From NCBI GenBank assembly GCA_030651905.1, contig JAUSBS010000082.1, positions 4,322-68,321 of the forward strand: a stretch of 64,000 bases of DNA, given 5' to 3'. The notes under the pieces are model-generated. The model was not told the origin of the DNA and searched no databases. It worked only from the letters and a program-made list of their open reading frames with translations. This document shows, in pieces, positions 1 to 64,000 of this stretch. Each line of letters opens with the position of its first letter. Positions within the stretch are counted from its first letter, which is position 1. The DNA is from Coriobacteriia bacterium. GTDB lineage: Bacteria; Actinomycetota; Coriobacteriia; Anaerosomatales; PALSA-660. Both the position numbers and the translations under genes were made by a program.

Positions 1-886
1 TGCGCTCGTCCCTGCGGGCGACCACGACGGCCAGCACCTCGGAGGCGATCATACCGGCCAGAATGAGCGTCGCGCCGGCCCACCCGCGCACGCCGAGGAC
101 CTCCCCCGCCAGCAGCCATCCGAACAGACCGCCGAAGGCCGGCTCAGTGATGAGGATGAGTGCGGTACGCGTGGGTGAGAGGTGGCGCTGGGCGTACGTC
201 TGCACCGCGAACGCCACGGCCGTCGCCAGCACGCCCGTGATCCCGAGCGCGATCCAGACATGCGGGCTCGAGGGCAGCCCCGGTTGCTCGGTCACCAGCC
301 CTATCCCGCCGCACACGACAGCCGCCATGACGAGCTGGACGAACGCGAACGGGCGCGCGTCGTGCCTGCGCCCGATCGAGCCGAGCACGATGATGTGACC
401 CGAGTAGGCCACAGCACATGCCAGCACGTACGTGTCGCCCGTGTTCCAGCCTCCCGCGACCCCACCGCCGGAGAGCAGCCACAGTCCCGCCACCGCCGCG
501 CCGACGCCGAGCCATGCGGTCCAGCGAGGCATCCGGCGAAGGATCACGGCCTGCATGAACGGTGTGATGACGACGAACATCCCGGTGATGAACGCCGCCT
601 TGGAAGGCGACGTCAGCGTCAGTCCGAGCGTCTGGAACACGTAGCCAAGTGTCAGGAAGACGCCGCCGAGAAGCCCGTCACGCAGCGTGCCCGGGCCGAA
701 ACGCCGAAACGTCGACGGGAACAGCGCCGCGAAGGCGACGCACGCTATCGCGAACCGCAGCCCCAGGAACGAGTAGACGGGGTACACGGCCACAGCGCTC
801 TTCACCATGACGAAGGTGGAGCCCCAGACGACCGCGACCGCAACAAGTGCGGCCGAGACGCCCCATTCCTTGCGGGCCGAGCTCAC
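1..886 (-). CDS. EamA/DMT-family transporter (3' end runs off the window start)
   Basis: This gene is absent from the ORF track because its stop lies beyond position 1. Manual reverse translation from GTG at 886 gives VSSARKEWGVSAALVAVAVVWGSTFVMVKSAV...AFAVQTYAQRHLSPTRTALILITEPAFGGLFGWLLAGE. That is multi-TM with two EamA-like halves. The GTG overlaps the rsfS stop (GTGA). Confidence 0.75.
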   Translation of the reverse strand, partial: MSSARKEWGVSAALVAVAVVWGSTFVMVKSAVAVYPVYSFLGLRFAIACVAFAALFPSTFRRFGPGTLRDGLLGGVFLTLGYVFQTLGLTLTSPSKAAFITGMFVVITPFMQAVILRRMPRWTAWLGVGAAVAGLWLLSGGGVAGGWNTGDTYVLACAVAYSGHIIVLGSIGRRHDARPFAFVQLVMAAVVCGGIGLVTEQPGLPSSPHVWIALGITGVLATAVAFAVQTYAQRHLSPTRTALILITEPAFGGLFGWLLAGEVLGVRGWAGATLILAGMIASEVLAVVVARRDER

Positions 887-1299
887 GAGGATGGGCCCTC
901 GGCGCTGTCCTCGGAGGGGGCTTCCGGGCGACTGGCGTTGACGACGTCAGCGGGCAGATCGAGTCGCGGCGCGTCGGACCACAGCTTCTCGAGCCGATAG
1001 AACTCCCGCTCATCGGGCCTGAAGACGTGCACGACGAAGTCCCCGTAGTCGAGCAGTATCCAGCGCTGCTCGCGTTCGCCCTCTCGCCCGATCGGCTTGA
1101 CGCCCGCCTCGCGCAGCGCGTCCTCGATCCCGTCCGCGACGGCGCCCACTTGACGATCGCTCGCTCCCGTGGCGATCAGGAAGTAGTCGGTGATGACGAG
1201 CAACTCGGCGACGCGGATCGCGACCACGTCGACGGCTTTCTTATCGGCTGCGGCATGCGCCGCGATCCGTACCAGCTCTTCGATCTCCAGTGGTTCCAC
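883..1299 (-). CDS. rsfS: ribosome silencing factor RsfS (iojap-like)
   Basis: The 138 aa ORF has VITDYFLIATGASDRQV...WILLDYGDFVVHVF typical of RsfS. It sits in the conserved nadD-yqeK-rsfS neighbourhood. Confidence 0.9.
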   Translation of the reverse strand: MEPLEIEELVRIAAHAAADKKAVDVVAIRVAELLVITDYFLIATGASDRQVGAVADGIEDALREAGVKPIGREGEREQRWILLDYGDFVVHVFRPDEREFYRLEKLWSDAPRLDLPADVVNASRPEAPSEDSAEGPSS

Positions 1300-1326
1300 C
1301 TGCTCTTCGATGAGGTGCCGGGGCCC

Positions 1327-2556
1327 TTACGGCGTTCCCGGCGGCGTGTAGTCGGCGCCGATTATGACGATCACGTCGGCGAGATCCTGAACGTCCGACT
1401 CGACGGCGATCTGCCCGACTCCGAGCGCGTCTTTCACCCGGAGGGCGTCGGCCTGCGTGCCATGGTACAGGAGTATCTTCGTCTGCTTGTAGTCGAAGTT
1501 GTCGGCGTTCTTCGAGTCGACGACGCGCACGCCCAGACGGATCAACTGCTGTGCGGCCTTTCCGGCCACGCCGGGCGTCCCGACACCGTTGTAGAGCATG
1601 ACGCGCAACGCCTGCTTCTGCTGCTCGACGCGAACACCCCACCACTGCAAGACGAGATCGGCGATCTCACCGCGCTGCGGCTCGAAGTAGCGCTCCGTGC
1701 CCACGGTGACCGCCTTGACGGGCATCGGGACGATCCAGACATCCTTGGTCGGCACCTTCGTGAAGAAGGTCTTGAGGTCCTCGCTCTCCTCGGCTGTCAG
1801 ATTGGTCTCGAGCGTGCGATCGAGCAGTCCCGCGACGTCTTGCTGGGTGAGCATCCGCTGATAGACGTCGGCGTCGACGGTCACGTAGCGCTGGAACGGC
1901 ACCATGAGGAAGTTCGATACGGCGTCCATGGAGACGTCAGGTCCCACATGGAAGCTGTCCCCGATCGATTCGAAACCCTGCCCGGGCACTTCGACGAAGG
2001 CGCCGTCGGGGATCGCGATGCCGAGCACCCGCTCGCCCTCGCGCTCGGCCTTCAGCGCAGCAAGGCCGACGGCTTCCTTGTCCTTCACTCCGATGACGAG
2101 GAGGTTCTCCCGTCCGAGCTCGCTCGTGGCCTTCGCCGCGTTCGCGAGCGCGACCCGCCGGGCGTTCCAGCGTGCGAGCGCGTTGACGCCGATGGCCGCG
2201 CCCCACACGAGTCCCACGACGAGCGCGACGGAGATGAGCGCGCCGCCGCCGACCTTGAGCACGCGCACGACACCGGACGTGACGGCGTCCGTGGTCGCAC
2301 CGACCTCCTCGCGAACGCGTTCGGCCTTCGCCTGCCTGCGCAGCTGCTTGCCGCCCTTCGAGGTCCGGCGTGAAGAACGGTAGCCGGCCTTGGTGGGGCG
2401 CGCCTCTTCCTGCTGCTCCTGCGGGAGGGTCCGCTTCGGCGGTGTGCCCGGTGCGCGCTCGACTCGCTCGGCTGCGGGATCGAGTCTGGATGCCTTGTCC
2501 TGCGGGCCCTTCGCATGACCCGATCCGCGTCGGCTCCGACGCTCCGCTGCGCTCAC
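1327..2556 (-). CDS. LCP-like / LytR_C domain membrane protein
   Basis: It has a basic N-terminus, one TM (GGGALISVALVVGLVWGAAIGV) and a degenerate LCP-like core (NLLVIGVKD...IAIPDGAFVEVPGQG). The C-terminal LytR_C-like domain reads LRVMLYNGVGTPGVAGKAAQQL...ILLYHG. The start was moved to GTG 2556, which overlaps the yqeK stop as GTGA; the track start at 2661 would overlap yqeK by more than 100 nt. Confidence 0.7.
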   Translation of the reverse strand: MSAAERRSRRGSGHAKGPQDKASRLDPAAERVERAPGTPPKRTLPQEQQEEARPTKAGYRSSRRTSKGGKQLRRQAKAERVREEVGATTDAVTSGVVRVLKVGGGALISVALVVGLVWGAAIGVNALARWNARRVALANAAKATSELGRENLLVIGVKDKEAVGLAALKAEREGERVLGIAIPDGAFVEVPGQGFESIGDSFHVGPDVSMDAVSNFLMVPFQRYVTVDADVYQRMLTQQDVAGLLDRTLETNLTAEESEDLKTFFTKVPTKDVWIVPMPVKAVTVGTERYFEPQRGEIADLVLQWWGVRVEQQKQALRVMLYNGVGTPGVAGKAAQQLIRLGVRVVDSKNADNFDYKQTKILLYHGTQADALRVKDALGVGQIAVESDVQDLADVIVIIGADYTPPGTP

Positions 2557-3182
2557 GGCCGTTCCCCGTCCTTCGGGCACAATGGCGAGGTGCCGGTCTC
2601 CCGCTCGACCTGGGCCGCCACGAGTGCGGTCATCGGGTGCAGCACGGCGCCCTTCTCGCATACGAACGCGACAGAGCTCGCGTACACATCCCCGAAGACG
2701 GTGTCCAGCGGACAGTTCGCGGCGGTCTCGCGCAACTCCTCGACCCCCGGATAGGCACGTTCGGGCTCGATCGCGTCGGCGATATAGACGACCTTGTCGA
2801 GCGGGGTCATCGGGACGACGCCCACCGTGTGCGCCGCGACAGCGGACAGCACGTCGAGCCGGATCCCGCGGAAGTCCTCGCGCAACTGCTCGGCGGCGAC
2901 CCGCGAGTGGAGAAGATAGGGATGCGCGCGCTCTTCGTCGAGGACGGAGATCCCGTGCATCTCTGCGTACGCCAGCAGGGCTGCGTCCGGCTCCTCACGG
3001 CTCCAGTCGTGCAGCAGTCCGGCGAGCTCCGCAGCCTGCTCGTCGACGCCGAATCGCGCCGCCAACTCGCGGGCAGTGACGGCCGTCCGATCGCAGTGCG
3101 CGGCAGCCCGCGAGCGCAGGCGCGCGTGCACGGCCTCGCGGGCGAGATCGATGGGGATGTCAGATGTCGGCGCCAGGCTCAC
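2553..3182 (-). CDS. yqeK: HD-domain bis(5'-nucleosyl)-tetraphosphatase YqeK
   Basis: The HD-domain motifs GLLHDW and VVYIADAIEP are present, and the gene sits immediately downstream of nadD as in many Gram-positives. Confidence 0.85.
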   Translation of the reverse strand: MSLAPTSDIPIDLAREAVHARLRSRAAAHCDRTAVTARELAARFGVDEQAAELAGLLHDWSREEPDAALLAYAEMHGISVLDEERAHPYLLHSRVAAEQLREDFRGIRLDVLSAVAAHTVGVVPMTPLDKVVYIADAIEPERAYPGVEELRETAANCPLDTVFGDVYASSVAFVCEKGAVLHPMTALVAAQVERETGTSPLCPKDGERP

Positions 3183-3780
3183 CGTACAGTCCGTTCTTGT
3201 CGATGTAGGAGGCCACGGCCTCGGGCAGCAGATACCGCACCGGACGACGCGTCCTGACGCGCTCCCGGATGTCGGAGGACGAGATCGCCAGCGCCGGTAC
3301 TTCCATGTACTCCACCGCCGGCGGCAGCGCCACCGCGCTTGCCGCCGAAAGACCCGTGTCGTAGCCCGGCCGCGTGGCCGCGATGAACGTGCACAGCCCG
3401 ATGAACCGGTCCGCGTCCTTCCAGGTCAGTATCTCGCGAACAGCGTCGGCGCCTGTGATGAAGAAGAGTTCGGCGCCCGCGCCATACTGCGCACGCAGTG
3501 CGGTCATCGTGTCGACCGTGTACGTGTCGCCCGGCCTGTCGATCTCCATGCGCGAGACCTCGAAGTCCGGGTTGCTCGCGGTGGCGATGACCGTCATGAG
3601 GTAGCGGTCCTCGGCCGATGAGACGTGCCGGTGCGTCTTGCGGACCGGCTGACCGGTCGGCATGAACACCACGCGGTCGAGGTTGAACTGTACGAGCGCC
3701 TCGTCGGCTGCGACGAGGTGCCCGAAATGGATCGGGTCGAACGTCCCGCCCATGACGCCCAGTCGCAGGGTCTTCCTCAC
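3160..3780 (-). CDS. nadD: nicotinate-nucleotide adenylyltransferase
   Basis: It carries the GVMGGTFDPIHFGHL nucleotidyltransferase motif and the C-terminal ISSSDIR motif. Confidence 0.92.
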   Translation of the reverse strand: MRKTLRLGVMGGTFDPIHFGHLVAADEALVQFNLDRVVFMPTGQPVRKTHRHVSSAEDRYLMTVIATASNPDFEVSRMEIDRPGDTYTVDTMTALRAQYGAGAELFFITGADAVREILTWKDADRFIGLCTFIAATRPGYDTGLSAASAVALPPAVEYMEVPALAISSSDIRERVRTRRPVRYLLPEAVASYIDKNGLYGEPGADI

Positions 3781-3796
3781 GGTGTCGCTCCGGCCC

Positions 3797-5089
3797 TCAC
3801 TCGCGGATCTGCCCGTCGCCCATGGCGAGCCACTTCGTCGAGGTCAGCGCCGAGAGACCCATCGGGCCCCTGGCGTGCAGCTTCTGCGTGGAGATACCTA
3901 TCTCGGCGCCCAGACCGAACTCGCCGCCGTCGGTGAACCGTGTCGAAGCGTTCACGTAGACCGCGGCCGCGTCGACCTCCGATAGGAAGCGCTGCGCAGC
4001 GGCGTAGTCCCGTGTGACGATCGCCTCGGAGTGGCTCGACCCATAGGTGTTGATGTGCGCGATCGCCTCATCGATACCGGTGACGACCTTGCACGCGATC
4101 TTCAAGTCGAGGTACTCGGTCTCCCAGTCGGTCTCGGTGGCCGGCTGGATGCGTGTCACCGCGCCAAGGGAGCGACACTTCTCGTCACCGAAGATGGTGA
4201 CCCCGCCGGCCTCGAGCGCCTTGAGGATGGGTGGCAGCACCGTCGCATATACCGCCTCGTCGATCAGCAGCGTCTCGGCCGCGTTGCACACGCCGGGCCT
4301 GCTGCACTTGGCGTTGACCGCGATCCGCTTCGCCATCTCGGGATCTGCCGTCTCATGTACGTAGACGTGGCAGTTGCCAACGCCGGTCTCGATGACCGGC
4401 ACTTTCGAGTTCTCCACCACGCTGCGGATGAGACCGGCGCCGCCTCGGGGGATCAGCACGTCGATGAGCCCGTGAAGGGACATCAGCTGCTCGGTGGCCG
4501 CATGGTCCGTCGACTCGACGTAGGCGATGCATCCTTCGGGCAGGCCGGCCCCTACGGCCGCGGCCGCCAGAACGCGGGCGAGCGAGAGGCATGACTCGTA
4601 GGCGAGGGATCCGCCGCGCAGGATGCAGGCGTTGCCCGTCTTGATGCACAGCGCCGCAGCGTCGGCGGTGACGTTGGGGCGTGCCTCGTAGATCATTGCC
4701 ACGACGCCGAGCGGCACACGGATCTGGCGCAGACCGATACCGTTGGCCAGCGTATGCCCGGAGATGACCTCGCCGATGGGATCCGGGAGCAATGCGAGCC
4801 CCTTGATCGACTCGGAGATCGACTTGAGGCGCTGAGGATCGAGCTCGAGACGGTCGAGAAGTGAAGCGGACGTACCCTTCGCCCGGGCCGCCTCCATGTC
4901 CTTGGCGTTGGCGGCGAGGATGTCGTCCTGCCGCGCGATGAGCGCGTGGGACATCGCCAGCAAGGCGCGATCGCGCTGTCGTGTCGAGGTCGCCGCGAGG
5001 CGCCGCGAGGCATCCTTCGCGCGTAGTGCGAGGTCTTTCACGTCCGGCATCCGCGACTCCGTCCCCGTCGACGCACCGTGACCAGACAA
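3797..5089 (-). CDS. proA: glutamate-5-semialdehyde dehydrogenase (gamma-glutamyl phosphate reductase)
   Basis: This is a 430 aa aldehyde-dehydrogenase-fold protein with ProA-typical NASTRFTDGGEFGLGAEIGISTQKLHARGPMG. An alternative start is Met14 (5050). Confidence 0.95.
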   Translation of the reverse strand: MSGHGASTGTESRMPDVKDLALRAKDASRRLAATSTRQRDRALLAMSHALIARQDDILAANAKDMEAARAKGTSASLLDRLELDPQRLKSISESIKGLALLPDPIGEVISGHTLANGIGLRQIRVPLGVVAMIYEARPNVTADAAALCIKTGNACILRGGSLAYESCLSLARVLAAAAVGAGLPEGCIAYVESTDHAATEQLMSLHGLIDVLIPRGGAGLIRSVVENSKVPVIETGVGNCHVYVHETADPEMAKRIAVNAKCSRPGVCNAAETLLIDEAVYATVLPPILKALEAGGVTIFGDEKCRSLGAVTRIQPATETDWETEYLDLKIACKVVTGIDEAIAHINTYGSSHSEAIVTRDYAAAQRFLSEVDAAAVYVNASTRFTDGGEFGLGAEIGISTQKLHARGPMGLSALTSTKWLAMGDGQIRE

Positions 5090-5106
5090 GTCCCGGCGTG
5101 TCTCCC

Positions 5107-6213
5107 CTACAGTATGACGAGGCGGTCCCGATGGACCACCTCGAGCCCCACGAGTCCGGGAGCGACACTACCTATGTCCGAGCTCTTGAGGCCCTTGATG
5201 CGGTCGAGGTCGATGGACGAGATGTCCGCGAGGCCGCGAGCGAGTTGGCGTCCGTTCGCATCCACGATGGCGATCGGGTCACCGATGAGCCAGACACCCT
5301 CGACCCGGACCACGCCGGCGGGGAGCAGGCTCTTGCCGCGCAAGCATAGCGCGTCGGTCGCGCCGGAGTCCACGACGACGGAGCCCTTCGGATGGCGTGC
5401 GAAGGCGATCCACAACTTGCGTGCCTCGACCTCGCCCTCCCCGCCCGCGAAGTAGGTGCCGACCGGTTCACCGTGGAAGGCGTCGACGAGCACGTTGGTG
5501 CGAGCCCCGTCGCACACCACCATCGGCACGCCGGCCTTCATGAGGATGCGTGCCGCCTCGAGTTTCGTGACCATGCCACCTGAGCCGCCCTCGGTCCCGG
5601 CTCCGCCGGCGGCCGCGAGCATCTCGTCGGTCAGTTCGTCCACATGCTCGAGCAGCTCGGCGCCCTCCGCGGTACGCGGGTCGGCGTCGTAGAGGCCTTC
5701 GATGTCGGTCAGCAGCACGACGAGGTCCGCGTGCACCATGACGCCCACGAGCGCGGCCAGTGTGTCGTTGTCGCCGAACCGGATCTCCTCGACCGCCGTC
5801 GTGTCGTTCTCGTTCACGATCGGCACGATACCCATCTCCAGGAGCCGCTCGAGCGTGCGACACGCGAAGAGGTATGCCTGGCGGTGACCGGTATCGTGAC
5901 GCGTGAGCAGTACCTGTGCGATCTGTGCACCGGCTTCGCCGAGGACTTCGGCGTACTGTCCGATCAGGCGCACCTGCCCGATGGCGGCGGTGGCCTGGAG
6001 CCCCGTGAGATCGGACGGACGTCCCGGCATGTGCATCGCCTCGACGCCTGCCGCGATCGCTCCGGACGACACGACCACCACATGGGCGCCCTCGGAGCGC
6101 AGCACGGCGATCTGAGCTGCGAGTGAAGCGAGCCAGCGCCGATCCACGCGCCCGTCAGGACCCGTGAGTGTCGAGGTGCCGACCTTGACGACTATCCGCT
6201 TTCCCCGTGCCAT
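5107..6213 (-). CDS. proB: glutamate 5-kinase with PUA domain
   Basis: It starts KRIVVKVGTSTL as an amino-acid kinase fold and ends in a PUA-like domain. It lies directly upstream of proA. Confidence 0.95.
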   Translation of the reverse strand: MARGKRIVVKVGTSTLTGPDGRVDRRWLASLAAQIAVLRSEGAHVVVVSSGAIAAGVEAMHMPGRPSDLTGLQATAAIGQVRLIGQYAEVLGEAGAQIAQVLLTRHDTGHRQAYLFACRTLERLLEMGIVPIVNENDTTAVEEIRFGDNDTLAALVGVMVHADLVVLLTDIEGLYDADPRTAEGAELLEHVDELTDEMLAAAGGAGTEGGSGGMVTKLEAARILMKAGVPMVVCDGARTNVLVDAFHGEPVGTYFAGGEGEVEARKLWIAFARHPKGSVVVDSGATDALCLRGKSLLPAGVVRVEGVWLIGDPIAIVDANGRQLARGLADISSIDLDRIKGLKSSDIGSVAPGLVGLEVVHRDRLVIL

Positions 6214-6302
6214 GGAAGGGCCCCCGCCCGCGCCGCGTGACTTCCCTTGCGGCCATGGTACCGGAAGCGCTGTGGGGACGCCCGGCGCCGGGGAGCGCGC
6301 GG

Positions 6303-7607
<1,305 letters not shown>

Positions 7608-7720
7608 TCACCCGAGTGGCCTTGGAGCCTCTCGATGTCTGCTGCCTGACACGACGAACCCTCCGGCCACATTTCTAGCGGCGGAGGGTCCGGCACGTGT
7701 CCATGCAAGGAAGTGGTCGT

Positions 7721-7972
7721 CTACCCCAAGGGGTGGACGTGGACGTGGCGCTTGAGACCGCGCGTGAACGCGACCGTGCCCGCGATCTTCGCGAACAGCG
7801 TGTCGTCTCCGCCGCGGCCGACGTTCTCGCCCGGGTGGAAGTGCGTGCCGCGCTGGCGCACCAGGATGGAGCCGGCCGTCACGATCTGACCGGCGAACCG
7901 CTTGACGCCAAGGCGCTTGGACTTGGAGTCGCGGCCGTTCTTGGTGGAACCGAGGCCCTTCTTATGTGCCAT
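7721..7972 (-). CDS. rpmA: 50S ribosomal protein L27
   Basis: The sequence [29 protein letters not shown] is canonical L27. Confidence 0.97.
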
Positions 7973-8003
7973 CTCGCTACCTCTTCGGTCTCATCCGGCC
8001 GGA

Positions 8004-8618
8004 CTACTCGGCGGGCTTGGTGGTCTTCTTGGCCGCCGGCTTCTTGGCGGCTACGGGCTTCTTCGCGGCTGCCGGCTTCTTCGCTACCGCGGGCTTGGCG
8101 GCGGCCTTCGGAGCAGCAGCCTTCTTCGCAACAGGCTTCTTCGCGGCTGCGGGCTTCTCGGCTGCCTCTACCTTGGCGGCGGCCTTCGGAGCAGCAGCCT
8201 TCTTCGCGACGGGCTTCTTCGCGGCTGCGGGCTTCACAGCGGCGGCCTTCTCGACCTTCGACTCGACGACTGCCTCAACGGAGTCCGTCTTCTTGGCGGC
8301 CTTCTTGGCACCGGCGACCGAGATGTCGGTGATCTTGACGAGGGTCAGCGACTGACGGTGCCCGCGGAGTGTCTTGGAGCCCTTGCGCTTGCGGAACTTG
8401 AACACGAGCGTCTTATCCGCCTTGCCATGGCCGAGAACCTCACCTGTGACGGTGGCGGTCGCCGCCTCGGCGCCGGCGAGGATCTTCTCGTCGTCGTTGA
8501 TGAACAGGACGGGGAAGGTGACGGTCGCGCCGGGAGCCGCGTCGAGCTTCTCGACGGAGATGGTCTCGCCGACCGCGACCGTGTGCTGCTTGCCGCCGGT
8601 CTTTACCACTGCGTACAT
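8004..8618 (-). CDS. rplU: 50S ribosomal protein L21 with about 100 aa Lys/Ala/Pro-rich C-terminal tail
   Basis: The core MYAVVKTGGKQHTV...FKFRKRKGSKTLRGHRQ is L21, so the start is set at that Met (8618) rather than the track start 8669. Residues from about 101 to 204 are AKKPAAAKK-type low complexity. Confidence 0.9.
   Translation of the reverse strand: MYAVVKTGGKQHTVAVGETISVEKLDAAPGATVTFPVLFINDDEKILAGAEAATATVTGEVLGHGKADKTLVFKFRKRKGSKTLRGHRQSLTLVKITDISVAGAKKAAKKTDSVEAVVESKVEKAAAVKPAAAKKPVAKKAAAPKAAAKVEAAEKPAAAKKPVAKKAAAPKAAAKPAVAKKPAAAKKPVAAKKPAAKKTTKPAE
8094..8234 (-). repeat. tandem duplication inside the L21 tail (KPAAAKKPVAKKAAAPKAAAK twice, 26-aa period)
   Basis: The peptide KPAAAKKPVAKKAAAPKAAAK occurs at L21 residues 129-149 and 155-175, and the nucleotide sequence is near-identical between the two copies. 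Confidence 0.8.
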
Positions 8619-8730
8619 GAGCTTGTCGCCCTTACTCTCGGTTGATTGCGCGAGGCGGTATGTTACCACAGGCCGCTACGTGCGCAAACCCCGCGTAACG
8701 CCACCGGGCGTGTCTTCGGAAGCGCGGTCC

Positions 8731-10221
8731 CTACCGGAGCGCGCGCTCGATCGTACCCGCGCGTCCCTCGATGAGGATGCGCACGTCGCCGGGGCCGCAG
8801 TCGGGGTCGGCGACGATGGCCACCTGCTTCTTCGTCTCGGCCCGCAGCGACGCGACAACGTTCTGACCGGGCGCGTTCACGATCGAATAGGTCTCCGGAT
8901 GCAGCCCGAAGAGATACGCGGCCGACTTGCCGCCGCGGAGCACCTCGCGCATGCGGCGCTCGGCCATGATCCTGCGTGTCGACTCCGAGAGCACCCTCCC
9001 CTGCCCGTGGCAGGTCGGGCACGGGTCGGTCAGCGTGTCGGTCAGCCCATCGGTCACGTTCTTGCGCGTCATCTCGACAAGCCCCAGCCGCGAGATCTCC
9101 ATCACGCGCGTCTTGGTGCGGTCGCGCTCCATGGCCGTGGTCAGCCGGGTGAAGACCTCCGCACGATGGAACTGATCCTCCATATCGATGAAGTCGATCA
9201 CGATGATGCCGCCTATGTCGCGCAGGCGCAGCTGCCGAACGACCTCCTCGGCCGCTTCAAGGTTGGTCTTCAGGATGGTCTCTTCGAGACTCTTGCGCCC
9301 GGTGAACTTGCCCGTGTTGACGTCGATGGCGGTGAGCGCCTCGGTCTGGTCTATGGCGATGTAGCCGCCGGACGGGAGCCGGACCGCGCGGTCGAGCACC
9401 GTCGCGACCTGGTCGTTCAGGGCGAAGTAGTCGAAGAGCGGCACCTTCTCGCGGAACAGCTGGACTTGCCTGGTCAGGTTCGGCGAGGTCTTCTTCAGGA
9501 ACGAGACGACCTTCTCGAACACGCCCTTGTCGTCCACGAGCAGCCGCCGGAAGTCCTCACCGAAGACGTCCCGGACGAATCGCAGGGCAAGGTCCATCTC
9601 CGTATAGATCACTTCGGGCGGCAGCGCCTCGAGCGCCTGGTGCTGGACGCGCTTCCACAGCCGCTGCAGGAACTCGAGGTCGGCGAGCAGGTCCTTCTCC
9701 GACGCGCCGGTCGCAGCAGTGCGCACGATGAGCCCGACGCCCTTCGGCGCGCGGTCATCGATGATCGAGTGGAGGCGCTCCCGCTCGGGCTCCGGGAGCT
9801 TGCGGGAGATCCCGACGAAGTCGGAGAACGGCATGAGCACGAGAAAGCGTCCCGGCAAGGTCATGTCCGTCGTGACGCGCGCGCCCTTCGTCCCCATCGG
9901 GTCCTTGAGCACCTGCACCATGATCTGCTGGCCGGACTTGAGCATCGCCTGGATGTCCCGCCGCGGCAGGTCCTCGATGCCCTCCGGCGCGACCACCTCA
10001 TCGACGTAGAGGAACGCGTTCTTCTCGAGTCCGATGTCGACGAACGCCGCCTGCATGCCCGGGAGGACGTCCTTCACCCGGGCCAGGTAGACGTTCCCGA
10101 CCACGGAGCGCTTCGCGCGTTCTATGTAGTACTCGACGAGCCTGCCGTCCTCGAGCACGGCGACGCGCGTCTCGGACGGATCGTGGGAGATCAACATCTC
10201 CCGCACTATGTCGGCCAACAC
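8731..10221 (-). CDS. Rne/Rng-family ribonuclease (RNase G/E catalytic domain only)
   Basis: An S1 domain (VGNVYLARVKDVLPGMQAAFVDIG) is followed by the DNase-I-like and Zn-link regions (CPTCHGQG). At 496 aa it has no long scaffold tail. Confidence 0.88.
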   Translation of the reverse strand: MLADIVREMLISHDPSETRVAVLEDGRLVEYYIERAKRSVVGNVYLARVKDVLPGMQAAFVDIGLEKNAFLYVDEVVAPEGIEDLPRRDIQAMLKSGQQIMVQVLKDPMGTKGARVTTDMTLPGRFLVLMPFSDFVGISRKLPEPERERLHSIIDDRAPKGVGLIVRTAATGASEKDLLADLEFLQRLWKRVQHQALEALPPEVIYTEMDLALRFVRDVFGEDFRRLLVDDKGVFEKVVSFLKKTSPNLTRQVQLFREKVPLFDYFALNDQVATVLDRAVRLPSGGYIAIDQTEALTAIDVNTGKFTGRKSLEETILKTNLEAAEEVVRQLRLRDIGGIIVIDFIDMEDQFHRAEVFTRLTTAMERDRTKTRVMEISRLGLVEMTRKNVTDGLTDTLTDPCPTCHGQGRVLSESTRRIMAERRMREVLRGGKSAAYLFGLHPETYSIVNAPGQNVVASLRAETKKQVAIVADPDCGPGDVRILIEGRAGTIERALR

Positions 10222-10254
10222 CGCTCCTCTTTCGGGGTCGCGCAGCGCTTCTCG

Positions 10255-10926
10255 CTACGACTCCCCTTCCGGGCGGAGACCGGTACGCGTCACGGATGTG
10301 ACGGCACCATCGGCTGACGTGCGGCGGATCGCTTCGGATATGAAGGCCTCGGGGCGAAGGGTCCCCGACGCGCCCATGCGCGTCGTCATGCGGACCATGC
10401 TGCCTCCGGGATACTCCCCGACGGTCGGCTCCTTCGGGAGGAAGACCGCCAGGTCGAAAACCTTGGGTGTGCCCTTGTGCTGAAGCGTCAGCTTTCCGTC
10501 GGCCAGAACGGCCTCCAAGCCAGTCCTCACGCGATCCGGACCTGCATCCGGACCCCCTACCACCACCTCGTATTCCGCCAGGGTGAGCGCCGCAGTCAAC
10601 GACGGCTCCCGCTCCGACACATAGCGCGCCTCGATCGGCGCGAGTCCGTCCGGGGTCGCCCTCCGCAGTTCGCCGAGTGCATCCGCCGGCGGCAGGTACC
10701 GTGTCAGCCACACGTCGTAGCTCTCCGCGAGCCCCGCCGTCCCCACCGGCAGAGCAGGCCCGAAGGCCACCTTCATACGCGGGTTGAACCCCTGCGTCAC
10801 AGCATACGCCAGTCCCGCGCGTCGTACAGACCGCTCCGACGCATGGGTCACCTCGAGATGCGACAGGAAGCGCAGTCGACCGGTCTTGCCGTAGGTGACG
10901 CGGAGGCGGAACGTCGTGTCAGCCAC
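10255..10926 (-). CDS. TIGR03936-family radical-SAM-associated protein (DUF2344)
   Basis: The sequence FRLRVTYGKTGRLRFLSHLE...GFNPRMKVAFGPALPVG is typical of this family. The start is set at GTG 10926, 3 nt after the upstream stop. Confidence 0.8.
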   Translation of the reverse strand: MADTTFRLRVTYGKTGRLRFLSHLEVTHASERSVRRAGLAYAVTQGFNPRMKVAFGPALPVGTAGLAESYDVWLTRYLPPADALGELRRATPDGLAPIEARYVSEREPSLTAALTLAEYEVVVGGPDAGPDRVRTGLEAVLADGKLTLQHKGTPKVFDLAVFLPKEPTVGEYPGGSMVRMTTRMGASGTLRPEAFISEAIRRTSADGAVTSVTRTGLRPEGES

Positions 10927-12775
10927 GGGAACCGCCCGCCAGCACGATGTCGACGCCGAGGTCCTGGCACACGCCGCACCCTGTGCATCCGTCGAACGTG
11001 CAGTCCGGCGTCGTACGTCCACCCATGGCCGCCTCGCGCTCCGAGAGCAGGTAGGCGCGATCGACGCCCGCTGAGATGTGGTCCCACGGCAACGCAGCGT
11101 CCGGGTCCCGCGGGGCGGTCGCAAGCGCCGAAGCGTCCAGGCCCTCGGCCACGAACGCGTCCATCCACCGCGCGAAGGAGAAGCGCTCGGTCCACGCGTC
11201 GAAGGTGCCGCCTTCTCGCCACACCCGCTCGATCACCCGTGACAGGTCACGACCTCCCCGCGCGAGCGCGCCCTCGAGGAAGCTGACCTCGGCGTCGTGC
11301 CAGTGGAGATCGACGCCCTTTCGCGGCATCGCATCGCGCAGGATCGCCTGGCGTCGCCGCACCTCCTCCATTGGCAGCTGACCCTCCCACTGGAAGGGTG
11401 TGACCGCCTTCGGCACGAACACAGAGACCGACACACCGATGCGGATGCCTCCACGCTGGGCAGGCGGCGTCGCTTCCCGTGCCGCGTCGAGGACCTTCCA
11501 CGCGAGCGCCCCGATGCCGCGCACGTCGTCATCGGTCTCGGTCGGCAGCCCGCACATGAAGTAGAGCTTCACCCGACGCCAGCCGGCACCGAAAGCGACC
11601 CGCACCGTTGCGAGCAGGTCCTCCTCGGAGACGTTCTTGTTGATGACGTCACGCAAGCGCTGTGTACCGGCCTCAGGAGCGAAGGTGAGCCCGCTCTTCT
11701 TGCCGCCGGAGGATGCGAGCCGCGCCATCTCCACGCCGAACGCGTCGACCCGCAGCGACGGAAGCGACAGTGCCACGCCGGTTCCCCGCACCGCCGCGGA
11801 GAGGCGGCGAAGGACCTCCTCGATCCGCGAGTGGTCGGTCGTCGACAGCGAGGTGAGCGACACGTCCTCGTGACCCGTACACCGCAGCTGCGCGAGAGCG
11901 TCACGGACGATCTCGTCGGGCGTGCGCTCACGCACGGGGCGATAGACCATGCCCGCCTGGCAGAACCGGCATCCGCGGCTGCAGCCGCGCAGTATCTCCA
12001 CGCTGGCCCGGTCGTGGATCACGTCCATGAACGGCACGACGGGACACGGAGGTGTCGCGTGAGCGGAGAGGGTCTGCACGACGCGCTTCACGACGCGCGC
12101 GGGCGCCCGGCTGCCCTCGAGCGGGCGGGCGGGGACGTCCGCGGTCGCGGGAGCGTAGAGCGAGGGCACATAGACACCCTGTACGGAGGAGAGGCGCTCC
12201 AGCACTTCAGCGCGCGACAGTCCGGCCGCCTTCGCCTCACGGTGCGCCTCGACGATGTCGGCGACCGCGTCCTCGCCTTCGCCGATGAGTATGGCGTCGA
12301 AGAACTCAGCGACCGGCTCGGGATTGAACACGCACGGTCCGCCGCCGATGACGAGCACGTCGCCGTCGGAGCGCTCGGCGGCGCGCAGCGGGACGCCCGA
12401 GAGGTCGAGCGCCTCGAGGATGTTGGTGTACGTCAGTTCGTACGGCAGCGTGATCCCGAGCAGGTCGCATTCGGCCACCGGCATGCACGACTCGAGTGTG
12501 AACAGTGGCACGCGCGCCTCGCGCATGGCGGCGCCCATGTCGACCCAGGGGACGAAGACGCGCTCGGCCGCCACGCCTTCAAGGGTGTTGAGCCGCGCGT
12601 ACAGGATCGCCAGGGCGGAGTTCGCCATGCCGAGTTCGTAGGTGTCTGGGTAGAGAAGCGCCACACGGTACGGTGCTTCAGGGCGGTGCAGCGCGCCCCA
12701 CTCCCGGTCCGTATAGCGGGCGGGCCGCTCCACACGCGCGAGGAGCGGCTCGACGACGGGCCACAGGTCCGTCAC
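10919..12775 (-). CDS. TIGR03960-family B12-binding-domain radical SAM protein
   Basis: The sequence ARYTDREWG...VALLYPDTYELGMANSALAILY is followed by the radical SAM cluster site GCSRGCRFCQAG. The start is set at GTG 12775 (VTDLWPVVEPLL), which overlaps the upstream stop as GTGA. The 806-aa track ORF is an over-extension. Confidence 0.85.
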   Translation of the reverse strand: MTDLWPVVEPLLARVERPARYTDREWGALHRPEAPYRVALLYPDTYELGMANSALAILYARLNTLEGVAAERVFVPWVDMGAAMREARVPLFTLESCMPVAECDLLGITLPYELTYTNILEALDLSGVPLRAAERSDGDVLVIGGGPCVFNPEPVAEFFDAILIGEGEDAVADIVEAHREAKAAGLSRAEVLERLSSVQGVYVPSLYAPATADVPARPLEGSRAPARVVKRVVQTLSAHATPPCPVVPFMDVIHDRASVEILRGCSRGCRFCQAGMVYRPVRERTPDEIVRDALAQLRCTGHEDVSLTSLSTTDHSRIEEVLRRLSAAVRGTGVALSLPSLRVDAFGVEMARLASSGGKKSGLTFAPEAGTQRLRDVINKNVSEEDLLATVRVAFGAGWRRVKLYFMCGLPTETDDDVRGIGALAWKVLDAAREATPPAQRGGIRIGVSVSVFVPKAVTPFQWEGQLPMEEVRRRQAILRDAMPRKGVDLHWHDAEVSFLEGALARGGRDLSRVIERVWREGGTFDAWTERFSFARWMDAFVAEGLDASALATAPRDPDAALPWDHISAGVDRAYLLSEREAAMGGRTTPDCTFDGCTGCGVCQDLGVDIVLAGGSRG

Positions 12776-13761
12776 GAGTCCCCGCCGCCGTCCTTCGACG
12801 TCACGGTGACGCTCGTCGCCGGCAGCTCGATGTAGCCGCCGGTGGGCAGCGCCTTGGGCTCGCTGCGCCGCAGGCGTCCCTTCGCCGAACTGACCGCCTT
12901 CTCGGCGCTGGCCTTGAGACCGGCCAGCATCTCGGGGACGTCCGCGCCCTGTTCGAAGTACGCGATGGCGGCGTTGCCCATCGCGAGCGTGCCCGTGTAG
13001 GCGACCCCAGCCTTGATCGCCCAGCCGAAGCCCGGCACGAGCGTGAGCGCCTGGCGGGCGAAGGCGCGGAACAGGAAGCTTCCACCGACGACGGCCGCAA
13101 GCTCTTTGACGCGCTCCGCGCCGAGCTGCTGACCGTACGCCGCGGCGATCTGCAGCAGCATCTTGCCCTGGTTCAGCGTCATGATCGGCATGTCCGTGCC
13201 CGGGATGATCGACAGGCCGCCGATCGCCGCGTTCTGCCACGCGGTGGCCTTGACCGCCTCCCGAGCGACGGTGCGGCGCACGAACTCGAAGTTGTGCGCG
13301 ATCGCGGTGTGCTTGGAGGGCAGGCGGCGCATGACCCACTCCGCGAGCGGACCGTAGAGGATCTCCGAAGCGTCGAGGCCGATGATGACGTCGTCGACCG
13401 GGTGCTCGATCAGGCGGGGCAAGGCGCCCATCTCATCGCGGACGGCCACGGCGGCCGTAGGGATGCTGTGTCGGCGCAGATCGGCCAGCGTCGGACCGAC
13501 ATCGGCACCGCCGCTGCCCACCAGGACGATCACGGCGTCGGCGGACGAGTCGACCCGCATGACGGTACCGGGCTCGATGACCTCCACGTCGACGAGCGCC
13601 TTCGACGTGCGCGGTCGGAACGACTCGCGAACGGCCTCCAGCAAGGCATCGGGTGCGTCGATCTCGACGAGCACGGCGATGCGCACCGGCAGGTCGCGCT
13701 GCTCGAGCAGCTTCGATCCCGTGTTGATCAGCGCGCGAACGTCTATCGGCAGATTCGCCAC
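12772..13761 (-). CDS. hypothetical protein, DUF697-like C-terminal half with P-loop-less GTPase-like N-terminal half
   Basis: The start is set at GTG 13761, preceded by AAGGAG about 8 nt upstream. The C-terminal IIPGTDMPIMTLNQGKMLLQIAAAYG plus two hydrophobic helices resembles DUF697. The N-terminal RIAVLVEIDAP occupies the place of a Walker A motif. Confidence 0.6.
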   Translation of the reverse strand: MANLPIDVRALINTGSKLLEQRDLPVRIAVLVEIDAPDALLEAVRESFRPRTSKALVDVEVIEPGTVMRVDSSADAVIVLVGSGGADVGPTLADLRRHSIPTAAVAVRDEMGALPRLIEHPVDDVIIGLDASEILYGPLAEWVMRRLPSKHTAIAHNFEFVRRTVAREAVKATAWQNAAIGGLSIIPGTDMPIMTLNQGKMLLQIAAAYGQQLGAERVKELAAVVGGSFLFRAFARQALTLVPGFGWAIKAGVAYTGTLAMGNAAIAYFEQGADVPEMLAGLKASAEKAVSSAKGRLRRSEPKALPTGGYIELPATSVTVTSKDGGGDS

Positions 13762-13792
13762 AGCGGATTCGCTCCTTCTTGATGGACGGCTC

Positions 13793-14911
13793 TCACGTGC
13801 CGTACCGGCGCGACCAGACGGACAGGAGCATACCCACCCCGCCGAGATTGGTGACCATCGCCGAAGCACCATAACTCATGAACGGCAGGGGGATGCCGGT
13901 GATCGGCATGAGCCCGATCGACATCCCGGTGTTCTCGACGATCTGGAAAAGCCACATCCCGATCAGCCCGGCGGCCAGGAGCGCACCGAACAGATCGCGC
14001 GCCGATGTCGAGATCGACAGGGCCGCCGCGAGCAGCGCGAGATACAGGCCCAGGAGCGTGACGGCGCCGACGAACCCGAGCTGTTCGCCGAGCACGGAGA
14101 AGATGAAGTCGGTGTGGCGCTCCGGGATGAAGTTCAGATTGGACTGCGTCCCGGCGCCGATGCCCTTGCCCGTCAACCCGCCCGACCCGATCGCGATCTT
14201 GGATTGGGCGAGGTTGTAGCCGGCGCCCTTCGGGTCGCGCGCGGGATCGATGAAGACGAGAAGGCGGTCCTTCTGGTACGGCTCGAGCGGCCCCGGTAGC
14301 GCCAGCAGCGCGCCCACGAGCAGGAAGCCGACCACCGCAGCGATCGCGAAGTACCTGCCACTAAGCCCACCCACCAGCAACATGCCGAGAGCGATGGCCA
14401 CGAACACCATGCCGGTGCCGAGGTCGGGTTGCAGCAGTATGAGCACGACGGGCAGGGATGCGTAGCCGGCCACCTTCATCACGTCGCGGGGTTCGTCGAT
14501 CTTGCCCCCGAACTCCGCGATGACCGCCGCCATCACGACGATGAAGAGGAGCTTCGCGGGCTCCGAAGGCTGGAACAGGCGCACGCCGAAGATCTCGAGC
14601 CACGAGGTGGCGCCCTTCGCCGTCGCGCCCAGACCCGGGATCCGCGGCGAGATGATGAGCAGCGCGAGCAACGTCATGAGCGGCCCGGTCCACGCCTTGA
14701 GCTTCTGGTAGTCGACGAGCCAGAGTGCTCCGAGCGGGAGGATCCCGAGCGCCACTCCGACGAGGTGGCGCTTGAACATCGCGTCATGCGCGGACATCCC
14801 CAGCGTGGCAGACCACACCATGAGAGTCCCGAAGCCCACGAGCGCGAGGCTCGCGAGGGCGAGGCCCACGTGCAGCCGACCAGTGACGCGATGCGCGAGC
14901 GACTCCCTCAC
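13793..14911 (-). CDS. rodA: SEDS-family peptidoglycan polymerase RodA
   Basis: This is a 372 aa, roughly 10-TM FtsW/RodA family protein located between mrdA and the cell-shape genes. Confidence 0.9.
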   Translation of the reverse strand: MRESLAHRVTGRLHVGLALASLALVGFGTLMVWSATLGMSAHDAMFKRHLVGVALGILPLGALWLVDYQKLKAWTGPLMTLLALLIISPRIPGLGATAKGATSWLEIFGVRLFQPSEPAKLLFIVVMAAVIAEFGGKIDEPRDVMKVAGYASLPVVLILLQPDLGTGMVFVAIALGMLLVGGLSGRYFAIAAVVGFLLVGALLALPGPLEPYQKDRLLVFIDPARDPKGAGYNLAQSKIAIGSGGLTGKGIGAGTQSNLNFIPERHTDFIFSVLGEQLGFVGAVTLLGLYLALLAAALSISTSARDLFGALLAAGLIGMWLFQIVENTGMSIGLMPITGIPLPFMSYGASAMVTNLGGVGMLLSVWSRRYGT

Positions 14912-14915
14912 GTGA

Positions 14916-16778
14916 TCACCTCGACACGTCCACCGTGTGGATGGGACGCCACTTGACGTTGAACAGCTTGCTCAGGATCTGCCGTGCGGCAGGCCCCGCG
15001 ACTGACCCGCCGTGCCCTCCTTGTTCGACCACGACGACGACGGCGTAGCGCGGGGCCTCAGCCGGTGCGTAGCAGGCGAACCACGCGAAGTCGTCCTTCT
15101 TGTTGACCTCGGCCGTACCGGTCTTGCCCGCGACCGGTATCGGGAAGCCCCGGAAGACCGCGGCCCCCGTGCCGGAGCGGGTCACGTCGAGCAGAGCGCG
15201 CTTCATGGTGGCTAGGTTGGCGGGCCGGATCGCAGGGTCGTACGCGACGGTGGGCGCGAGTTCGAGAGTCGGCTGTCCATCGGCGCCGAGCACCGATTTG
15301 AGCACATGCGGCTTCATGACCTTGCCGCCGTTCCCGAACGCGGCGTAGACGCTCGCGAGCTGCAGTGGAGTGACGAGCAGGTCACCTTGACCGATGGACA
15401 TGTTGACGGTGTCGCCGCCGAGCCACGGCTGCATCTCGGGATAGAACTTGTTGTACGCCTTCTTCCACGCCGCATCGGGAACACGCCCGGGCACTTCGCC
15501 CGGCAGATCGATCCCTGTGTCCGCACCCAGCCCGATACTGCGGGAGAACGTCTGGAGCGGCTCGCCCTTCCTTAGAAAGAACTTCTTGCCCAACTCGTAG
15601 AAGACGGTGTCGCAGCTCTGCACGATGCCGCCGGTGAAGGAGATGCCTCCGTGCCCGGCGTGGTCCCAGCACCATTTGCCCGGCTTACCCATGCCAAGCC
15701 AGAATCCCGGACAGTTGAAGGAGCTGCCCGCCGTGGCGACGCCGTTCTGGAGAGCGGCCATGCCGGTCACGGCCTTGAACGTCGATGCGGGCGCGTAGGC
15801 GGCCATGATCGCGCGGTTGTTGAGGGGGTACTCGCTCTCCTTCGCGGTGAGCTGCTTCCACTCCGCGTCGCTGATGCCGCCGAGGAAGAGCGTGGGGTCA
15901 TACGAGGGTGCGCTCGCCATGGCGATCACGCCACCGGTCTTCACGTCGAGTACGACCGCCGCGCCGGCCCGGGCCTTGCCGTAGCCTTGGCTGTGCGCCT
16001 CCGCGAGCGCATCCGCCAGAGCCTTCTCGGCGACCTTCTGGACGTCGGCGTCGATGGTGAGTACGACATCCTTGCCCGCGCGAGGCTCGCCCTCGGCAAC
16101 GATCCGCCGGACGCGACCCTTCGAGTCGACCTCGAGCCTCCGATAGCCCTTCTCGCCCTGCAGGACCTTGTCGTACTGAGACTCGATGCCCGTCTTGCCG
16201 ACGATGTCGCCGATGCGATAGTCGGGAAGCAGCTCGGCCTTGAGCTGCGCTTCCGAGATCTCACCCGTGTAGCCCAGGACGTGGGACGCGAGGATACCGC
16301 CGGGATACTCCCGCACCGCCGCGGCCTCGACCGCGACGTCCGGGAACTCCGGCGCGTGCTCGACGAGGTAGCTCACCGTCGACATCGGAACGTCGACCCG
16401 CACGACTCGAGGCGCCAGGCGCTCGCTCTTGTAGCTGGTGAGGCGCTTGATTATCTCGGTCACCGGTATGTCGATGATGGTCGAAAGCCGGGTCAGGAGC
16501 GCAGCGCTGTCCTCCCGCGAGAGGAGCGAGGGCGCGACCGTGACCGCCATGACGGGCCGGTTCGTCACCAGCGGGCGGCCTTTGACGTCGAGGATGCGTC
16601 CGCGCGAGGCGGGGATCGATACCTGACGGATCCGGTTCTCCTCGGCCTGCGCGGCGAACGACTCACCCGAGAGCACCTGCATGCTCCACAACCGCACGAG
16701 CAGGCTCCCGAGCAGTACCAGTACGATGAGGCCCAGGACCGCGAAGCGGCCCTTCAGCTGTTGCCGGAAGTTCGTCAT
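14916..16778 (-). CDS. mrdA: penicillin-binding protein 2 (elongasome transpeptidase)
   Basis: It has an N-terminal TM, a PBP dimerisation domain, and the transpeptidase motifs STFK and KTGTAE. Confidence 0.92.
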   Translation of the reverse strand: MTNFRQQLKGRFAVLGLIVLVLLGSLLVRLWSMQVLSGESFAAQAEENRIRQVSIPASRGRILDVKGRPLVTNRPVMAVTVAPSLLSREDSAALLTRLSTIIDIPVTEIIKRLTSYKSERLAPRVVRVDVPMSTVSYLVEHAPEFPDVAVEAAAVREYPGGILASHVLGYTGEISEAQLKAELLPDYRIGDIVGKTGIESQYDKVLQGEKGYRRLEVDSKGRVRRIVAEGEPRAGKDVVLTIDADVQKVAEKALADALAEAHSQGYGKARAGAAVVLDVKTGGVIAMASAPSYDPTLFLGGISDAEWKQLTAKESEYPLNNRAIMAAYAPASTFKAVTGMAALQNGVATAGSSFNCPGFWLGMGKPGKWCWDHAGHGGISFTGGIVQSCDTVFYELGKKFFLRKGEPLQTFSRSIGLGADTGIDLPGEVPGRVPDAAWKKAYNKFYPEMQPWLGGDTVNMSIGQGDLLVTPLQLASVYAAFGNGGKVMKPHVLKSVLGADGQPTLELAPTVAYDPAIRPANLATMKRALLDVTRSGTGAAVFRGFPIPVAGKTGTAEVNKKDDFAWFACYAPAEAPRYAVVVVVEQGGHGGSVAGPAARQILSKLFNVKWRPIHTVDVSR

Positions 16779-17287
16779 GCGAGACGACGGAACGACTTGA
16801 CGGTCCGGTCGCGCCGCAGAAGGCGGGTCATGAGCGGATACAGCAGCACGGCGAGCACGGTGTTGTAGACCGCGCCGGGAAGCATGATGCGGACGAGCGC
16901 CGACCAGAACGGCAGTCCGATATCGAGGACCGCCATGATGATCCCGTACGTGATCTCAGCGCCCACACTCGCGATGAAGACGACGGAGACCGGCAGCAGC
17001 CACCCCTCGGCGAACATGTGCGCGTTCATGAGCCCCGCCGTGTAGCCCGCGACGCAGAACACGAGCGCGTAGGGCCCGACGACCGAGGCCCCGAGCAGGT
17101 CGAAGAGCAGGCCTCCGATGAAGCCCGCCACGCAGCCGGTGACAGGCCCTTCAAGGAGCGCGAGTGTGACGACCACGAGGAACACGAAGTTCGGGACGAC
17201 GCCGAAGACCGCGAGCTGCGGTGCGACGGAGACTTGCAGGACGACGGCCGCGAGCAGCGCCAGTCCGGTGATCAGCGTGCGGCTCAT
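16775..17287 (-). CDS. mreD: rod shape-determining protein MreD
   Basis: This 170 aa polytopic membrane protein sits between mreC and mrdA, with 4-nt overlaps on both sides. Confidence 0.8.
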   Translation of the reverse strand: MSRTLITGLALLAAVVLQVSVAPQLAVFGVVPNFVFLVVVTLALLEGPVTGCVAGFIGGLLFDLLGASVVGPYALVFCVAGYTAGLMNAHMFAEGWLLPVSVVFIASVGAEITYGIIMAVLDIGLPFWSALVRIMLPGAVYNTVLAVLLYPLMTRLLRRDRTVKSFRRLA

Positions 17288-18147
17288 TCGGCGGCTCCAG
17301 CCTGCAGTTCGGGGGCCAGGCCGATGAGCACCAGGACCTCCTCGATGCGGTCGATCGCGACCCGGGAGACGGCGGTGACCCGCGGGAAGAGGTCCGCTTG
17401 GGGGGCCGCGACCTCGGTGACCTCGCCGACCACGACGCCCTTCGGAAAAGCGCCGCCCATCCCTGATGTCACCAGCACGTCAGCCTTGGCCGGGATCTTC
17501 TCCTTCGCCACGAAGTCGAGATTGAGCTTGCCCTCGACCGAACCGCGAACGACACCTTCGCCACGGGTCCGCTGGATCAGAACGGCGACTCCGGAGCCGG
17601 CATCGGTGATGAGACGGACCTTCGAGCTTCCAGCCGTGACCTCCACGACCTGCCCGACGAGACCGCCGGCCGCGATGACCGCAGCGCCGAGTTTGACCCC
17701 GTCGCGCGATCCGCGGTCGACGAGGATCGAGCGCTCCCACGAATCGGCCGGGCGCCCGATGACGCGTGCGCCGATCGTCTGGTAGTCCTGAGCCTGCGCG
17801 AACTTGACCAGCTCGCGGATACGCTCGTTCTCCAGCTTCGCCTCCTCCAGCGTGGCGAGGCGTGCCTTGAGCTTGTCGTTCTGGCTCTTCACGGCCAGGT
17901 ACTCGTCGCGCGACACGGCGCTGTCCGAGAGATATCCCGCCGTCGCGCGCAGAGGGGTGGTCACCCACGATCCGGCCGCCGCGAACGGCGTTCCTACCGC
18001 GAGGACGAAGCGACGAGTGCCATGGAGCGGGCCGTTGACACCCTCGCGGTACCAGACCGTCGTGATGACGAGCGATGCGACGATCAAGGCGACGAGGAGC
18101 AGGGGCCGGCCGGACCCCGGACTCACGTCGATCTCCAGTCGTTTCAT
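17284..18147 (-). CDS. mreC: rod shape-determining protein MreC
   Basis: Only the last 287 aa of the 684-aa track ORF look real. They start MKRLEIDV and contain a TM, a coiled coil (LKARLATLEEAKLENERIREL) and beta-barrel domains (GLVGQVVEV...VVTSGMGGAFPKGVVVGEV). Confidence 0.9.
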   Translation of the reverse strand: MKRLEIDVSPGSGRPLLLVALIVASLVITTVWYREGVNGPLHGTRRFVLAVGTPFAAAGSWVTTPLRATAGYLSDSAVSRDEYLAVKSQNDKLKARLATLEEAKLENERIRELVKFAQAQDYQTIGARVIGRPADSWERSILVDRGSRDGVKLGAAVIAAGGLVGQVVEVTAGSSKVRLITDAGSGVAVLIQRTRGEGVVRGSVEGKLNLDFVAKEKIPAKADVLVTSGMGGAFPKGVVVGEVTEVAAPQADLFPRVTAVSRVAIDRIEEVLVLIGLAPELQAGAAE

Positions 18148-18203
18148 CGTGTCATGCACCGCCCGACCGTCCGAAGCCGTCCCCGCACACGCGTGATGGT
18201 GCG

Positions 18204-19229
18204 CTACCGGGAGACGGTCAGGACCTTCTTGAGGACGTCGATCTCCTCGAGGGCCATGGCTGACCCGAGAACGACGTTGATGAGTGCGTTCTCCGAGACG
18301 TGCACCGGGATGCCGGTCTCGGACTTGAGGCGATCGTCGAGTCCTTTGAGCAGGGCCCCGCCGCCCGTGAGAACGACGCCGTACTCCATGATGTCGCTGG
18401 CGAGCTCGGGCGGCGTCTCTTCGAGCGTGTCCTTGACCGCCTGGATGATCGCGCCGGTGGGCTCCTCGACAGCCACGCGGATCTCCTCGGAGGAGATCTG
18501 CAGGGTACGGGGCAGCCCGGTCGAAAGGTCCCGACCTCTGACTTCGACGTCCAACTCGTCCGCGAGCGGGAAGGCCGAACCGATCTCGAACTTGATCTCC
18601 TCGGCCGTGCGCTCGCCGATGAGTACGTTGTACTCGCGCTTCACGTGGGCGACGATCGCCTCGTCGAACTCGTCCCCGCCGATGCGGATCGACTGGGCGA
18701 CCACGATGCCCCCCAGCGAGATGACCGCGACTTCCGTGGTACCGCCCCCGACGTCGACGACCATGTTCCCGGTCGGCTCCTGGATCGGCAACCCCGCACC
18801 GATCGCGGCGGCCATCGGCTCCTCGATGAGGAACGCCTGACGCGCACCGGCCTGCATCGTCGCCTCGAAGACGGCGCGCTTCTCGACCTCGGTCACGCCC
18901 GACGGGACGCAGACGACCACGCGGGGCTTGGGCTGCCATGGGAAGCGCTTCACGCGCGTCTTGTTGATGAAGTAGCGAAGCATCGCCTCGGTGACCTCGA
19001 AGTCGGCGATGACGCCGTCCTTGAGCGGGCGGATGGCGACGATCGAACCCGGCGTGCGACCCAGCATGCGCTTCGCCTCGATGCCGACCGCCAAGACACG
19101 CTTGGAGTCCTTCTCGACGGCGACGACCGACGGCTCGATGAGCACGATCCCGCGGCCGCGCACCGAGACGAGCGTGTTCGCGGTCCCGAGGTCGACGGCC
19201 ATGTCGGAGCCCCACGAGTTGAAGAACAT
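18204..19229 (-). CDS. mreB: rod shape-determining protein MreB
   Basis: It is an actin-like ATPase with [30 protein letters not shown] and VLTGGGALL. The start is at Met58 of the track ORF; GTG at 19244 is an alternative. Confidence 0.95.
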
Positions 19230-19430
19230 GTCGATCAGCGACACGGTGTTCCTTTCGCGGACGCGCGTGCGCCCGGGTGTGAGCGTGAAGACAAGCATAC
19301 TTGCCGCGCCTGCGCGGCATCGGGTCGGCGGCACGCAAAGAACGGCCCGGAGGGTGGTCCGAACCCGGTCAAGTCTAACAGGAGCACGGTGACCGCGCAC
19401 GTCAGCGGCCTGCGGGTGGGTGTGGAGTCT

Positions 19431-20093
19431 CTACATCGCACCCATCTCGCGGATCGACGCGAAGCTGCCACCGTCACCGATGACGACGTGGTCGAGCAGC
19501 TCTATGCCGAGCACCTCTCCTGCCCTGACGAGTCGCCGGGTGAGCTGGACATCCGCACCAGACGGCGTCGGGTCGCCGCTCGGATGGTTGTGCACGACCA
19601 CCACCGACGCCGCCGAGAGCCGCACGGCCTCCTTGTACAGCTCACGGGGATGGACGATCGACGCGTTGAGGCTTCCCACCGATATCTCGACCATGCGCAG
19701 CAACTGGTTCTTCGTGTTGAGCGCCAGCGCCCAGAAGTGCTCGCGATCAAGACCGCGCATCTGCGTGGCGCACAGTGCTACGACGTCCTCGGCGGTCGAC
19801 ACGACAGGCCGGCTGGCGGCGGGCCACGATGATGCGCGGCGGCTCATCTCGAGGCACGCGAGCAGCCTCGCCGCCCCCGCGGGTCCGACGCCCGGGAGCA
19901 GCATCAGGTCCTCGGCGGTGAGTCGCCAGAAGCCGTCCGGGATCGGATGCGCATCCAGCACCGCGCGCCCGGCGTCCTCCGAGCACTCCGCCACCAGCAC
20001 GCCGACGAGCGCGGCGTCGGAGAGCGATTCCGCCCGGCCACACAGCACGACATCACGCAGTGCGTCGCGACAGACCAGCATCCTTGGCGCCAC
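19431..20093 (-). CDS. radC: RadC-family JAB/MPN domain protein
   Basis: An HhH motif (LPGVGPAGAARLL) and the JAMM-like HNHPSGDPTPSGAD motif are present. The radC-mreBCD order is classic. Confidence 0.85.
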   Translation of the reverse strand: MAPRMLVCRDALRDVVLCGRAESLSDAALVGVLVAECSEDAGRAVLDAHPIPDGFWRLTAEDLMLLPGVGPAGAARLLACLEMSRRASSWPAASRPVVSTAEDVVALCATQMRGLDREHFWALALNTKNQLLRMVEISVGSLNASIVHPRELYKEAVRLSAASVVVVHNHPSGDPTPSGADVQLTRRLVRAGEVLGIELLDHVVIGDGGSFASIREMGAM

Positions 20094-20109
20094 GAGCGCC
20101 GCCCTTCCC

Positions 20110-20661
20110 CTACGAGCCCCGGACCTCCACGTTCACGGCGAGGGGAAGGCGAAGAAGCAGGAGACGAGCGGCAAGACCGACCGACAGCCCACAGACGAGC
20201 GCGAGCGCGAGCGAGACGGGAGCGAACAGGAGTGGTGCCGGCGACCCGGTCAGCACGCTCGCCGCGATCAGTTGACCGACGACGTGGGCCGCGGCTCCCG
20301 CGACCGACCAGCCGACGACGCTGAAGCGGGATCCGCGGGTCGAGAGCGCAGCCATCACGGCCCACGCGCCGAGCGCGCCCGCGAGCGCGAGCACGAGCGA
20401 CGGACCGCCGAGCGTCCCTGCGGCGATGCCGACCACGACCACGCGCAGGACGCTGACCGCGAGCGCTTTGCGCGGACCGAGCAGCGCGAGCGCGAAGACC
20501 ACGGCTATGTTGGCGATGCCGATCCGTACACCCGGTACCGGCAGTGGTGGCAGAAGCGCGCTCTCGACCAGCCCGAGCACGGCGCCAAGCGCGACGAGCA
20601 ACCCGGCGACGGCGACCACGCGAGGTGCCCAGCTCCTAGCGGATGACGGCGTCGAGCGCAT
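20110..20661 (-). CDS. Gx transporter family protein (heptaprenyl diphosphate synthase component I-like)
   Basis: It has 5-6 TM helices and IGIANIAVVFALALLG...VVVGIAAGTLGGPSLVLALAGALGA typical of this family. The start choice (Met45 of the track ORF) is uncertain. Confidence 0.65.
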   Translation of the reverse strand: MRSTPSSARSWAPRVVAVAGLLVALGAVLGLVESALLPPLPVPGVRIGIANIAVVFALALLGPRKALAVSVLRVVVVGIAAGTLGGPSLVLALAGALGAWAVMAALSTRGSRFSVVGWSVAGAAAHVVGQLIAASVLTGSPAPLLFAPVSLALALVCGLSVGLAARLLLLRLPLAVNVEVRGS

Positions 20662-20995
20662 CGGAGCCTCCCCCCACGCGGACGGAGACCCCGTTGGGGA
20701 CGCACACGAGAGCCGCACCGGCGGCGCAGACCTGTCCCTGATGGACGCACAGCCGGTCCGGACACGGCGCATCGAGCACACTGACCGCACCATCGCGCAC
20801 CCTCAGTGTGAGTGGACCGCGGGCACCCTCGATCTCCAGCGTCCGATCGGGGCGCAGAGCGATCTGAGACGTGCCCCCCGGTCCGGTCACGACCGCCACG
20901 TCCGCCCGGCCCGCGGCAGCGAGATACGTGGCCGGCCACGCGAGCGCAGCCAGCGCCAGTACCCCCGCCACCACGAGCCGATCGCCGCGTGTCAC
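20636..20995 (-). CDS. NusG domain II-containing (DUF1312) small membrane-anchored protein
   Basis: It starts at GTG 20995 (GTGA overlap with the rnfB stop) and has an N-terminal TM. The sequence DAPCPDRLCVHQGQV...ALVCVPNGVSVRV matches the NusG_II family that usually pairs with the Gx transporter. Confidence 0.7.
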   Translation of the reverse strand: MTRGDRLVVAGVLALAALAWPATYLAAAGRADVAVVTGPGGTSQIALRPDRTLEIEGARGPLTLRVRDGAVSVLDAPCPDRLCVHQGQVCAAGAALVCVPNGVSVRVGGGSDALDAVIR

Positions 20996-21906
20996 GCCTC
21001 GTCGGCCTCCTCCAGTGCAACGGTCGCGAGCGTTGGCGCGAACCCGGCGAACGAGCCGGCCGCGCCGTCGGTGACGGCGGCAGGCTGCTTCGAGGCACGC
21101 CCCGTCACGTCGATACAGTTCTGAGGACAGACCGCCACGCACGAGAGACACGCCGTGCACTTCTCGTAGTCGACGACCGCCAGCATGTCGATCACGTGGA
21201 TGGCGTCGGACGGGCACGCCTTCTCGCACTTCTTGCATGCGATGCACGACATGGTGCAGGAGTCCCGGCGCGCCTTGATCTTGTCGCGCGAGCTGCAGCG
21301 GACCGCGACGGTGCCGGTCACGGGGATGAGTTCGAGCAGGTTGCCGGACTTCCCCCGCGGACACTCGGTGACACAGATGCCGCAGCCGGTGCACTTCACG
21401 AGGTCGACGATGGGCAACCCGCGCTCATCGAGCGACATCGCGTCGAAGGGACATGCCCGCACGCAGTCGCCGTAGCCCAGGCAGCCGTACGGGCACAGCA
21501 GGCTGCCACCGGCGAGCTTCGACGCGGCGTTGCAGGAGCGGACCCCGCCGTACGCGTACGCGAGCTTCGCGTTCGTGCCCCCGCCGCAGTGACGGCACGA
21601 CGTGACGGCGGCCACGGCGCATGCGTCCTGGCCCATCGCCTCCGCGATAGCGTCGGCGACCTCCTGACCACCCGCGATGCACGTGGTGACGGGCAAGCGG
21701 CCCTCGGCGATGCCCTCGGCTGCGCCGAAGCAGCTCGGATTCCCACAGGCGCCACAGTTCGCACCGGGCAGGGCGTCGAGCACCCGCTGGACCTTCGGAT
21801 CGACGTCGACGTGGAACTTCTGCGCGGCTGTGCCGAGCAGGATCGCCGAGACGGCGCCGATGAGGCTCAGCGCGCCGACGGCCTTCAAGATGAGTACTAC
21901 GTCCAT
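20992..21906 (-). CDS. rnfB: Rnf complex subunit B (polyferredoxin)
   Basis: It starts at MDVVLILKAVGALSLIGAV (TM) and has the CGACGNPSC motif plus several CxxCxxCxxxCP 4Fe-4S motifs. Confidence 0.9.
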   Translation of the reverse strand: MDVVLILKAVGALSLIGAVSAILLGTAAQKFHVDVDPKVQRVLDALPGANCGACGNPSCFGAAEGIAEGRLPVTTCIAGGQEVADAIAEAMGQDACAVAAVTSCRHCGGGTNAKLAYAYGGVRSCNAASKLAGGSLLCPYGCLGYGDCVRACPFDAMSLDERGLPIVDLVKCTGCGICVTECPRGKSGNLLELIPVTGTVAVRCSSRDKIKARRDSCTMSCIACKKCEKACPSDAIHVIDMLAVVDYEKCTACLSCVAVCPQNCIDVTGRASKQPAAVTDGAAGSFAGFAPTLATVALEEADEA

Positions 21907-21920
21907 TCGCGCCTCCTCCC

Positions 21921-22541
21921 TTAGAGCCCGAAGAGCGAGCCGAGACCCATGTAGCCGAGCGAGAGCAGCCCTGCCGTGATGAACGCCATCGGGGTCCCCT
22001 TGAGCCACTCGGGAACCGGCGCCAGGTCAAGACGCTCACGCATGGCCGTGAACGACAGCAACGCGAAACCGTAGCCGCAGGCCACACCGAGCGTGTAGAT
22101 CAGGTTCTCGCCGAGCGTGAAGTCGTACACCATGTTCATCTTGAAGAAGCCCGGCTTGACCGCCTCGGTGGCGGCCGCGAGCACGGCGCAGTTCGTGGTG
22201 ATGAGCGGCAGGAAGATGCCCATCGCGCGATAGAGCGCCGGGCTGTACTTGCGCAGGTACATCTCGACGAACTGCACCAGCGCCGCGATGACGAGGATGA
22301 ACGCCGGGATGTAGAGGAACTCCCCCACCCCGAGCGGCTTGAGCAGGAAGTAGTAGAAGAGCCACGTCGCGGTGGAGGCCATCATCATGACGAAGATGAC
22401 GGCGAGGCTCATGCCGATCGACGTGTGCATGTCGTTGGAGATGCCGAAGAAGCTGCACAGGGCGATGAAGCGCGTCAGAAGGATGTTGTTGACGAGAGCG
22501 GCGCCCACGAACAGGAGCATCAGCTGCGAGAGAGAGCTCAC
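21921..22541 (-). CDS. rnfA: Rnf complex subunit A
   Basis: The sequence LFVGAALVNNILLTRFIALCSFFGIS...GIFLPLITTNCAVL is RnfA/NqrE-like. Confidence 0.9.
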   Translation of the reverse strand: MSSLSQLMLLFVGAALVNNILLTRFIALCSFFGISNDMHTSIGMSLAVIFVMMMASTATWLFYYFLLKPLGVGEFLYIPAFILVIAALVQFVEMYLRKYSPALYRAMGIFLPLITTNCAVLAAATEAVKPGFFKMNMVYDFTLGENLIYTLGVACGYGFALLSFTAMRERLDLAPVPEWLKGTPMAFITAGLLSLGYMGLGSLFGL

Positions 22542-22542
22542 G

Positions 22543-23193
22543 TCACATCGCCTCCTTCACCGAGGCGTGGGCCGCGGCCTGCTTGGCGGCCATTCGACGG
22601 TTCAGAGCCTGCGAGCCCGCGACGATCAGTCCGAACAGCATGAAGGCTCCGGGGAACAGGAGCAGGATGTTGGGCGGGCGATAGAAGGCGGGCAGCGTCA
22701 CGAGGGTCATCTTGAGGAAGACGATCTGCCCGCCGCCGAACAGTTCACGGAAGGCCGCGAGCGCCGTGATGATGATCGTGTAGCCGAGCCCCATGCCGAT
22801 ACCGTCGGCGACCGAGAGCCACACCCGGTTGTGGTACGCGAAGGCCTCGGCGCGCCCGAGCACGATGCAGTTGACCACGATCAGAGGGATCCACACGCCG
22901 AGGAACGAGTACACGCTGGGCAGATACGCCTTCATGACGAGATCCACGATCGTGACGAACGAGGCGATGATCACGATGAAGATCGGGATCCGTACCTCCT
23001 CGGGGATGAGGTGTCTGATGGCCGCGATGATCACGTTGCTCATCACGAGGACGAACATGACCGCGACCCCCATGAAGAACGATCCTTCTGCACGGCTCGA
23101 GACCGCGAGGACCGAGCACAGCCCGATCATGAGCACGGTCAAGGGGTTCTCGAACGACAGGCCGTTCTTGAGGACCTTCATCCATTGCTTCAC
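22543..23193 (-). CDS. rnfE: Rnf complex subunit E
   Basis: The sequence NPLTVLMIGLCSVLAVS...GVWIPLIVVNCIVLGRAEAFA is RnfE/NqrD-like. Confidence 0.9.
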   Translation of the reverse strand: MKQWMKVLKNGLSFENPLTVLMIGLCSVLAVSSRAEGSFFMGVAVMFVLVMSNVIIAAIRHLIPEEVRIPIFIVIIASFVTIVDLVMKAYLPSVYSFLGVWIPLIVVNCIVLGRAEAFAYHNRVWLSVADGIGMGLGYTIIITALAAFRELFGGGQIVFLKMTLVTLPAFYRPPNILLLFPGAFMLFGLIVAGSQALNRRMAAKQAAAHASVKEAM

Positions 23194-23795
23194 TGCCCGG
23201 CACCTCCTTCCATGCTCTTGAGCACGTCGGCATAGATCGCCGCTGCCGCTCCGACGCCGTTGCGAACGCCCCTCGACGTCTTGGTCGCCCCCATGATCGT
23301 ATCGACCTTGCGCACCGAGTCAGCGCCCGTCGCCGTGTCGAGTCCCACGAAGCGCGGAAGCCAGTCCACCTGGGTGAGGACCTTCGTTCCCAGACCCGGC
23401 GTCTCGTTCATGGAGATGATCGTAGCGCCCGTGACTTTCCCGTTCCTATCCACTCCTACCGCCATCGATATCGGGCCACCATAGCCGCGAGGCGCCACTA
23501 GAACGCCCCATCCGACCTGGGCACCGGAGCCGTCGAGCGCGCGATACAGGCCATCGACGCGGGTGTCGCCCGCAGCCGACGCCGCCTTCTCGTAGGCCGC
23601 GGCGTCCTTCTTCGCATCGATCTCCGCAAAGGTCGTCGCGTCCGCGAGTACGATGCGCAGCGATCTCGCCTTCGCCTCCCGGTCCTGGGCCGCGATGCGG
23701 TCCTTCGTGACGGCGTACGTGACGGCGAGTCCCGCCGCCGCGACGATACAGACCACGAGGACCGGTATCCCGAGCCGCATGTAGAGCTTAAGCAT
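23190..23795 (-). CDS. rnfG: Rnf complex subunit G (FMN-binding)
   Basis: It has an N-terminal TM and an FMN_bind domain with the flavinylation-type motif IMGATKTSRGV. Confidence 0.88.
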   Translation of the reverse strand: MLKLYMRLGIPVLVVCIVAAAGLAVTYAVTKDRIAAQDREAKARSLRIVLADATTFAEIDAKKDAAAYEKAASAAGDTRVDGLYRALDGSGAQVGWGVLVAPRGYGGPISMAVGVDRNGKVTGATIISMNETPGLGTKVLTQVDWLPRFVGLDTATGADSVRKVDTIMGATKTSRGVRNGVGAAAAIYADVLKSMEGGAGQ

Positions 23796-24834
23796 TCGCC
23801 TTCACCGCCTTCGCAGGCTTGATGTGCCCGAACGGCTTGGGCATGAACATGCGGTCGATGAGCGGCGCGAGCCCGTTCATGAACAGGATGGCGAACGTCG
23901 TGGTCTCGGGCATCGGTCCGAAGAAGCGCGTCACGATGTTGAACACACCGCAACCGATACCGAAGACGAGCCGGCCGTTCTTGGTTATGGGCGACGTGAC
24001 GTAGTCGGTGGCCATGAAGAACGCACCGAGGAGCACGCCGCCCGCGAGCACGTTGAAGATCGGATCGGAACCGAACGCCCACGAGAGCAAGGCGACCGAG
24101 CCGATGTAGCCGACAGGGATGCGCCAGTCGATGATGCCGCGCACGATGAGCACGAGGCCACCGAGGATGAGCAGCCCGGCCGAGACCTCACCGAGTGAGC
24201 CTTCCAGGTTCTTGAACAGAAGCGGTCCGAACTGCTTCGCAAGGTCGAACCCGTAGCCACCTTGTGCCGCGCGATCCGCGGTCGCGATCGCCAGACGGGT
24301 GGCGCCGTTGATCGCGTCGAGCTTGCCCGAGGCCGGCACGGACAGCGCGTTGAACCAGCCGCCGGCGTATGGCTTGACCTCGGACATGACGCCGAGCCAC
24401 GACATCATGACGACCGCGCGACCGACAAGCGCCGGGTTGAAGAGGTTGAAGCCCAGCCCGCCGAAGAGCATCTTGGCCAGGCCGATGGCCACGATGCCGC
24501 CGACCATGCATATCCACCAAGGGGTGCGCGGCGGCACGGACATCGCGAGGAGCATGCCGGTGACGATGGCCGAAAGGTCGCCGATCGTCTGCTTGCGCTT
24601 CATCATGGCGTTCCACGCGAACTCCGTGAGCACGCATGAGCCGATGCTGGCGACGAATGTGATGATCGCCGGGGTGCCCATGTTCCAGACCGCCCAGAGG
24701 GCCGCGGGAAGAAGCGCCGCGATGACCCATAGCATGATCTGCGGACAGGTCAGTGCCGCTGCGATGTGCGGAGCAGGTGCGACCACGCGCGTATGCACAG
24801 GGGCGGAGGCAGACTCTTGTGTGGCGTCGCTCAA
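23788..24834 (-). CDS. rnfD: Rnf complex subunit D
   Basis: This 348 aa polytopic NqrB/RnfD-family protein has the GAFFMATDYVTSP motif. Confidence 0.9.
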   Translation of the reverse strand: MSDATQESASAPVHTRVVAPAPHIAAALTCPQIMLWVIAALLPAALWAVWNMGTPAIITFVASIGSCVLTEFAWNAMMKRKQTIGDLSAIVTGMLLAMSVPPRTPWWICMVGGIVAIGLAKMLFGGLGFNLFNPALVGRAVVMMSWLGVMSEVKPYAGGWFNALSVPASGKLDAINGATRLAIATADRAAQGGYGFDLAKQFGPLLFKNLEGSLGEVSAGLLILGGLVLIVRGIIDWRIPVGYIGSVALLSWAFGSDPIFNVLAGGVLLGAFFMATDYVTSPITKNGRLVFGIGCGVFNIVTRFFGPMPETTTFAILFMNGLAPLIDRMFMPKPFGHIKPAKAVKANA

Positions 24835-24835
24835 C

Positions 24836-26140
24836 TCACTTCACCCCCTTCGCCATCAGGGCCGCCTTGCCGACCTTGATCAGCTGTACGAGCGGGCGGC
24901 GGGTCGGACAGACGTAGCTGCAGCAGCCACACTCGATGCAGTCGAGCGCATTGAAGCGCTCCACCCCGTTCCACATACGACGGTCGGCGTGGCTGGCGAT
25001 CGCGAACGGATGCAGGTTCATCGGGCAGGCCTCGACGCATCGGCCGCAGCGGATGCAGGCCTGGTCGCCATCGACGACAGGCGCGGACTCGTTCTCCGTG
25101 AGCGCGACAACGCCCGAGGTGCCCTTCACGACCGGCACGTCCAGCGACGCCAGCGCGGCACCGGTCATCGGTCCGCCCGCGATCACGCGGCCCGCGTCCG
25201 GTAGCAGACCGCCGGCCGCCTCGACCAGCGTCTCGATCGGCGTGCCGATCAGAGCGAGGAAGTTCGATGGATCGCCCACGGCACCCGCGATGGTCATGAC
25301 GCGCTCCATGAGCGGCTTTCGCAACTCGACAGCCTCGAGCACCGCGACGGCGGTCCCGACGTTGTGGACGAGCACGCCTATCGCCGCGGGGAGCTGACCG
25401 CGCGGAACGGCGCGGCCGGTGACAGCCCAGATCAGCTGCTTCTCCGCACCCTGCGGGTAGTGGGTCTTGAGTGCGACGACCTCGACCTCGGCGCCGTTGG
25501 TCGCCGCCCGGAGCGCCGCTATCGCGTCGGGCTTGTTGTCCTCGACGCCTATGAACACGGCCTTCGCACCGACCGCAGCGGCTATGAGGCCGACTCCGGC
25601 GATGACGTCGGCCGCGCGCTCGAGCATGACGCGATGGTCACACGTGAGATACGGCTCGCATTCGCACCCGTTGATGACGACCGTGTCGATCGTGAACTGC
25701 TTCGGCGGGCTGAGCTTGACCGCAGTCGGGAAGGCCGCGCCACCGAGGCCGACGATCCCGGCCGCACGCACGGTCGCGCGCACATCGTCGCGAGGCGCCT
25801 GGATCGGCACCCACGTGGTGAGGTCCTGCTCGGCATCGGGTGCGATGGTGACAGCCATCGCGCGGACGCCGCCCGGCGTGAGCACAGGCCCGACATCGGT
25901 GACCTCTCCGCTGACCGGACTGTGGACCGGCGCGCTGATGAGCGCCTCGACGTCGCCGACGACCTGGCCGCGGGCGACGCGATCACCCTTCGCGACCAAC
26001 GGAGTACATGGCGCACCGAGGTGCTGGCTCATTGGCAGCACGATGCGGTCGGGCACAGGCCCGGGACGCACGGCGCGCCCGGCCGTACCCTCCTTGCGAT
26101 CCGGTGGATGGGTCCCACCGGCGAACGGACGGATCCTCAC
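24836..26140 (-). CDS. rnfC: Rnf complex subunit C
   Basis: An RnfC barrel and NADH-binding (GLGGAAFPT) region is followed by two 4Fe-4S motifs, CIRCGRCVEACP and CIECGCCSYVCP. Confidence 0.92.
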   Translation of the reverse strand: MRIRPFAGGTHPPDRKEGTAGRAVRPGPVPDRIVLPMSQHLGAPCTPLVAKGDRVARGQVVGDVEALISAPVHSPVSGEVTDVGPVLTPGGVRAMAVTIAPDAEQDLTTWVPIQAPRDDVRATVRAAGIVGLGGAAFPTAVKLSPPKQFTIDTVVINGCECEPYLTCDHRVMLERAADVIAGVGLIAAAVGAKAVFIGVEDNKPDAIAALRAATNGAEVEVVALKTHYPQGAEKQLIWAVTGRAVPRGQLPAAIGVLVHNVGTAVAVLEAVELRKPLMERVMTIAGAVGDPSNFLALIGTPIETLVEAAGGLLPDAGRVIAGGPMTGAALASLDVPVVKGTSGVVALTENESAPVVDGDQACIRCGRCVEACPMNLHPFAIASHADRRMWNGVERFNALDCIECGCCSYVCPTRRPLVQLIKVGKAALMAKGVK

Positions 26141-26182
26141 TCCCTCACCCCTAACTCGTTCGTGCTCTCATCAACAGCGGCG

Positions 26183-26213
26183 GCGCTCACCGCGCAGTAT
26201 GCGCAGTGAGCGC
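26183..26213 (-). terminator. hairpin between the group-3b hydrogenase operon and rnfC
   Basis: On the minus strand the hairpin reads GCGCTCAC-t-GCGCA tac TGCGC-g-GTGAGCGC, a 13 bp stem with one mismatch. It lies 25 nt after the hydA stop. Confidence 0.5.
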
Positions 26214-26237
26214 CGAGTATGCACGACACGTTTCCCG

Positions 26238-27500
26238 CTAGTGCACCGCGCAGGACATGCACGGGTCGTACGCGCGAACGAGCTGCTCGATGAGCAGGAT
26301 GAACTCGTCGCGGGGACGGTCGGCGATCGTCGGAGCGAACGCGCGCATATCCGCGTCCAGGTTCGCCAGGTTCTGGGCTGTCGGCGTGATGACGTCGCCG
26401 CGCGTGATGAACCCGTCGTCATCGATCCCGTAGCCGTGGTACAGCGTCCCGCGAGGCGCCTCGGTCGCACCGGCGCCCTCGCCCGCTTGGATCTTGAACG
26501 GCACCGGCGCCGACGAGCCGCCCATCTCGAGCAGGCGTCCGATGTAGCCGGCGCAGCGCTCGGCGGCGTCGACGAGTTCGACGGCCTGTGCCAGATGCGT
26601 GTGGAACGGGTTGCGCGAGGGCATGGTGAGCCCGGCCTTTGCGAGAGCGTCCCGTCCCGCGGCGCTGAGCGAACCGGCGTTGATGTTGAGCCGCGGGAGC
26701 GCGCCCACGATGATCGGCATGCCCGCCACCATGGTGTGCTTCGCGTTGCTGTGCCCGACGATCGACTCGGTGATGACCTCGCGGTAGTCGGAGACCGGCC
26801 GCCTCCATCCGGCGTCGAGAGCGGCGATCTCGCCCTCGTAGATGGCGTAGTCGTCCGTCGAGGACAGCGCCAGCATCTCGCCGGCGGTGTCGAACGCGGG
26901 CACCTCGAAGGACGCGAACAACTCGACGGTCGAGACCGCGTCGGGCGCGATGTCGAGCAGCATCTCGCGGAACGCCTCGAGCTTGCGGGGATCGGGTTCG
27001 GCCGTGAAGCCGCCGATCACCGCGGTCACGGGGTGGACTGATCGTCCGCCCACGAGGTTGCACAGCTCGTTGCCGAGCTTCTTGATCTTGAGCGCGCGCG
27101 CGACGATGTCGGGGTGCGTGGCGGCCAGCGGGAAGACGCTCGGCAGCCCGACGAAGTCCGGCGCGGCGAACACGTACAAGTGCGTCGCGTGGTTCTGCAG
27201 GTACGAGCCGTACACGAGCAGTTTGCGCAGCAGCTTCGTGCGCTCCGAGACCTCCACGCCCAGCGCGGACTCGATCGCCTTGATCGAGGTGACCGCGTGG
27301 TTGGGCGAACAGATCCCGCAGATGCGGCTGGTGATGAGCGGCGCCTCGTCGAACCTGCGTCCGACCACCATGGACTCGAAGAAGCGGGCGGGCTCGACGA
27401 CGTCCATACGGATCGAGGAGACGACGCCGTTCTCGACAGAGACGGAGATGTTGCCGTGGCCCTCGATACGCGCCACGTGCTCGACAGTCAGGTCAGCCAT
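26238..27500 (-). CDS. hydA: group 3b [NiFe] hydrogenase large (alpha) subunit
   Basis: The N-terminal RICGICSPNH and the C-terminal DPCMSCAVH (ending at His) are present. At 420 aa it is group-3 sized, and the neighbouring genes define the 3b type. Confidence 0.9.
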   Translation of the reverse strand: MADLTVEHVARIEGHGNISVSVENGVVSSIRMDVVEPARFFESMVVGRRFDEAPLITSRICGICSPNHAVTSIKAIESALGVEVSERTKLLRKLLVYGSYLQNHATHLYVFAAPDFVGLPSVFPLAATHPDIVARALKIKKLGNELCNLVGGRSVHPVTAVIGGFTAEPDPRKLEAFREMLLDIAPDAVSTVELFASFEVPAFDTAGEMLALSSTDDYAIYEGEIAALDAGWRRPVSDYREVITESIVGHSNAKHTMVAGMPIIVGALPRLNINAGSLSAAGRDALAKAGLTMPSRNPFHTHLAQAVELVDAAERCAGYIGRLLEMGGSSAPVPFKIQAGEGAGATEAPRGTLYHGYGIDDDGFITRGDVITPTAQNLANLDADMRAFAPTIADRPRDEFILLIEQLVRAYDPCMSCAVH

Positions 27501-27501
27501 C

Positions 27502-28245
27502 TTACGCAGTCACCTCCGCGGCGGTGTTGTAGACGAGTAGCGACGACGCGAGTGATGCCGGGTCGCAGCCGTACCGGGCGAACACCTCACGAGCAGAGGC
27601 GAGATTGGCATCGGGCGCGATGCCGCGACAGCCGGTGCACGGGCGGCCGAGCGAGGGACACTTCGCTTTGCAGCCTGCGCGCGTCACGAGTCCGAGGCAC
27701 ACGGTCCCGACCTCGAGGAAGCAGGCGTTCTCCGAGACCTTGCACGACGCGCACATCATCTGGTCCGGCATGTGGTCGGACAGGCCCTGCAGGACGCGGG
27801 AGAGACCTCGAAGGAACTCCGCCGTGTCGATGGGGCAGCCCGGTACGTGGTAGTCCACGTCGATGATCGAGTCGATCGGCGCGGGCGCGATGCGGCCCGG
27901 AGCCACGGCCACGCCGCCTCCGTAGACCGTCGCGTAGCGCGTCTCGAGGCCGGCGGTGTTGGCCAGCGCCGGGATGCCACCGGTCACGGCGCAGGTGCCG
28001 ATCGCGACGACGGCGGCCGCCTTCGAGCGAACGTCCTTGAGAAGCTCGACGTGTTCGGTGGTGGTGACGGCGCCTTCGATGATGGCGACATCGTACGCGT
28101 CCGGCATGTGACCGCTGCTGGCGAGTTGCCAGTAGGTCAGATCCATCAACCCGAGGACGTCGAGCAGGTCGTCCTCCATGTTCGTGAGCTGCACCTGGCA
28201 CCCGAAATCGGAAGCGAGGGACACGACGACGACTCGCGGTGCCAT
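27502..28245 (-). CDS. hydD: group 3b hydrogenase small (delta) subunit
   Basis: It is an NuoB/20 kDa-like small subunit with SLASDFGCQVQL and HVPGCP, plus C-terminal extra Cys motifs. Confidence 0.88.
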   Translation of the reverse strand: MAPRVVVVSLASDFGCQVQLTNMEDDLLDVLGLMDLTYWQLASSGHMPDAYDVAIIEGAVTTTEHVELLKDVRSKAAAVVAIGTCAVTGGIPALANTAGLETRYATVYGGGVAVAPGRIAPAPIDSIIDVDYHVPGCPIDTAEFLRGLSRVLQGLSDHMPDQMMCASCKVSENACFLEVGTVCLGLVTRAGCKAKCPSLGRPCTGCRGIAPDANLASAREVFARYGCDPASLASSLLVYNTAAEVTA

Positions 28246-29124
28246 CTAGATCGCCTCCTGCAGGTTCATGGCTTCCCAGTAGTTGAAGACCGGGCCGTCC
28301 ACGCATGCGTACTGGTGGCCGACACCGCAGTGTCCGCACTTTCCGATCCCGCACTTCATGCGGCGCTCGAAACTCACGTAGATGCGATCGACGTCCATGG
28401 CCTTCTTGCGCATCTCCGCGATCACGTACTTGTACATGACGGGCGGGCCACAGATGGCTCCGTAGGTGTTCTCGGGGTCCACGTCGATCTTGTCGAACAG
28501 CCTTGTGACGAGGCCGACCTCGCCCTCCCACGTGTCGTCAGGCTGGTCGACGGTGAGCATCAGATCGAAGTCGTCACGGTGCTGCCACATGTCGAACTGG
28601 TAGCGGAACAACACCTCGTCGGGCTTCTTCGCGCCGTAGAGGATGGTCACCTTGCCGAAATCGTGGCGATCGTCATGGATGTGGTTGATGAGGCTCTTGA
28701 GCGGCGCGATGCCGAGGCCGCCAGCCACCAGGAGTACGTCGTGACCCTTCATCTCCTCGAACGGGAAGCCGCGGCCGAACGGGCCGCGAAGCCCGACGAT
28801 GTCGCCGCACTGCTTACGGTGGAGCGCACCGGTCACGTCGCCGGCGTTGCGCACGCACAGCTCGATGAAGCCCTGCTTCGACGGGGCGCTCGAGATCGAG
28901 ATGGGCGCCTCGCCCACACCGAACACCGATAGCTCGACGAACTGGCCGGCCGAGAAGTCGAAGGCTTCGCGAGCATCCGAATCGATGAGCCGCAGTTCGA
29001 AGAGCTTCTCCTGCGGTGTCAGGTCCATGATCGAGGTGATGCGCGCCGGCCAGGGACGGTACGGGTTCACGGTGCTCTCGGGAACGGCGCCGCTCACGTG
29101 AGTGCCTCGCATGATCGTGTCCAT
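28246..29124 (-). CDS. hydG: group 3b hydrogenase gamma subunit (FAD/NAD(P)-binding, 2Fe-2S)
   Basis: It has a ferredoxin-NADP-reductase-like fold (VLLVAGGLGIAP) and the C-terminal CGIGKCGHCGVGHQYACVDGP. Confidence 0.88.
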   Translation of the reverse strand: MDTIMRGTHVSGAVPESTVNPYRPWPARITSIMDLTPQEKLFELRLIDSDAREAFDFSAGQFVELSVFGVGEAPISISSAPSKQGFIELCVRNAGDVTGALHRKQCGDIVGLRGPFGRGFPFEEMKGHDVLLVAGGLGIAPLKSLINHIHDDRHDFGKVTILYGAKKPDEVLFRYQFDMWQHRDDFDLMLTVDQPDDTWEGEVGLVTRLFDKIDVDPENTYGAICGPPVMYKYVIAEMRKKAMDVDRIYVSFERRMKCGIGKCGHCGVGHQYACVDGPVFNYWEAMNLQEAI

Positions 29125-30147
29125 CTAGTCCACCACACCTGTCTGCAGCGCCTCGACGACCCGGACGGGGTTGATGTTCGCCTTGCATGCGCGTGCGCAG
29201 CGGCCGCAGCCGACGCACAGCACACGCTCGAACTTGCTCAGGTACCCCCACTGCTTGTGGTAGTAGCGGTATTTCACTCGGCTGGCGCGCGTGTCGCGGA
29301 AGTTCTGCCCGTGCGCGACGGCCGCGAACTCCTTGAACTGGCAGCTGTCCCAGGTGCGGACCCGTCGCCCGTGCTGCTGGTCCGCCTCGAGTTCGTCGTG
29401 CACGTCGAAGCAGTAGCAGGTCGGGCACACCATCGAGCAGGCGCCGCATGCCAGACACTTCTCGCCGAACGCCTCCCAGATCGGGCTGTCGAACTTCGCG
29501 TCGAGCAGCAGTGGGAGCTGGGAGGTGTCCACATCGTTGCTGAACGCGGCCTTGAACGCGGCGGTGCGCTCCTGGAAGAGGCGCGTGTCCTCGTCCGTGA
29601 TGTCGCGTGACTCGACATGGCGATCGACGAGCTCAGCGCCCTTCACCGAGCGGATCGAGGCGAAGTAGCTGTCCCCGATGTCGGAGAGGAAGATGTCGAA
29701 GCCCCAGTGTGTCTCGTCCGTGCCCCAGGCGTTGCAGAAGCAGGTGTCCGATGGCGTGCACGAGACGCCCACGATCAGCGTGTTCTCGCGGCGCGCCCTG
29801 TAGTACGGGTCCACGTACTTCCCGAAGAAGACGTTGTCCATGAGCAGCAGGCTGTTCACGTCACAGGGGTGCAGTCCGAACAACACCCTCGGCGGCGCGT
29901 AGACCTCATCGTCCACGACCTCGTTGTCGGCCACGCGGAAGCGCATGATCGTCTCTTCGGGGGGGAAGAACCACTTCTTCGGCGGCAGGACCGTCGTGTC
30001 GTAGTCGAGCCGCAACGAAGCCGGATCCTCGATGGGCGCGAGCACGAACTTCTCGCCCTTCGCAACGGGGCCGACCACCTCGAACTCGGTGGACAGCCCG
30101 CGGACCAGGTCCGGCAGCCGGTCCTTGGCTATGACTCGGAAGAACAA
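29125..30147 (-). CDS. hydB: group 3b hydrogenase beta subunit (4Fe-4S)
   Basis: Both CLACGACSMVCPTCYCFD and CVGCGRCARACKANINP are present. The gene order beta-gamma-delta-alpha matches Pyrococcus-type sulfhydrogenase. Confidence 0.88.
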   Translation of the reverse strand: MFFRVIAKDRLPDLVRGLSTEFEVVGPVAKGEKFVLAPIEDPASLRLDYDTTVLPPKKWFFPPEETIMRFRVADNEVVDDEVYAPPRVLFGLHPCDVNSLLLMDNVFFGKYVDPYYRARRENTLIVGVSCTPSDTCFCNAWGTDETHWGFDIFLSDIGDSYFASIRSVKGAELVDRHVESRDITDEDTRLFQERTAAFKAAFSNDVDTSQLPLLLDAKFDSPIWEAFGEKCLACGACSMVCPTCYCFDVHDELEADQQHGRRVRTWDSCQFKEFAAVAHGQNFRDTRASRVKYRYYHKQWGYLSKFERVLCVGCGRCARACKANINPVRVVEALQTGVVD

Positions 30148-30217
30148 ACGCTACCCCCTTATCCCGCCGCCCTCCCGGGTGGCCCTGGCACAGGTCTCAC
30201 ATACGGCCTGATGCGCC

Positions 30218-30242
30218 GCGGCCCCGCTTGGAGCGGGGCCGC
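30218..30242 (-). terminator. ndk terminator hairpin
   Basis: GCGGCCCCGC-5 nt-GCGGGGCCGC forms a perfect 10 bp stem 15 nt after the ndk stop. Confidence 0.6.
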
Positions 30243-30256
30243 GTCTTACGAGCTTG

Positions 30257-30661
30257 TCACTCCCCGAAGAAGATCGCGATCTCTCGCTTCGCGCTCTCCG
30301 GCGAGTCCGACCCGTGCACGACGTTGGCGTCGAGCACGAGTCCGTAGTCACCCCGGATGGTGCCCGGGGCGGCGTCGCGTGGGTTCGTGGCGCCCATGAG
30401 CTTGCGGACGACCATGACCGACTCGGGGCCGCGGAGCACCATCTTCACGACGGGTCCGCTCGTGATGTAGTCGATCAGTCCCTCGTAGAACGGCTTGCCC
30501 TCGTGCTCGGCGTAGTTCGCCGCGGCTTGATCGCGCGTGACCATACCCAGCTCGAGACGCTCGATGACAAGGCCGGTGTCCTCGAAGCGCTGGATGATCT
30601 GGGCGATGAGGCCGCGAGCCACCGCATCGGGCTTGACCATGACATACGTGCGCTGGTCCAT
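30257..30661 (-). CDS. ndk: nucleoside-diphosphate kinase
   Basis: The sequence RTYVMVKPDAV...NVVHGSDS contains the active-site His. Confidence 0.95.
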   Translation of the reverse strand: MDQRTYVMVKPDAVARGLIAQIIQRFEDTGLVIERLELGMVTRDQAAANYAEHEGKPFYEGLIDYITSGPVVKMVLRGPESVMVVRKLMGATNPRDAAPGTIRGDYGLVLDANVVHGSDSPESAKREIAIFFGE

Positions 30662-30766
30662 GTCAGTACTCCTTCGTGTGTGTGTGGGTGCGTTCTACCT
30701 CGGGCCGCGCATCCCTGCATAGCACTTGGGATCGGCCCGCCGACCATGCCGGGAAGACGGCGCCGC

Positions 30767-32080
30767 TTATGAGCCACCGCCGGTGGAGCGCCAGTCGTTG
30801 GTGATGCCGTTGACCTTCCAGCCCACTCCCTCGCGCACGAGGGAGATCTGGTAGGTCAGCGTGGCGTTCTTCTGCAGTCGTATGACGATCCGGGCCGCGG
30901 ACGTGGTCGGGCCACCGTCGACCCGATCGACCGTGTACGAATCGAATCGCGCGGGCAGCAACCGCATCTCCTGTTTGATGTCCGTCTGGGGCACGGCCAC
31001 CCAGTAGCTCGCGTAGTCCGAACCTGCCTTGTAGGCATCGACCATCCCGGAGACGGTCGCGCTCTGCGTCGGGTATCCGACGCCGAGATACCACGCGGCC
31101 ACGACACCGCCGAGCACGAGTACGACCACGAGGACCGCGATCCCGATCCTCAATGCAAGACCCGGCCTGGTGGTCTTGGCGCGGCGCTCGTCCTTCGCCG
31201 CCTGTTTGCCTGCCACGCGCGCCTCGTCCTCGGTACGCGTGAAGAAGGTCGCTTCCTCCTCGTCGACCACGGGCGCGATGAAGGGCCCGGATGCGACCCA
31301 CGGCGTGCCGCCGACGGTGTCGTCCGCCACGGGCGGGAGCTCGCCCGTGCTCCACCCCTCCACCTTCTCGGGTCCGGGAAGCGGACCGCTCGTGGCCTTC
31401 GCCGCCTCATAGGCCGCGAGCGCGGCTCCGGTGAGTTCGTAGCCGTGCTCCTCGCGAGCGGCCTCCAGCGCGCGGAGCGCCTCGTCGCCGAATCCCATAG
31501 CGGCGTATGCCAGACCCAGATTCGCGGAGGCCCGGCCCTTCGCCGCGTATCCCGCGACGTTCACGGCCGCCTTGTACGCCTCGATGGCGTCCTCGGGCTT
31601 GCCCAGCGCCATGAAACACATGCCGAGGTTGTTGAGTGCGCGACCCGGGTCCGGGTTGCCCTGCGCCCACGTCGCCTCGCGATACGCCTGACACGCTTCG
31701 TCGTAGCGACCCATGTCGAAGAGCGCTCCGGCCAGCCCCTGCTGTGCCTTCCATGGCGCATCGTTGCCGGGCTCGTCGATAGCCGCTCGATACGCCTCGA
31801 CGGAATCGCTGTAGCGCGCGTCCGCGGCGAGCGCGGCGCCCAGGTTGGTGAAGACGACCGCGCGCTTGTCGTACGACTCGTCCTTGAGTCCGTGCCCGTA
31901 TACCGTCGAGGCGTCGGAGTTGCGGCGGAGCTTGATGAGCGCGTTGCCGGCCATGTGGTAGGCGCGGCCCGTACCCTCCGCGGGTCCGTCGTGGACCGCA
32001 GCCAGGTACTCACGGGCAGCAGCACGCCAATCGCCCGCCGCATACGCCTTGTCGCCGTTCGCCAGCCGCGCTTCGTCCAT
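30767..32080 (-). CDS. TPR-repeat protein with C-terminal TM and small extracytoplasmic domain
   Basis: Several TPR units (AYRAAIDEPGN, ACQAYREATW, AIEAYKAAVN) are followed by the TM IGIAVLVVVLVLGGVVAAWYLG and then a tail of about 120 aa. Confidence 0.75.
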   Translation of the reverse strand: MDEARLANGDKAYAAGDWRAAAREYLAAVHDGPAEGTGRAYHMAGNALIKLRRNSDASTVYGHGLKDESYDKRAVVFTNLGAALAADARYSDSVEAYRAAIDEPGNDAPWKAQQGLAGALFDMGRYDEACQAYREATWAQGNPDPGRALNNLGMCFMALGKPEDAIEAYKAAVNVAGYAAKGRASANLGLAYAAMGFGDEALRALEAAREEHGYELTGAALAAYEAAKATSGPLPGPEKVEGWSTGELPPVADDTVGGTPWVASGPFIAPVVDEEEATFFTRTEDEARVAGKQAAKDERRAKTTRPGLALRIGIAVLVVVLVLGGVVAAWYLGVGYPTQSATVSGMVDAYKAGSDYASYWVAVPQTDIKQEMRLLPARFDSYTVDRVDGGPTTSAARIVIRLQKNATLTYQISLVREGVGWKVNGITNDWRSTGGGS

Positions 32081-32089
32081 GAAAGCCCC

Positions 32090-32731
32090 CTAGGAGCCGT
32101 GCACGATCTTTACGGACGTGATGACGTCGCCCACGGCGATCGAGCGGACGACGTCCATGCCTTTGGTGACGCGGCCGATCACCGTGTACTGCCCGTCGAG
32201 CCCCGGCAGCGGCACGATCCCGATGTAGAACTGCGAACTGGCGGAGTCCTCGTCGCCGGCCATACGGGCCATCGCCACAGTACCCTCCACATGCTTCTCG
32301 TCGCTGAACTCGGCGGCGAGACGCCACTCAGGTCCCCCGGTGCCGACAGCGGGGTCGTCCGTGCGGGAGAGCGGATCGCCCCCCTGGATGAGGATACCTG
32401 GCTCGACCCTGTGGAACTTCGTACCGTCGAAGAAGCCCTGGCGCGCGAGTTCGATGATGCTCGCGACCGTGTTGGGAGCCTTCTTCGGATAGAAGGTGAA
32501 CTCGATGACGCCCTTGCTCGTCGTGAGGATCGCGCGCTCGTCGCCTACGACCGCGGTGGTCGACGTGTGGAGCGGCAGAGCGCCCTGCACGGGTGCAGCG
32601 GTGGCGCCCTCGGCGGGCGGTGCGGCGTCAGGCGCGGGCGCGACCGGCTGCGCGCCGCAGCCTGAAAGGGCGACGGCGAACAGCGTGAGCATGAGGGCCG
32701 CGACAGCGGCAAGATGGCGTGTTCGGTGCAT
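32090..32731 (-). CDS. cyclophilin-type peptidyl-prolyl isomerase, lipoprotein
   Basis: The start is set at MHRTRHLAAVAALMLTLFAVALSGC (lipobox LSGC). The cyclophilin core FHRVEPGILIQGGDP is present. Confidence 0.88.
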   Translation of the reverse strand: MHRTRHLAAVAALMLTLFAVALSGCGAQPVAPAPDAAPPAEGATAAPVQGALPLHTSTTAVVGDERAILTTSKGVIEFTFYPKKAPNTVASIIELARQGFFDGTKFHRVEPGILIQGGDPLSRTDDPAVGTGGPEWRLAAEFSDEKHVEGTVAMARMAGDEDSASSQFYIGIVPLPGLDGQYTVIGRVTKGMDVVRSIAVGDVITSVKIVHGS

Positions 32732-32941
32732 GGCTCGCATATAGTACCAGTCCGCCGCGACGGGTCGCCAATACGCGTGCACGCCCTGTCCGCGCATACG
32801 CTCGCCCTCGCGCGCACGCGTGTCACGCGCGCGGCGTGTGATAGACTCCGACCCGGGCCGGACCCCTCTCGGGACGGCTCATCGGCGAACCGCGTGGGGC
32901 CGCCACCGTGCGGCCCTGTCGCATCTTCGAAACCGGAGGCG

Positions 32942-35008
32942 ATGGCGCGTATGGGAGCACCAAGCACCGACAAGGTCCGGAATGTCGTCCTGGTCGGCCA
33001 TGGGGGCGCGGGCAAGACTTCTCTCGCCGAGGCGATGCTCTTCATGGCAGGGGAAACGAAACGCCTCGGCGCCGTCGAGGGTGGGCACTCCAACCTCGAC
33101 TACGATCCGGAAGAGCTCAAGCGCACGATGACGATCAATCTCGCCCTGGCGCCGGTGGTGCACAAGGGCGTCAAGATCAACGTCATCGACACTCCCGGAT
33201 ACGCCGACTTCGTGGGCGACGCGATCGCCGGCATGGAGGCCGCCGAGATGGCGCTCTTCGTCGTCGATGCGGTCTCAGGTCCACAGGTCCAGACCGAGCG
33301 GCTCTGGGACATCGCCGGCGAGATGGGTATCGCCCGGGCCGTCTTCGTGAACCGCATGGACAAGGAGCATGCCGACTTCGAAGCCGTCATGGCTAAGCTC
33401 GAAGCGCAGTTCGGCCATCGCGTCGGCGCCGTGCAGCTGCCGATGGGCGCGGAGGCCTCGTTCCACGGCGTCATCGACATCATCCGTATGAAGGCCTACC
33501 ACCACGAGGCCGACGGTGAGCACATGGACGACATCCCGGCCGAGTTCACCGCCGCCGTGGAAGCCGCCCGTGAGAAGCTCACCGACCTCGTGGCAGAGGC
33601 CGATGAGGCGCTCATGGAGAAGTTCCTCGAGGGCGAGACGCTCTCGCAAGCCGACCTCGAGAAGCTGCTCGGGCTCGCCATCGCCCAGAGCATCTTCATC
33701 CCCGTCTTCGTCGGGAGCGCGCTCAAGCTCCAAGGCATCGAAGACCTGATGGACGAGATCGTCTCGTTCTTCCCTGAGCCCACGGCCCACGGGCCTTTGC
33801 CGACCGTAGATGGCGGCGAGGTCCCCTTCTCCACGAGTGGCGCCGTCTCGGCCTTCGTGTTCAAGACGCTCTCCGACCCCTACCAGGGGCGGCTCAACTT
33901 CGTGAAGGTCGTCTCGGGGACTCTGTCGACAGGCACGGAACTCGTCAACGCGCGCACCGGCAAGAAGGAACGCGTCGCACATGTCCTCAAGCTCGTCGGC
34001 AAGGAGTCGACTCCTGTCGACGCCGTGCCGGCGGGCGACATCGCCGTCTTACCGAAGCTGCTCGAGACGGCCACGAACGACACCCTCTCGGCGAAGGGAG
34101 ATGTCCGTTTCGCCCCCATGCCGCTTCCCGAGCCGCTCTTCGCCGTCGCCATCCGTGCGAAGAACAAGGCCGATGAGGACAAGCTCGGCACCGGGCTCAA
34201 CAAGATCGTCGAAGAAGAGCCGACCTTGCGCCTCAAGCGCGACGCCGAGACACATCAGACCGTGCTGTCCGCTCTCGGAGACACGCAGATCGACGTGGTC
34301 ATGCAGCGGCTCAAGGCGCGCTTCAACGTCGAGACCGAGCTCGTCGACCTGCGCATCCCGTACCGCGAGACGATCCGCAAGGTCGCGACCGCCCAGGGCC
34401 GCCATAAGAAGCAGACGGGCGGCAGCGGCCAGTTCGGTGACGCATGGCTTCGCCTTGAGCCGAACCCCGGCAAGGGCTACGAGTTCCTCGACGAGATCGT
34501 CGGTGGCCGCATCCCCCGCCAGTACATCCCGCACGTCGACAAGGGCATCCAGGACACGATGGTCCACGGCGTGCTCGCCGGCTATCCCGTCGTCGATGTG
34601 AAGGTCGCCGTCTACGACGGCAGCTACCACGCGGTCGACAGCTCGGAGCTGGCGTTCAAGACCGCCGCGCGGATCGGGTTCCGCGCCGCCGCCGAGAAAG
34701 CGGACATGGTGCTCCTAGAGCCGATCGCGCTGCTCACGATCACGGTGCCCGAACACTACGCCGGCGACGTCATGGGCGACATGTCGTCGAAGCGCGGCAA
34801 GATCCTCGGCATGGAGGGCTCGGGCGGGAAGCAGACCATCAAGGCGTCGGTGCCGTTCGCCGAGGTCGTCGGCTATGCGTTGGCCTTGCGGTCGCTGTCG
34901 CATGGGACCGGGTCGTACGCACTGGAGATCGGCGAGTACGCCGAGGTGCCGTTCGAGATCGCCAAGAAGGTCATCGAGCTGCACGAGAAGGAGAAGGCCG
35001 AGGAGTAG
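32942..35008 (+). CDS. elongation factor G paralog (EF-G2 type)
   Basis: The start is set at MARMGAPSTDKVRNVVLVGHGGAGKTSLAEAML after a GGAGG sequence. All five EF-G domains are recognisable. The gene is not in a str operon context. Confidence 0.88.
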   Translation: MARMGAPSTDKVRNVVLVGHGGAGKTSLAEAMLFMAGETKRLGAVEGGHSNLDYDPEELKRTMTINLALAPVVHKGVKINVIDTPGYADFVGDAIAGMEAAEMALFVVDAVSGPQVQTERLWDIAGEMGIARAVFVNRMDKEHADFEAVMAKLEAQFGHRVGAVQLPMGAEASFHGVIDIIRMKAYHHEADGEHMDDIPAEFTAAVEAAREKLTDLVAEADEALMEKFLEGETLSQADLEKLLGLAIAQSIFIPVFVGSALKLQGIEDLMDEIVSFFPEPTAHGPLPTVDGGEVPFSTSGAVSAFVFKTLSDPYQGRLNFVKVVSGTLSTGTELVNARTGKKERVAHVLKLVGKESTPVDAVPAGDIAVLPKLLETATNDTLSAKGDVRFAPMPLPEPLFAVAIRAKNKADEDKLGTGLNKIVEEEPTLRLKRDAETHQTVLSALGDTQIDVVMQRLKARFNVETELVDLRIPYRETIRKVATAQGRHKKQTGGSGQFGDAWLRLEPNPGKGYEFLDEIVGGRIPRQYIPHVDKGIQDTMVHGVLAGYPVVDVKVAVYDGSYHAVDSSELAFKTAARIGFRAAAEKADMVLLEPIALLTITVPEHYAGDVMGDMSSKRGKILGMEGSGGKQTIKASVPFAEVVGYALALRSLSHGTGSYALEIGEYAEVPFEIAKKVIELHEKEKAEE

Positions 35009-35021
35009 GACGTCACCTGAC

Positions 35022-35111
35022 GAAGAGTCCCCCTGAAGGGCACTCCCGAACGGCTTCGGCGCACAGACCGCGCCTGCAGAATGTTCGGGAGACCCTCCGG
35101 GGGGACTCTTC
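35022..35111. terminator. long imperfect hairpin between convergent EF-G2 and flavin reductase genes
   Basis: The outer arms are GAAGAGTCCCCC and GGGGGGACTCTTC, and the inner arms are CTCCCGAAC and GTTCGGGAG. There is no U-tract. Confidence 0.5.
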
Positions 35112-35135
35112 TGCGTGTCGCTACTCCGACTCAGC

Positions 35136-35222
35136 CCGAAGCCCCGAACCCGGACCCCGAACCCCAGACCAGACCCCAGATCAAACCCCAGATTAAACCC
35201 CAGACCAGACCCCAGACCAGAC
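35136..35222. repeat. C-rich tandem repeat: five 12-nt units CCCAGAYYARAC preceded by degenerate CCCCGAA/CCCGGA units
   Basis: The units CCCAGACCAGAC, CCCAGATCAAAC, CCCAGATTAAAC, CCCAGACCAGAC and CCCAGACCAGAC span 35163-35222 and abut the flavin reductase stop (35224-35226). On the minus strand they give GGGG runs spaced 8 nt apart. Confidence 0.85.
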
Positions 35223-35223
35223 C

Positions 35224-35787
35224 CTACTCCGCGGGGTCCTTCTTGCTGTCGCCGTAGCCGTAGATGCGCTCACCGAGGGACCAGTACTGGTCGGGCATGT
35301 AGGCCATCGGGCGCAGGAGCGTGTAGTCGACGTGACCGCGGTCGTTCAGGATCGCTGGGTCCGCGTACGCACCTTCGACGCGGGCAACGAACAGGTCGTG
35401 GACGCCGATGTGTACCGTCTCGGTGACCGTGCACTCGAGTGCGTAGCGGCACTGGGTGATGCGCGGGGCGGCGATGTGGACGGAGGGCTCGGGCGTGAGA
35501 CCCGTCTCGGTCCACTTGTCGAAGTCCCGGCCTGAGTGAACGCCGCACCAGTCGGTCTCGCGCACGAGCTCCTCGCCGGGGATGTTCAAGCAGAACTCGC
35601 CGGCAGCGACGAGCAGTCCGTGGCTATGGCGTGTGGGGCGGATCGCGATGGTGATGCTCCGGGGGTCGGACGAGGCCATGCCGACCCAAGCGAGCGTGAT
35701 GATGTTGGCGCCGCCGGCTCCGTCGGAGACCGTGACCATCGCCGCGGGGTCCGGGAACACGTAGGCATGCTTCGTCTCATGCTTCAT
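35224..35787 (-). CDS. flavin reductase family protein (FMN-binding split barrel)
   Basis: It starts at MKHETKHAYVF, and ANIITLAWVGMASSDPRSITIAIRPTRHSHGLL is typical of the family. The upstream part of the track ORF covers the tRNA and is not coding. Confidence 0.85.
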   Translation of the reverse strand: MKHETKHAYVFPDPAAMVTVSDGAGGANIITLAWVGMASSDPRSITIAIRPTRHSHGLLVAAGEFCLNIPGEELVRETDWCGVHSGRDFDKWTETGLTPEPSVHIAAPRITQCRYALECTVTETVHIGVHDLFVARVEGAYADPAILNDRGHVDYTLLRPMAYMPDQYWSLGERIYGYGDSKKDPAE

Positions 35788-35882
35788 GGCTGCTTGAAGC
35801 CTCTCTCTCGATCGACTGCATCGACTATCCCCGAAACGCGCGACGGCCCGGCGCCTGTGCCGGACCGTCTCGTGAGTGTCCA

Positions 35883-35958
35883 TGGTGCCCTGTGCAGGAC
35901 TCGAACCTGCGACCTTCTGCTCCGGAGGCAGACGCTCTATCCGCTGGGCTAACAGGGC
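35883..35958 (-). tRNA. tRNA-Arg (anticodon CCG), CCA encoded
   Basis: The minus-strand sequence is GCCCTGTTAGCCCAGCGGATAGAGCGTCTGCCTCCGGAGCAGAAGGTCGCAGGTTCGAGTCCTGCACAGGGCACCA. It folds as a cloverleaf with anticodon loop CTCCGGA and T-loop GGTTCGAGTCC. Confidence 0.93.
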
Positions 35959-36123
35959 GGGAAACGATCTCAGCCCTCGCGGGCCGCCGGTGTACGGTAG
36001 CACACGCGCGCGCGCCGATGCCACTTGCCCGCGCACGCGCGTGTCGCCCGCGCAGGTGTTTGCGACTATGCTTTCAGCATCGTACGGCCCGACGCCGCCA
36101 TTGCCGCGGCACATGGAGGGACC

Positions 36124-37029
36124 ATGAGCGAGGGGCGCATGCTGCTGATCGTCAATCCGGTTGCGCGCCACGGGGAGACGCAGGCCCTGCTACCGGTCAT
36201 CGAGAAACTGCTGGCCAGCGTGGGACACGACACGGTGCTCACCGAACACCCCGGTCACGCCGCGGAGCTGGCCGCCGGAGCGCAGGGCTACGACGTGATC
36301 GTCGCGGTCGGCGGCGACGGCACCGTCCACGAGGTCCTCAACGGCCTGATGGCACACCCTGTCGAGTCCCGACCGACTCTCGGCCTGCTGCCGACCGGGT
36401 CCGGCAACGACACGCGTCGCACGCTCGGCGTGTCGACCGACCTGGCGCAAGCGGCCCTGGAGCTCTCGACAGGCCGACGCCGCGCCTTCGACGTCGGGGT
36501 CTGCAACGGCGTCTACTTCAACAACTCGTTCGCCGCCGGTCTCGATGCGAAGGTCACGGCCAAAGCGGTGGAGTACAAGGTCACGAAGAAGCGTGACGGG
36601 CTGTGGCTCTACCTCACGGCGCTGCTTCACGTGCTGTTCAACGAGCTCGACGCGTTCGACATCTCCCTTGCGTTCGATGGAGAGGAGCCCGCACACGTGC
36701 GCACCCTCATCCTTGCCGCCACGAACGGTCCGACCTACGGAGGCGGCTTCCAGATCTGCCCTCACGCCATCGCCGACGACGGGCTGTTCGAGGTGTGCAT
36801 GATCGACCCGCTGAAGCTGCACGAGGCGCTGTGGCGCCTCCCGTTCGTGATCGCCGGCAAGCACACCGAGATGAAGGTCGTGCACATGTCCCGGCACTCC
36901 TCGCTGGTCCTTGAGTCCGAGGGGCCGATGCCGGCTCAGATCGATGGCGAGGTCCTGCTCGAGCGCCGCTACGAGATCTCGATGCTGCCCGGCGCCATCA
37001 CATGCATCGTCCCGAAGGAGTCCACGTGA
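36124..37029 (+). CDS. diacylglycerol-kinase-family lipid kinase (YegS/BmrU-like)
   Basis: It starts at MSEGRMLLIVNP after GGAGGG and carries the catalytic motif VGGDGTVHEVLNGL. Confidence 0.88.
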   Translation: MSEGRMLLIVNPVARHGETQALLPVIEKLLASVGHDTVLTEHPGHAAELAAGAQGYDVIVAVGGDGTVHEVLNGLMAHPVESRPTLGLLPTGSGNDTRRTLGVSTDLAQAALELSTGRRRAFDVGVCNGVYFNNSFAAGLDAKVTAKAVEYKVTKKRDGLWLYLTALLHVLFNELDAFDISLAFDGEEPAHVRTLILAATNGPTYGGGFQICPHAIADDGLFEVCMIDPLKLHEALWRLPFVIAGKHTEMKVVHMSRHSSLVLESEGPMPAQIDGEVLLERRYEISMLPGAITCIVPKEST

Positions 37030-37754
37030 CCGGTTCATCGCTGGCACTGCCGCTCGTCGCCCTGGCCGGGTCGTACGCCATCGGCTCGATCCCGTGGGCG
37101 TACCTCATCGTGAAGTGGGTCACGGGCGAAGACGTCGCGGCGCACGGCACGGGCAACGTCGGCGCCATGAACGTCAAGCGCACCACCGGCTCCTGGGGCT
37201 GGTTCACCGTCGCCATGCTGGCGGACATGATCAAGGGGTTCGTGCCGGCGTTGCTCGCGAAGCTGGCGGTCACGGGAGCATCCGCTGCGGCTTTCGCGTT
37301 CGCATGGCAGCCCTGGGGCGAGACGCTGCGCTCGATCAGCTCGTTGTGGGTCTCGAATCCGGTCTTCTACGTGCCGATGCTCGCGGTCCTCGGCGCGGTA
37401 CTGGGCCATAACTACTCGATGTGGATGGCGATCGTGAAGAAGCACTTCACGCGCACAGGCAAGGGGCTGGCGACCGGCGCAGGAGCTCTGCTCGCATACG
37501 ACTGGAGGTACTTCGCCGTCGTGGTCGTTCTGGGACTGACGACGATCGCACTCACCCGCTACATGATGGCCGGCCAGGTCGCGGCCGCGGCGTCGCTACC
37601 GGTCGGCGCGCTCGCGCTCGGCTCGCCGGACTGGCCGTTCGCCCTGCTCATGGGCGTCATCGTCTACTGGGCCCACCACAAGCGCTTCATCGGCCTGCTT
37701 CAAGGCAAGGAGCCCAAGTTCTACATCAACGACAGCATGGGGCCGCGCGGCTGA
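37026..37754 (+). CDS. plsY: glycerol-3-phosphate acyltransferase PlsY
   Basis: The GTG start overlaps the kinase stop (GTGA). GSYAIGSIPWAYLIV and HGTGNVGAMNV are present. Confidence 0.85.
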   Translation: MTGSSLALPLVALAGSYAIGSIPWAYLIVKWVTGEDVAAHGTGNVGAMNVKRTTGSWGWFTVAMLADMIKGFVPALLAKLAVTGASAAAFAFAWQPWGETLRSISSLWVSNPVFYVPMLAVLGAVLGHNYSMWMAIVKKHFTRTGKGLATGAGALLAYDWRYFAVVVVLGLTTIALTRYMMAGQVAAAASLPVGALALGSPDWPFALLMGVIVYWAHHKRFIGLLQGKEPKFYINDSMGPRG

Positions 37755-37781
37755 CGCGGCGCACCGGACCGGCGTCGAGAC

Positions 37782-37821
37782 ACAAGAAGGGCCGACCCCC
37801 ACGGGGACCGGCCCTTCTTGT
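37782..37821. terminator. bidirectional terminator hairpin (plsY / ferredoxin)
   Basis: ACAAGAAGGGCCG...CGGCCCTTCTTGT forms a 13 bp stem. Confidence 0.6.
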
Positions 37822-37847
37822 TCGCGCCGAGCCGAGACTCAGACGAG

Positions 37848-38024
37848 CTACTTGAGCTCGATCGCCTCGTTCGGGCAGACCTCCTGGCAGGTGCCGCACT
37901 CGGAGCAGTCGTCCGGACGGGCCAGAACCGCCACGTCCCCGAGGTCGAGGGCGTTGGTCGGGCACTCGTCAACGCAGATGCCGCAGGCGGTGCACAGATC
38001 GGGATCGACGACAGGCTTGCCCAT
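37848..38024 (-). CDS. 2x[4Fe-4S] ferredoxin
   Basis: The motifs CTACGICVDECP and CSECGTCQEVCP are present. The start is set at MGKPVV after AAAGGA. Confidence 0.85.
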   Translation of the reverse strand: MGKPVVDPDLCTACGICVDECPTNALDLGDVAVLARPDDCSECGTCQEVCPNEAIELK

Positions 38025-38118
38025 TGATCTAGTTCCTTTCATTGGCGGTGATGCGCTCCGTGAAGCGGAGTGGTTCAGGATTCTAGCACCGGTGCGGCGC
38101 GATGTGCGACAGCGTCGC

Positions 38119-39684
38119 CTATCGAGCCTTGTCAGCCACCTCGGACGGACTCCAGTAGCAGAAGGGATACGTGCGGTCTGTCAGTATCTCGGAAGCCTCC
38201 CGCATCCGGAGGAGCTCGTCGAGTTCCTCTTGCAGCACCAGACGGTATGGCGCCATGAGATCGCCCAGCTCCTGGTTGACCTCGCGGATCCTTCGCCCGA
38301 GCGCCTTCTTGTCGGCGCCGGGAGACGCGATGGCTGCGATGAGGCGTGCCTTCTCGTCAGCCACTCCCTGCGCGCGACCCCGCTCGTCGGAGGAGTCGAA
38401 CTCGACCTGGTCGATCGCCTGGTCCGGGTTGTGGCGCATGCGATTGAGCGCCATCGAGGCGGCCTCGATGTCCGTGTCGGTGACGACCCGCGCCCCGAGA
38501 GGCAGGTACATCGTCATTGACGCCACGGCGAAGGTCGGGGGCTCGACGCCGAAGTAGCGGCGGATCACGTCGTCGGTGACGGAATCGTAGCGCCCGCCGC
38601 CGACGCCGTGGATGAAGAAGTCGGCGACGAACAGCCGTGCGAAGAGCGTCAGCATGAGCGCCTTCGGCGCCGGCACGAGCGATGACACGAACACGGTGTC
38701 GGGCGCGGACGCGCAATCGGCGAGCTCGCACAGCATCTCGCCGTCGACCACCAACGCAGGCACGTCTCCGGTCCGCGCCCATACAGTGCGCCGGGCACCA
38801 GCCAGATGCCACACCGGCAGCTCGATGAGATCCCCCTCGATACGCAGGTCGGGGAAGGGTTGGGCGGGGTTGCGCGTGCCGGTGCGGTCGCGGAAGTCGG
38901 CCAGCGCGTCGTTGTAGGCCGCCGCGAAGCCGACCGCGTCGCGTGCGATGTGCGCCAGCAGGGTCGCGAAGGCGCGCGAGCGGGCCATGGAGGTGACGGG
39001 CAACTCGAGGTAGTCCGTACTCGCGGAGGCCTCGTAGCGCCGCCGCGCGAACGTCACGAGTTCCGCGAGGTTGGCGGCGTCACCTGCCGCCGCCATCAGC
39101 TTCTCGCAGAACAGGGCGAAGTGATGACCAAGAGCGGGAGCGGGCAGTGAGGAGATTTGCTCCGCACCGGCCTCGCAGAACCGCTCGAGATCGGGCACCG
39201 AAGGGACCGGCGCGCATGCGAAGCATCCGTCGGTCGTTCCCACAGCGAGATAGGCGCGGCATACTCGGACCTCGGGTTTGAAACACGGCGAGTGGATCTC
39301 GACCGCGTCGAATCCGTCTGAGTCGACCACGAGGTCGATAGCAGCGGCGCCGATCTCGTCGGCGAGCCGTTGCAGCAGGAAGTCCTTGACCCACACGCCC
39401 GGGTGGTACAGCTCTGGCTGGTGACCCGTCATGACGATCATCCCGGGCTCGTGCGGCGTGTCGCGCACGGGGACGCCGAGCCGCGCGGAGAACTCGCCGG
39501 CGCGCGCGAGCGCCTCGCGTCGCGCGGAGTCCCTCAGCGCCGCGGCCGGCAGACCGCAGACGTCGAAGTCCCACCCCCGGACCGCGACCGCGTTGGCACG
39601 GGCGAGCCCCGCCCACTGCTCGTAGTCCGGACTCGTCAGCACCTCGCCGTGGCCGGCGGGCGTCGTGGTCTTGACGCTTGCCAC
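38119..39684 (-). CDS. hypothetical 521-aa soluble protein with distant BshC-like (bacillithiol cysteine-adding enzyme) features
   Basis: From my recollection of B. subtilis BshC there are three local resemblances. MTGHQPELYHPGVWVKDF resembles GGQQAGLLTGPLYTIHK. DLVVDSDGFDAVEI resembles FWVAGEDHDLDEINF. KALMLTLFARLFVADFFIHGVGGGRYD resembles RPLMQEFLIPTLAFIAGPGEINYW. The GTG start directly abuts the PIG-L stop. The family assignment is unverified. Confidence 0.45.
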   Translation of the reverse strand: MASVKTTTPAGHGEVLTSPDYEQWAGLARANAVAVRGWDFDVCGLPAAALRDSARREALARAGEFSARLGVPVRDTPHEPGMIVMTGHQPELYHPGVWVKDFLLQRLADEIGAAAIDLVVDSDGFDAVEIHSPCFKPEVRVCRAYLAVGTTDGCFACAPVPSVPDLERFCEAGAEQISSLPAPALGHHFALFCEKLMAAAGDAANLAELVTFARRRYEASASTDYLELPVTSMARSRAFATLLAHIARDAVGFAAAYNDALADFRDRTGTRNPAQPFPDLRIEGDLIELPVWHLAGARRTVWARTGDVPALVVDGEMLCELADCASAPDTVFVSSLVPAPKALMLTLFARLFVADFFIHGVGGGRYDSVTDDVIRRYFGVEPPTFAVASMTMYLPLGARVVTDTDIEAASMALNRMRHNPDQAIDQVEFDSSDERGRAQGVADEKARLIAAIASPGADKKALGRRIREVNQELGDLMAPYRLVLQEELDELLRMREASEILTDRTYPFCYWSPSEVADKAR

Positions 39685-40365
39685 CTAGAGCAGGTCCCTC
39701 ACGTCGCGCACTCCGATCTGCTCGCGGGCGTAGAACGGCTCGCCTGCGGCCGTGCCGATGAGCGCGCCCCACGATGCTGCCTGGACGCGGACCCACGGCA
39801 GGATGCCCACGTTGGCCTCGTTCGTCGTGAACTGCGATTCGTACGCGGCCAGCGCGACCATCTTCGCGTCGAGGTCCTCGGAGACGTCCACGATGAAGGA
39901 CGGCCTCTCGACGATCCGCAGGTGGACCGCCCAGTAGTGGTAGAGCCTCGCCGGATAGTGCGGCTCGCCGGCCATGTCCGTCTTGACGAACTTGGCGTAG
40001 AAGCGGGCCGCCTCGATGATGGCCGACGCCGCGATGTGGTCGGGGTGCGCGTCGATCGGATACGGTGCGAAGACGATGCGAGGCCTCTCGGCGCGCAGCA
40101 CCTCGGCCACCTTCTTGCGCGCCTCCACGGTGTCGAACAGCTCGCGGTTCGGCAGATCGAGCGTGAGACGACGAGCGCCGAGGGCAACGGCTGATGTCGC
40201 GGCTTCGACCATGCGAGTCTCATGAGTACCGCGCGGGGTCGGCTCCCCGTCGGTGAGGTCGACGATGAGCACGTCGAGGCCGCACCGAGCCAGTTTCGCC
40301 GCAGTGGCGCCCATCCCGATCTCGACATCGTCGGGGTGCGCGCCGAAGCAGATCACGTCAGCCAT
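39685..40365 (-). CDS. PIG-L/LmbE-family N-acetylglucosaminyl deacetylase
   Basis: The start is set at MADVICFGAHPDDVEIGMG. The zinc motifs AHPDD and HPDH are present. Confidence 0.88.
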   Translation of the reverse strand: MADVICFGAHPDDVEIGMGATAAKLARCGLDVLIVDLTDGEPTPRGTHETRMVEAATSAVALGARRLTLDLPNRELFDTVEARKKVAEVLRAERPRIVFAPYPIDAHPDHIAASAIIEAARFYAKFVKTDMAGEPHYPARLYHYWAVHLRIVERPSFIVDVSEDLDAKMVALAAYESQFTTNEANVGILPWVRVQAASWGALIGTAAGEPFYAREQIGVRDVRDLL

Positions 40366-40372
40366 CTCGTCG

Positions 40373-41113
40373 TCAGCCCTTCGCTCCGGTCGGATCCTCG
40401 GCCAAAGTACGCTCCCAGACCGCCATGTAGTAGGCGAACCGTCGCTCCGCATCGTCCAGGTCCTGTCCGAATGAGCGATCGTGGTCGTTGTAGATCCGCT
40501 CGACCGGCATCTCACACACAGTGAGCCCCGCGGCCCACGCCCGCGCCCAGAACTCGAGCGGCATGGCGTAGCCGGGCTCGTCGATCTGCACGCGGTTCAA
40601 GGCATCCGCCTTGTACGCCTTGAACCCGCAGAACGAGTCGGTGAGGTTCCAGCCGGTCACGCCATTGACGACCTCGGTCACCCGCCGGTTCACCGCCTGC
40701 CGATCGCTCGGCACCAGGCCGACCGCGCCGGATCCCGGCAGGTAGCGGCTCCCGGACACGATGTCGGCGCCGCACGTGGTGAGCTCCTCGCAGAACTGCA
40801 CGATGTGGGAAGGCTCGTGCTGGCCGTCGCAGTCCATCGTGATGATCGACTCCGCACCGAGTTCGAGCGCCGCGGCGAAGCCGCTTCGCAGTGACGCACC
40901 GTAGCCCTGGTTCTGCTCATGGCGCACGAGCAGCACATCGCTGCGCGCGGACGCGATCTGCGCCGTGCCGTCCGTCGAACCGTCGTCCACGACGACGACC
41001 CAGCCGTCGTACCGCTCGCGCACCGCATCGAGCACCCACCCGATGGTGGACGCCTCATCGAACACCGGCATGACGACGCAGGTACGCGCCGTGCACGGTG
41101 ACTTCGCCTTCAC
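40373..41113 (-). CDS. family 2 glycosyltransferase (DPM1-like, no TM segment)
   Basis: The sequences VVMPVFDEASTI, VVVDDGSTDGT, ITMDCDGQHEP and SGSRY are typical. The GTG start overlaps the OsmC stop (GTGA). Confidence 0.85.
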   Translation of the reverse strand: MKAKSPCTARTCVVMPVFDEASTIGWVLDAVRERYDGWVVVVDDGSTDGTAQIASARSDVLLVRHEQNQGYGASLRSGFAAALELGAESIITMDCDGQHEPSHIVQFCEELTTCGADIVSGSRYLPGSGAVGLVPSDRQAVNRRVTEVVNGVTGWNLTDSFCGFKAYKADALNRVQIDEPGYAMPLEFWARAWAAGLTVCEMPVERIYNDHDRSFGQDLDDAERRFAYYMAVWERTLAEDPTGAKG

Positions 41114-41562
41114 TCCCCCGCCGCCTCGGCGGGTGTCGATGCGGCATCGACCACGCGGAAGCTCGTCGTCACTCGCACCTGAGGACCGAACATGCCCTTC
41201 ACCGCGCAGTACTTGTCCTCGGAGAGCTCTATCGCGCGCGCTACGGCCGCCTCGGTCACACCTGGACCGCTGACGATGTAGGAGATGTCGATGTCCTCAT
41301 AGTGGTGCGGATAGTCGTCCTCGCGCTGGGTCCCGTTCACGACGATCTCGAGGCTCGACGCCGGCATGCGCTTCTTCTCCAGCACCGACACGATGTCCAT
41401 CGCGGTGCAGGCCGCCAGGCCATAGAGCACCAGTTCGACAGGCCTGGGGCCTGTCCCTTCGCCCTTGTTCTCAGGCCGTGCATCCATGACGATGCCGTGC
41501 CCGTAGGCGTCCCATCCCACGAACTGACGGTTGCCCGCCCATCGCACGCGAACGGTGTCCAT
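41110..41562 (-). CDS. OsmC/Ohr-family peroxiredoxin-like protein
   Basis: The start is set at MDTVRVRW. VELVLYGLAACTAMDIVSVLEK and KYCAVKGM carry the two OsmC cysteines. Confidence 0.85.
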   Translation of the reverse strand: MDTVRVRWAGNRQFVGWDAYGHGIVMDARPENKGEGTGPRPVELVLYGLAACTAMDIVSVLEKKRMPASSLEIVVNGTQREDDYPHHYEDIDISYIVSGPGVTEAAVARAIELSEDKYCAVKGMFGPQVRVTTSFRVVDAASTPAEAAGE

Positions 41563-41732
41563 CGGATCCTCTCGTCCTTTGTGGTCGCACACAGCTGCGC
41601 GCCGAGGTCGTGCCCGTACCCCCGGTGCGGTGTCACTCCATTATGCCCAAGCGAAGGCGCCCCGGCCGCAATGGGCACGGAGCGCCTCGACGGTGCTGCG
41701 CGAAGCCACGGTCCGACCGGCGTGGAGGGGGT

Positions 41733-43331
41733 CTAGAGCTTCCGGCCGAGCATGGCAGCCAGCTCGCGCGGCTCCTTCGCCTTCGCGATGGCTTCCTCGT
41801 ACGTGATCTTGCCGCCCTGGAGCAGCGTCTTGAGATGCTGGTCGAGTGTCTGCATGCCGAGCTGGGCGCCGCCTTGGATGATGGTCGCCATCTGGTGCGT
41901 CTTACCCTCCCGGATGAGGTTGGAGATGGCCGGGATGCCGAGCATGATCTCCATGGCGAGGACCCGGCTCTTCCCGTCGGTGCTGCGCAGCAGGACCTGC
42001 GAGAGGACACCTTCGAGCGTGCCCGACAGCTGCATGCGGACCTGCTGCTGCTGGTGTGGCGGAAAGACGTCGATGACGCGGTCGATGGTCTCCGGACCGC
42101 CCGTGGTGTGCAGGGTGGCGAAGACTAGGTGGCCGGTCTCGGCCGCCGTGATGGCCGCGGAGATCGTCTCCAGGTCGCGCATCTCGCCGACGAGGATGAC
42201 ATCGGGGTCCTGACGAAGGACGCGCTTGAGTGCCGACGCGAACGAATGGGTGTCCTCGCCCACCTCGCGCTGGTTCACATACGCCTTCTTGTTCTTGTGC
42301 ATGAACTCGATGGGGTCCTCCATCGTGATGATGTGGACCGCACGCGTCTCGTTGATGTGGTCGACCATCGCCGCCAGCGTGGTCGACTTTCCCGACCCGG
42401 TCGGACCCGTTACGAGCACGAGCCCGCGAGGCCGCTCCGCAAGGTACTTGCAGACCTTCGGCAAGTTGAGGTCGGCCATGCTCGGGATGCGCAGGGGGAT
42501 GACACGGAAGACCGCGCCCATCGAGTTGCGCTGCTGCAAGACGTTGGCGCGGAACCGGGAGAGCCCGGGGATGCTGTAGGCGAAGTCCAGTTCCAGCTCG
42601 ACCTCGAAGCGCTTGCGCTGCTCCTCCGAGAGCATGGACAGGATCATCTCCTGCGTGTCCTTCGGCGAGAGTGGGCGCATACCCTCGATCGGCAGGAGCT
42701 CACCGCGCTGACGGACGCCCGGAGGGCTCCCTACGTTGATGTGCAGGTCGGAGCCGCCGCGGTCGATCATCAGCCGGAGAAGGTCGTCGATATGCGGGAC
42801 GCCGCTGGAGCTCGCCTTCGGCGCGCTCACGGGCCTCGACTCGCCCGCAGCCGACACCGGTTGCGGTGCGCCGTAGGAGGCTGCCTGCACCGGCTGCGGC
42901 GCACCATAGTCCGCGGTAGCCGCCGCTGCCGCCTCCGGCGAGGTCGACGATGCTGTGACAGCGACTCCGGCGAGGACGCGCACCTTGTCGAGCAGGACCC
43001 CGAGGTCGACGGACTCGGGCAGATGCGCCGATGCTCCGGACTGACGCGCCTTGAGCGACGTCGACTCGGACGGCTCGTCCGCAAGAATGATGACCGGCAC
43101 GTTCGCCAACTCGGGGTCCGCCTTGAGCTGTTGCGTCAGTGCGTAGCCGTCGAGCCCGACCATATCGCCGTCGACGATGATCACGTCCGGCTTGCGCTGC
43201 TGCGCCATACCGATCGCCCGTGGACCGGAGATCGCGGCGAACACCTCGAAGCCCGGCTCGTCGGCCTGGAAACGGCTCTGGATCCTCTCGAACAGGGCGG
43301 CGTCCTCGTTGACCACAAGTATCTTCGCCAC
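41733..43331 (-). CDS. pilT: PilT-type type IV pilus retraction ATPase fused to an N-terminal receiver-like domain
   Basis: The GTG start at 43331 follows GGGAGGGGA. The REC-like part reads KILVVNEDAA...DVIIVDGDM. It is followed by a Pro/Ala linker with a repeated SYGAPQPV. The PilT core has GPTGSGKST, DVILVGEMRD, HLVFATLHT and AISNLIREGK. Confidence 0.88.
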   Translation of the reverse strand: MAKILVVNEDAALFERIQSRFQADEPGFEVFAAISGPRAIGMAQQRKPDVIIVDGDMVGLDGYALTQQLKADPELANVPVIILADEPSESTSLKARQSGASAHLPESVDLGVLLDKVRVLAGVAVTASSTSPEAAAAATADYGAPQPVQAASYGAPQPVSAAGESRPVSAPKASSSGVPHIDDLLRLMIDRGGSDLHINVGSPPGVRQRGELLPIEGMRPLSPKDTQEMILSMLSEEQRKRFEVELELDFAYSIPGLSRFRANVLQQRNSMGAVFRVIPLRIPSMADLNLPKVCKYLAERPRGLVLVTGPTGSGKSTTLAAMVDHINETRAVHIITMEDPIEFMHKNKKAYVNQREVGEDTHSFASALKRVLRQDPDVILVGEMRDLETISAAITAAETGHLVFATLHTTGGPETIDRVIDVFPPHQQQQVRMQLSGTLEGVLSQVLLRSTDGKSRVLAMEIMLGIPAISNLIREGKTHQMATIIQGGAQLGMQTLDQHLKTLLQGGKITYEEAIAKAKEPRELAAMLGRKL

Positions 43332-43455
43332 TACCCGCGTCCCCTCCCGATGTCCATACGAAGCGGGCCGCTTCGACGTACACAATCGCCGGCGCGACCC
43401 GTTGAGTCCCCTCTGAAGGTATATCGGCACCGGCGGCACGAACTGAACCACCGAT

Positions 43456-43472
43456 TGTGACGCCACGTCACA
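43456..43472. promoter_or_regulatory. perfect palindrome TGTGACG-CCA-CGTCACA (CRP/FNR-like half sites, 7-nt spacer)
   Basis: The palindrome was read directly. It lies in the divergent pilT / methyltransferase intergenic region. Confidence 0.3.
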
Positions 43473-43573
43473 GTTCCATGCCGTGCGTCACACATGCGTG
43501 CCTCACGTGCATGGTATAGCGTACCCCGCCGCTTGTGCTCACAGTCGACACGGGCATGCCCTATCATCGATCC

Positions 43574-44893
43574 ATGGGGACACAGATGAAGCTGACCATA
43601 GACTCGCTGGCCCACGGGGGCGACGGTGTCGCGCGCGCCGAGGACGGCCGAGCCGTGTTCGTGACCGGCGCGTGCCCGGGCGACGTGGTCTCAGCCGTCG
43701 TTACAGAGGAGCACGACAGATATCTGCGGGCGACCGTCGTCGAAGTGCTCGAGCCGTCGCCCGAACGCCGCAGACCTCCCTGCCCGTACTTCGGCGAATG
43801 CGGGGGCTGCCAGTGGCAGCACGTCTCGCACGCGGCACAGGTCGTCGCGAAGCGACAGGCTGTCATCGACGCCCTCACTCGCATCGGCGGCGTGACACAG
43901 CCTCTGGTCGAGGAGGTCCTGACCGGCGGACACGCGTACGGCTATCGCAACAAGGTCGAGCTCACCGTGGGCGAGGATGCCCGAGGTGGACTCGTGCTCG
44001 GGCTGTCGGCCATCGGCACCCAACGGCTCGTCCCGGTCGAGAGTTGCCTGCTCCTGCCGGAGAAGCGACGCGCGTATCCCAAAGCGCTCGCGGGCGCACT
44101 GCGCTTCCTCTCGCGCGGAGGGCCTCTCGGGCTCTCGCGTGTGGCGATCAGGTCCGCCGCACGCACCGGGGACGTCGAGGTCGATCTCTGGGCGGCCCCC
44201 GGGCCCTTCGCGCGAGCCGCAGCGGTCCGCACCCTGTCGAGCGCCGTACGGTTCGAGACCCTCACCCGCGTACTCGCCCGCGGAGACGTCAAATCGCGCG
44301 ACGTGAGCAACGTCGAGGTGCTTGCGGGCCAGGGCTACCTGCGTGAGCGGATGAACGGATTCGAATACCGCGTCTCGGCGCCGTCGTTCTTCCAGGTCAA
44401 CACACCGGTGGCCGAATCGATGACCGCACTCGTACTTGCGGAGCTCGCCCCGGACGGGAGCGACCGCGTCCTCGACGTCTACGCGGGAGTCGGCACGTTC
44501 ACGCTCCCTCTGGCGGATCTGGCGGGCGAGGTCGTCGCGCTCGAGTCGTATGGCCCCGCGGTTCGCGATCTCCGCCGCAACATCGATCACGCAGGAGTCG
44601 ACGTCGACCTCGCTCCCGGTGACGCCGCTCGCGCACTGCCCGACGTCGGCAGCGCGGATCTCGCCGTCGTGGATCCGCCGCGCTCCGGGTTGACCGACGC
44701 GGCTGCCGCAGCAATCGCCGGCTGCGGACCGCGCCGTATCGTGTACGTCTCGTGCGACCCCGCCACACTCGCCCGCGACGTCGCACGACTGCGGACGCAT
44801 GGCTACTCGTTCGTGCGCGCCACCCCGGTCGACCTCTTCCCACAGACGTATCACACGGAAACGGTCGCGGTACTGGACCGCGACCGTTCGTAG
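43574..44893 (+). CDS. 23S rRNA (uracil-C5)-methyltransferase, RlmD/RumA family
   Basis: It has an N-terminal TRAM-like domain, the Fe-S motif CPYFGECGGCQWQH, the SAM motif VLDVYAGVGTF and the catalytic region YVSCDPATLARD. Confidence 0.88.
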   Translation: MGTQMKLTIDSLAHGGDGVARAEDGRAVFVTGACPGDVVSAVVTEEHDRYLRATVVEVLEPSPERRRPPCPYFGECGGCQWQHVSHAAQVVAKRQAVIDALTRIGGVTQPLVEEVLTGGHAYGYRNKVELTVGEDARGGLVLGLSAIGTQRLVPVESCLLLPEKRRAYPKALAGALRFLSRGGPLGLSRVAIRSAARTGDVEVDLWAAPGPFARAAAVRTLSSAVRFETLTRVLARGDVKSRDVSNVEVLAGQGYLRERMNGFEYRVSAPSFFQVNTPVAESMTALVLAELAPDGSDRVLDVYAGVGTFTLPLADLAGEVVALESYGPAVRDLRRNIDHAGVDVDLAPGDAARALPDVGSADLAVVDPPRSGLTDAAAAAIAGCGPRRIVYVSCDPATLARDVARLRTHGYSFVRATPVDLFPQTYHTETVAVLDRDRS

Positions 44894-44930
44894 TGCTGCA
44901 CCTCTGACCCCTACGTGGTCCGGGAAGACG

Positions 44931-45158
44931 TCACGCCAAGGTGCCTACCTGTGGGAACTCCGTGACATACACGTCGTGTGGCGCATCGTCATGCTCGGCC
45001 GTCAGATCGTGCCCTGCCGCATGCATACCTTCATGGTCGCCCCCGCCCCACATAGCGTTCCCGCTCAGATCGTAGACGACGCCCTGGTACGCGACATACG
45101 CGGGGCGACCGTCCTTGCCATCGAACGTGGACAGCTCCTCTGCGGTGAACTCCTTCAT
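44931..45158 (-). CDS. cytochrome b5-like heme/steroid-binding domain protein (75 aa)
   Basis: It starts at MKEFTAEELSTFDGKDGRPAYVAYQGVVYDLS after GGGAGG. Confidence 0.75.
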   Translation of the reverse strand: MKEFTAEELSTFDGKDGRPAYVAYQGVVYDLSGNAMWGGGDHEGMHAAGHDLTAEHDDAPHDVYVTEFPQVGTLA

Positions 45159-45323
45159 GGCCTGCCTCCCGTCGCTTCGGTGTGACCCATGCGCTACATC
45201 GAGCCATCTCTTACTTACCTGTGCACCGCACGGGCGAAACCGGGAGTCGCCGTCCCGGCAACAAGAAGAGGCGATCACCCATCGGTGACCGCCCCGCACT
45301 GCACAGGAACACCGCGCCCCGCG

Positions 45324-45710
45324 TCAGCCCCGACCGAGCTTCGCCAGGAAGTTGAGGATCTTGACGAGTGCGCCGCCCACCATCGGGATGGCCGCGATCG
45401 TCATCCATCCGCCGCCCTCGCCGCTTCCGACGCCCTTCATGACCTCGCCGAAATCGACCCGCACCGGCGATGCCACGCCGTTGATCTCGAGTGTCACGGT
45501 GGCTCCGGTGCTACCCAGCTGCACGCCCTTGACCTGGCCGGCGAGTTGGCTGGCTACCTGGCCCGCGGTGACCGTGGTGACCGTGCGCCCCGTGGCCTGT
45601 GCCCCGAAGGCGGCTGCCGGCGCACACAGCGCGACCATCATGGCTCCGAGGAGGGCCACCCTGATCAGCCTGTCCGGCACAGCACACCTCCGACGACGCG
45701 CCCACAACAT
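45324..45710 (-). CDS. hypothetical secreted/membrane-anchored small protein
   Basis: It has a signal-like N-terminus (LLGAMMVALCAPAAAFGAQA), a Gly-rich segment and a C-terminal hydrophobic helix. I recognise no family, and the start is uncertain. Confidence 0.45.
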   Translation of the reverse strand: MLWARRRRCAVPDRLIRVALLGAMMVALCAPAAAFGAQATGRTVTTVTAGQVASQLAGQVKGVQLGSTGATVTLEINGVASPVRVDFGEVMKGVGSGEGGGWMTIAAIPMVGGALVKILNFLAKLGRG

Positions 45711-45955
45711 CTCGCTGTCTGTATCGACACAGCGATGCCGCGTGAATGTGACACATATCACGACAAGCGGTCGGTTCCGATGGGCGGAGCCTTTTGTCGC
45801 CCAATGGATACCGTTCGGGGTGTCGCTCATCACATTGTGTGCTCAGATGCTACCGTGCGCTCGGAAGACGACCCGCGCCGGACCGCGGACAGAAGCGTCA
45901 GCGTCCGCCGACCGGCGGACGCGGGTTTCGAGCGTGTCTCGGGCGGGTGGGCGGG

Positions 45956-46654
45956 CTATTCGGCCTCGAGACGCTCCCGAAGGCGGAAGAGATCGACGAC
46001 GATGCGGCGACCCTTCGTCGCAAGCACACCCTCGCGCACCAGGCTCGAGATGATGCGGCTCGCGGTCTCGCGCGACGTCCCGGCGAGCGTGGCGATCTCG
46101 TAGTGTGTCAGGCCGGCGATGACCGGAACGCCACGTGACTCGTACGCGGCGGTGGCCACGTTGAGAAGGACGCGCATCACGCGGTGCGTGGCGTCGTGGA
46201 ACGCCATGTCCTCCAGCCGGGAGATCGTGTGGCGCAGTCGGCGGGACAGCGTCGCGATGAGCGACAGAGCGAGACGCGGCTGCAGTTGGATCGCGGCGGA
46301 CAGGTCCTTCGCCTCCAGCACGAGCGCTTCCACATCGGTCACCGCGATGACGTCGGCGGAACGAGGCTCGGAATCCACAAGGCTCATCTCGCCGAAGTGC
46401 GCGGGAGCCTCAAGGTACGAGAGCGCGAGCTCCTTGCCGTCAGGCGACGCGAGCGAGACCTTCACCCGACCGGAGACGAGCAGGAACATGCAGCCGCCGC
46501 GTTCATGTTGGGTGACGATGAAGGCGCCCTTCGGCACCTGGCGGTACGTGACCATCCCCGCGAGCGTCTCGATTGCTTCCTCATCGAGGTCGGCGAAGAT
46601 CGGCAGTGTACGGAGCTTCGGTGCGATCAGGCCGCGTGCAGGTGTCATGTTCAT
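45956..46654 (-). CDS. Crp/Fnr-family transcriptional regulator
   Basis: A cNMP-binding domain (FGEMSLVD...RSADV) is followed by a C-terminal HTH (THYEIATLAGTSRETASRIIS). No N-terminal Cys cluster is present, so it is CRP-like rather than FNR-like. Confidence 0.88.
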   Translation of the reverse strand: MNMTPARGLIAPKLRTLPIFADLDEEAIETLAGMVTYRQVPKGAFIVTQHERGGCMFLLVSGRVKVSLASPDGKELALSYLEAPAHFGEMSLVDSEPRSADVIAVTDVEALVLEAKDLSAAIQLQPRLALSLIATLSRRLRHTISRLEDMAFHDATHRVMRVLLNVATAAYESRGVPVIAGLTHYEIATLAGTSRETASRIISSLVREGVLATKGRRIVVDLFRLRERLEAE

Positions 46655-46679
46655 GCCCCGTGTATCGGCAACGCCCTAT

Positions 46680-46695
46680 TGTGACTTGAGATACA
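46680..46695. promoter_or_regulatory. CRP-like half-conserved site TGTGA-CTTGAG-ATACA inside an 8-bp inverted repeat (CTATTGTG...CACAATAG)
   Basis: The site was read directly and lies 26 nt upstream of the crp-family start codon, in the divergent region shared with the HAD gene. Confidence 0.3.
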
Positions 46696-46832
46696 CCGTA
46701 CGTGATATCCGACACAATAGCCGTTGGATCACGGCGCGACGGACGGGCCTCAGCCACCGCATGGCGGTGCTACCATGTGCGGGTCCGGGATCGCCCCGGG
46801 CACGGAGACCGAAGCCTCGGAAGGACTCTCGC

Positions 46833-47555
46833 GTGCGCGCTGTTCTCTTCGACCTCGACGGCACGCTGCTCGACCTCGACCTCTCGCTGTTCCTGCGCAG
46901 GTACTTCGAGTCGCTCGGGGCCGTCGTGCAGCGCCACTTCCCCGACGGCGACGTCATGCGTGCGATCCTCGATGCGACCGAGGCGATGCAACGTCCGCAC
47001 CCTGGGAAGACGAATCGCGATGTCTTCTACGCCGACCTCCTCGCTCGGACCGGCATAGACCTGCAGGCGTCCTGGAGCGTGTTCGAAGCGTTCTATCGCG
47101 ACCGGTTCCCGGCGCTCGGGGACGGCTGCCGTCCGGGCAAGGGAGCCAGGCGTGCCGTGGAGACCGCCCTCGCGCTGGGGCTCGACGTCGTCATCGCCAC
47201 GCAGCCGATCTTCCCGAGGGTGGCGATCGAGCACCGACTCGCCTGGGCGGGCCTCTCCGACCTAGGACTGGAGCGGCTGACCACGTACGAGATCATGCAC
47301 GCGTGCAAACCGCTTCCGGACTACTTCCGCGAGGCTGCAGTTCTGGCAGGGCACGAGCCGGCGGAGTGCCTCATGGTCGGGGACGACCGCATGCTCGACA
47401 TGCCTGCGGCCGACGTCGGCATGCGCACCTTCTACGTCGGATCGGACAGCGGCACCCACGCGGACTGGTGCGGCGACCTCGACCGGCTCGCCGACCTCTT
47501 GCCGCACCTGGCGGCGGAGCCCCGTCGAGACGTCGGGGCGGTCGACTCCCGCTAG
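46833..47555 (+). CDS. HAD-family hydrolase
   Basis: The GTG start at 46833 follows GGAAGGA. Motif I is VLFDLDGTLLD, and the late motif GDDRMLDM is present. Confidence 0.85.
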   Translation: MRAVLFDLDGTLLDLDLSLFLRRYFESLGAVVQRHFPDGDVMRAILDATEAMQRPHPGKTNRDVFYADLLARTGIDLQASWSVFEAFYRDRFPALGDGCRPGKGARRAVETALALGLDVVIATQPIFPRVAIEHRLAWAGLSDLGLERLTTYEIMHACKPLPDYFREAAVLAGHEPAECLMVGDDRMLDMPAADVGMRTFYVGSDSGTHADWCGDLDRLADLLPHLAAEPRRDVGAVDSR

Positions 47556-47812
47556 GTCATGCGCCTGCGGATGAGCGCGACCCACGCGCCGTCGAGGCGC
47601 TGGTCGTAGAAGAACTCGAACTGGCCCTTGGTCTCCTTGCGCAGCTCGAGCTGGTAGCCGAGACCCGCGGGCTCGTGGTCGCAGATGACCACAAGGCTGT
47701 CGGAGCAGTCGATATCGAGCATCTTGTCCACGACCGTGAAGACGATGGGGCGGCGCAGCGCGGGGGTCAGGCCGCGGATATCGATGACGAGACCTGTTGA
47801 AGGACCGGACAT
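47552..47812 (-). CDS. DUF2249-domain protein (86 aa)
   Basis: The sequence MSGPSTGLVIDIRGLTPALRRPIVFTVVDKM...LVVICDHEP is a TusA-like DUF2249 pattern. The rest of the 235-aa track ORF is not coding-like. Confidence 0.7.
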   Translation of the reverse strand: MSGPSTGLVIDIRGLTPALRRPIVFTVVDKMLDIDCSDSLVVICDHEPAGLGYQLELRKETKGQFEFFYDQRLDGAWVALIRRRMT

Positions 47813-48503
47813 ACCTCGGCGCACCCCCTCTCCCGAACCGAGACCGTACTCATCCGCACCGGCAGCGTGGACGATCGGCCTTCTGGCGCGACGTGATCGA
47901 CTCGTCGCGATCCGACACATAACGCTTACCACTTGTTCGTCGCCGAGAACCATAGTCCTGCCGCGAGGCGCGCGCGTCCACCGCGCATCGGTCGCATGGC
48001 GACACCGACCGCGTCGACGCACCGCCATACGGTGGAGCTCGTGCTCCGTTGGGTATTGTCTGTGCAGCGTCGAAGCCGCAGACTGGTGAGCGTGTTTACT
48101 GGCGGCTCCGGATTGCATAAGGAATGCGGGGGAACGTGCGCCATCAGGACTGTCGTCGCGAGGGGCATGACCGGCGCGACGGCGCGAAGCGGGCCACCAC
48201 CGTTCGTCACATCGTGACGGCCGGTCCTTGAACGACCTCGCGGGCAGGTCTGCCCGCACAGCGCGCCATCCCGGCGCGAATCCCTGTCGTCGAGTCTCGG
48301 CACATGCCGTCCCTCCGCCACCAACCGGCGCGAGCGGGCGGCGTTCTCATGCCGTGGCACTAGAGGTCTACACGTTTCGTAGGGAGGTGCGAAAGGAGGA
48401 GGCCGGACTATGTTGGGGAGGCCCCCCGCCTCGGAACAGGCGGCAGGGGTCGGGATGCATGTGACATGTGTCTTTCCTGTAAGCACGCAAGGAGGTGTAT
48501 GGG

Positions 48504-49643
48504 ATGGCGCAAGAAATGCGAGAAGGGATCTACGATCTCCTCGCAGCGCGGGGCGTTTCGCGCCGTGATTTCCTGAAGTACTGCGGTTCTGTCGCAGCGA
48601 TGCTCGGACTCTCCGAGATGGCTGCACCGCAGATCGCTGCGGCCGTCGAGGGTGGAGCCAAGCTCCAGCCGGCCGTGTGGCTCGATCTGGGCCTGTGCAC
48701 GGGATGCACGGAGTCGACCGCGCAGGCCGGCAACCCCAACGTTGCCGACATCGTGCTCGACCTGCTCTCCATCAACTACATGGAGACGATCATGGCCGCC
48801 GCCGGCGACCAGGCCGAAGAGGCCAAGGCCAAGACGATAGAAGAGGGCGGCTACATCCTCATCGTCGAGGGCACCGTCATGACGGGCGAAGGCGGCAACA
48901 CACTGCGCATCGCCGGCAAGACGGGCATGGAAGTCCTGAAGGAGGCCGCCTCCAAGGCGGCAGCCATCGTGGCTGTCGGTTCCTGCGCTGTTGACGGCGG
49001 CTGGGTGCGGGCCAACCCGAACCCCGCCGGCGGCAAGGGCGTCAAGGACGTCGCTGTGGAGCTCGGTTTCGACAAGGTGCCGATCATCAACCTGCCGACC
49101 TGCCCGGTGAACCCGGAGTGGATCGTCGCAGTGGTGATCGACGTCCTGATGCTCGGCGCGCTCGAGAACCTCGCGGTGCTCAACCTGGACGAGCTTGGCC
49201 GACCGAAGCTGATCTTCGGCCAGACGATCCACGATAACTGCCCGCGTCGCGGTCACTTCGAGAACGGCGAGTTCGTCAAGCAGTTCGGCACGGTCGAGGA
49301 AGTCAAGCAGTTCTGCCTCTACGAGGTCGGCTGCAAAGGCCCCCAGACGTTCACGAACTGCCCGAAGGTCCGCTGGAACCGCAAGGCCTCCTGGTGTGTC
49401 GAGTCCGGAGCGCCCTGCATCGGTTGCGGCAATCTCAACTGGGTCGACAACGACGCTCCGTTCCTCAAGAGGATGCCGAACGTCGGCGGCGTGCGTCCCG
49501 AGACGATCGGGACGGTGCTCGGCGGTGCCGCAGCGGCCGGTCTCCTCGTCCACGGCGTCGCATCGTTCTCCTCCGGCCGCGCCAAGGGCGCTCCGGTCGA
49601 GACGTCGAAGGCCTACGACAAGAAGAAGGGAGGCGATAAGTAG
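48504..49643 (+). CDS. group 1 [NiFe(Se)] hydrogenase small subunit, Tat-exported, C-terminal TM anchor
   Basis: The start is set at the ATG 9 nt after AAGGAGG. The Tat motif SRRDFLKYCG and the proximal cluster motif CTGCTES are present. The medial-cluster region reads NCPKVRWNRKASWCVESGAPCIGC. The C-terminal helix is TVLGGAAAAGLLVHGVASF. Confidence 0.92.
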   Translation: MAQEMREGIYDLLAARGVSRRDFLKYCGSVAAMLGLSEMAAPQIAAAVEGGAKLQPAVWLDLGLCTGCTESTAQAGNPNVADIVLDLLSINYMETIMAAAGDQAEEAKAKTIEEGGYILIVEGTVMTGEGGNTLRIAGKTGMEVLKEAASKAAAIVAVGSCAVDGGWVRANPNPAGGKGVKDVAVELGFDKVPIINLPTCPVNPEWIVAVVIDVLMLGALENLAVLNLDELGRPKLIFGQTIHDNCPRRGHFENGEFVKQFGTVEEVKQFCLYEVGCKGPQTFTNCPKVRWNRKASWCVESGAPCIGCGNLNWVDNDAPFLKRMPNVGGVRPETIGTVLGGAAAAGLLVHGVASFSSGRAKGAPVETSKAYDKKKGGDK

Positions 49644-51280
49644 TGGCCAGGGCAGTCATCGATCCCGTAACCAGAATCGAAGGACATCTCCGCGTCGAGG
49701 TTGAGGTTGAAGGCGGCGTCGTCAAGGACGCCTGGGTCAGCGGTACGCTGTACCGCGGCATGGAGACCGTCCTCGAGGGCCGTGCCCCCGCCGACGCCTT
49801 CTATGTCTCGCAGCGCATCTGCGGCGTGTGCCCGATCTCACACGGTCACGCCTCCACGATGGCAAGCGAAGCCGCGCTCGGGATCCAGATCCCGGACGGC
49901 GCGCGCCTCGTTCGCAACATCATCGAGGGTGCTGAGACCCTGCACAGCCACATCCTGTGGTTCTACACCCTGACGGCACTCGACTACGTCGACGTCGTCT
50001 CCGCGCTGTCCGCGAACATCGCTGACACGTACGCGTTGGCCGAGAAGGCCGGCACGTCGACCGCGGACTTCGGCCAGGTCCAGAAGCGCATCAAGACGTT
50101 CGTCGAGGGCGGTCAGCTCTCCATCTTCACGAACGGCTACTGGGGCCACCCGGCCATGAAGCTCCCGGCCGAGCTCAACCTGATCGCTGTCGCCCACTAC
50201 CTTGAGGCACTCGAGATGCAGGCCGAGGCCGCGCAGATCATCGCTCTCATGGGCGGCAAGTTCCCCCACTTCATGACCTCTCTCCCCGGCGGCACCGCAT
50301 GGATGCCCACAGAGGAGAAGCTCGGCGGGATCCTCTTCCGCTGGAAGCGCGTCCGCGACTGGGTCGCGAACACCTTCATCCCCGACACGCTGGCGATCGC
50401 CCCCTTCTACATCGAGGCGGCCACCTACGGTAAGGGTTGCGGGAACTTCCTGTCCTGGGGCTGCTTCGACGACGCCAGCTTCGATCCCAAGAAGCGCGCG
50501 CTGCCTCGCGGCATGATCGTAGGCGGCAAGCTCGAGGTCCTCGAGCCGGATGTCGCTCAGGTCAAGGAGTACGTGGAGCACGCATGGTACGACTCCCCCA
50601 GCGCGCTGAACCCGGCGCAGGGAAAGACCCACGCGAAGTTCACGTCATACGACACGAACGACAGGTACTCGTGGGTCAAGGCGCCTCGTCTCAACGAGCT
50701 GCCCATGGAGGTCGGACCTCTGTCCCGCATGCTCGTCGCCTATCTGGACGGCGTGCCGCAGGTCAAGAGCCTCATCGACACCACGCTGGCGGCGCTCGGC
50801 GTCGCAGGCAAGCCCGAGATCCTCGTGTCCCTGCTCGGTCGCATCGCGGCCCGCAACCTCGAGACGCTGTACGTGGCCGACGAGATGGGCAAGTGGATCG
50901 GCGAACTGGTCGCGGCCGTCAAGGGCGGCGAGGCGAAGTTCTTCACTGAGTCCACCGCCACCGATGGTGAGGGTGCTGGACTCTGGGAGGCCCCGCGCGG
51001 TGCGCTCGGCCACTTCATCTCCGTGAAGGGCGGCAAGATCGCGAACTACCAGGCGGTCACTCCGTCCACATGGGACCTGTCGCCGCGTGACGCCGCAGGC
51101 GTTCGCGGTCCGATGGAAGAGGCACTCATCGGCGCTCCGATCGCGGACGTCGAGAAGCCTCTCGAGGCCCTGCGTATCGTCCACTCCTTCGATCCTTGAG
51201 TGGGTTGCGGGGTTCAGGTCATTGAACCCAAGACCGGCAAGTCGTCGTTCGTGATGTCGAAGCCCACGATGGGCAGGTGA
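49643..51280 (+). CDS. group 1 [NiFeSe] hydrogenase large subunit; UGA at 51197-51199 read as selenocysteine
   Basis: The N-terminal RICGVCPISH motif is present. The track ORF stops at ...RIVHSFDP-TGA. The same frame continues VGCGVQVIEPKTGKSSFVMSKPTMGR-TGA (51278-51280), which gives DP-U-VG-C. A SECIS-like hairpin follows, and the second stop overlaps the GTG of the cytochrome b gene. Confidence 0.75.
51210..51229 (+). other. putative bacterial SECIS hairpin
   Basis: GGGTTCA-GGTCAT-TGAACCC forms a 7 bp stem with a 6-nt loop containing GGUC. It starts 10 nt after the UGA. Confidence 0.55.
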
Positions 51281-51945
51281 GTGCAATGTCGCACGAGGGA
51301 CACTATCGTGAGGCGCACCCGCTGATCTTCGTGTTCCAGCACTGGGTCAATCTCATCTGCATGGCGGGGCTCGCGTTCTCGGGCTTCGTCATCCACGGCT
51401 CGTTCTACGCCATCTCCATGGGCGGAGCTCGGATGATCCACTTCACGCTGATGTTCGTGCTCGCTGTGAACATCACGAGCCGCATCATCCTGTCCTTCTG
51501 GGTCAAGGATGCCAACCAGCTCGGCACGCGCGAGGTAGACACCGACATCAAGAACTGGCTGCCGCAGAAGGAGAACAAGCACCAGCTGCTCGAGACCGCG
51601 AAGTACTACCTGTTCATGCGGAAAGAGCGAGTCATCTCGGCCAAGTACGGTGCCCTGCAGAAGATCGCGTACCTTGCCACCGTGCCCATCACGTTCTTCA
51701 TGGGCTACACCGGCTTCGCGCTCTACGGCCCTGCTCAGCAGTGGCCGGTGTGGGGCTTCTTCGCCGGAGGCATCAGCCTCGTCGGCGGCATCATGACCAT
51801 GAGGATCATCCACTACTTCGGTATGTGGGTCGTCATCCTGTTCACCATGGTGCATGCGTACCTGGCTGCGATCGACGGCTTCAAGGCGTTCTACGGCCTC
51901 ATCTTCCTGTGGCGTGAGTCGCCCGGGGCCGAGGAAGGTCACTAG
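51277..51945 (+). CDS. Ni/Fe-hydrogenase b-type cytochrome subunit
   Basis: This four-TM cytochrome b has His residues in helices (FQHWVNL, RMIHFTLMFV, MRIIHYFGMW, TMVHAYL). ATG 51286 is an alternative start. Confidence 0.85.
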   Translation: MSAMSHEGHYREAHPLIFVFQHWVNLICMAGLAFSGFVIHGSFYAISMGGARMIHFTLMFVLAVNITSRIILSFWVKDANQLGTREVDTDIKNWLPQKENKHQLLETAKYYLFMRKERVISAKYGALQKIAYLATVPITFFMGYTGFALYGPAQQWPVWGFFAGGISLVGGIMTMRIIHYFGMWVVILFTMVHAYLAAIDGFKAFYGLIFLWRESPGAEEGH

Positions 51946-51994
51946 TCGCTCTTCATCGAGCCGGCCGTCGAACGTACGGCGGACGCGCAATGCG

Positions 51995-52024
51995 GAGGCC
52001 CGGGGCACAAGCGCCCCGGGCCTC
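51995..52024 (+). terminator. GC-rich hairpin after the cytochrome b gene
   Basis: The hairpin reads GAGGCCCGGGGC-acaa-GCGCCCCGGGCCTC. Confidence 0.55.
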
Positions 52025-52152
52025 TCGCTTCGCGAGCGACGACCCGCGGGGCAGGACTGACGGCGTTCCCGTCGAATACACGGGGTGACACGCACGGCCC
52101 CGCAGGGCCTGAAGCGAGCACCACCTCGGCCGCCGTCTGGAGATGCCCACGT

Positions 52153-53475
52153 ATGATCGCTGAACGCGCGCTGACCGCCGTCATGCGTCGTCTGAGTCGT
52201 CGCTATATCGCCCACGAGCCGACCGATATGGACATGCTCCCTGGACCGGCACACTCGAAGCGCTACCTCCTGTACGCCCATGTCCCCTTCTGCGAGCGGC
52301 TCTGCACGTACTGCTCGTTCAACCGCTTCCTCTATCGCGAGGACCTCGCCCGCAGCTACTTCCTGAGCCTGCGCGAAGAGATGCGGATGGTCGCGTCGCT
52401 CGGCTACGACTTCGGGGCACTCTACGTGGGTGGCGGCACGCCCACGATCCTTCTCGACGAACTGACCCAGACCATCGACCTCGCCAACGAACTGTTCGAC
52501 ATCGGCGAGGTGTCGGCCGAGACGAGCCCCAACCACCTGACACCGGAGGTCGTCGAGCGGCTGGGCGGCCGCGTCCAGCGCATGTCCGTCGGCGTCCAGA
52601 GCTTCGACGACCGGCTGCTTCGCGTCATGGACCGCTACGAGAAGTACGGCAACGGCCAGTCGCTCTTCGAGGCGATCGCCGGCGCGCAGGGGATGTTCCC
52701 GTCGCTCAACGTCGACATGATCTTCAACTTCCCGAGCCAGACCGAGCGCATGCTGCTCGCCGACATCGACCTGCTCAAGCAGACCGGCTGCAACCAGACG
52801 ACGTTCTACCCCCTCATGGCGGGCCCGAACGCGGCCCGCGCGCTTGCCGACACGGTCGGCCGCATCGATTTCACACGCGAGGGAGAGTACTACGGCATCA
52901 TCGACGAGGCGCTCTCCGATGCCTTCGAACCCGCCTCCGCGTGGACCTTCTCCAAGGAGAAGGGCGGCATGATCGACGAGTACATCGTGGACTACGACGA
53001 GTACATCGGGATCGGATCAGGAGCACTGTCCTTCGTCGGCGGTCGCGTCTACGGGAACACGTTCTCGCTCCAGGAGTACAGTGAAGCCATCCTCTCCGGT
53101 CGGATGGGCCTCGCGACGGCAGGACAGCCCTACGAACGCCGCGCGCTCATGCGCTACCGCTTCGTCACCGACCTCTTCGGCCTGCGAATGGACAAGCGGA
53201 AGTTCGAGCGGGACTTCGGCGAACCGGTCGAGCGGGCGCTGCGCATCGAGACCGCGTTCATGCGCGCAGCCGGCGGCTTCGACCGCGACGACGACACCGA
53301 GTTCACGCTGACTCAGACCGGTCGCTACCTGCTCGTGGTCATGATGCGCGAGATGCTGTCGGGGTCGAACGAGCTTCGCGACGAGGCTCGCGCCGCGCTG
53401 TCACCCGAGGAGCGCATGCTGCTCCTTGACGGTATCGACGCGTCCGAACCCGCCGCCGCTCCGGTGGTCGCGTAG
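52153..53475 (+). CDS. HemN/HemW-like radical SAM protein (coproporphyrinogen III oxidase family)
   Basis: The radical SAM site is HVPFCERLCTYCSF. GGGTPT and a C-terminal HemN_C-like region are also present. Confidence 0.82.
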   Translation: MIAERALTAVMRRLSRRYIAHEPTDMDMLPGPAHSKRYLLYAHVPFCERLCTYCSFNRFLYREDLARSYFLSLREEMRMVASLGYDFGALYVGGGTPTILLDELTQTIDLANELFDIGEVSAETSPNHLTPEVVERLGGRVQRMSVGVQSFDDRLLRVMDRYEKYGNGQSLFEAIAGAQGMFPSLNVDMIFNFPSQTERMLLADIDLLKQTGCNQTTFYPLMAGPNAARALADTVGRIDFTREGEYYGIIDEALSDAFEPASAWTFSKEKGGMIDEYIVDYDEYIGIGSGALSFVGGRVYGNTFSLQEYSEAILSGRMGLATAGQPYERRALMRYRFVTDLFGLRMDKRKFERDFGEPVERALRIETAFMRAAGGFDRDDDTEFTLTQTGRYLLVVMMREMLSGSNELRDEARAALSPEERMLLLDGIDASEPAAAPVVA

Positions 53476-53563
53476 GCGCGAGCACGTTCGTGCGCGCCCG
53501 GGTGCGCTACAATCCGACGCTGACCCGTCTCGTCCCACTCACGACACCCGGAGGCTTCCACTG

Positions 53564-54118
53564 ATGGCGACCGAACGCATCACCGTGATGGGGATCGGCA
53601 ACCCGCTCATGCGCGACGAGGGGATCGGCGTCCGGGTCGTCGAGGTGCTCATGACTACACTCGAGTTCCCCGCCAACGTCACGCTCGTCGATGCGGGAAC
53701 GATGGGCATGACCATCCTCAATCTGTTCCAAGACTGCGACTACATGCTCGTCGTGGACGCGATCGACGGCACCGGAGAAGCGCCCGGCACCGTCGTTCGG
53801 CTCTCGCCGGAGGACCTCTCACCGAATCAGGTCATGCACTCCCTGCACGACGTGCGACTCGTCGACGTGCTACAGACCGCCATGCTGATGGGGCTCGAGC
53901 CCCTCGTGGACTGCATCGGGGTCCAGATCGAGGACATGAACGAGCTGTCCATCGGCCTGACTCCCGCACTCGAGGCCGCCGTGCCGGACGCCGTGGCCGC
54001 GGTGCTCACGGTGCTGGCCGAACGCGGTATCACTCCGACGCCGCGTGACGAGGCGGACGCGGGGCCCGACGCTCAGGTCCTTCGCGCGATCCGCACCAAG
54101 AGCGAAGGTCCGCGCTAG
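53564..54118 (+). CDS. hydrogenase maturation endopeptidase (HyaD/HybD family)
   Basis: The start is at MATERITVMGIGNPLMRDEGIG after GGAGG. LVVDAID and the HSLH region are present. Confidence 0.88.
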   Translation: MATERITVMGIGNPLMRDEGIGVRVVEVLMTTLEFPANVTLVDAGTMGMTILNLFQDCDYMLVVDAIDGTGEAPGTVVRLSPEDLSPNQVMHSLHDVRLVDVLQTAMLMGLEPLVDCIGVQIEDMNELSIGLTPALEAAVPDAVAAVLTVLAERGITPTPRDEADAGPDAQVLRAIRTKSEGPR

Positions 54119-56031
54119 ACCGTCAGCGCCTCGCGCAACTGTCGGGCGATCGATCCAGCGTCCAGACCTGCCACGCGCAGTAGGTCAGCTGATGCCCCCG
54201 AGGACGCGTACCCCTCGACACCGTAGCGGACGAAGCGGGTCGCTCGCCCGTTGAGGGCCAACCACTCGGCGACAGAGGCGCCCAGCCCGGTGCGCACGCC
54301 GTGATCCTCCGCGGTGACGAGCAGCGGCGCGGACGCGGCCTGCGCCATCGCCGTGTCATCAAGGTGCAGAGGACACGCCACGATCCCCACCGCCACGCCC
54401 GCGCCCTCGGCCGCTAACGCATCTGCGGCCTCGACGACCGCCCCTGCGACGGTTCCCATGGCGAGCACGGTCGCATCGACGCCCGCTCGCACCCATTCGA
54501 TGGCGCCGTAACGGAACTCGTACCCCTCACCGAAGAGCGGTGTCCCGTCGAGACGCGTTACCGGGGCCAGCTTCGAGCGACCCATTGCCACCGCGACGTT
54601 GCCGGGAAGCGTCGCCGCCGCACGGATCACGCGATCCGTCTGGTTCGCATCGGCCGGGACGATGACCTTCCATCCGAAGAAGTCGCGGAACGCGCCCACG
54701 TAGTCCAGACACTGGTGAGTCCTGCCATCCTCCCCCACGTCGAGCCCGCAGTGCGTCAGCACGAGCTTCACGTTCGCCTTGTTGATGTCGTTGAGCCTCT
54801 GCTGGTTGTAGGTCTCGTCGCAACCGAACACGCCGAAGTCCGCCCAGAAGGTCAGCACGCCGTTGGCGGAGAGCGCGCCCGCCACCGCGGCGGCGTTGTG
54901 CTCGGCGACGCCGCACTCGATGAACGATCCGGGATGGGCGAGCGCGAAACCCTTCGTCTTGACCGACTCCGCGAGATCGCAGTCGAGGACCGCGAGCGGA
55001 ACGGCGGCCACCTCGGCTATGTCGACGAGCGCCGTCCCCCACGCCGAACGGCAATCGACCCGGACGTCGGAGGCGTAGGTGCGCGGCGACCCCGTGGACC
55101 GGGGTGTCGCGGCATGCTCGGACCCCGCGATCGCAGTCGCTACCGGCAGCGAGCGGAGTGCCGCGGTACGCTGTAACCATCCGGGGTCGAGTCCGAGTTC
55201 GCCCATCGCGCGCTCGTACTCGCCGACCGTCAGCCCGCGGCCGTGGAACTCGGGCTCGTCCTCCATGAAGGACACGCCCTTGCCGATCGTCGTGTGCGCG
55301 AGAACCGCGCACGGGTGCTGCGTGTCAGCCACCGCCTCCGCGATGGCAGCATACAGTGCCGGCAGATCGTGCCCATCCGATTCGATGACGCGCCATCCGT
55401 CCGCCGCAAAGTCCTCGGCGACGCGTACGGGCATGACGTCGTCGGTGTGCCCGGAGATCTGCACCCGGTTGAGATCCACCACGACGGTGAGATCGCACAG
55501 CCGATACTTCGCCGCGAGGCGACGGGCCTCGCCTACTTGCCCCTTGTTCTGCTCACCGTCAGACATGGCCACGAACGTGTGCCATCCGGCGTCGGTCATG
55601 CGGGCCGCCAGCGCCATGCCGACACCCGCCGAGAGCCCCTGTCCGAGGTTGCCCGTCGACCACTCGACGCCGGGCACCGAACGCTCCACATGTCCCTCGA
55701 AGAGGCTTCCTGCCTGCCGGAAGTGAGCGACCGCGTCGTCAAGGTCGAAGAAGCCGGCGTCCGCCAGCGCGGCATAGACGCCCGGCGACGTGTGGCCGTG
55801 ACTCACGACGACCCGGTCGCGTCCGCGCCACACCGGATCCGTCGGACGAAGGCGCGCGAACGAATAGAGCAGCAGGTAGGTCTCGAGCGACGACATCGAG
55901 CCCCCAGGGTGGCCTGATTCGGCCAGCGCGGTCATGGTGAGCACCGCTCCGCGAAGCCGTCGCGCGCGATCGGCGAGGTCGGCGGCGGTCTGTGGGTCCA
56001 GGACCGGATCGAGGAACCCTCGCTCGAGCAT
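54115..56031 (-). CDS. tkt: transketolase (single-chain)
   Basis: The start is at MLERGF after GAAGGAG. It has a TPP-binding GHPGGS motif, GNLGQGLSAGVGMA, and Pyr and C-terminal domains. Confidence 0.88.
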   Translation of the reverse strand: MLERGFLDPVLDPQTAADLADRARRLRGAVLTMTALAESGHPGGSMSSLETYLLLYSFARLRPTDPVWRGRDRVVVSHGHTSPGVYAALADAGFFDLDDAVAHFRQAGSLFEGHVERSVPGVEWSTGNLGQGLSAGVGMALAARMTDAGWHTFVAMSDGEQNKGQVGEARRLAAKYRLCDLTVVVDLNRVQISGHTDDVMPVRVAEDFAADGWRVIESDGHDLPALYAAIAEAVADTQHPCAVLAHTTIGKGVSFMEDEPEFHGRGLTVGEYERAMGELGLDPGWLQRTAALRSLPVATAIAGSEHAATPRSTGSPRTYASDVRVDCRSAWGTALVDIAEVAAVPLAVLDCDLAESVKTKGFALAHPGSFIECGVAEHNAAAVAGALSANGVLTFWADFGVFGCDETYNQQRLNDINKANVKLVLTHCGLDVGEDGRTHQCLDYVGAFRDFFGWKVIVPADANQTDRVIRAAATLPGNVAVAMGRSKLAPVTRLDGTPLFGEGYEFRYGAIEWVRAGVDATVLAMGTVAGAVVEAADALAAEGAGVAVGIVACPLHLDDTAMAQAASAPLLVTAEDHGVRTGLGASVAEWLALNGRATRFVRYGVEGYASSGASADLLRVAGLDAGSIARQLREALTV

Positions 56032-56156
56032 GCTCGCTCCTTCGCGCAAGAAGCGCGCATCATCGTGGGGACGGGTAGACTTGGATCCACATCCAGTATG
56101 CCCGCACGCGTCGACGTCCACTCGCCGCACTGCGCTACAGCCGAAGGAGCCCTCTG

Positions 56157-56984
56157 TTGCCCTCGCCCCTCGATATCGCCAGAGAAGCCGCCGTCGCCGG
56201 GGGCGAGGTGCTCATCCGACGAGCCGGCCACGTGGGCACGATCCGCACGAAATCGAGCGCCTCCGACCTGGTGACAGAGGTCGACATCGCGTCCGGTGTC
56301 GCGGTGGCCCGCGCGATAGCCGCGCATCAGCCCGATGCTCGGTTCGTCATCGAGGAGCCGGAGGTCTACGCACAGGCGGGCGTCGAGCAGGGAGTGCTGG
56401 ACGACGCAGAGGTATGGGTCATCGATCCTCTCGATGGGACCACCTCGTACGTACACGGCTTCCCGGCGTACTCAGTGTCCGTCGCGCTGCTCCGTGACGG
56501 GCGACCGGTCGCAGGAGCGGTCTTCAACGCGGCGTCGGGCGAGATGTCTGCTGCGGCCGACGGTGAAGGCGCGACGCTCGATGGCCGACCGATCCGCTGC
56601 TCCCAGGCCGCCTCGATCGCCGAGGCGCTGCTCATCACCGGGTTCCCCTACGACCGCACGGTGACCCTCGATCGCCAGCTTGCGGTCTTCACGCGGATGC
56701 TGCGAACCGTCCATGGCGTGCGCCGCGACGGATCGGGGGCCATCGACTGCTGCCACGTGGCTGCCGGACGTGCGGACGGCTTCTGGGAGTTCGCGCTCAA
56801 GCCATGGGACACGGCGGCCGGAGTCGTGATCCTGCGCGAAGCCGGCGCGGTCGTCACTGACATGACAGGAGCCCCGTGGACGCCCGGAACAGCGGATCAC
56901 GTCGCGGCGGGTCCGCGGCTGCACCCGATCCTGCTCGAAGCGATCGCCGCGGCATCTGCCGAAGGCTGGCCGCCGAGGAGCTGA
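56157..56984 (+). CDS. inositol monophosphatase family protein
   Basis: The TTG start lies 6 nt after GAAGGAG. The motifs WVIDPLDGTTSY and WDTAAG are present. Confidence 0.88.
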   Translation: MPSPLDIAREAAVAGGEVLIRRAGHVGTIRTKSSASDLVTEVDIASGVAVARAIAAHQPDARFVIEEPEVYAQAGVEQGVLDDAEVWVIDPLDGTTSYVHGFPAYSVSVALLRDGRPVAGAVFNAASGEMSAAADGEGATLDGRPIRCSQAASIAEALLITGFPYDRTVTLDRQLAVFTRMLRTVHGVRRDGSGAIDCCHVAAGRADGFWEFALKPWDTAAGVVILREAGAVVTDMTGAPWTPGTADHVAAGPRLHPILLEAIAAASAEGWPPRS

Positions 56985-56990
56985 TCGGCT

Positions 56991-58031
56991 CTAGAGGACC
57001 GAGCGAACGGCCGTCTCAATGGCCTCGATCAGAAGCGGATCATCGTTGGCCACGGGTGCTCTGGCGAACTCGATTCCCTGGCTGAGAGCCCTGTCCGCAG
57101 CCAGGATGTCGAGCGTCCACATCGTCTCGACCTCATCGAAGGCGAGACCTATCGGCAGCACGCAAACGGCCGAGAACCCATGAGAGATTGCCGCGTCGAT
57201 TACGGCGAACAGGTCGGGACCGACAGCGTCGGGGACCGGCTCCTCGCTCTGGTACGCCAGCAGCCACGGAGCGGTCTTGCCGAGACCGCCGAGCGCGCGG
57301 ACACCCAGCGCCGACTCGAGCCCGACCGCGTCGACTTCACCCAGCTCAAGCTCTTCAACCATCCGCACCACGGCGCTCTCGACGCGACGCACGTAGTCGC
57401 TCTCCTCGGCCTCGACGGCAGAGAGTGCCTCGGCAGTGAAGACGATCACTGGCTTGTGATCCGCCGCGAGTTCGCTGATGGTTCCGCTGTAGGCCAGTGA
57501 CAGCAGCTGAGTCAGGTGCTCGGAATGAGCGAAGTCGCCCCCGGGCACCGTCTCGATCCCGAGCGCCTTAGCCACCTGATTCACGGCCTCGCTGTTCGAG
57601 GCTGCGCGGAAGGGCGTCTCGAACGGGGCGAGATCCACGACGATCACCCGCCCCACGCCGTCGGCCTTGAACGCCTCCAGTGCGTCGACAATCGTCGGGC
57701 GAGCAGCGAGCATGCCGACCAGCACTCGAATGTCCACGGCGTCAGCAGTGCGTCCCGAGGGTGTCTCCACGAGGGCTGTGAGAGTATCCGACGGGCTCAC
57801 TTCGACTGGGTCGGGCGGAAGGTCGTTGAGTCGACGCTCCAATGCAGCGGCGACCCTCTCGGCGACGGCGGGTACCGGCGATATCCCCCCGATCGCCAGG
57901 TATCTGCGCTGGACAGCACCGAGCTCATCGGACGACGCCAGCGCCCCGTTCGCGATCTCAAGGAAGTCCGCGACCTCCCCGATGCCAGCAGGGCCGCCCG
58001 TTGTCACGATCAGAACCCCTGTGCGAGCCAT
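56991..58031 (-). CDS. ferrochelatase-fold protein with substituted catalytic residues
   Basis: It is collinear with my recollection of B. subtilis HemH/CpfC (YLAIGGISPVPAVAERV resembles YEAIGGISPLAQITEQQ). However, SAHSLP reads TAEALS and ADHLEV reads FDEVET. Confidence 0.65.
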   Translation of the reverse strand: MARTGVLIVTTGGPAGIGEVADFLEIANGALASSDELGAVQRRYLAIGGISPVPAVAERVAAALERRLNDLPPDPVEVSPSDTLTALVETPSGRTADAVDIRVLVGMLAARPTIVDALEAFKADGVGRVIVVDLAPFETPFRAASNSEAVNQVAKALGIETVPGGDFAHSEHLTQLLSLAYSGTISELAADHKPVIVFTAEALSAVEAEESDYVRRVESAVVRMVEELELGEVDAVGLESALGVRALGGLGKTAPWLLAYQSEEPVPDAVGPDLFAVIDAAISHGFSAVCVLPIGLAFDEVETMWTLDILAADRALSQGIEFARAPVANDDPLLIEAIETAVRSVL

Positions 58032-58138
58032 GTACGAGTACCTCCATCGCCTGTCGAGACGTGCGCTCCCAAGTCTACCAGAGGGCAGGAGCTTCTCTGC
58101 TAGGCGCGCAGGCGGCGCACCCGACGGCCGCCTCTGCA

Positions 58139-58174
58139 GGAAGACTCCGCACTCGACAGAGTGCGGAGTCTTCC
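58139..58174 (-). terminator. acs terminator hairpin
   Basis: GGAAGACTCCGCACTC-gaca-GAGTGCGGAGTCTTCC forms a perfect 16 bp stem 65 nt after the acs stop. Confidence 0.7.
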
Positions 58175-58238
58175 GAAGCCAGCGGCCAGAGGGTGCGGTG
58201 CCTGCGCGCCGGGCGAGAGCGCTTCCGCCAGCCTACGC

Positions 58239-60221
58239 CTAGATATCGGGCGCGGACTCCAAGATGGTCTTGACGATGGACGGATCGGCCAGCGTCGAGA
58301 TGTCGCCGAACGCATCCATGTCGCGGTCGCCCGCTGCGATCTTGCGCAGGATCCGGCGCATGATCTTGCCCGAACGGGTCTTCGGGAGTTCGGGCACGAT
58401 ATGGATGTGGTCGGGCGAGGCGATCGGACCGATCTCCTCGCGGACATGTCCTCGCAGGATCTTCTCGATACCAGCAGGTACGTCCACTCCCAGCTTCAAG
58501 ATGACGTAGGCGTAGATGCCTTCGCCCTTGATGTCGTGCGGGAAGCCCACTACCGCGGCTTCCGCCACGAGCGGGTGGCTGACCAGGGCGGACTCGACCT
58601 CGGCGGTGCCCATGCGGTGCCCGGACACGTTGATGACGTCGTCCACGCGGCCCATGAGCCAGTAGTAGCCATCCTGGTCGACGCGCGCGCCGTCGCCCGT
58701 GAAGTACTTGCCGGGGAATGCCGTGAAGTACACCGTCTTCATGAGCGCGTTCTCGGGGTCGCCCCACGTGCCGCGCATCATCCCGGGCCACGGCTTCGTG
58801 ATGCACAGACGGCCGCCCGAGTTGACCGGGGTCTCCGTCCTGTCCTCGTTGAGGACCTCGAGCGAGATGCCGAAGAACGGCTTCGTCGCGCTGCCCGGCT
58901 TCATCGGCGTCCAGCCGGGCTGGTTGGTGATGACGTGGCCGCCGGTCTCGGTCTGCCAGTACGTGTCGACGATGGGGATGCGCTCCCCGCCGATGACCTT
59001 GTAGTACCACAGCCACGCCTCGGGGTTGATCGGCTCGCCTACTGTTCCGAGTACGCGAAGGCTCGACAGGTCGAACTTCTTGGGCCACTCGTCCCCGGAC
59101 TTCATGATCGCGCGGATCGCGGTCGGCGCAGTGTAGAACTGGTTCACGCCGTGCTTCTCGACGACCTCCCAGAATCGACCGGGGTGCGGGTAGTTCGGCA
59201 CACCCTCGAACATGAGCGTGGTGGCCCCGACGCACAGCGGGCCGTAGACGATGTAGGAGTGTCCGGTGACCCAGCCGATGTCGGCGGTGCACCAGAACAC
59301 ATCCTCGTCGTGATAGTCGAAGTTGTACTTGAACGTCATCGCCGCGTAGAGCAGGTAGCCGCCCGTCGTGTGGAGCACGCCCTTCGGCTTGCCGGTCGAG
59401 CCCGACGTGTACAGGATGAAGAGCGGGTCCTCGGCGTCCATCCACTCGAGTTCACAGTGGCGACCGATGTCGGCGGCCCGGACCTCCTCGTGGTACCAGA
59501 AGTCGCGACCGGGCTCCATGTCGACCCGCGCACGAGCGCGTGAGACGACGATACAGGCCTCGATGGTCGGGCATTCGTACAGCGCGCTGTCGGCCTCGGC
59601 CTTGAGCGGTACGACACGACCTCCGCGCAGCCCTTCGTCGGCGGTGATCAGCATCTTCGCGCCGGAGTCTTGGATGCGGTCGCGCAACGCAGCGGCGGAG
59701 AACCCGCCGAACACGACAGAGTGGATCGCGCCGATGCGCGCGCAGGCGAGCATGGCGATCGGCAGCTCGGGGATCATCGGGAGGTAGATGGCAACGCGGT
59801 CGCCCTTGCGCACACCGCGCTTCTTGAGCACGTTGGCCATGCGGCAGACCTTGTAGTACAGCGACTGATACGTGTACATCTTGCTGCGACCCTCGTCGGA
59901 CTCCCAGATCAGCGCGGCCTTGTTGCGGCGCCACGTGTTGAGATGCCGGTCGACGCAGTTGTAGGCGACGTTGGTCTTGCCACCCTTGAACCACTCGATC
60001 TTCGGAGTGTCGAAGTCGTAGGAGAGGACCGTGTCCCACTTCTTGTGCCAGTACAGGTACTCCTCGGCCTGCTCGGCCCAGAAGCCCTCAGGGTCCTCGA
60101 TCGACCGCTTGTACATCGCGTCGTACTCGGCCTCTGACTTGAGGTATGACTTGTCGCGGACCCAGTCCGCCGGCTCGATCCGGCGACCCTCCTGCTGCAT
60201 CGACTCGATAGACTCGGACAT
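58239..60221 (-). CDS. acs: acetyl-CoA synthetase (acetate--CoA ligase)
   Basis: The start is at MSESIESM after AGGGAGG. It has the AMP-binding motif [11 protein letters not shown] and an Acs-type N-terminus ([19 protein letters not shown]). The C-terminal [11 protein letters not shown] contains the regulatory Lys. Confidence 0.95.
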
Positions 60222-60269
60222 GCTCGCCTCCCTCTTGGACTCGACAGCGACCACCTCGCCTCACGGCGG

Positions 60270-60286
60270 CGTGACCAAGTATCACA
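60270..60286. promoter_or_regulatory. CRP-like site TGTGA-TACTTGG-TCACG (minus-strand reading) about 57 nt upstream of the acs start, with an extra overlapping TGTGA half site
   Basis: The site was read directly. It shares the half sites and 7-nt spacer of the palindrome at 43456. Confidence 0.3.
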
Positions 60287-60610
60287 GCGTCACAAGGCAT
60301 CCTCTAGGGCTCGCGGGGGCGGGCGGCGTGTTTCGTCGGTATGCGGCATGCGCCGGTGCGCCCACGGAGTCCATCCCTCCGCTCGCCGGACAGGGCCTCC
60401 TGACTCGTTGCGGAGTCGGCACGGTATGCGCTAGTGTGTCGCCATTGACAAGTTTCCCTTCCCTTGCGTTTCGTCCTCGGGGGATCCGAGGACGGGAAAC
60501 ATACGGCGCGGCAGGCGCGAGAGCCGGCACTCTCAGCGACGCAGCGTCGGGCGGCTCCGCTTCAAGCGGCCCCGCCAGAGACTCAGGGGTATTTAGGGAA
60601 GGAATGCGGC

Positions 60611-60634
60611 GAGCCCGGCCCGAAGGCCGGGCTC
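60611..60634 (-). terminator. degV terminator hairpin
   Basis: GAGCCCGGCC-cgaa-GGCCGGGCTC forms a perfect 10 bp stem about 50 nt after the degV stop. Confidence 0.6.
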
Positions 60635-60686
60635 GTCCCTATTCACGGCCACTTGTGCGCAGCCGGGCTCGTCGATCGTGGTCGCG

Positions 60687-61541
60687 TCAGTCCTGGGGAA
60701 CGACCGCGACACCCCAGCCGGTTCCCGTGTGTGTCGCTATGACGACGCCGACCTCCACGACCTGCATCTCGACGACCTCGAACGCCGCCTCGAGATGCTC
60801 ACGGAGCCAGACCGCCTTGTCCTCAGACAGTGCATGCATGATGCACACGGTGGCACGCGTGCGCTCGCCGAGCTGTGCGCGCGCCCAATCGACCGTGTGC
60901 TGAAGCGCCGCTGATGTCCCCCGCGTCCGCGCAACGGGCTGGAACGCCCCTTCGGAGTCGACGGTGAACGTGACCTTCAGATTCAGGAGACCACCGACGA
61001 AGGCAGAGACCGCACCGATGCGGCCGCCCTTCGCGAGGTTGTCGAGCTTGTCGACCCCGACGATCATGCGCACCCGCTCGCGGGCCGACTCGGCGACCTT
61101 GAGGACTTCCTCAGTGCGCGCGCCCGCCATCGCTGCCCGCGCCGCGGCGACCACCTGCAGCCCGAGTCCCCCTGAGAGGTTGCGCGAGTCGAACACGTGG
61201 ACCCTGCCGCCGAACTGCTCCGCCGCCTGGCGGGCGGTCTCGATCGTCCCGGACAGCTTCTCGGAGATGTGGATCGCCACGACCTCCGACGCCGCCTCCA
61301 GCGCCTTCGCATAGTACTCGGCGAAGACCCCGACGGACGGCTGGCTCGTCGTGGGGAGCTTCGGCGCGGCGTTCATCTTCGCGAAGAACTCGGCCTGGCT
61401 GAGGTCGCCGTCCTGGAACACCTCCGAACCGAACATCACGTTGAGCGGGACGACGGTGATCCCGTGTTCCTCAGCAAGCGAGCGAGGGAGATCGGACGTG
61501 CTGTCGGTAACGATCGCGACACTGCGTGCTGTTGTCCCCAT
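60687..61541 (-). CDS. DegV-family fatty-acid-binding protein
   Basis: The start is at MGTTARSVAIVTDSTSDLP. The motifs TSQPS and HISEKLSGT are present. Confidence 0.88.
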   Translation of the reverse strand: MGTTARSVAIVTDSTSDLPRSLAEEHGITVVPLNVMFGSEVFQDGDLSQAEFFAKMNAAPKLPTTSQPSVGVFAEYYAKALEAASEVVAIHISEKLSGTIETARQAAEQFGGRVHVFDSRNLSGGLGLQVVAAARAAMAGARTEEVLKVAESARERVRMIVGVDKLDNLAKGGRIGAVSAFVGGLLNLKVTFTVDSEGAFQPVARTRGTSAALQHTVDWARAQLGERTRATVCIMHALSEDKAVWLREHLEAAFEVVEMQVVEVGVVIATHTGTGWGVAVVPQD

Positions 61542-61551
61542 GTTCGCCGCC

Positions 61552-61899
61552 TCATTCAAAGTGGACCATGCCGTGTGACATCGCCCCGCCGCCGAGTATG
61601 TGCACGTGCAGGTGAGCGACACTTTGCGATGCGTCGCGACCGCTGTTGACGATGACGCGGTAGCCCGACTGGTCGACGCCCTTGAGGGCCGCGACCTTGG
61701 GAACTGCGGAGAAGAGAGCTGTCAGGACGTCGACCGGGACGTCGGCGCTCATGTTGTCGAAGTGCGTCTTGGGGATCACGAGTGTGTGCACGGGCGCCTG
61801 CGGAGTGATGTCGTCGAATGCGAGGACCGTATCGTCCTCGTAGATGACGCGAGCATCGAGCTCATGGCCGGCGATCATGCAGAAGATGCAGTTCTCCAC
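61552..61899 (-). CDS. HIT-family (histidine triad) protein
   Basis: The GTG start at 61899 follows GGAG. The sequence CIFCMI...VAHLHVHILGG is characteristic. Confidence 0.85.
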   Translation of the reverse strand: MENCIFCMIAGHELDARVIYEDDTVLAFDDITPQAPVHTLVIPKTHFDNMSADVPVDVLTALFSAVPKVAALKGVDQSGYRVIVNSGRDASQSVAHLHVHILGGGAMSHGMVHFE

Positions 61900-61954
61900 G
61901 GTGTCGTCTCCAAGTCCTCGTGGACCGGCGCGCACGCCGGACCGAACGCGGCTA

Positions 61955-62182
61955 CTACTCGGGCTCGCCCGCCTCAAGCTCCCCCATCAGCATCGTGACG
62001 CGCTGTTCCGCTTCACCGAGCTTCGCCTGGCACGCACGAAGCAGTGCGACGCCGCGCTCATAGCGCGCGAGACTGTCCTCGAGATCGAGCTGACCTCCCT
62101 CGAGAGCGGCGACGATGGTCTCGAGTTCGGCGAGCGCCTCCGAGAATCGGAGTTCCTCGACGGGACCCGTGCTGTCGCTCAT
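61955..62182 (-). CDS. xseB: exodeoxyribonuclease VII small subunit
   Basis: The sequence FSEALAELETIVAALEGGQLDLEDSLARYERGVAL is typical of XseB. The ATG overlaps the xseA stop (ATGA). Confidence 0.9.
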   Translation of the reverse strand: MSDSTGPVEELRFSEALAELETIVAALEGGQLDLEDSLARYERGVALLRACQAKLGEAEQRVTMLMGELEAGEPE

Positions 62183-63456
62183 CGTCCACCTTCCACATCG
62201 ACGCTCTCGACGAGACATCCCGCGAGGCCTTGGTGAAGACGCACCCGCACCCTATCACCCGGCGAGACATCCCCCGCGGATCGCACCACTCGCCGACCGG
62301 ACTCGTCATAGCATACGGCGTAACCGCGAGCGAGGATACCGAGTGGAGAGAGGTCCTCGAGCCTCGCCGCAAGCAGCCTCGCCCGTTCCTGCTGGCGGGC
62401 CGTCACCGTCGAAGCGGCTCGCGGAAGCTCCCTGCTCGCCAGCTGGAGCCGCTCTCGATCCCGGGCCACACGCAGGGGAAGCGCGCGGGCCAGCCCGGCG
62501 GCCGCGGAGTCGGCTCTCTGGGCGGGCGCGAGCAGAAGCGTGCGCGGGTCCGCCAACACGGGCCGAGACTCGAGCGCGGCGAGTCGGCGGGCTGTCCGTT
62601 GTGCAGCGTGGCGAAGACCTCGTGCGAGCAGGTCGCCGGCCGACCGGAAGCGGGCGGTCACCTCCTCGGATGACGGCGCGACGGTCTCGGCCGCCGCCGT
62701 CGGCGTCGATGCACGGACGTCCGCTACCATATCCGCTATGGACGTGTCGGGCTCGTGCCCGATACCGGTGACGACCGGGACCGGGCATGCGGCGACCGCA
62801 CGCGCCACACCCTCGTCGTTGAAGGGCATCAGGTCCTCGTAGCTGCCGCCGCCGCGAGCAAGGATGACGACGTCCACGCCGGCGGCGCCGATGGCCGTGA
62901 GTCCCTCGACTATGTGGCCGGCAGCTCCGGCCCCCTCGACAGGGACGCCCGCGATCACGAGCTCGGCTGCGGGGTAGCGCCGGCGCAGGGTCAGGATGAC
63001 GTCGTGCACGGCCTTGCCGCGCGGTGAGGTGACCAATCCTATGCGCTGCGGGAACTCGGGAAGCACGCGCTTCCGCTCAGGACGCAGGAGCCCTTCGGCC
63101 TCGAGCTTGCGGGCCACCGCGGCGACCTGGAGGCGCAGGAACCCCTCGCCCGCCGCGGCGATCGTCCGGGCCTGGAACTGCATCCGTCCCTTCGGCGCGT
63201 ACACCGTCATCCCACCGGTCACCTCGACGAGCATCCCGCAGCGCAGCTGGACGCCCGAGACCTCGTAGGCGTCCCGCCAGATCAGGCACGGCATGACCGA
63301 GGAGCCGTCGGCAAGCGTGAAGTAGACCGCCTTGTAGCCGGGGCGGTCCGTGAACTCCGAGATCTCGCCGACCACGCGCAGCGTCAGCGACTCGAGTGCT
63401 CGCTTCGCCATGCCCATCGCCTCTGAGACACTCAGGGCGCGCGGTCCGTCGGTCAC
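62179..63456 (-). CDS. xseA: exodeoxyribonuclease VII large subunit
   Basis: The GTG start at 63456 follows GGAGAGGAG and overlaps the recQ stop (GTGA). It has an OB-fold N-terminus and the GLVTSPRGKAVHD and IILARGGGSYEDLMPFN motifs. Confidence 0.9.
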   Translation of the reverse strand: MTDGPRALSVSEAMGMAKRALESLTLRVVGEISEFTDRPGYKAVYFTLADGSSVMPCLIWRDAYEVSGVQLRCGMLVEVTGGMTVYAPKGRMQFQARTIAAAGEGFLRLQVAAVARKLEAEGLLRPERKRVLPEFPQRIGLVTSPRGKAVHDVILTLRRRYPAAELVIAGVPVEGAGAAGHIVEGLTAIGAAGVDVVILARGGGSYEDLMPFNDEGVARAVAACPVPVVTGIGHEPDTSIADMVADVRASTPTAAAETVAPSSEEVTARFRSAGDLLARGLRHAAQRTARRLAALESRPVLADPRTLLLAPAQRADSAAAGLARALPLRVARDRERLQLASRELPRAASTVTARQQERARLLAARLEDLSPLGILARGYAVCYDESGRRVVRSAGDVSPGDRVRVRLHQGLAGCLVESVDVEGGR

Positions 63457-64000
63457 GAGATGCTCCTCTCCGGTCTGTCGTCCCATTCTATCAGCCGCAG
63501 CGGGAGCTCCTGGCTCGCCAGCATCTGCTCCGCGCTGCGTCCCCCACAAGCGTCACACGCTCCACGGCACGGGCCGGAGTCCTCGCCGAAGTGAGCGCAC
63601 AGGCAGCGATGGCGACACGTCTCCCCGCGCGCGAACCGGTAGAGATCGAGCAGCCGCCCACGGACGTCGACCCGGCGTTCGCCCGCCAGTCCCGATGTCA
63701 TGGCGAGACGGCGTCGCACATCCGACCATGAGTACAGCAAGAGGCAGTCGGAGGACCTGCCATCGCGACCCGCCCGACCGATCTCCTGTGCATAGGCCTC
63801 GACGCTGCCGGGCAAGTCGGCGTGGACCACGTAGCGGACGTCGGCCTTGTCGATGCCCATGCCGAACGCCACGGTGGCGACGACCGTGGCCACCTCCCCC
63901 GACGAGAAGGCGGCCTGTACCTGTTCCCTGACGCCCGGATCCATCCCCGCGTGGTACGGCGCGGCGGTCCTGCCGTGCGCGCGCAGGTACGTCGCGAGTG
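63453..64000 (-). CDS. recQ: RecQ-family DNA helicase, C-terminal part (5' end beyond window)
   Basis: Helicase motifs V-VI (VATVAFGMGIDKADVRYVVH, QEIGRAGRDG) and the Zn-binding Cys cluster (CRHRCLCAHFGE...CDACG) are present. The reading frame continues to the window edge. Confidence 0.85.
   Translation of the reverse strand, partial: LATYLRAHGRTAAPYHAGMDPGVREQVQAAFSSGEVATVVATVAFGMGIDKADVRYVVHADLPGSVEAYAQEIGRAGRDGRSSDCLLLYSWSDVRRRLAMTSGLAGERRVDVRGRLLDLYRFARGETCRHRCLCAHFGEDSGPCRGACDACGGRSAEQMLASQELPLRLIEWDDRPERSIS

What the first reader, a model, noticed from the sequence alone, without database searches (positions are those of the whole stretch)
37848..41562. Tightly coupled OsmC / GT2 / PIG-L deacetylase / BshC-like operon (plus ferredoxin): candidate undescribed low-molecular-weight thiol or aminosugar-conjugate pathway
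- **Gene coupling:** four genes are packed head-to-tail on the minus strand. The OsmC stop overlaps the GT2 GTG (GTGA at 41110-41113). A 7-nt gap separates GT2 from the PIG-L deacetylase. The PIG-L stop directly abuts the GTG of a 521-aa soluble protein. A 2x[4Fe-4S] ferredoxin follows 94 nt later.
- **Parallel to known pathways:** glycosyltransferase, then GlcNAc deacetylase, then ligase is the logic of bacillithiol (BshA/B/C) and mycothiol (MshA/B/C) synthesis.
- **BshC resemblance:** the 521-aa protein shows three collinear local resemblances to my recollection of B. subtilis BshC. GHQPELYHPGVWVK resembles GGQQAGLLTGPLYTIHK. VVDSDGFD resembles VAGEDHDLD. FFIHGVGGGRYD resembles AFIAGPGEINYW.
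- **Differences from known pathways:** the glycosyltransferase is an inverting GT2 (DPM1-like, no TM) instead of the retaining GT4 BshA/MshA. The operon is led by a thiol-dependent OsmC-type peroxidase.
- **Alternative reading:** an ArnC/ArnD- or FlmF2/NaxD-like polyprenyl-phosphate aminosugar route. No GT-C transferase is nearby, however, and the third protein is not a membrane protein.
Basis: partly seen in the sequence, partly recalled or inferred. Interest (0 to 1): 0.7.

Follow-up and report, generated by a model that had tools for sequence, protein, structure and literature searches.

The report
Bacillithiol-like pathway with swapped glycosyltransferase
A tightly packed operon in an uncultured Coriobacteriia genome pairs a bacillithiol-type sugar deacetylase with an unannotated enzyme that folds like the bacillithiol cysteine-adding enzyme BshC and with a different kind of glycosyltransferase; this three-gene set recurs across many phyla that have no known small protective thiol, so it probably makes an undescribed cysteine-aminosugar compound.

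Summary

- **521-aa protein:** it matches no Pfam, NCBIfam or PDB sequence profile. Its AlphaFold model (pLDDT 90) has B. subtilis BshC (4WBD) as top PDB fold hit over the full length (E 1.4e-10).
- **Deacetylase:** it passes NCBI's BshB1 cutoff and keeps all catalytic residues. The BshB substrate-contact Arg109 is Ala/Ser/Thr in 61 of 61 cassette copies.
- **Glycosyltransferase:** it is GT2 (inverting family), closest to PpgS/DPMS/ArnC, not the retaining GT4 BshA.
- **Conservation:** GT2, PIG-L and the BshC-like gene are adjacent and collinear in all 30 Actinomycetota loci and 31 of 52 loci from other phyla. These include Armatimonadota, Nitrospinota, Atribacterota, Limnochordia and Nitrospirae. 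Planctomycetota carry the BshC-like gene with the GT2 or alone. OsmC and ferredoxin are Actinomycetota-only additions.
- **Family size:** at least 3,561 clusters at 50% identity and 584 species, all unnamed.

Best reading: a BshABC-logic pathway making a beta-linked (Cys)-HexN-X conjugate, probably a new low-molecular-weight thiol. The acceptor X and the added amino acid are unproven. A polyprenyl-phosphate route is the main rival. I found no publication on it.

The parts
41110..41562 (-). OsmC-family protein, YhfA subgroup (150 aa), first gene of the operon; two conserved Cys (C52, C119)
   Evidence: Pfam OsmC at 5.6e-17. The best NCBIfam match is PRK10738, below its cutoff. The closest PDB sequence is E. 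coli YhfA 1ML8 at 1.6e-23. Both Cys are at least 95% conserved in 29 orthologues. The stop overlaps the GT2 start as GTGA. Found upstream of the cassette only in Actinomycetota loci.
40373..41113 (-). Family-2 (inverting family) glycosyltransferase, 246 aa, no TM segment; DXD = D94-C95-D96, Q98; predicted UDP-HexNAc:acceptor beta-HexNAc transferase
   Evidence: PF00535 at 3.9e-23. The best NCBIfam match is PpgS at 8e-31, but 107 bits against a cutoff of 370. By PDB sequence the top hits are DPMS 5MLZ at 9e-10 and ArnC. The AF2 model has pLDDT 84.5. Fold neighbours are ArnC, DPMS and GtrB, interleaved with soluble GpgS. Orthologues at E 1e-54 to 1e-128 lie directly upstream of the PIG-L or BshC-like gene in 66 loci.
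39685..40365 (-). BshB1-type Zn-dependent de-N-acetylase (PIG-L/LmbE fold), 226 aa; H10, D12, D13, R51, H107, D109, H110 present; Ala106 in place of BshB Arg109
   Evidence: TIGR04001 BshB1 scores 195.6 bits against a cutoff of 182.5. The closest PDB sequences are B. subtilis BshB1 6P2T (3e-36), BC1534 2IXD and Thermus TT1542. In cassette copies the catalytic residues are conserved 61 of 61, and the Arg109 position is Ala 57, Ser 3, Thr 1. NCBI names it BshB1, MDO8915715.1.
38119..39684 (-). 521-aa soluble BshC-like protein: class-I-aaRS-type Rossmann core, inserted beta subdomains and a C-terminal coiled coil; family-invariant motifs TGHQPxLxHPGxWxK (86-100), DxD (121-123), E288-x-P-x-W292, RP(K/R)A...T346...R350, (F/V)HGxGGxxYD (358-367), R504
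   Evidence: No Pfam, NCBIfam or PDB sequence hit. The AF2 model has pLDDT 90.1 and pTM 0.83. The Foldseek top hit is 4WBD BshC at E 1.4e-10, TM 0.53/0.51, 523 columns; next come LysRS-I, TyrRS and TrpRS. Motifs align in register with BshC. The family has 3,561 representatives at 50% identity and occurs in at least 584 species. Motifs are kept in all context groups.
37848..38024 (-). 2x[4Fe-4S] ferredoxin, 58 aa (CTACGICVDECP and CSECGTCQEVCP), last gene of the operon
   Evidence: Fer4 at 6.6e-17 with two stretches. An RBS GAAAGGAA precedes the ATG. It lies downstream of the BshC-like gene in all 30 Actinomycetota loci and in no other phylum. The NCBI call is 58 aa.
37781..37819 (-). Intrinsic-terminator-like hairpin (GAAGGGCCG...CGGCCCTTC) followed by TTGTGT; marks the operon's 3' end
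   Evidence: Read directly from the sequence. The inner part was also picked up by the terminator scan.
41563..41732 (-). 170-nt intergenic region upstream of OsmC (presumed promoter/leader); no sigma-70 consensus, no Rfam element

Best explanation
The conserved core is a three-enzyme pathway that follows the logic of bacillithiol and mycothiol synthesis with different parts.

1. The soluble GT2 (GT-A fold, inverting family, D94-C-D96/Q98 metal site) transfers HexNAc, most likely GlcNAc, from UDP-HexNAc to an anionic acceptor X. X would be held by Arg123 and Arg138. The product is beta-HexNAc-X. This step is inferred.
2. The BshB1-type zinc deacetylase removes the N-acetyl group to give HexN-X. 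The catalytic machinery is shown to be intact. Systematic loss of the BshB malate-contact Arg109 implies that the aglycone or anomer differs from GlcNAc-alpha-malate.
3. The BshC-like enzyme is a remote structural homologue of the bacillithiol cysteine-adding enzyme. It has HIGH-like and KMSKS-like positions occupied by invariant motifs. It acylates the freed 2-amino group with an amino acid, by analogy L-cysteine, giving Cys-HexN-X. That would be a third type of Cys-GlcN low-molecular-weight thiol. This step is inferred.

In environmental Coriobacteriia and other Actinomycetota, the cassette is co-transcribed with a two-cysteine OsmC/YhfA-type protein (start and stop overlap) and a small ferredoxin. 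This suggests use of the product in redox or peroxide defence in a ferredoxin-based anaerobe. This part is lineage-specific and speculative.
For: - **Fold:** the 521-aa model has BshC 4WBD as best PDB hit, over the full length, at E 1.4e-10. Only class I aaRS follow.
- **Motifs:** four motifs are collinear with BshC's invariant motifs. The hhalign score of 25.1 exceeds 39 of 40 block-shuffle controls.
- **Deacetylase:** it passes the BshB1 equivalog cutoff in three phyla. Its nearest solved relatives are the three BshB enzymes of bacillithiol-producing lineages. All act on a soluble small molecule.
- **Cassette:** GT2, PIG-L and BshC-like are adjacent, in the same order and strand, in 30 of 30 Actinomycetota loci and 31 of 52 loci from other phyla. 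No membrane protein, flippase or GT-C is a conserved neighbour.
- **Donor sugar:** the GT2's best curated relative (PpgS) transfers a HexNAc. This fits a following de-N-acetylase.
- **Soluble acceptor is plausible:** soluble small-molecule GpgS is as close in fold as the lipid-phosphate GTs.
- **OsmC:** the catalytic-type Cys pair is conserved, and the gene is translationally coupled to the GT2.
- **Literature context:** MSH and BSH share a Cys-GlcN core and differ in aglycone (PMC6336425). Planctomycetes and other phyla have no known or predicted LMW thiol (PMC6282198).
Against: - No sequence-profile link to BshC. There are zero Pfam or NCBIfam BshC hits for 40 family members, and hhalign probability is about 1%.
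- BshC's own ligase activity has never been reconstituted in vitro (PMC4360819), so the analogy rests on genetics in Bacillus.
- The amino acid added cannot be read from the sequence. There is no conserved Zn/Cys-binding site of the MshC/CysRS type.
- The GT2's closest relatives by sequence (PpgS, DPMS, AglJ, ArnC) all use polyprenyl phosphate. Two of three DPMS acceptor-phosphate residues are kept.
- OsmC and ferredoxin linkage exists in one phylum only.
- In 15 of 52 non-Actinomycetota loci (anammox and other Planctomycetota, some Nitrospinota) the BshC-like gene stands alone within 8 kb.
- Whether these genomes also hold canonical bsh/msh/gsh genes was not testable.
Confidence: 0.5

Rival explanations
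1. Lipid-linked aminosugar route. The GT2 makes polyprenyl-phosphate-beta-HexNAc at the inner face of the membrane, as PpgS, GacI, ArnC and DPMS do. The PIG-L enzyme deacetylates it. The BshC-like ligase then N-acylates the lipid-linked HexN with an amino acid. The product is flipped and transferred to an envelope polymer by enzymes encoded elsewhere.
For: - The best curated and solved relatives of the GT2 are all polyprenyl/dolichyl-phosphate glycosyltransferases: PpgS at 8e-31, DPMS 5MLZ at 9e-10, plus ArnC, AglJ and GtrB.
- The equivalents of PfDPMS Arg117 and Arg131, which hold the acceptor phosphate, are at least 95% conserved in the 66 cassette GT2s (R123, R138). A helix equivalent to interface helix 1 is present.
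- Loss of BshB Arg109 removes a contact to a dicarboxylate aglycone.
- The founding PIG-L enzyme acts on a lipid-linked GlcNAc (established knowledge).
Against: - No TM segment or small membrane partner is present. No flippase or GT-C transferase is a conserved neighbour in any of 82 loci.
- The deacetylase is closest to soluble-substrate BshB1 enzymes and passes that model's cutoff.
- DPMS Ser135 is Asn and Lys178 is Ala.
- The PpgS score is far below its cutoff (107 against 370).
- Soluble GpgS is an equally close fold.
- No precedent is known to me for cytoplasmic aminoacylation of a polyprenyl-P-aminosugar by a class-I-aaRS-like enzyme.
Confidence: 0.22
2. A soluble HexN-X conjugate that is not a thiol. 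The BshC-like enzyme adds a different carboxylate or amino acid, or acts on another substrate, and makes for example a compatible solute, a cofactor precursor or a signalling sugar. The OsmC and ferredoxin linkage is incidental or relates to a different chemistry.
For: - Only 12% identity to BshC.
- BshC's chemistry is itself unresolved (PMC4360819).
- There is no recognisable cysteine-binding signature.
- OsmC/YhfA function is unproven.
- No thiol-disulfide reductase, redoxin or S-transferase is a conserved neighbour. The one adjacent flavoprotein, in L066, is an ordinary dihydrolipoyl dehydrogenase.
Against: - The only characterised enzymes with this fold plus a coiled-coil architecture are BshC proteins.
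- The only known pathways that combine a GT, a BshB/MshB-type deacetylase and a class-I-aaRS-like ligase make Cys-GlcN thiols.
- The motif positions shared with BshC are the invariant ones in both families.
Confidence: 0.18
3. It is simply the canonical bacillithiol pathway. Bacillithiol itself is made, with a non-orthologous GT2 replacing BshA and a very divergent BshC.
For: NCBI's pipeline already names the deacetylase BshB1. The third enzyme has a BshC-like fold.
Against: - A GT2-family enzyme (inverting) acting on UDP-alpha-GlcNAc would give the beta anomer, not the alpha-GlcNAc-malate that BshB and BshC use (established GT2 family property).
- The BshB residue Arg109 is replaced in 61 of 61 cassette enzymes, yet is present in the B. 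subtilis, B. cereus and Thermus BshB. Docking and mutagenesis tie Arg109 to GlcNAc-Mal binding (PMC4101496).
- No family member reaches any BshC model.
Confidence: 0.05

Closest known systems
Bacillithiol biosynthesis BshA / BshB1 / BshC (Bacillus, Staphylococcus, Deinococcus-Thermus, Chlorobi)
   Same: - The three-step logic is the same: glycosyltransferase, then Zn de-N-acetylase, then a class-I-aaRS-like enzyme with a coiled-coil tail.
- The deacetylase scores above the BshB1 equivalog cutoff with all catalytic residues present.
- The third enzyme has BshC as its best structural match, and four motifs are in register.
   Different: - The glycosyltransferase is GT2 (GT-A fold, inverting family), not GT4 (GT-B fold, retaining).
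- The deacetylase lacks Arg109.
- The BshC-like protein is about 12% identical to BshC and is invisible to the Pfam and NCBIfam BshC models.
- All three genes are fused into one cassette, whereas bshC is unlinked in Bacillus.
- The phyletic range is different (Coriobacteriia and other Actinomycetota, Armatimonadota, Nitrospinota, Atribacterota, Limnochordia, Planctomycetota).
Mycothiol biosynthesis MshA / MshB / MshC / MshD (Actinomycetes)
   Same: The Cys-GlcN logic is the same. It uses a PIG-L/LmbE-family deacetylase and a class I aaRS-derived cysteine ligase. The host phylum here is Actinomycetota.
   Different: - The deacetylase scores only 32.7 bits against MshB (cutoff 224).
- The ligase is not CysRS-like MshC. 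MshC and CysRS are not among the 50 best fold hits listed.
- No MshD acetyltransferase or MshA GT4 is in the cassette.
Polyprenyl-phosphate HexNAc/aminosugar synthases: PpgS (Rv3631), DPMS, ArnC (+ArnD/ArnT), GtrB
   Same: The GT2 is closest to these in sequence and fold. It keeps the DXD...Q metal site and two acceptor-phosphate arginines. The Arn route also uses a GT2 followed by a deacylase.
   Different: - There is no TM domain, membrane partner, flippase or GT-C transferase.
- The scores are far below family cutoffs.
- The next enzyme is a BshB1-type (soluble-substrate) deacetylase rather than an ArnD/CE4 type.
- The third step, a BshC-like ligase, has no counterpart in these routes.
E. 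coli YhfA / OsmC-Ohr superfamily
   Same: The fold family and the two conserved cysteines are the same. The closest solved sequence is YhfA (1ML8).
   Different: It falls below the OsmC and Ohr subfamily cutoffs, and YhfA-type proteins have no proven peroxidase activity. Here the gene is translationally coupled to a sugar-conjugate pathway.

Membership tests
BshC (Pfam PF10079 + PF24850; NCBIfam BshC) | Significant match to the family's profile HMMs | tested here: not met
   There are no hits for the window protein at E <= 0.1. None of 39 family members hits at E <= 1. The true BshC proteins retrieved here all carry PF10079 and PF24850.
BshC (Pfam PF10079 + PF24850; NCBIfam BshC) | Fold: Rossmann core with connecting-peptide insertions plus a C-terminal helical coiled coil, as in 4WBD | tested here: met
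   Foldseek top hit is 4WBD at E 1.4e-10, TM 0.53/0.51 over 523 columns. The next best hit is at 1.5e-4. The model has pLDDT 90. The C-terminal helices span 403-501.
BshC (Pfam PF10079 + PF24850; NCBIfam BshC) | Invariant motifs GGQQxGLLTGPLYTIHK, GEDHD, TRP, FIAGPGExxYW | tested here: inconclusive
   Counterparts align in register: TGHQPxLxHPGxWxK, DxD, RP and FIHGxGGxxYD. The residues differ, and profile-profile significance is marginal: E about 0.05, and 1 of 40 shuffles reaches the score.
BshC (Pfam PF10079 + PF24850; NCBIfam BshC) | Required for adding cysteine to GlcN-malate in vivo | not testable with these tools
   This needs genetics or metabolomics. BshC activity has not been reconstituted in vitro either (PMC4360819).
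BshB1 (NCBIfam TIGR04001 equivalog) | Score above the curated cutoff | tested here: met
   195.6 bits against 182.5 for the window protein. The cassette copies from Nitrospinota and Carboxydochorda score 190.0 and 191.6.
BshB1 (NCBIfam TIGR04001 equivalog) | Zn ligands His12/Asp15/His113, catalytic Asp14/His110/Asp112 and Arg53 (BC1534 numbering) | tested here: met
   All are conserved in 61 of 61 cassette-linked enzymes. The residue roles are taken from PMC4101496.
BshB1 (NCBIfam TIGR04001 equivalog) | Arg109, the contact to the GlcNAc-malate substrate | tested here: not met
   The position is Ala 57, Ser 3, Thr 1 and never Arg. It is Arg in the B. subtilis, B. cereus and Thermus BshB.
BshA / MshA (GT4, retaining, GT-B fold) | GT4 family domain | tested here: not met
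   The cassette glycosyltransferase is PF00535 GT2 with a GT-A fold. No GT4 gene is conserved next to the cassette.
Polyprenyl-phosphate glycosyltransferases of GT2 (DPMS / PpgS / ArnC / GtrB) | DXD...Q metal/donor site and the Arg pair that positions the acceptor phosphate (PfDPMS Arg117, Arg131) | tested here: met
   D94-C-D96, Q98, R123 and R138 are at least 95% conserved in 66 orthologues. Residue roles are from PMC5526996.
Polyprenyl-phosphate glycosyltransferases of GT2 (DPMS / PpgS / ArnC / GtrB) | Ser135 and Lys178 of PfDPMS; family-level score | tested here: not met
   Ser135 is Asn142 (conserved), and Lys178 is Ala183 (a variable position). PpgS scores 107 bits against a cutoff of 370, and ArnC 28.9 against 529.
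Polyprenyl-phosphate glycosyltransferases of GT2 (DPMS / PpgS / ArnC / GtrB) | Membrane anchoring (TM helices or a membrane partner) and a lipid-phosphate acceptor | tested here: inconclusive
   The ORF ends after a 246-aa GT-A catalytic domain. The fold is equally close to soluble GpgS. Peripheral membrane binding through amphipathic helices cannot be excluded, and acceptor use needs an assay.
OsmC/Ohr thiol peroxidases | OsmC fold domain with the two catalytic-type cysteines | tested here: met
   PF02566 at 5.6e-17. C52 and C119 are at least 95% conserved.
OsmC/Ohr thiol peroxidases | Membership of a subfamily with demonstrated peroxidase activity (OsmC TIGR03562 or Ohr) | tested here: not met
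   TIGR03562 scores 19.5 bits against 85.8. The best match is YhfA-type PRK10738, at 98.8 against 138, and 1ML8.

The most novel reading that the evidence does not exclude
The cassette makes a previously unrecognised, widely distributed low-molecular-weight thiol. It would be a beta-linked Cys-HexN-X, a third member of the Cys-GlcN thiol class alongside mycothiol and bacillithiol. It would be the missing cytoplasmic redox buffer of phyla for which none is known or predicted. These are Planctomycetota including anammox bacteria, Nitrospinota, Armatimonadota, Atribacterota, Limnochordia and non-mycothiol Actinomycetota such as environmental Coriobacteriia. In the anaerobic Actinomycetota it would be wired to an OsmC-type protein and a ferredoxin.
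Probability: 0.4. Interest if true: 0.9.

Novelty: new variant of a known kind. Interest (0 to 1): 0.72.

Why it matters
Low-molecular-weight thiols (glutathione, mycothiol, bacillithiol) set the cytoplasmic redox state, detoxify electrophiles and antibiotics, and traffic metals.

Several large bacterial lineages have no documented or predicted thiol. This gap is stated explicitly in the literature (PMC6282198, which names Planctomycetes, Verrucomicrobia and Spirochaetes). This finding offers a concrete, conserved three-gene candidate for that gap:
- It is present in at least 584 species and at least 3,561 protein clusters at 50% identity, none of them annotated.
- Two cultured carriers exist, Carboxydochorda subterranea L945 and Limnochorda pilosa, so the question can be tested directly by thiol metabolomics and heterologous expression.

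It also defines a large new protein family that is a remote homologue of BshC. BshC's catalytic mechanism is still unsolved, so a second, divergent family with a shared motif set could help identify the true active site.

It flags a systematic over-annotation. Public pipelines label the cassette deacetylase 'BshB1' in genomes where the partner enzymes differ.

Even if the product proves to be lipid-linked or not a thiol, a class-I-aaRS-like N-acylation of a deacetylated HexN would be new chemistry.

Tried and rejected
- **Sequence-level link of the 521-aa protein to BshC.** Pfam, NCBIfam, PDB phmmer and PDB hmmsearch with a 28-sequence profile all found nothing. The only PDB profile hits were de novo helical bundles on the C-terminal coiled coil. 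hhalign of the family against a single BshC sequence and against a 20-sequence BshC profile gave probability about 1%.
- **Conserved accessory genes across phyla** (disulfide reductase, redoxin, S-transferase, methyltransferase, cysteine synthesis, flippase, GT-C). All-against-all clustering of neighbours in 82 loci found only within-lineage synteny.
- **The flavoprotein disulfide oxidoreductase next to the Nitrospinota cassette (L066).** It looked like a candidate thiol-disulfide reductase. It is an ordinary dihydrolipoyl dehydrogenase (TIGR01350, 474 bits, above cutoff) and is unique to that locus. I dropped it.
- **GT2 structure as a way to decide the acceptor.** Lipid-phosphate GTs and soluble GpgS are equally close, so it does not decide.
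- **Riboswitch or promoter upstream of OsmC.** None was found.
- **Canonical msh/bsh/gsh/egt genes in the 64-kb window.** None turned up among the ORFs scanned with Pfam, about 45 of the roughly 60 in the window including all of the larger ones. The rest of the genome could not be examined.
- **Chance adjacency.** Rejected on the conservation data.

Full report
**1. The observation**

The window comes from an uncultured Coriobacteriia MAG. The 521-aa protein is 100% identical to NCBI 'hypothetical protein Q7W16_06495 [Coriobacteriia bacterium]'.

- OsmC, 41110-41562. Its TGA overlaps the GT2 GTG, giving GTGA at 41113-41110.
- GT2, 40373-41113, followed by a 7-nt spacer (cgacgag).
- PIG-L, 39685-40365. 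Its TAG directly abuts the next GTG.
- The 521-aa ORF, 38119-39684, followed by a 94-nt gap.
- A 58-aa 2x[4Fe-4S] ferredoxin, 37848-38024, with its own RBS.
- A GC-rich hairpin plus T-tract at about 37781-37819.

This is a five-gene operon. NCBI's gene calls use the same boundaries. Pfam confirms OsmC, Glycos_transf_2, PIG-L and Fer4.

**2. The 521-aa protein**

It matches nothing by sequence. Pfam, NCBIfam, the PDB with the single sequence and the PDB with a 28-member profile all gave no meaningful hit. The only PDB profile hits were designed helical bundles on the C-terminal 100 residues, which simply marks a coiled coil.

It belongs to a large, entirely unannotated family:
- More than 850 close homologues, all named 'hypothetical'.
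- 3,561 representatives at 50% identity in an exhaustive HMM search, 1,709 of them below 1e-30.
- At least 584 GTDB species.
- None of 39 diverse members reaches Pfam BshC (PF10079/PF24850) even at E <= 1.

An AlphaFold2 model built on the family alignment is confident (pLDDT 90.1, pTM 0.83). Foldseek against the PDB returns B. subtilis BshC (4WBD) as the top hit over the whole length: E 1.4e-10, TM 0.53/0.51, 523 columns, 12% identity. Class I LysRS (1.5e-4) and TyrRS/TrpRS follow. That is the neighbourhood expected for BshC.

I verified the BshC sequence against 4WBD and built a BshC profile. Profile-profile comparison is not significant on its own (probability about 1%, E about 0.05). A near-global hhalign run, however, places the invariant motifs of both families in register:
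- TGHQPxLxHPGxWxK100 on GGQQAGLLTGPLYTIHK105.
- D121-x-D123 on D134-H-D136.
- R-P (339-340) on R334-P335.
- FIHGxGGxxYD on FIAGPGEINYW.

The real score (25.1) is reached by 1 of 40 block-shuffled controls (mean 18.3, sd 2.8).

The first motif sits directly after strand beta-1, at the start of the first Rossmann helix. This is the position of the HIGH signature in class I synthetases (secondary structure; this placement is my inference).

Conclusion: the protein is a remote homologue of BshC at fold and motif level, but it is not a member of the BshC family as currently defined.

**3. The deacetylase**

It scores 195.6 bits on NCBIfam TIGR04001 'BshB1' (cutoff 182.5). It scores far lower on BshB2, MshB and Mca. 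NCBI names it BshB1.

Its closest solved relatives are:
- B. subtilis BshB1 (6P2T, 3e-36).
- B. cereus BC1534 (2IXD).
- Thermus TT1542.

Residue roles come from the LmbE-superfamily review (PMC4101496). With those, all Zn ligands and catalytic residues and Arg53 are conserved in 61 of 61 cassette-linked enzymes. Arg109, which docking and mutagenesis tie to GlcNAc-malate binding, is Ala in 57, Ser in 3 and Thr in 1, and never Arg. All three BshB structures have Arg there.

The enzyme is therefore BshB1-like, with a systematic change at a substrate contact.

**4. The glycosyltransferase**

- **Sequence.** It is GT2, an inverting family with a GT-A fold, and has no TM segment. Its best curated relative is PpgS, the polyprenyl-phospho-GalNAc synthase (8e-31). 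That score is 107 bits against a cutoff of 370. Dolichyl-phosphate hexose transferase, AglJ and ArnC follow. The cassette GT2s from Nitrospinota and Carboxydochorda rank PpgS first as well.
- **Structure.** The best solved sequence relative is P. furiosus DPMS (9e-10). The AF2 model (pLDDT 84.5) is about equally similar to ArnC, DPMS and GtrB and to the soluble small-molecule enzyme GpgS (TMq 0.62-0.69).
- **Acceptor residues.** I mapped the DPMS acceptor residues from PMC5526996 onto the alignment. Arg117 and Arg131 are kept as R123 and R138, both at least 95% conserved among 66 orthologues. Ser135 is a conserved Asn142. Lys178 is not kept.
- **Conclusion.** The acceptor is therefore likely anionic, a phosphate or a carboxylate. 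Whether it is a lipid phosphate or a soluble metabolite is not decided by these data.

**5. Conservation**

I searched the window's five proteins against six-frame ORFs of 81 related loci.
- All 29 other Actinomycetota loci carry GT2, PIG-L, BshC-like and ferredoxin in the same order and strand. OsmC lies upstream in every case except L010, where the contig is cut off at the GT2. In these loci the BshC-like protein is as little as 42% identical to the window's.
- Of 52 loci from other phyla, 31 carry the adjacent triad GT2, PIG-L, BshC-like. These come from Armatimonadota, Nitrospinota, Atribacterota, Limnochordales and other Bacillota MAGs, Nitrospirae and several candidate lineages. The GT2 E-values are 1e-54 to 1e-69 and the PIG-L values 1e-58 to 1e-74, which means orthologues rather than generic family members.
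- Six loci (five labelled Planctomycetota, one unclassified) have GT2 plus BshC-like only.
- Fifteen loci have the BshC-like gene alone within 8 kb. These include the anammox genera Scalindua and Brocadia.
- The family motifs are intact in all groups.
- OsmC and ferredoxin occur only in the Actinomycetota version.
- No other neighbour is conserved across phyla.
- A cultured organism with a complete genome, Carboxydochorda subterranea L945, carries the full triad (L082). Limnochorda pilosa carries the family as well.

**6. Accessory genes**

The OsmC protein is closest to E. coli YhfA (1ML8, 1.6e-23). It is below the OsmC and Ohr subfamily cutoffs. It keeps both catalytic-type cysteines, C52 and C119.

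The rest of the window encodes an Rnf complex and two [NiFe] hydrogenases. The host therefore looks like a ferredoxin-based anaerobe, which makes a co-transcribed ferredoxin a plausible electron source. That link is speculation.

None of the window ORFs I scanned with Pfam, including all of the larger ones, is an msh, bsh, gsh or egt gene.

**7. Interpretation**

The best-supported reading is a pathway with bacillithiol/mycothiol logic but different parts: UDP-HexNAc plus X gives beta-HexNAc-X (GT2), then HexN-X (BshB1-like), then aminoacyl-HexN-X (BshC-like). By analogy the amino acid is cysteine. The product would then be a new Cys-GlcN-type low-molecular-weight thiol, differing from bacillithiol in anomeric linkage, aglycone or both.

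- **Shown:** gene order and coupling; fold homology to BshC; BshB1-type catalytic machinery; the Arg109 substitution; cross-phylum conservation of the triad.
- **Inferred:** the donor sugar, the acceptor, the amino acid added, and any redox role.

The main rival is a polyprenyl-phosphate-linked route. It is supported only by the GT2's relatives and its retained phosphate-binding arginines. Three things weaken it:
- No membrane components are conserved with the cassette.
- The deacetylase is of the soluble-substrate type.
- Soluble GpgS is an equally close fold.

The canonical bacillithiol pathway is unlikely. The GT2 belongs to an inverting family, Arg109 is lost, and no member reaches any BshC model.

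**8. What is known**

Full-text searches found no paper describing this cassette or a BshC-like family outside canonical BshC.
- Hiras et al. [quoted passage not shown]
- Newton and Rawat stress that the known MSH and BSH thiols share a Cys-GlcN backbone and differ in aglycone (PMC6336425).
- BshC's activity has never been reconstituted in vitro (PMC4360819).

**9. Verdict**

It is a new variant of a known kind of system, carried by a large unannotated protein family.

The hypothesis can be tested directly in cultured carriers. The product identity remains open, and I put about 0.5 on the Cys-HexN-X thiol reading.

Noticed in passing
window 20992-26140 (-) and 26238-30147 (-): There is a complete Rnf-type cluster (RnfB-like Fe-S protein, two Rnf-Nqr membrane subunits, an FMN_bind subunit, RnfD and RnfC). 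Directly next to it is a four-gene cluster: a Fer4_22 protein, an FAD/NAD-binding protein with a DHODB Fe-S domain, an Oxidored_q6 small subunit and a [NiFe] large subunit. The second cluster resembles a soluble group-3 (sulfhydrogenase-like) hydrogenase.
   Followed up: partly
window 48495-54118 (+): A second [NiFe] hydrogenase is present, of membrane-bound uptake type. It has a small subunit with the NiFe_hyd_SSU_C domain, a large subunit, a cytochrome b561-type subunit and a HycI maturation protease. A radical-SAM gene sits in between.
   Followed up: no
window 41733-43466 (-): Immediately upstream of the operon lies a PilT/T2SSE-type ATPase fused to an N-terminal response-regulator receiver domain and a low-complexity linker. 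The same neighbour is conserved in the related 2.67-Mb contig, L001.
   Followed up: no
window 39685-40365 (-) and loci L066, L082: NCBI's pipeline labels the cassette deacetylase 'bacillithiol biosynthesis deacetylase BshB1'. The scores are only 8-13 bits above the cutoff. The enzymes lack BshB Arg109 and sit beside a GT2 and an unannotated protein instead of BshA and BshC. The label is probably over-specific across hundreds of genomes.
   Followed up: yes
L034, L040, L060, L076, L037 (Armatimonadota and unclassified 'bacterium' MAGs), 2-5 kb from the cassette: In this lineage group the cassette lies near cytochrome c maturation genes (CcmB, CcmE, CcmF), a cytochrome b and a ferrochelatase. 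This is probably lineage synteny, but haem and cytochrome maturation is a thiol-dependent process.
   Followed up: partly
L062 852-2480 and L067 4830-6440 (Atribacterota): A Na/Pi-cotransporter-PhoU fusion gene directly precedes the GT2 in both Atribacterota loci. In L062 its end overlaps the GT2 start by 4 nt, which suggests co-transcription with the cassette.
   Followed up: no
L082 1-2514 and 12063-12899 (Carboxydochorda subterranea CP141615.1): In the cultured carrier, SAM synthetase and S-adenosylhomocysteine hydrolase lie upstream of the cassette, and a PNP_UDP_1 nucleosidase/phosphorylase lies just downstream. These are sulfur amino-acid/methyl-cycle genes. The significance is unknown.
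   Followed up: no
L073, L064, L061, L054, L063, L077 (anammox Planctomycetota): The anammox genomes carry the BshC-like gene without an adjacent GT2 or PIG-L. The family motif Gln89 is replaced by Glu or Ser. Neighbours are unrelated (BrxL-like Lon protease, MutS, a dCache protein). This may be a functionally diverged branch.
   Followed up: partly
window 35883-35958 (-): A tRNA-Arg(CCG) gene lies between the flavin-reductase gene and the DAG-kinase/PlsY pair that flanks the operon.
   Followed up: no
window 19420-20646 (+), 17018-17785 (+), 45324-45833 (-): These are three sizeable high-GC3 ORFs (408, 255 and 169 aa). None had a Pfam match at the thresholds used (E <= 1e-8 for the first two, E <= 1e-5 for the third).
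   Followed up: no

What the first reader, a model, noticed from the sequence alone, without database searches (positions are those of the whole stretch)
49643..51280. In-frame UGA at the nickel-ligand cysteine of the group-1 hydrogenase large subunit suggests a selenocysteine [NiFeSe] enzyme that ORF callers truncate
- **Truncated ORF:** the supplied ORF ends ...ALRIVHSFDP followed by TGA (51197-51199). That leaves the protein without the obligatory C-terminal DPCxxCxxH nickel-binding motif.
- **Read-through:** in the same frame the sequence continues VGCGVQVIEPKTGKSSFVMSKPTMGR to a second TGA at 51278-51280. This yields DP-U-VG-C, the DPUxxC arrangement known from Desulfovibrio and Desulfomicrobium [NiFeSe] hydrogenases.
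- **SECIS-like hairpin:** ten nt after the UGA there is a hairpin, GGGTTCA-GGTCAT-TGAACCC (51210-51229). Its loop carries GGUC, as in the apical loop of the E. coli fdhF SECIS.
- **Coupling to the next gene:** the second stop overlaps the GTG of the cytochrome b gene as GTGA, the coupling pattern seen at eight other junctions in this window. The truncated model would leave a 77-nt gap.
- **Contrast within the window:** the group-3b large subunit at 26238-27500 uses an ordinary Cys (DPCMSCAVH).
Basis: partly seen in the sequence, partly recalled or inferred. Interest (0 to 1): 0.8.

Follow-up and report, generated by a model that had tools for sequence, protein, structure and literature searches.

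The report
Selenocysteine hydrogenase hidden by stop codon
The apparent stop codon in this hydrogen-oxidising enzyme gene almost certainly encodes selenocysteine at the nickel site, revealing a large, overlooked group of selenium-containing membrane hydrogenases in Coriobacteriia that public databases list as truncated proteins.

Summary
TGA at 51197-51199 replaces the first Cys of the C-terminal DPCxxC nickel motif. The frame stays open for 26 more codons, to 51280, and supplies the second, indispensable Cys.

- **Conservation:** the same TGA, open tail and 7-bp hairpin occur in all 24 related genes with DNA in hand.
- **Databases:** 118 of the 120 closest database proteins end at exactly ...FDP.
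- **Hairpin:** it starts 10 nt after the UGA, is 98% paired, shows two compensatory pair changes, and is built from codons that are rare in this 67% GC window. It is absent from the five closest Cys-type relatives.
- **Stop usage:** TGA is an ordinary stop in 20 of 47 window genes, so genome-wide recoding is excluded.
- **Phylogeny:** the Sec-type enzymes form one clade, sister to the Cys-type Coriobacteriia ("group 1i") enzymes. They fail the curated HysA (group 1a) thresholds and carry a cytochrome b subunit.

This looks like an independent origin of a [NiFeSe] hydrogenase, here in a membrane-bound, presumably quinone-reducing uptake enzyme.

The main gap is that selA, selB, selC and selD could not be checked. 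They are not in the window, and the rest of the genome was out of reach.

The parts
48495..49643 (+). Hydrogenase small subunit. It has a twin-arginine signal (SRRDFLK) and a hydrophobic C-terminal anchor. A Cys (WCVESG) sits where standard enzymes have the medial-cluster Pro. The true start is probably ATG 48504, because GTG 48495 overlaps the AGGAGG ribosome-binding site.
   Evidence: Pfam PF01058 plus PF14720. NCBIfam TIGR00391 scores 313 bits, above its cut-off. Alignment to 1H2A_S puts WCV against WPV. The Cys is present in 18 of 18 Sec-type loci, against Pro in 106 of 109 Cys-type loci. Junction sequence.
49643..51280 (+). Hydrogenase large subunit: the full recoded ORF of 545 codons, including one UGA (Sec519).
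   Evidence: Translation. PF00374 is matched 1-507 of 508 only with read-through. Solved group 1 large subunits match at E down to 1e-142.
49814..49831 (+). N-terminal RICGVC motif, which supplies two of the four active-site ligands.
   Evidence: It aligns to RTCGVC of 1H2A_L.
49946..49948 (+). Ser102, at the position of the 'canopy' Asp (DvMF Asp123, E. coli Hyd-1 D118).
   Evidence: Alignment. Ser is found in 120 of 120 Sec-type and 83 of 83 Cys-type Coriobacteriia enzymes, and Asp in 10 of 12 outgroups. The Asp-to-Ser change is described as a [NiFeSe] trait in PMC8020662.
51197..51199 (+). UGA read as selenocysteine (U519). It is the terminal nickel ligand, at the first Cys position of DPCxxC.
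   Evidence: It aligns with the first Cys of SFDPCIACGVH in 1H2A_L. TGA is conserved in 24 of 24 genes of the clade.
51206..51208 (+). Cys522, the second (bridging) ligand of the C-terminal motif. It is encoded only if the UGA is read through.
51200..51238 (+). SECIS-like element. The upper stem pairs 51210-51216 with 51223-51229, and the loop is 51217-51222 (GGUCAU, with GU near its 5' side). A weaker lower stem pairs 51202-51206 with 51232-51236.
   Evidence: Fold z = -4.1. RNAalifold predicts the same helix. 98.1% of cells are paired, and 2 pairs carry compensatory changes against none in the slid controls. The stem is built from rare codons: GTT is 3.9% of Val codons, ATT 0.6% of Ile, GAA 13.6% of Glu. 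It is absent from 5 Cys-type sister-clade loci. The lower stem is only 78% paired.
51215..51217 (+). Gln525 (CAG), where nearly all homologues have the His that ends the mature protein. Its third base is the first loop base of the hairpin.
   Evidence: Q is shared by the window, L165, L163, L124, L162 and L161; the rest of the clade has H.
51218..51277 (+). 20-residue C-terminal extension (VIEPKTGKSSFVMSKPTMGR), predicted to be removed by the maturation protease.
   Evidence: It is conserved and open in frame in 20 of 20 relatives. Removal is inferred from what is known of [NiFe] hydrogenase maturation and from the HycI-family gene downstream.
51286..51945 (+). b-type cytochrome membrane subunit. 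An alternative start is GTG 51277.
   Evidence: PF01292. TIGR02125 scores 93 bits, below its cut-off of 121.5. Same gene order in relatives.
52153..53475 (+). HemN-family radical SAM protein lying inside the operon.
   Evidence: PF04055. NF006385 scores 499 bits, above its cut-off of 355. Conserved in L162, L163, L167 and L173.
53564..54118 (+). Hydrogenase maturation endopeptidase (HyaD/HybD/HycI family).
   Evidence: PF01750. TIGR00072 scores 128.7 bits, above its cut-off.

Best explanation
The gene at 49643-51280 encodes the large subunit of a membrane-bound, periplasm-facing H2-uptake hydrogenase. In it the terminal nickel ligand is selenocysteine, encoded by UGA 51197-51199.

Proposed mechanism:
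1. During translation, a stem-loop that starts 10 nt after the UGA recruits the Sec-specific elongation factor with Sec-tRNA. The UGA is then decoded instead of terminating.
2. Translation continues through the second ligand Cys522 and a 20-residue extension.
3. After Ni-Fe insertion, the operon's HybD/HycI-type protease removes the extension. Cleavage would fall after Gln525, which stands where relatives have His.
4. The large subunit is exported with the Tat-signal small subunit, which is predicted to carry three [4Fe-4S] clusters.
5. Electrons from H2 pass to the cytochrome b subunit and on to the quinone pool for anaerobic respiration.

Shown here: the codon, its conservation, the translated and selected tail, the conserved and covarying hairpin, the subunit set, and the phylogenetic position. 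Inferred: actual Sec insertion, the cleavage site, the cluster types and the electron acceptor.

The enzyme belongs to a single, old clade of Sec-type enzymes (down to 58% identity within it). This clade is sister to the Cys-type Coriobacteriia (HydDB group 1i) hydrogenases. It is therefore an origin of [NiFeSe] chemistry separate from the known group 1a, 3a and 3c cases.
For: **The codon and its tail**
- The TGA sits exactly at the first Cys of DPCxxC, and the full Pfam match needs read-through.
- TGA is found at this codon in 24 of 24 clade genes spanning 67-97% identity. The closest Cys-type relatives and more than 130 distant ones have TGC or TGT.
- 118 of the 120 nearest database clusters end at ...FDP.
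- The tail frame is open in 20 of 20 sequences, while the other two frames are closed in 19 of 20. pN/pS is 0.51 in the tail against 0.40 upstream.

**The hairpin**
- It is 98.1% paired with 2 compensatory pairs, against none in the slid controls.
- RNAalifold finds the same helix independently.
- z = -4.1.
- The stem depends on codons that are very rare in this window; their joint probability given the peptide is about 2e-6.
- It is absent from the 5 Cys-type sister loci.

**Stop-codon usage and phylogeny**
- TGA is a normal stop in 20 of 47 window genes. There is one in-frame TGA against 187 TGG codons.
- The Sec clade is monophyletic. One Cys-to-Sec change is inferred, and bootstrap support is 83 of 100 on a subsample.

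**Traits shared with known [NiFeSe] enzymes**
- The small subunit has Cys in place of the medial-cluster Pro.
- The canopy Asp is replaced by Ser (PMC8020662).

**Lineage**
- Most Eggerthellaceae, in the same class, carry selB and tRNA-Sec (PMC13462651).
Against: - No selA, selB, selD or tRNA-Sec is present in the window or in 1.58 Mb of related loci. The Sec machinery of this genome is therefore unverified.
- No Rfam family matched the region at E of 10 or better.
- The hairpin lacks the bulged U of the E. coli fdhF element.
- Hairpins of 7 bp or more at the same place occur in 22 of 131 distant Cys-type genes, as a by-product of encoding G-V-H-V-L-D-A.
- The covariation rests on only two, perhaps single-event, compensatory changes.
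- The usual C-terminal His is Gln here, so processing may differ.
- There are no protein-level data.
Confidence: 0.87

Rival explanations
1. The TGA is a genuine stop. The gene is a pseudogene, or it yields a truncated 518-residue protein, and the downstream sequence is untranslated.
For: Every gene caller and database entry treats it this way. The Sec machinery has not been demonstrated.
Against: - A truncated protein lacks two of the four active-site ligands.
- The same TGA and an open 25-31-codon tail persist in 24 of 24 genes down to 58% identity, under purifying selection. The other two frames are closed.
- The tail always ends at the cytochrome b start.
- The rest of the operon, including a dedicated C-terminal protease, is intact.
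Confidence: 0.03
2. The UGA is read through without selenium, for example as Cys or Trp by near-cognate decoding. Alternatively, the lineage has lost or altered the canonical Sec pathway.
For: The Sec genes were not observable. This reading would also explain conservation of the tail.
Against: - It does not explain why TGA, rather than TGC, is kept in 120 of 120 members of an old clade.
- It does not explain why a structured element made of disfavoured codons is kept 10 nt downstream.
- Trp cannot ligate nickel.
- The Sec trait is common in the class (PMC13462651).
Confidence: 0.06
3. The genome uses a reassigned code in which UGA means Trp, as recently reported for some Eggerthellaceae.
For: Such a reassignment exists in the same class (PMC13462651).
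Against: - 20 of 47 window genes end in TGA, and only one in-frame TGA stands against 187 TGG codons.
- GC is 67% here, against 31-40% in the recoded clade.
- The position is a conserved Cys, not a Trp.
Confidence: 0.01
4. The TGA is a sequencing or assembly error for TGC or TGT.
For: A single-base difference would suffice.
Against: The identical codon appears in 23 independent assemblies from different projects and technologies.
Confidence: 0.01

Closest known systems
Periplasmic [NiFeSe] hydrogenase HysAB of Desulfovibrio vulgaris Hildenborough and Desulfomicrobium baculatum (HydDB group 1a; PDB 2WPN, 1CC1)
   Same: - Sec at the same terminal Ni-ligand position (DPUxxC).
- A Cys that predicts a medial [4Fe-4S] cluster in the small subunit.
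- Ser in place of the canopy Asp.
- A Tat-exported heterodimer with a dedicated C-terminal protease.
   Different: - Only distantly related: about 350 bits to the HysA structures, against about 480 bits to Cys-type group 1b structures.
- Below the NCBIfam HysA and small-subunit cut-offs: 439 against 780, and 232 against 470.
- It has a cytochrome b membrane subunit and a small-subunit membrane anchor, rather than a soluble cytochrome c3 partner.
- Its host is an actinobacterium.
- Gln stands in place of the C-terminal His.
HydDB group 1i 'Coriobacteria-type' [NiFe] hydrogenases (Eggerthellaceae; reported for the Anaerosomatales isolates in PMC9686372)
   Same: - Sister clade in the tree.
- Same gene set: small subunit, large subunit, cytochrome b and protease.
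- Same canopy Ser, and the same medial-cluster Cys in the one sister-clade locus checked (L009).
- Same bacterial class.
   Different: - Those enzymes carry Cys (TGC/TGT) and have no downstream hairpin.
- HydDB lists [NiFeSe] variants only for groups 1a, 3a and 3c.
- The Sec-type clade is separate and monophyletic.
E. coli fdhF SECIS (bacterial Sec insertion element)
   Same: - A stem-loop directly 3' of the UGA, inside the coding sequence.
- A spacer of 10 nt here, against 11 nt for the minimal fdhF element (from my own knowledge).
- An apical loop with GU. The window's loop begins GGUC, as in fdhF.
   Different: - A perfect 7-8 bp stem without the bulged U.
- In most clade members the loop is CGUGAU.
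- SelB binding is untested.
- No Rfam match.
Engineered E. coli Hyd-1 C576U (PMC8020662)
   Same: Sec at the equivalent position, in a membrane-bound, cytochrome-b-linked uptake hydrogenase.
   Different: That variant is artificial and was made in a group 1d O2-tolerant scaffold with a [3Fe-4S] medial cluster. This one is natural and carries the accompanying second-sphere and cluster traits.

Membership tests
[NiFeSe] hydrogenase (functional class) | In-frame UGA at the first Cys of the C-terminal DPCxxC nickel motif | tested here: met
   Conserved in 24 of 24 clade genes.
[NiFeSe] hydrogenase (functional class) | The other three active-site ligands are present (RxCGxC, and the second Cys of DPUxxC) | tested here: met
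   RICGVC at 49814-49831 and Cys522 at 51206-51208.
[NiFeSe] hydrogenase (functional class) | Sequence downstream of the UGA is translated (conserved, selected reading frame) | tested here: met
   The frame is open in 20 of 20 sequences and the other frames are closed in 19 of 20. pN/pS is 0.51 against 0.40 upstream.
[NiFeSe] hydrogenase (functional class) | Conserved SECIS stem-loop shortly after the UGA | tested here: met
   Absent from the Cys-type sister loci. Caveat: similar hairpins occur in 17% of distant Cys-type genes.
[NiFeSe] hydrogenase (functional class) | The genome encodes selA, selB, selD and tRNA-Sec | not testable with these tools
   None is present in the window or in 1.58 Mb of related loci.
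[NiFeSe] hydrogenase (functional class) | Selenium present in the purified large subunit | not testable with these tools
   This needs 75Se labelling, ICP-MS or peptide mass spectrometry.
[NiFeSe] hydrogenase (functional class) | All-[4Fe-4S] relay: Cys instead of Pro at the medial cluster of the small subunit | tested here: met
   WCVESG here against WPVDAG in 1H2A_S. Present in 18 of 18 Sec-type loci. The cluster type itself is inferred.
[NiFeSe] hydrogenase (functional class) | Canopy Asp replaced by Ser | tested here: met
   Ser102. It is shared with the Cys-type sister clade, so it is not Sec-specific.
HysA/HysB, group 1a periplasmic [NiFeSe] hydrogenase | Scores above NCBIfam's curated cut-offs for HysA (NF045518) and the NiFeSe small subunit (NF045520) | tested here: not met
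   439 bits against a cut-off of 780, and 232 against 470.
HysA/HysB, group 1a periplasmic [NiFeSe] hydrogenase | Soluble periplasmic dimer with no membrane cytochrome b subunit | tested here: not met
   A cytochrome b gene follows directly, and the small subunit has a hydrophobic C-terminal segment.
HydDB group 1i (Coriobacteria-type) | Clusters with the Coriobacteriia enzymes in sequence space or under the HydDB classifier | tested here: inconclusive
   The NJ tree places the Sec clade as sister to 83 Cys-type Coriobacteriia enzymes, which include Eggerthellaceae and an Anaerosomatales MAG. The HydDB classifier itself could not be run.
HydDB group 1i (Coriobacteria-type) | Gene cluster of small subunit, large subunit, cytochrome b and maturation protease | tested here: met
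   This is the architecture described for Anaerosomatales in PMC9686372.
Rfam SECIS families | Match to a curated covariance model | tested here: not met
   No SECIS family matched at E of 10 or better in 51100-51400, and none at gathering score anywhere in the window.

The most novel reading that the evidence does not exclude
This gene represents a large, monophyletic and so far unrecognised clade of natural [NiFeSe] hydrogenases that are membrane-bound and cytochrome-b-linked. They occur in Coriobacteriia (OPB41/Anaerosomatales-like lineages of peat, groundwater and subsurface). The clade arose from a Cys-type group 1i ancestor, independently of the sulfate-reducer and methanogen enzymes, and is systematically mis-annotated as truncated [NiFe] proteins. 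It would be the first respiratory, presumably quinone-reducing selenium hydrogenase.
Probability: 0.6. Interest if true: 0.7.

Novelty: new variant of a known kind. Interest (0 to 1): 0.62.

Why it matters
**Where these enzymes are thought to occur.** [NiFeSe] hydrogenases are prized catalysts: they are highly active, reactivate quickly after O2 exposure, and are used in semi-artificial photosynthesis. The literature describes them as confined to a small subgroup from sulfate reducers and methanogens (PMC8020662). HydDB lists Sec variants only in groups 1a, 3a and 3c.

**What a new lineage would offer.**
- A natural Sec enzyme in a different structural and physiological setting: membrane-bound, cytochrome-b-linked and actinobacterial.
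- A natural counterpart to the engineered Hyd-1 C576U variant.
- A clean sister-clade comparison of Sec and Cys forms that share the same second-sphere residues and Fe-S relay. This helps separate what selenium itself contributes.

**Consequences for annotation and ecology.**
- At least 118 database clusters are recorded as truncated proteins.
- Metabolic reconstructions of subsurface and peat Coriobacteriia, which grow on H2, may therefore misjudge their main uptake hydrogenase and overlook a selenium requirement.

Tried and rejected
**Searches that found nothing**
- Rfam over the whole window and, permissively, over 51100-51400 gave no SECIS family.
- ARAGORN on the window and on 19 related loci found no tRNA-Sec.
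- tblastn of E. coli SelA, SelB and SelD against the window plus all held loci gave only the EF-G GTPase domain.
- Pfam on about 45 window ORFs found no selenium-related gene.
- An exact look-up of the window's own large subunit returned nothing, so the source genome could not be traced.
- The cluster-member look-up gave no organism names for Sec-type entries.
- Literature searches for NiFeSe, selenocysteine or selenoprotein together with Coriobacteriia or OPB41 found no description of this enzyme.

**Leads checked and dropped**
- A search for a second selenoprotein in the window found only one other same-frame ORF pair, at 883-2661 on the minus strand. It is separated by TAA and is two genes, an LCP-like gene followed by RsfS.
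- Genome-wide reassignment of UGA to Trp was considered because of PMC13462651 and rejected on stop-codon usage.
- Re-initiation at the GTG directly after the TGA was rejected, because relatives have ATC, CTC, CTG or ATT there.
- Folding a 71-nt context gave an insignificant z of -1.29. Only the focused element and the comparative data are informative.
- A search for residues that distinguish Sec-type from Cys-type sister enzymes found none at the thresholds used.
- The lower stem of the hairpin is poorly conserved, at 78% paired, and is not claimed as part of the element.
Full report
**1. The observation**

The sequence is as described.
- The ORF 49643-51199 ends ...ALRIVHSFDP followed by TGA at 51197-51199.
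- The same frame runs on as VGCGVQVIEPKTGKSSFVMSKPTMGR to TGA at 51278-51280.
- With the TGA read through, Pfam's nickel-dependent hydrogenase model is matched over 1-507 of 508 positions.
- Alignment to the D. vulgaris Miyazaki large subunit puts the TGA on the first Cys of SFDPCIACGVH.

One detail was missed. The motif ends in Gln (CAG, 51215-51217), not in the usual His.

**2. Context**

The window is 67.1% GC. The gene sits in this operon:
- small subunit, with a Tat signal (48495-49643);
- large subunit;
- cytochrome b (51286-51945);
- HemN-family radical SAM protein (52153-53475);
- HybD/HycI-type maturation protease (53564-54118).

Elsewhere in the window:
- Upstream lie a DUF2249 gene, a HAD hydrolase and a CRP-family regulator.
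- Downstream lie transketolase, inositol monophosphatase, ferrochelatase and acetyl-CoA synthetase.
- A group 3b hydrogenase ending ...DPCMSCAVH lies next to an Rnf cluster.

No selenium-related gene and no tRNA-Sec is in the window.

**3. Is the UGA decoded?**

*Conservation of the codon.*
- Among 160 loci fetched from genome and metagenome collections, every close relative (67-86% identity) has TGA at this codon, followed by an open, conserved tail.
- The nearest Cys-type relative (61% identity) and all more distant ones have TGC or TGT.
- With loci fetched by exact protein look-up, the count is 24 of 24 genes with TGA. This includes two tandem paralogues on one contig.
- Of the 120 best database clusters, 118 stop at exactly ...FDP. 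One is Cys-type and one looks frameshifted. None is annotated with U.

*The tail is translated.*
- Across 20 sequences the tail frame is always open, while the other two frames carry stops in 19 of 20.
- pN/pS of the tail (0.51) is similar to that of the 60 codons upstream (0.40).

*Alternatives excluded.*
- A pseudogene or an assembly error is therefore excluded.
- Genome-wide reading of UGA as Trp, recently reported in some Eggerthellaceae (PMC13462651), is also excluded. In the window, 20 of 47 genes end in TGA, and this is the only in-frame TGA against 187 TGG codons.

**4. The RNA element**

*Support.*
- The 44-nt element folds at -20.7 kcal/mol, with z = -4.1. In a 71-nt context it does not stand out.
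- In 22 aligned Sec-type sequences the 7-bp stem is 98.1% paired.
- Two pairs show G-C to C-G compensatory changes, while slid controls show none. One of these changes couples a Gly-to-Ala substitution with a synonymous CCC-to-CCG change.
- RNAalifold predicts the same helix.
- The stem exists only because Val, Ile and Glu are encoded by GTT, ATT and GAA. These make up 3.9%, 0.6% and 13.6% of their families in this window. They are invariant across the clade, while third positions outside the stem vary freely.
- A GU dinucleotide sits near the 5' side of the loop in every sequence.
- The five Cys-type members of the sister clade encode nearly the same peptide yet have stems of at most 5 bp.

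*Against over-reading.*
- 22 of 131 distant Cys-type genes also form stems of 7 bp or more at the same place. G-V-H-V-L-D-A encoded with GC-rich codons is self-complementary.
- No Rfam model matches.
- There is no bulged U as in the E. coli fdhF element.

**5. What kind of hydrogenase**

*Similarity.*
- The best solved relatives are standard Cys-type group 1b enzymes (about 480 bits).
- Next come Hyd-2 (419 bits) and Hyd-1 (390 bits). The Desulfovibrio and Desulfomicrobium [NiFeSe] structures score only about 350 bits.
- NCBIfam's HysA and NiFeSe small-subunit models score far below their cut-offs. The best model, NF033181, is also sub-threshold at 537 bits against 600.

*Phylogeny.*
- An NJ tree of 215 large subunits puts all 120 Sec-type sequences in one clade, with 83 of 100 bootstraps on a subsample.
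- That clade is sister to 83 Cys-type Coriobacteriia enzymes, which include Eggerthellaceae, Raoultibacter and an Anaerosomatales MAG.
- Parsimony needs a single Cys-to-Sec change.
- Identity within the Sec clade falls to 58%.
- The Cys-type sister group corresponds to what HydDB calls group 1i, which is how the Anaerosomatales isolates' enzymes were classified (PMC9686372). HydDB notes Sec variants only in groups 1a, 3a and 3c.

*Traits shared with known [NiFeSe] enzymes.* PMC8020662 lists two such traits, and both are present.
- A Cys replaces the medial-cluster Pro of the small subunit.
- Ser replaces the canopy Asp.

Both are lineage traits rather than consequences of Sec: the Ser is in all 83 Cys-type sister enzymes, and the medial-cluster Cys is in L009, the one sister-clade locus checked.

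**6. Mechanism**

The most likely mechanism is SelB-dependent decoding of UGA519 as Sec. This would be followed by Ni-Fe insertion, proteolytic removal of the 20-residue tail, Tat export with the small subunit, and electron transfer through three Fe-S clusters to cytochrome b and the quinone pool. Sec insertion itself, the cleavage site, the cluster types and the acceptor are inferences.

**7. Gaps**

The Sec machinery of this genome could not be examined. The indirect support is that most Eggerthellaceae carry selB and tRNA-Sec. Eight literature searches found no description of a Sec-type Coriobacteriia hydrogenase. The library is incomplete, however, and selenoproteome surveys may have counted such genes without comment.

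**8. Verdict**

The enzyme is not a HysA-type member. It is a new Sec variant within the Coriobacteriia membrane-bound uptake hydrogenases, it is widespread in public data, and it is uniformly mis-annotated.

Noticed in passing
window 51215-51217; also L165, L163, L124, L162, L161: The residue that normally ends the mature large subunit (the His of DPCxxCxxH) is Gln in the window's subclade. The changed base (CAC to CAG) is the first base of the SECIS loop, so protein and RNA constraints meet at this codon. Two Bryobacterales Cys-type enzymes (L047, L055) also have Gln.
   Followed up: partly
window 52153-53475 and 56991-58031; L166 and L167 flanks: A HemN-family radical SAM gene sits between the cytochrome b and protease genes. 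In relatives, ferrochelatase, UroD and amine-oxidase-type (HemY-like) genes lie just downstream. This suggests a link between haem supply or insertion and the cytochrome b subunit.
   Followed up: partly
L173 8860-17336; L161 15707-16831; L163 4162-5304: One contig carries two tandem hydrogenase units, and both large subunits have the TGA and the hairpin. Two other relatives keep only an orphan second small-subunit gene in front of the protease gene.
   Followed up: partly
L041, L056, L059, L073, L129, L134, L136, L150 and others (Cys-type; Gemmatimonadota where the record is labelled): Distant Cys-type hydrogenase genes form a 7-8 bp hairpin (for example GCGUCCA-CGUGC-UGGACGC) at the same position after the Cys codon. 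It arises from GC-rich codons for G-V-H-V-L-D-A. This could be a pre-adaptation that eases the evolution of Sec at this site, or mere coincidence.
   Followed up: partly
L004, L005, L007, L008 (records titled 'uncultured Eubacteriales'): These MAGs carry the Coriobacteriia-type Sec hydrogenase operon and are 63-68% GC across the locus. Either the taxonomic label is doubtful or the operon was transferred.
   Followed up: no
window 20992-30147, minus strand: A four-gene group 3b (sulfhydrogenase-like) hydrogenase, whose large subunit ends exactly at DPCMSCAVH, lies directly beside a complete RnfCDGEAB cluster.
   Followed up: partly
window 48490-48506 and 51274-51288: The start codons listed mechanically are probably wrong. 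The small-subunit GTG 48495 overlaps its AGGAGG ribosome-binding site, so ATG 48504 is likelier. For cytochrome b, ATG 51286 is preceded by AGGTGA and matches the N-termini of relatives better than GTG 51277 does.
   Followed up: partly
window 45956-47812; L161, L162, L166, L167, L173: A CRP/FNR-type regulator, a HAD hydrolase, a small cytochrome-b5-like gene and a DUF2249 gene are conserved in the same order upstream of the Sec-type hydrogenase operon in several genomes (the cytochrome-b5-like gene was seen only in relatives, not checked in the window). The Cys-type Anaerosomatales locus L168 lacks this arrangement.
   Followed up: no
window 883-2661, minus strand: Two ORFs lie in the same frame and are separated by a single stop. 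The stop is TAA, and the ORFs are separate genes: an LCP-like gene followed by the ribosomal silencing factor RsfS. This is not recoding.
   Followed up: yes
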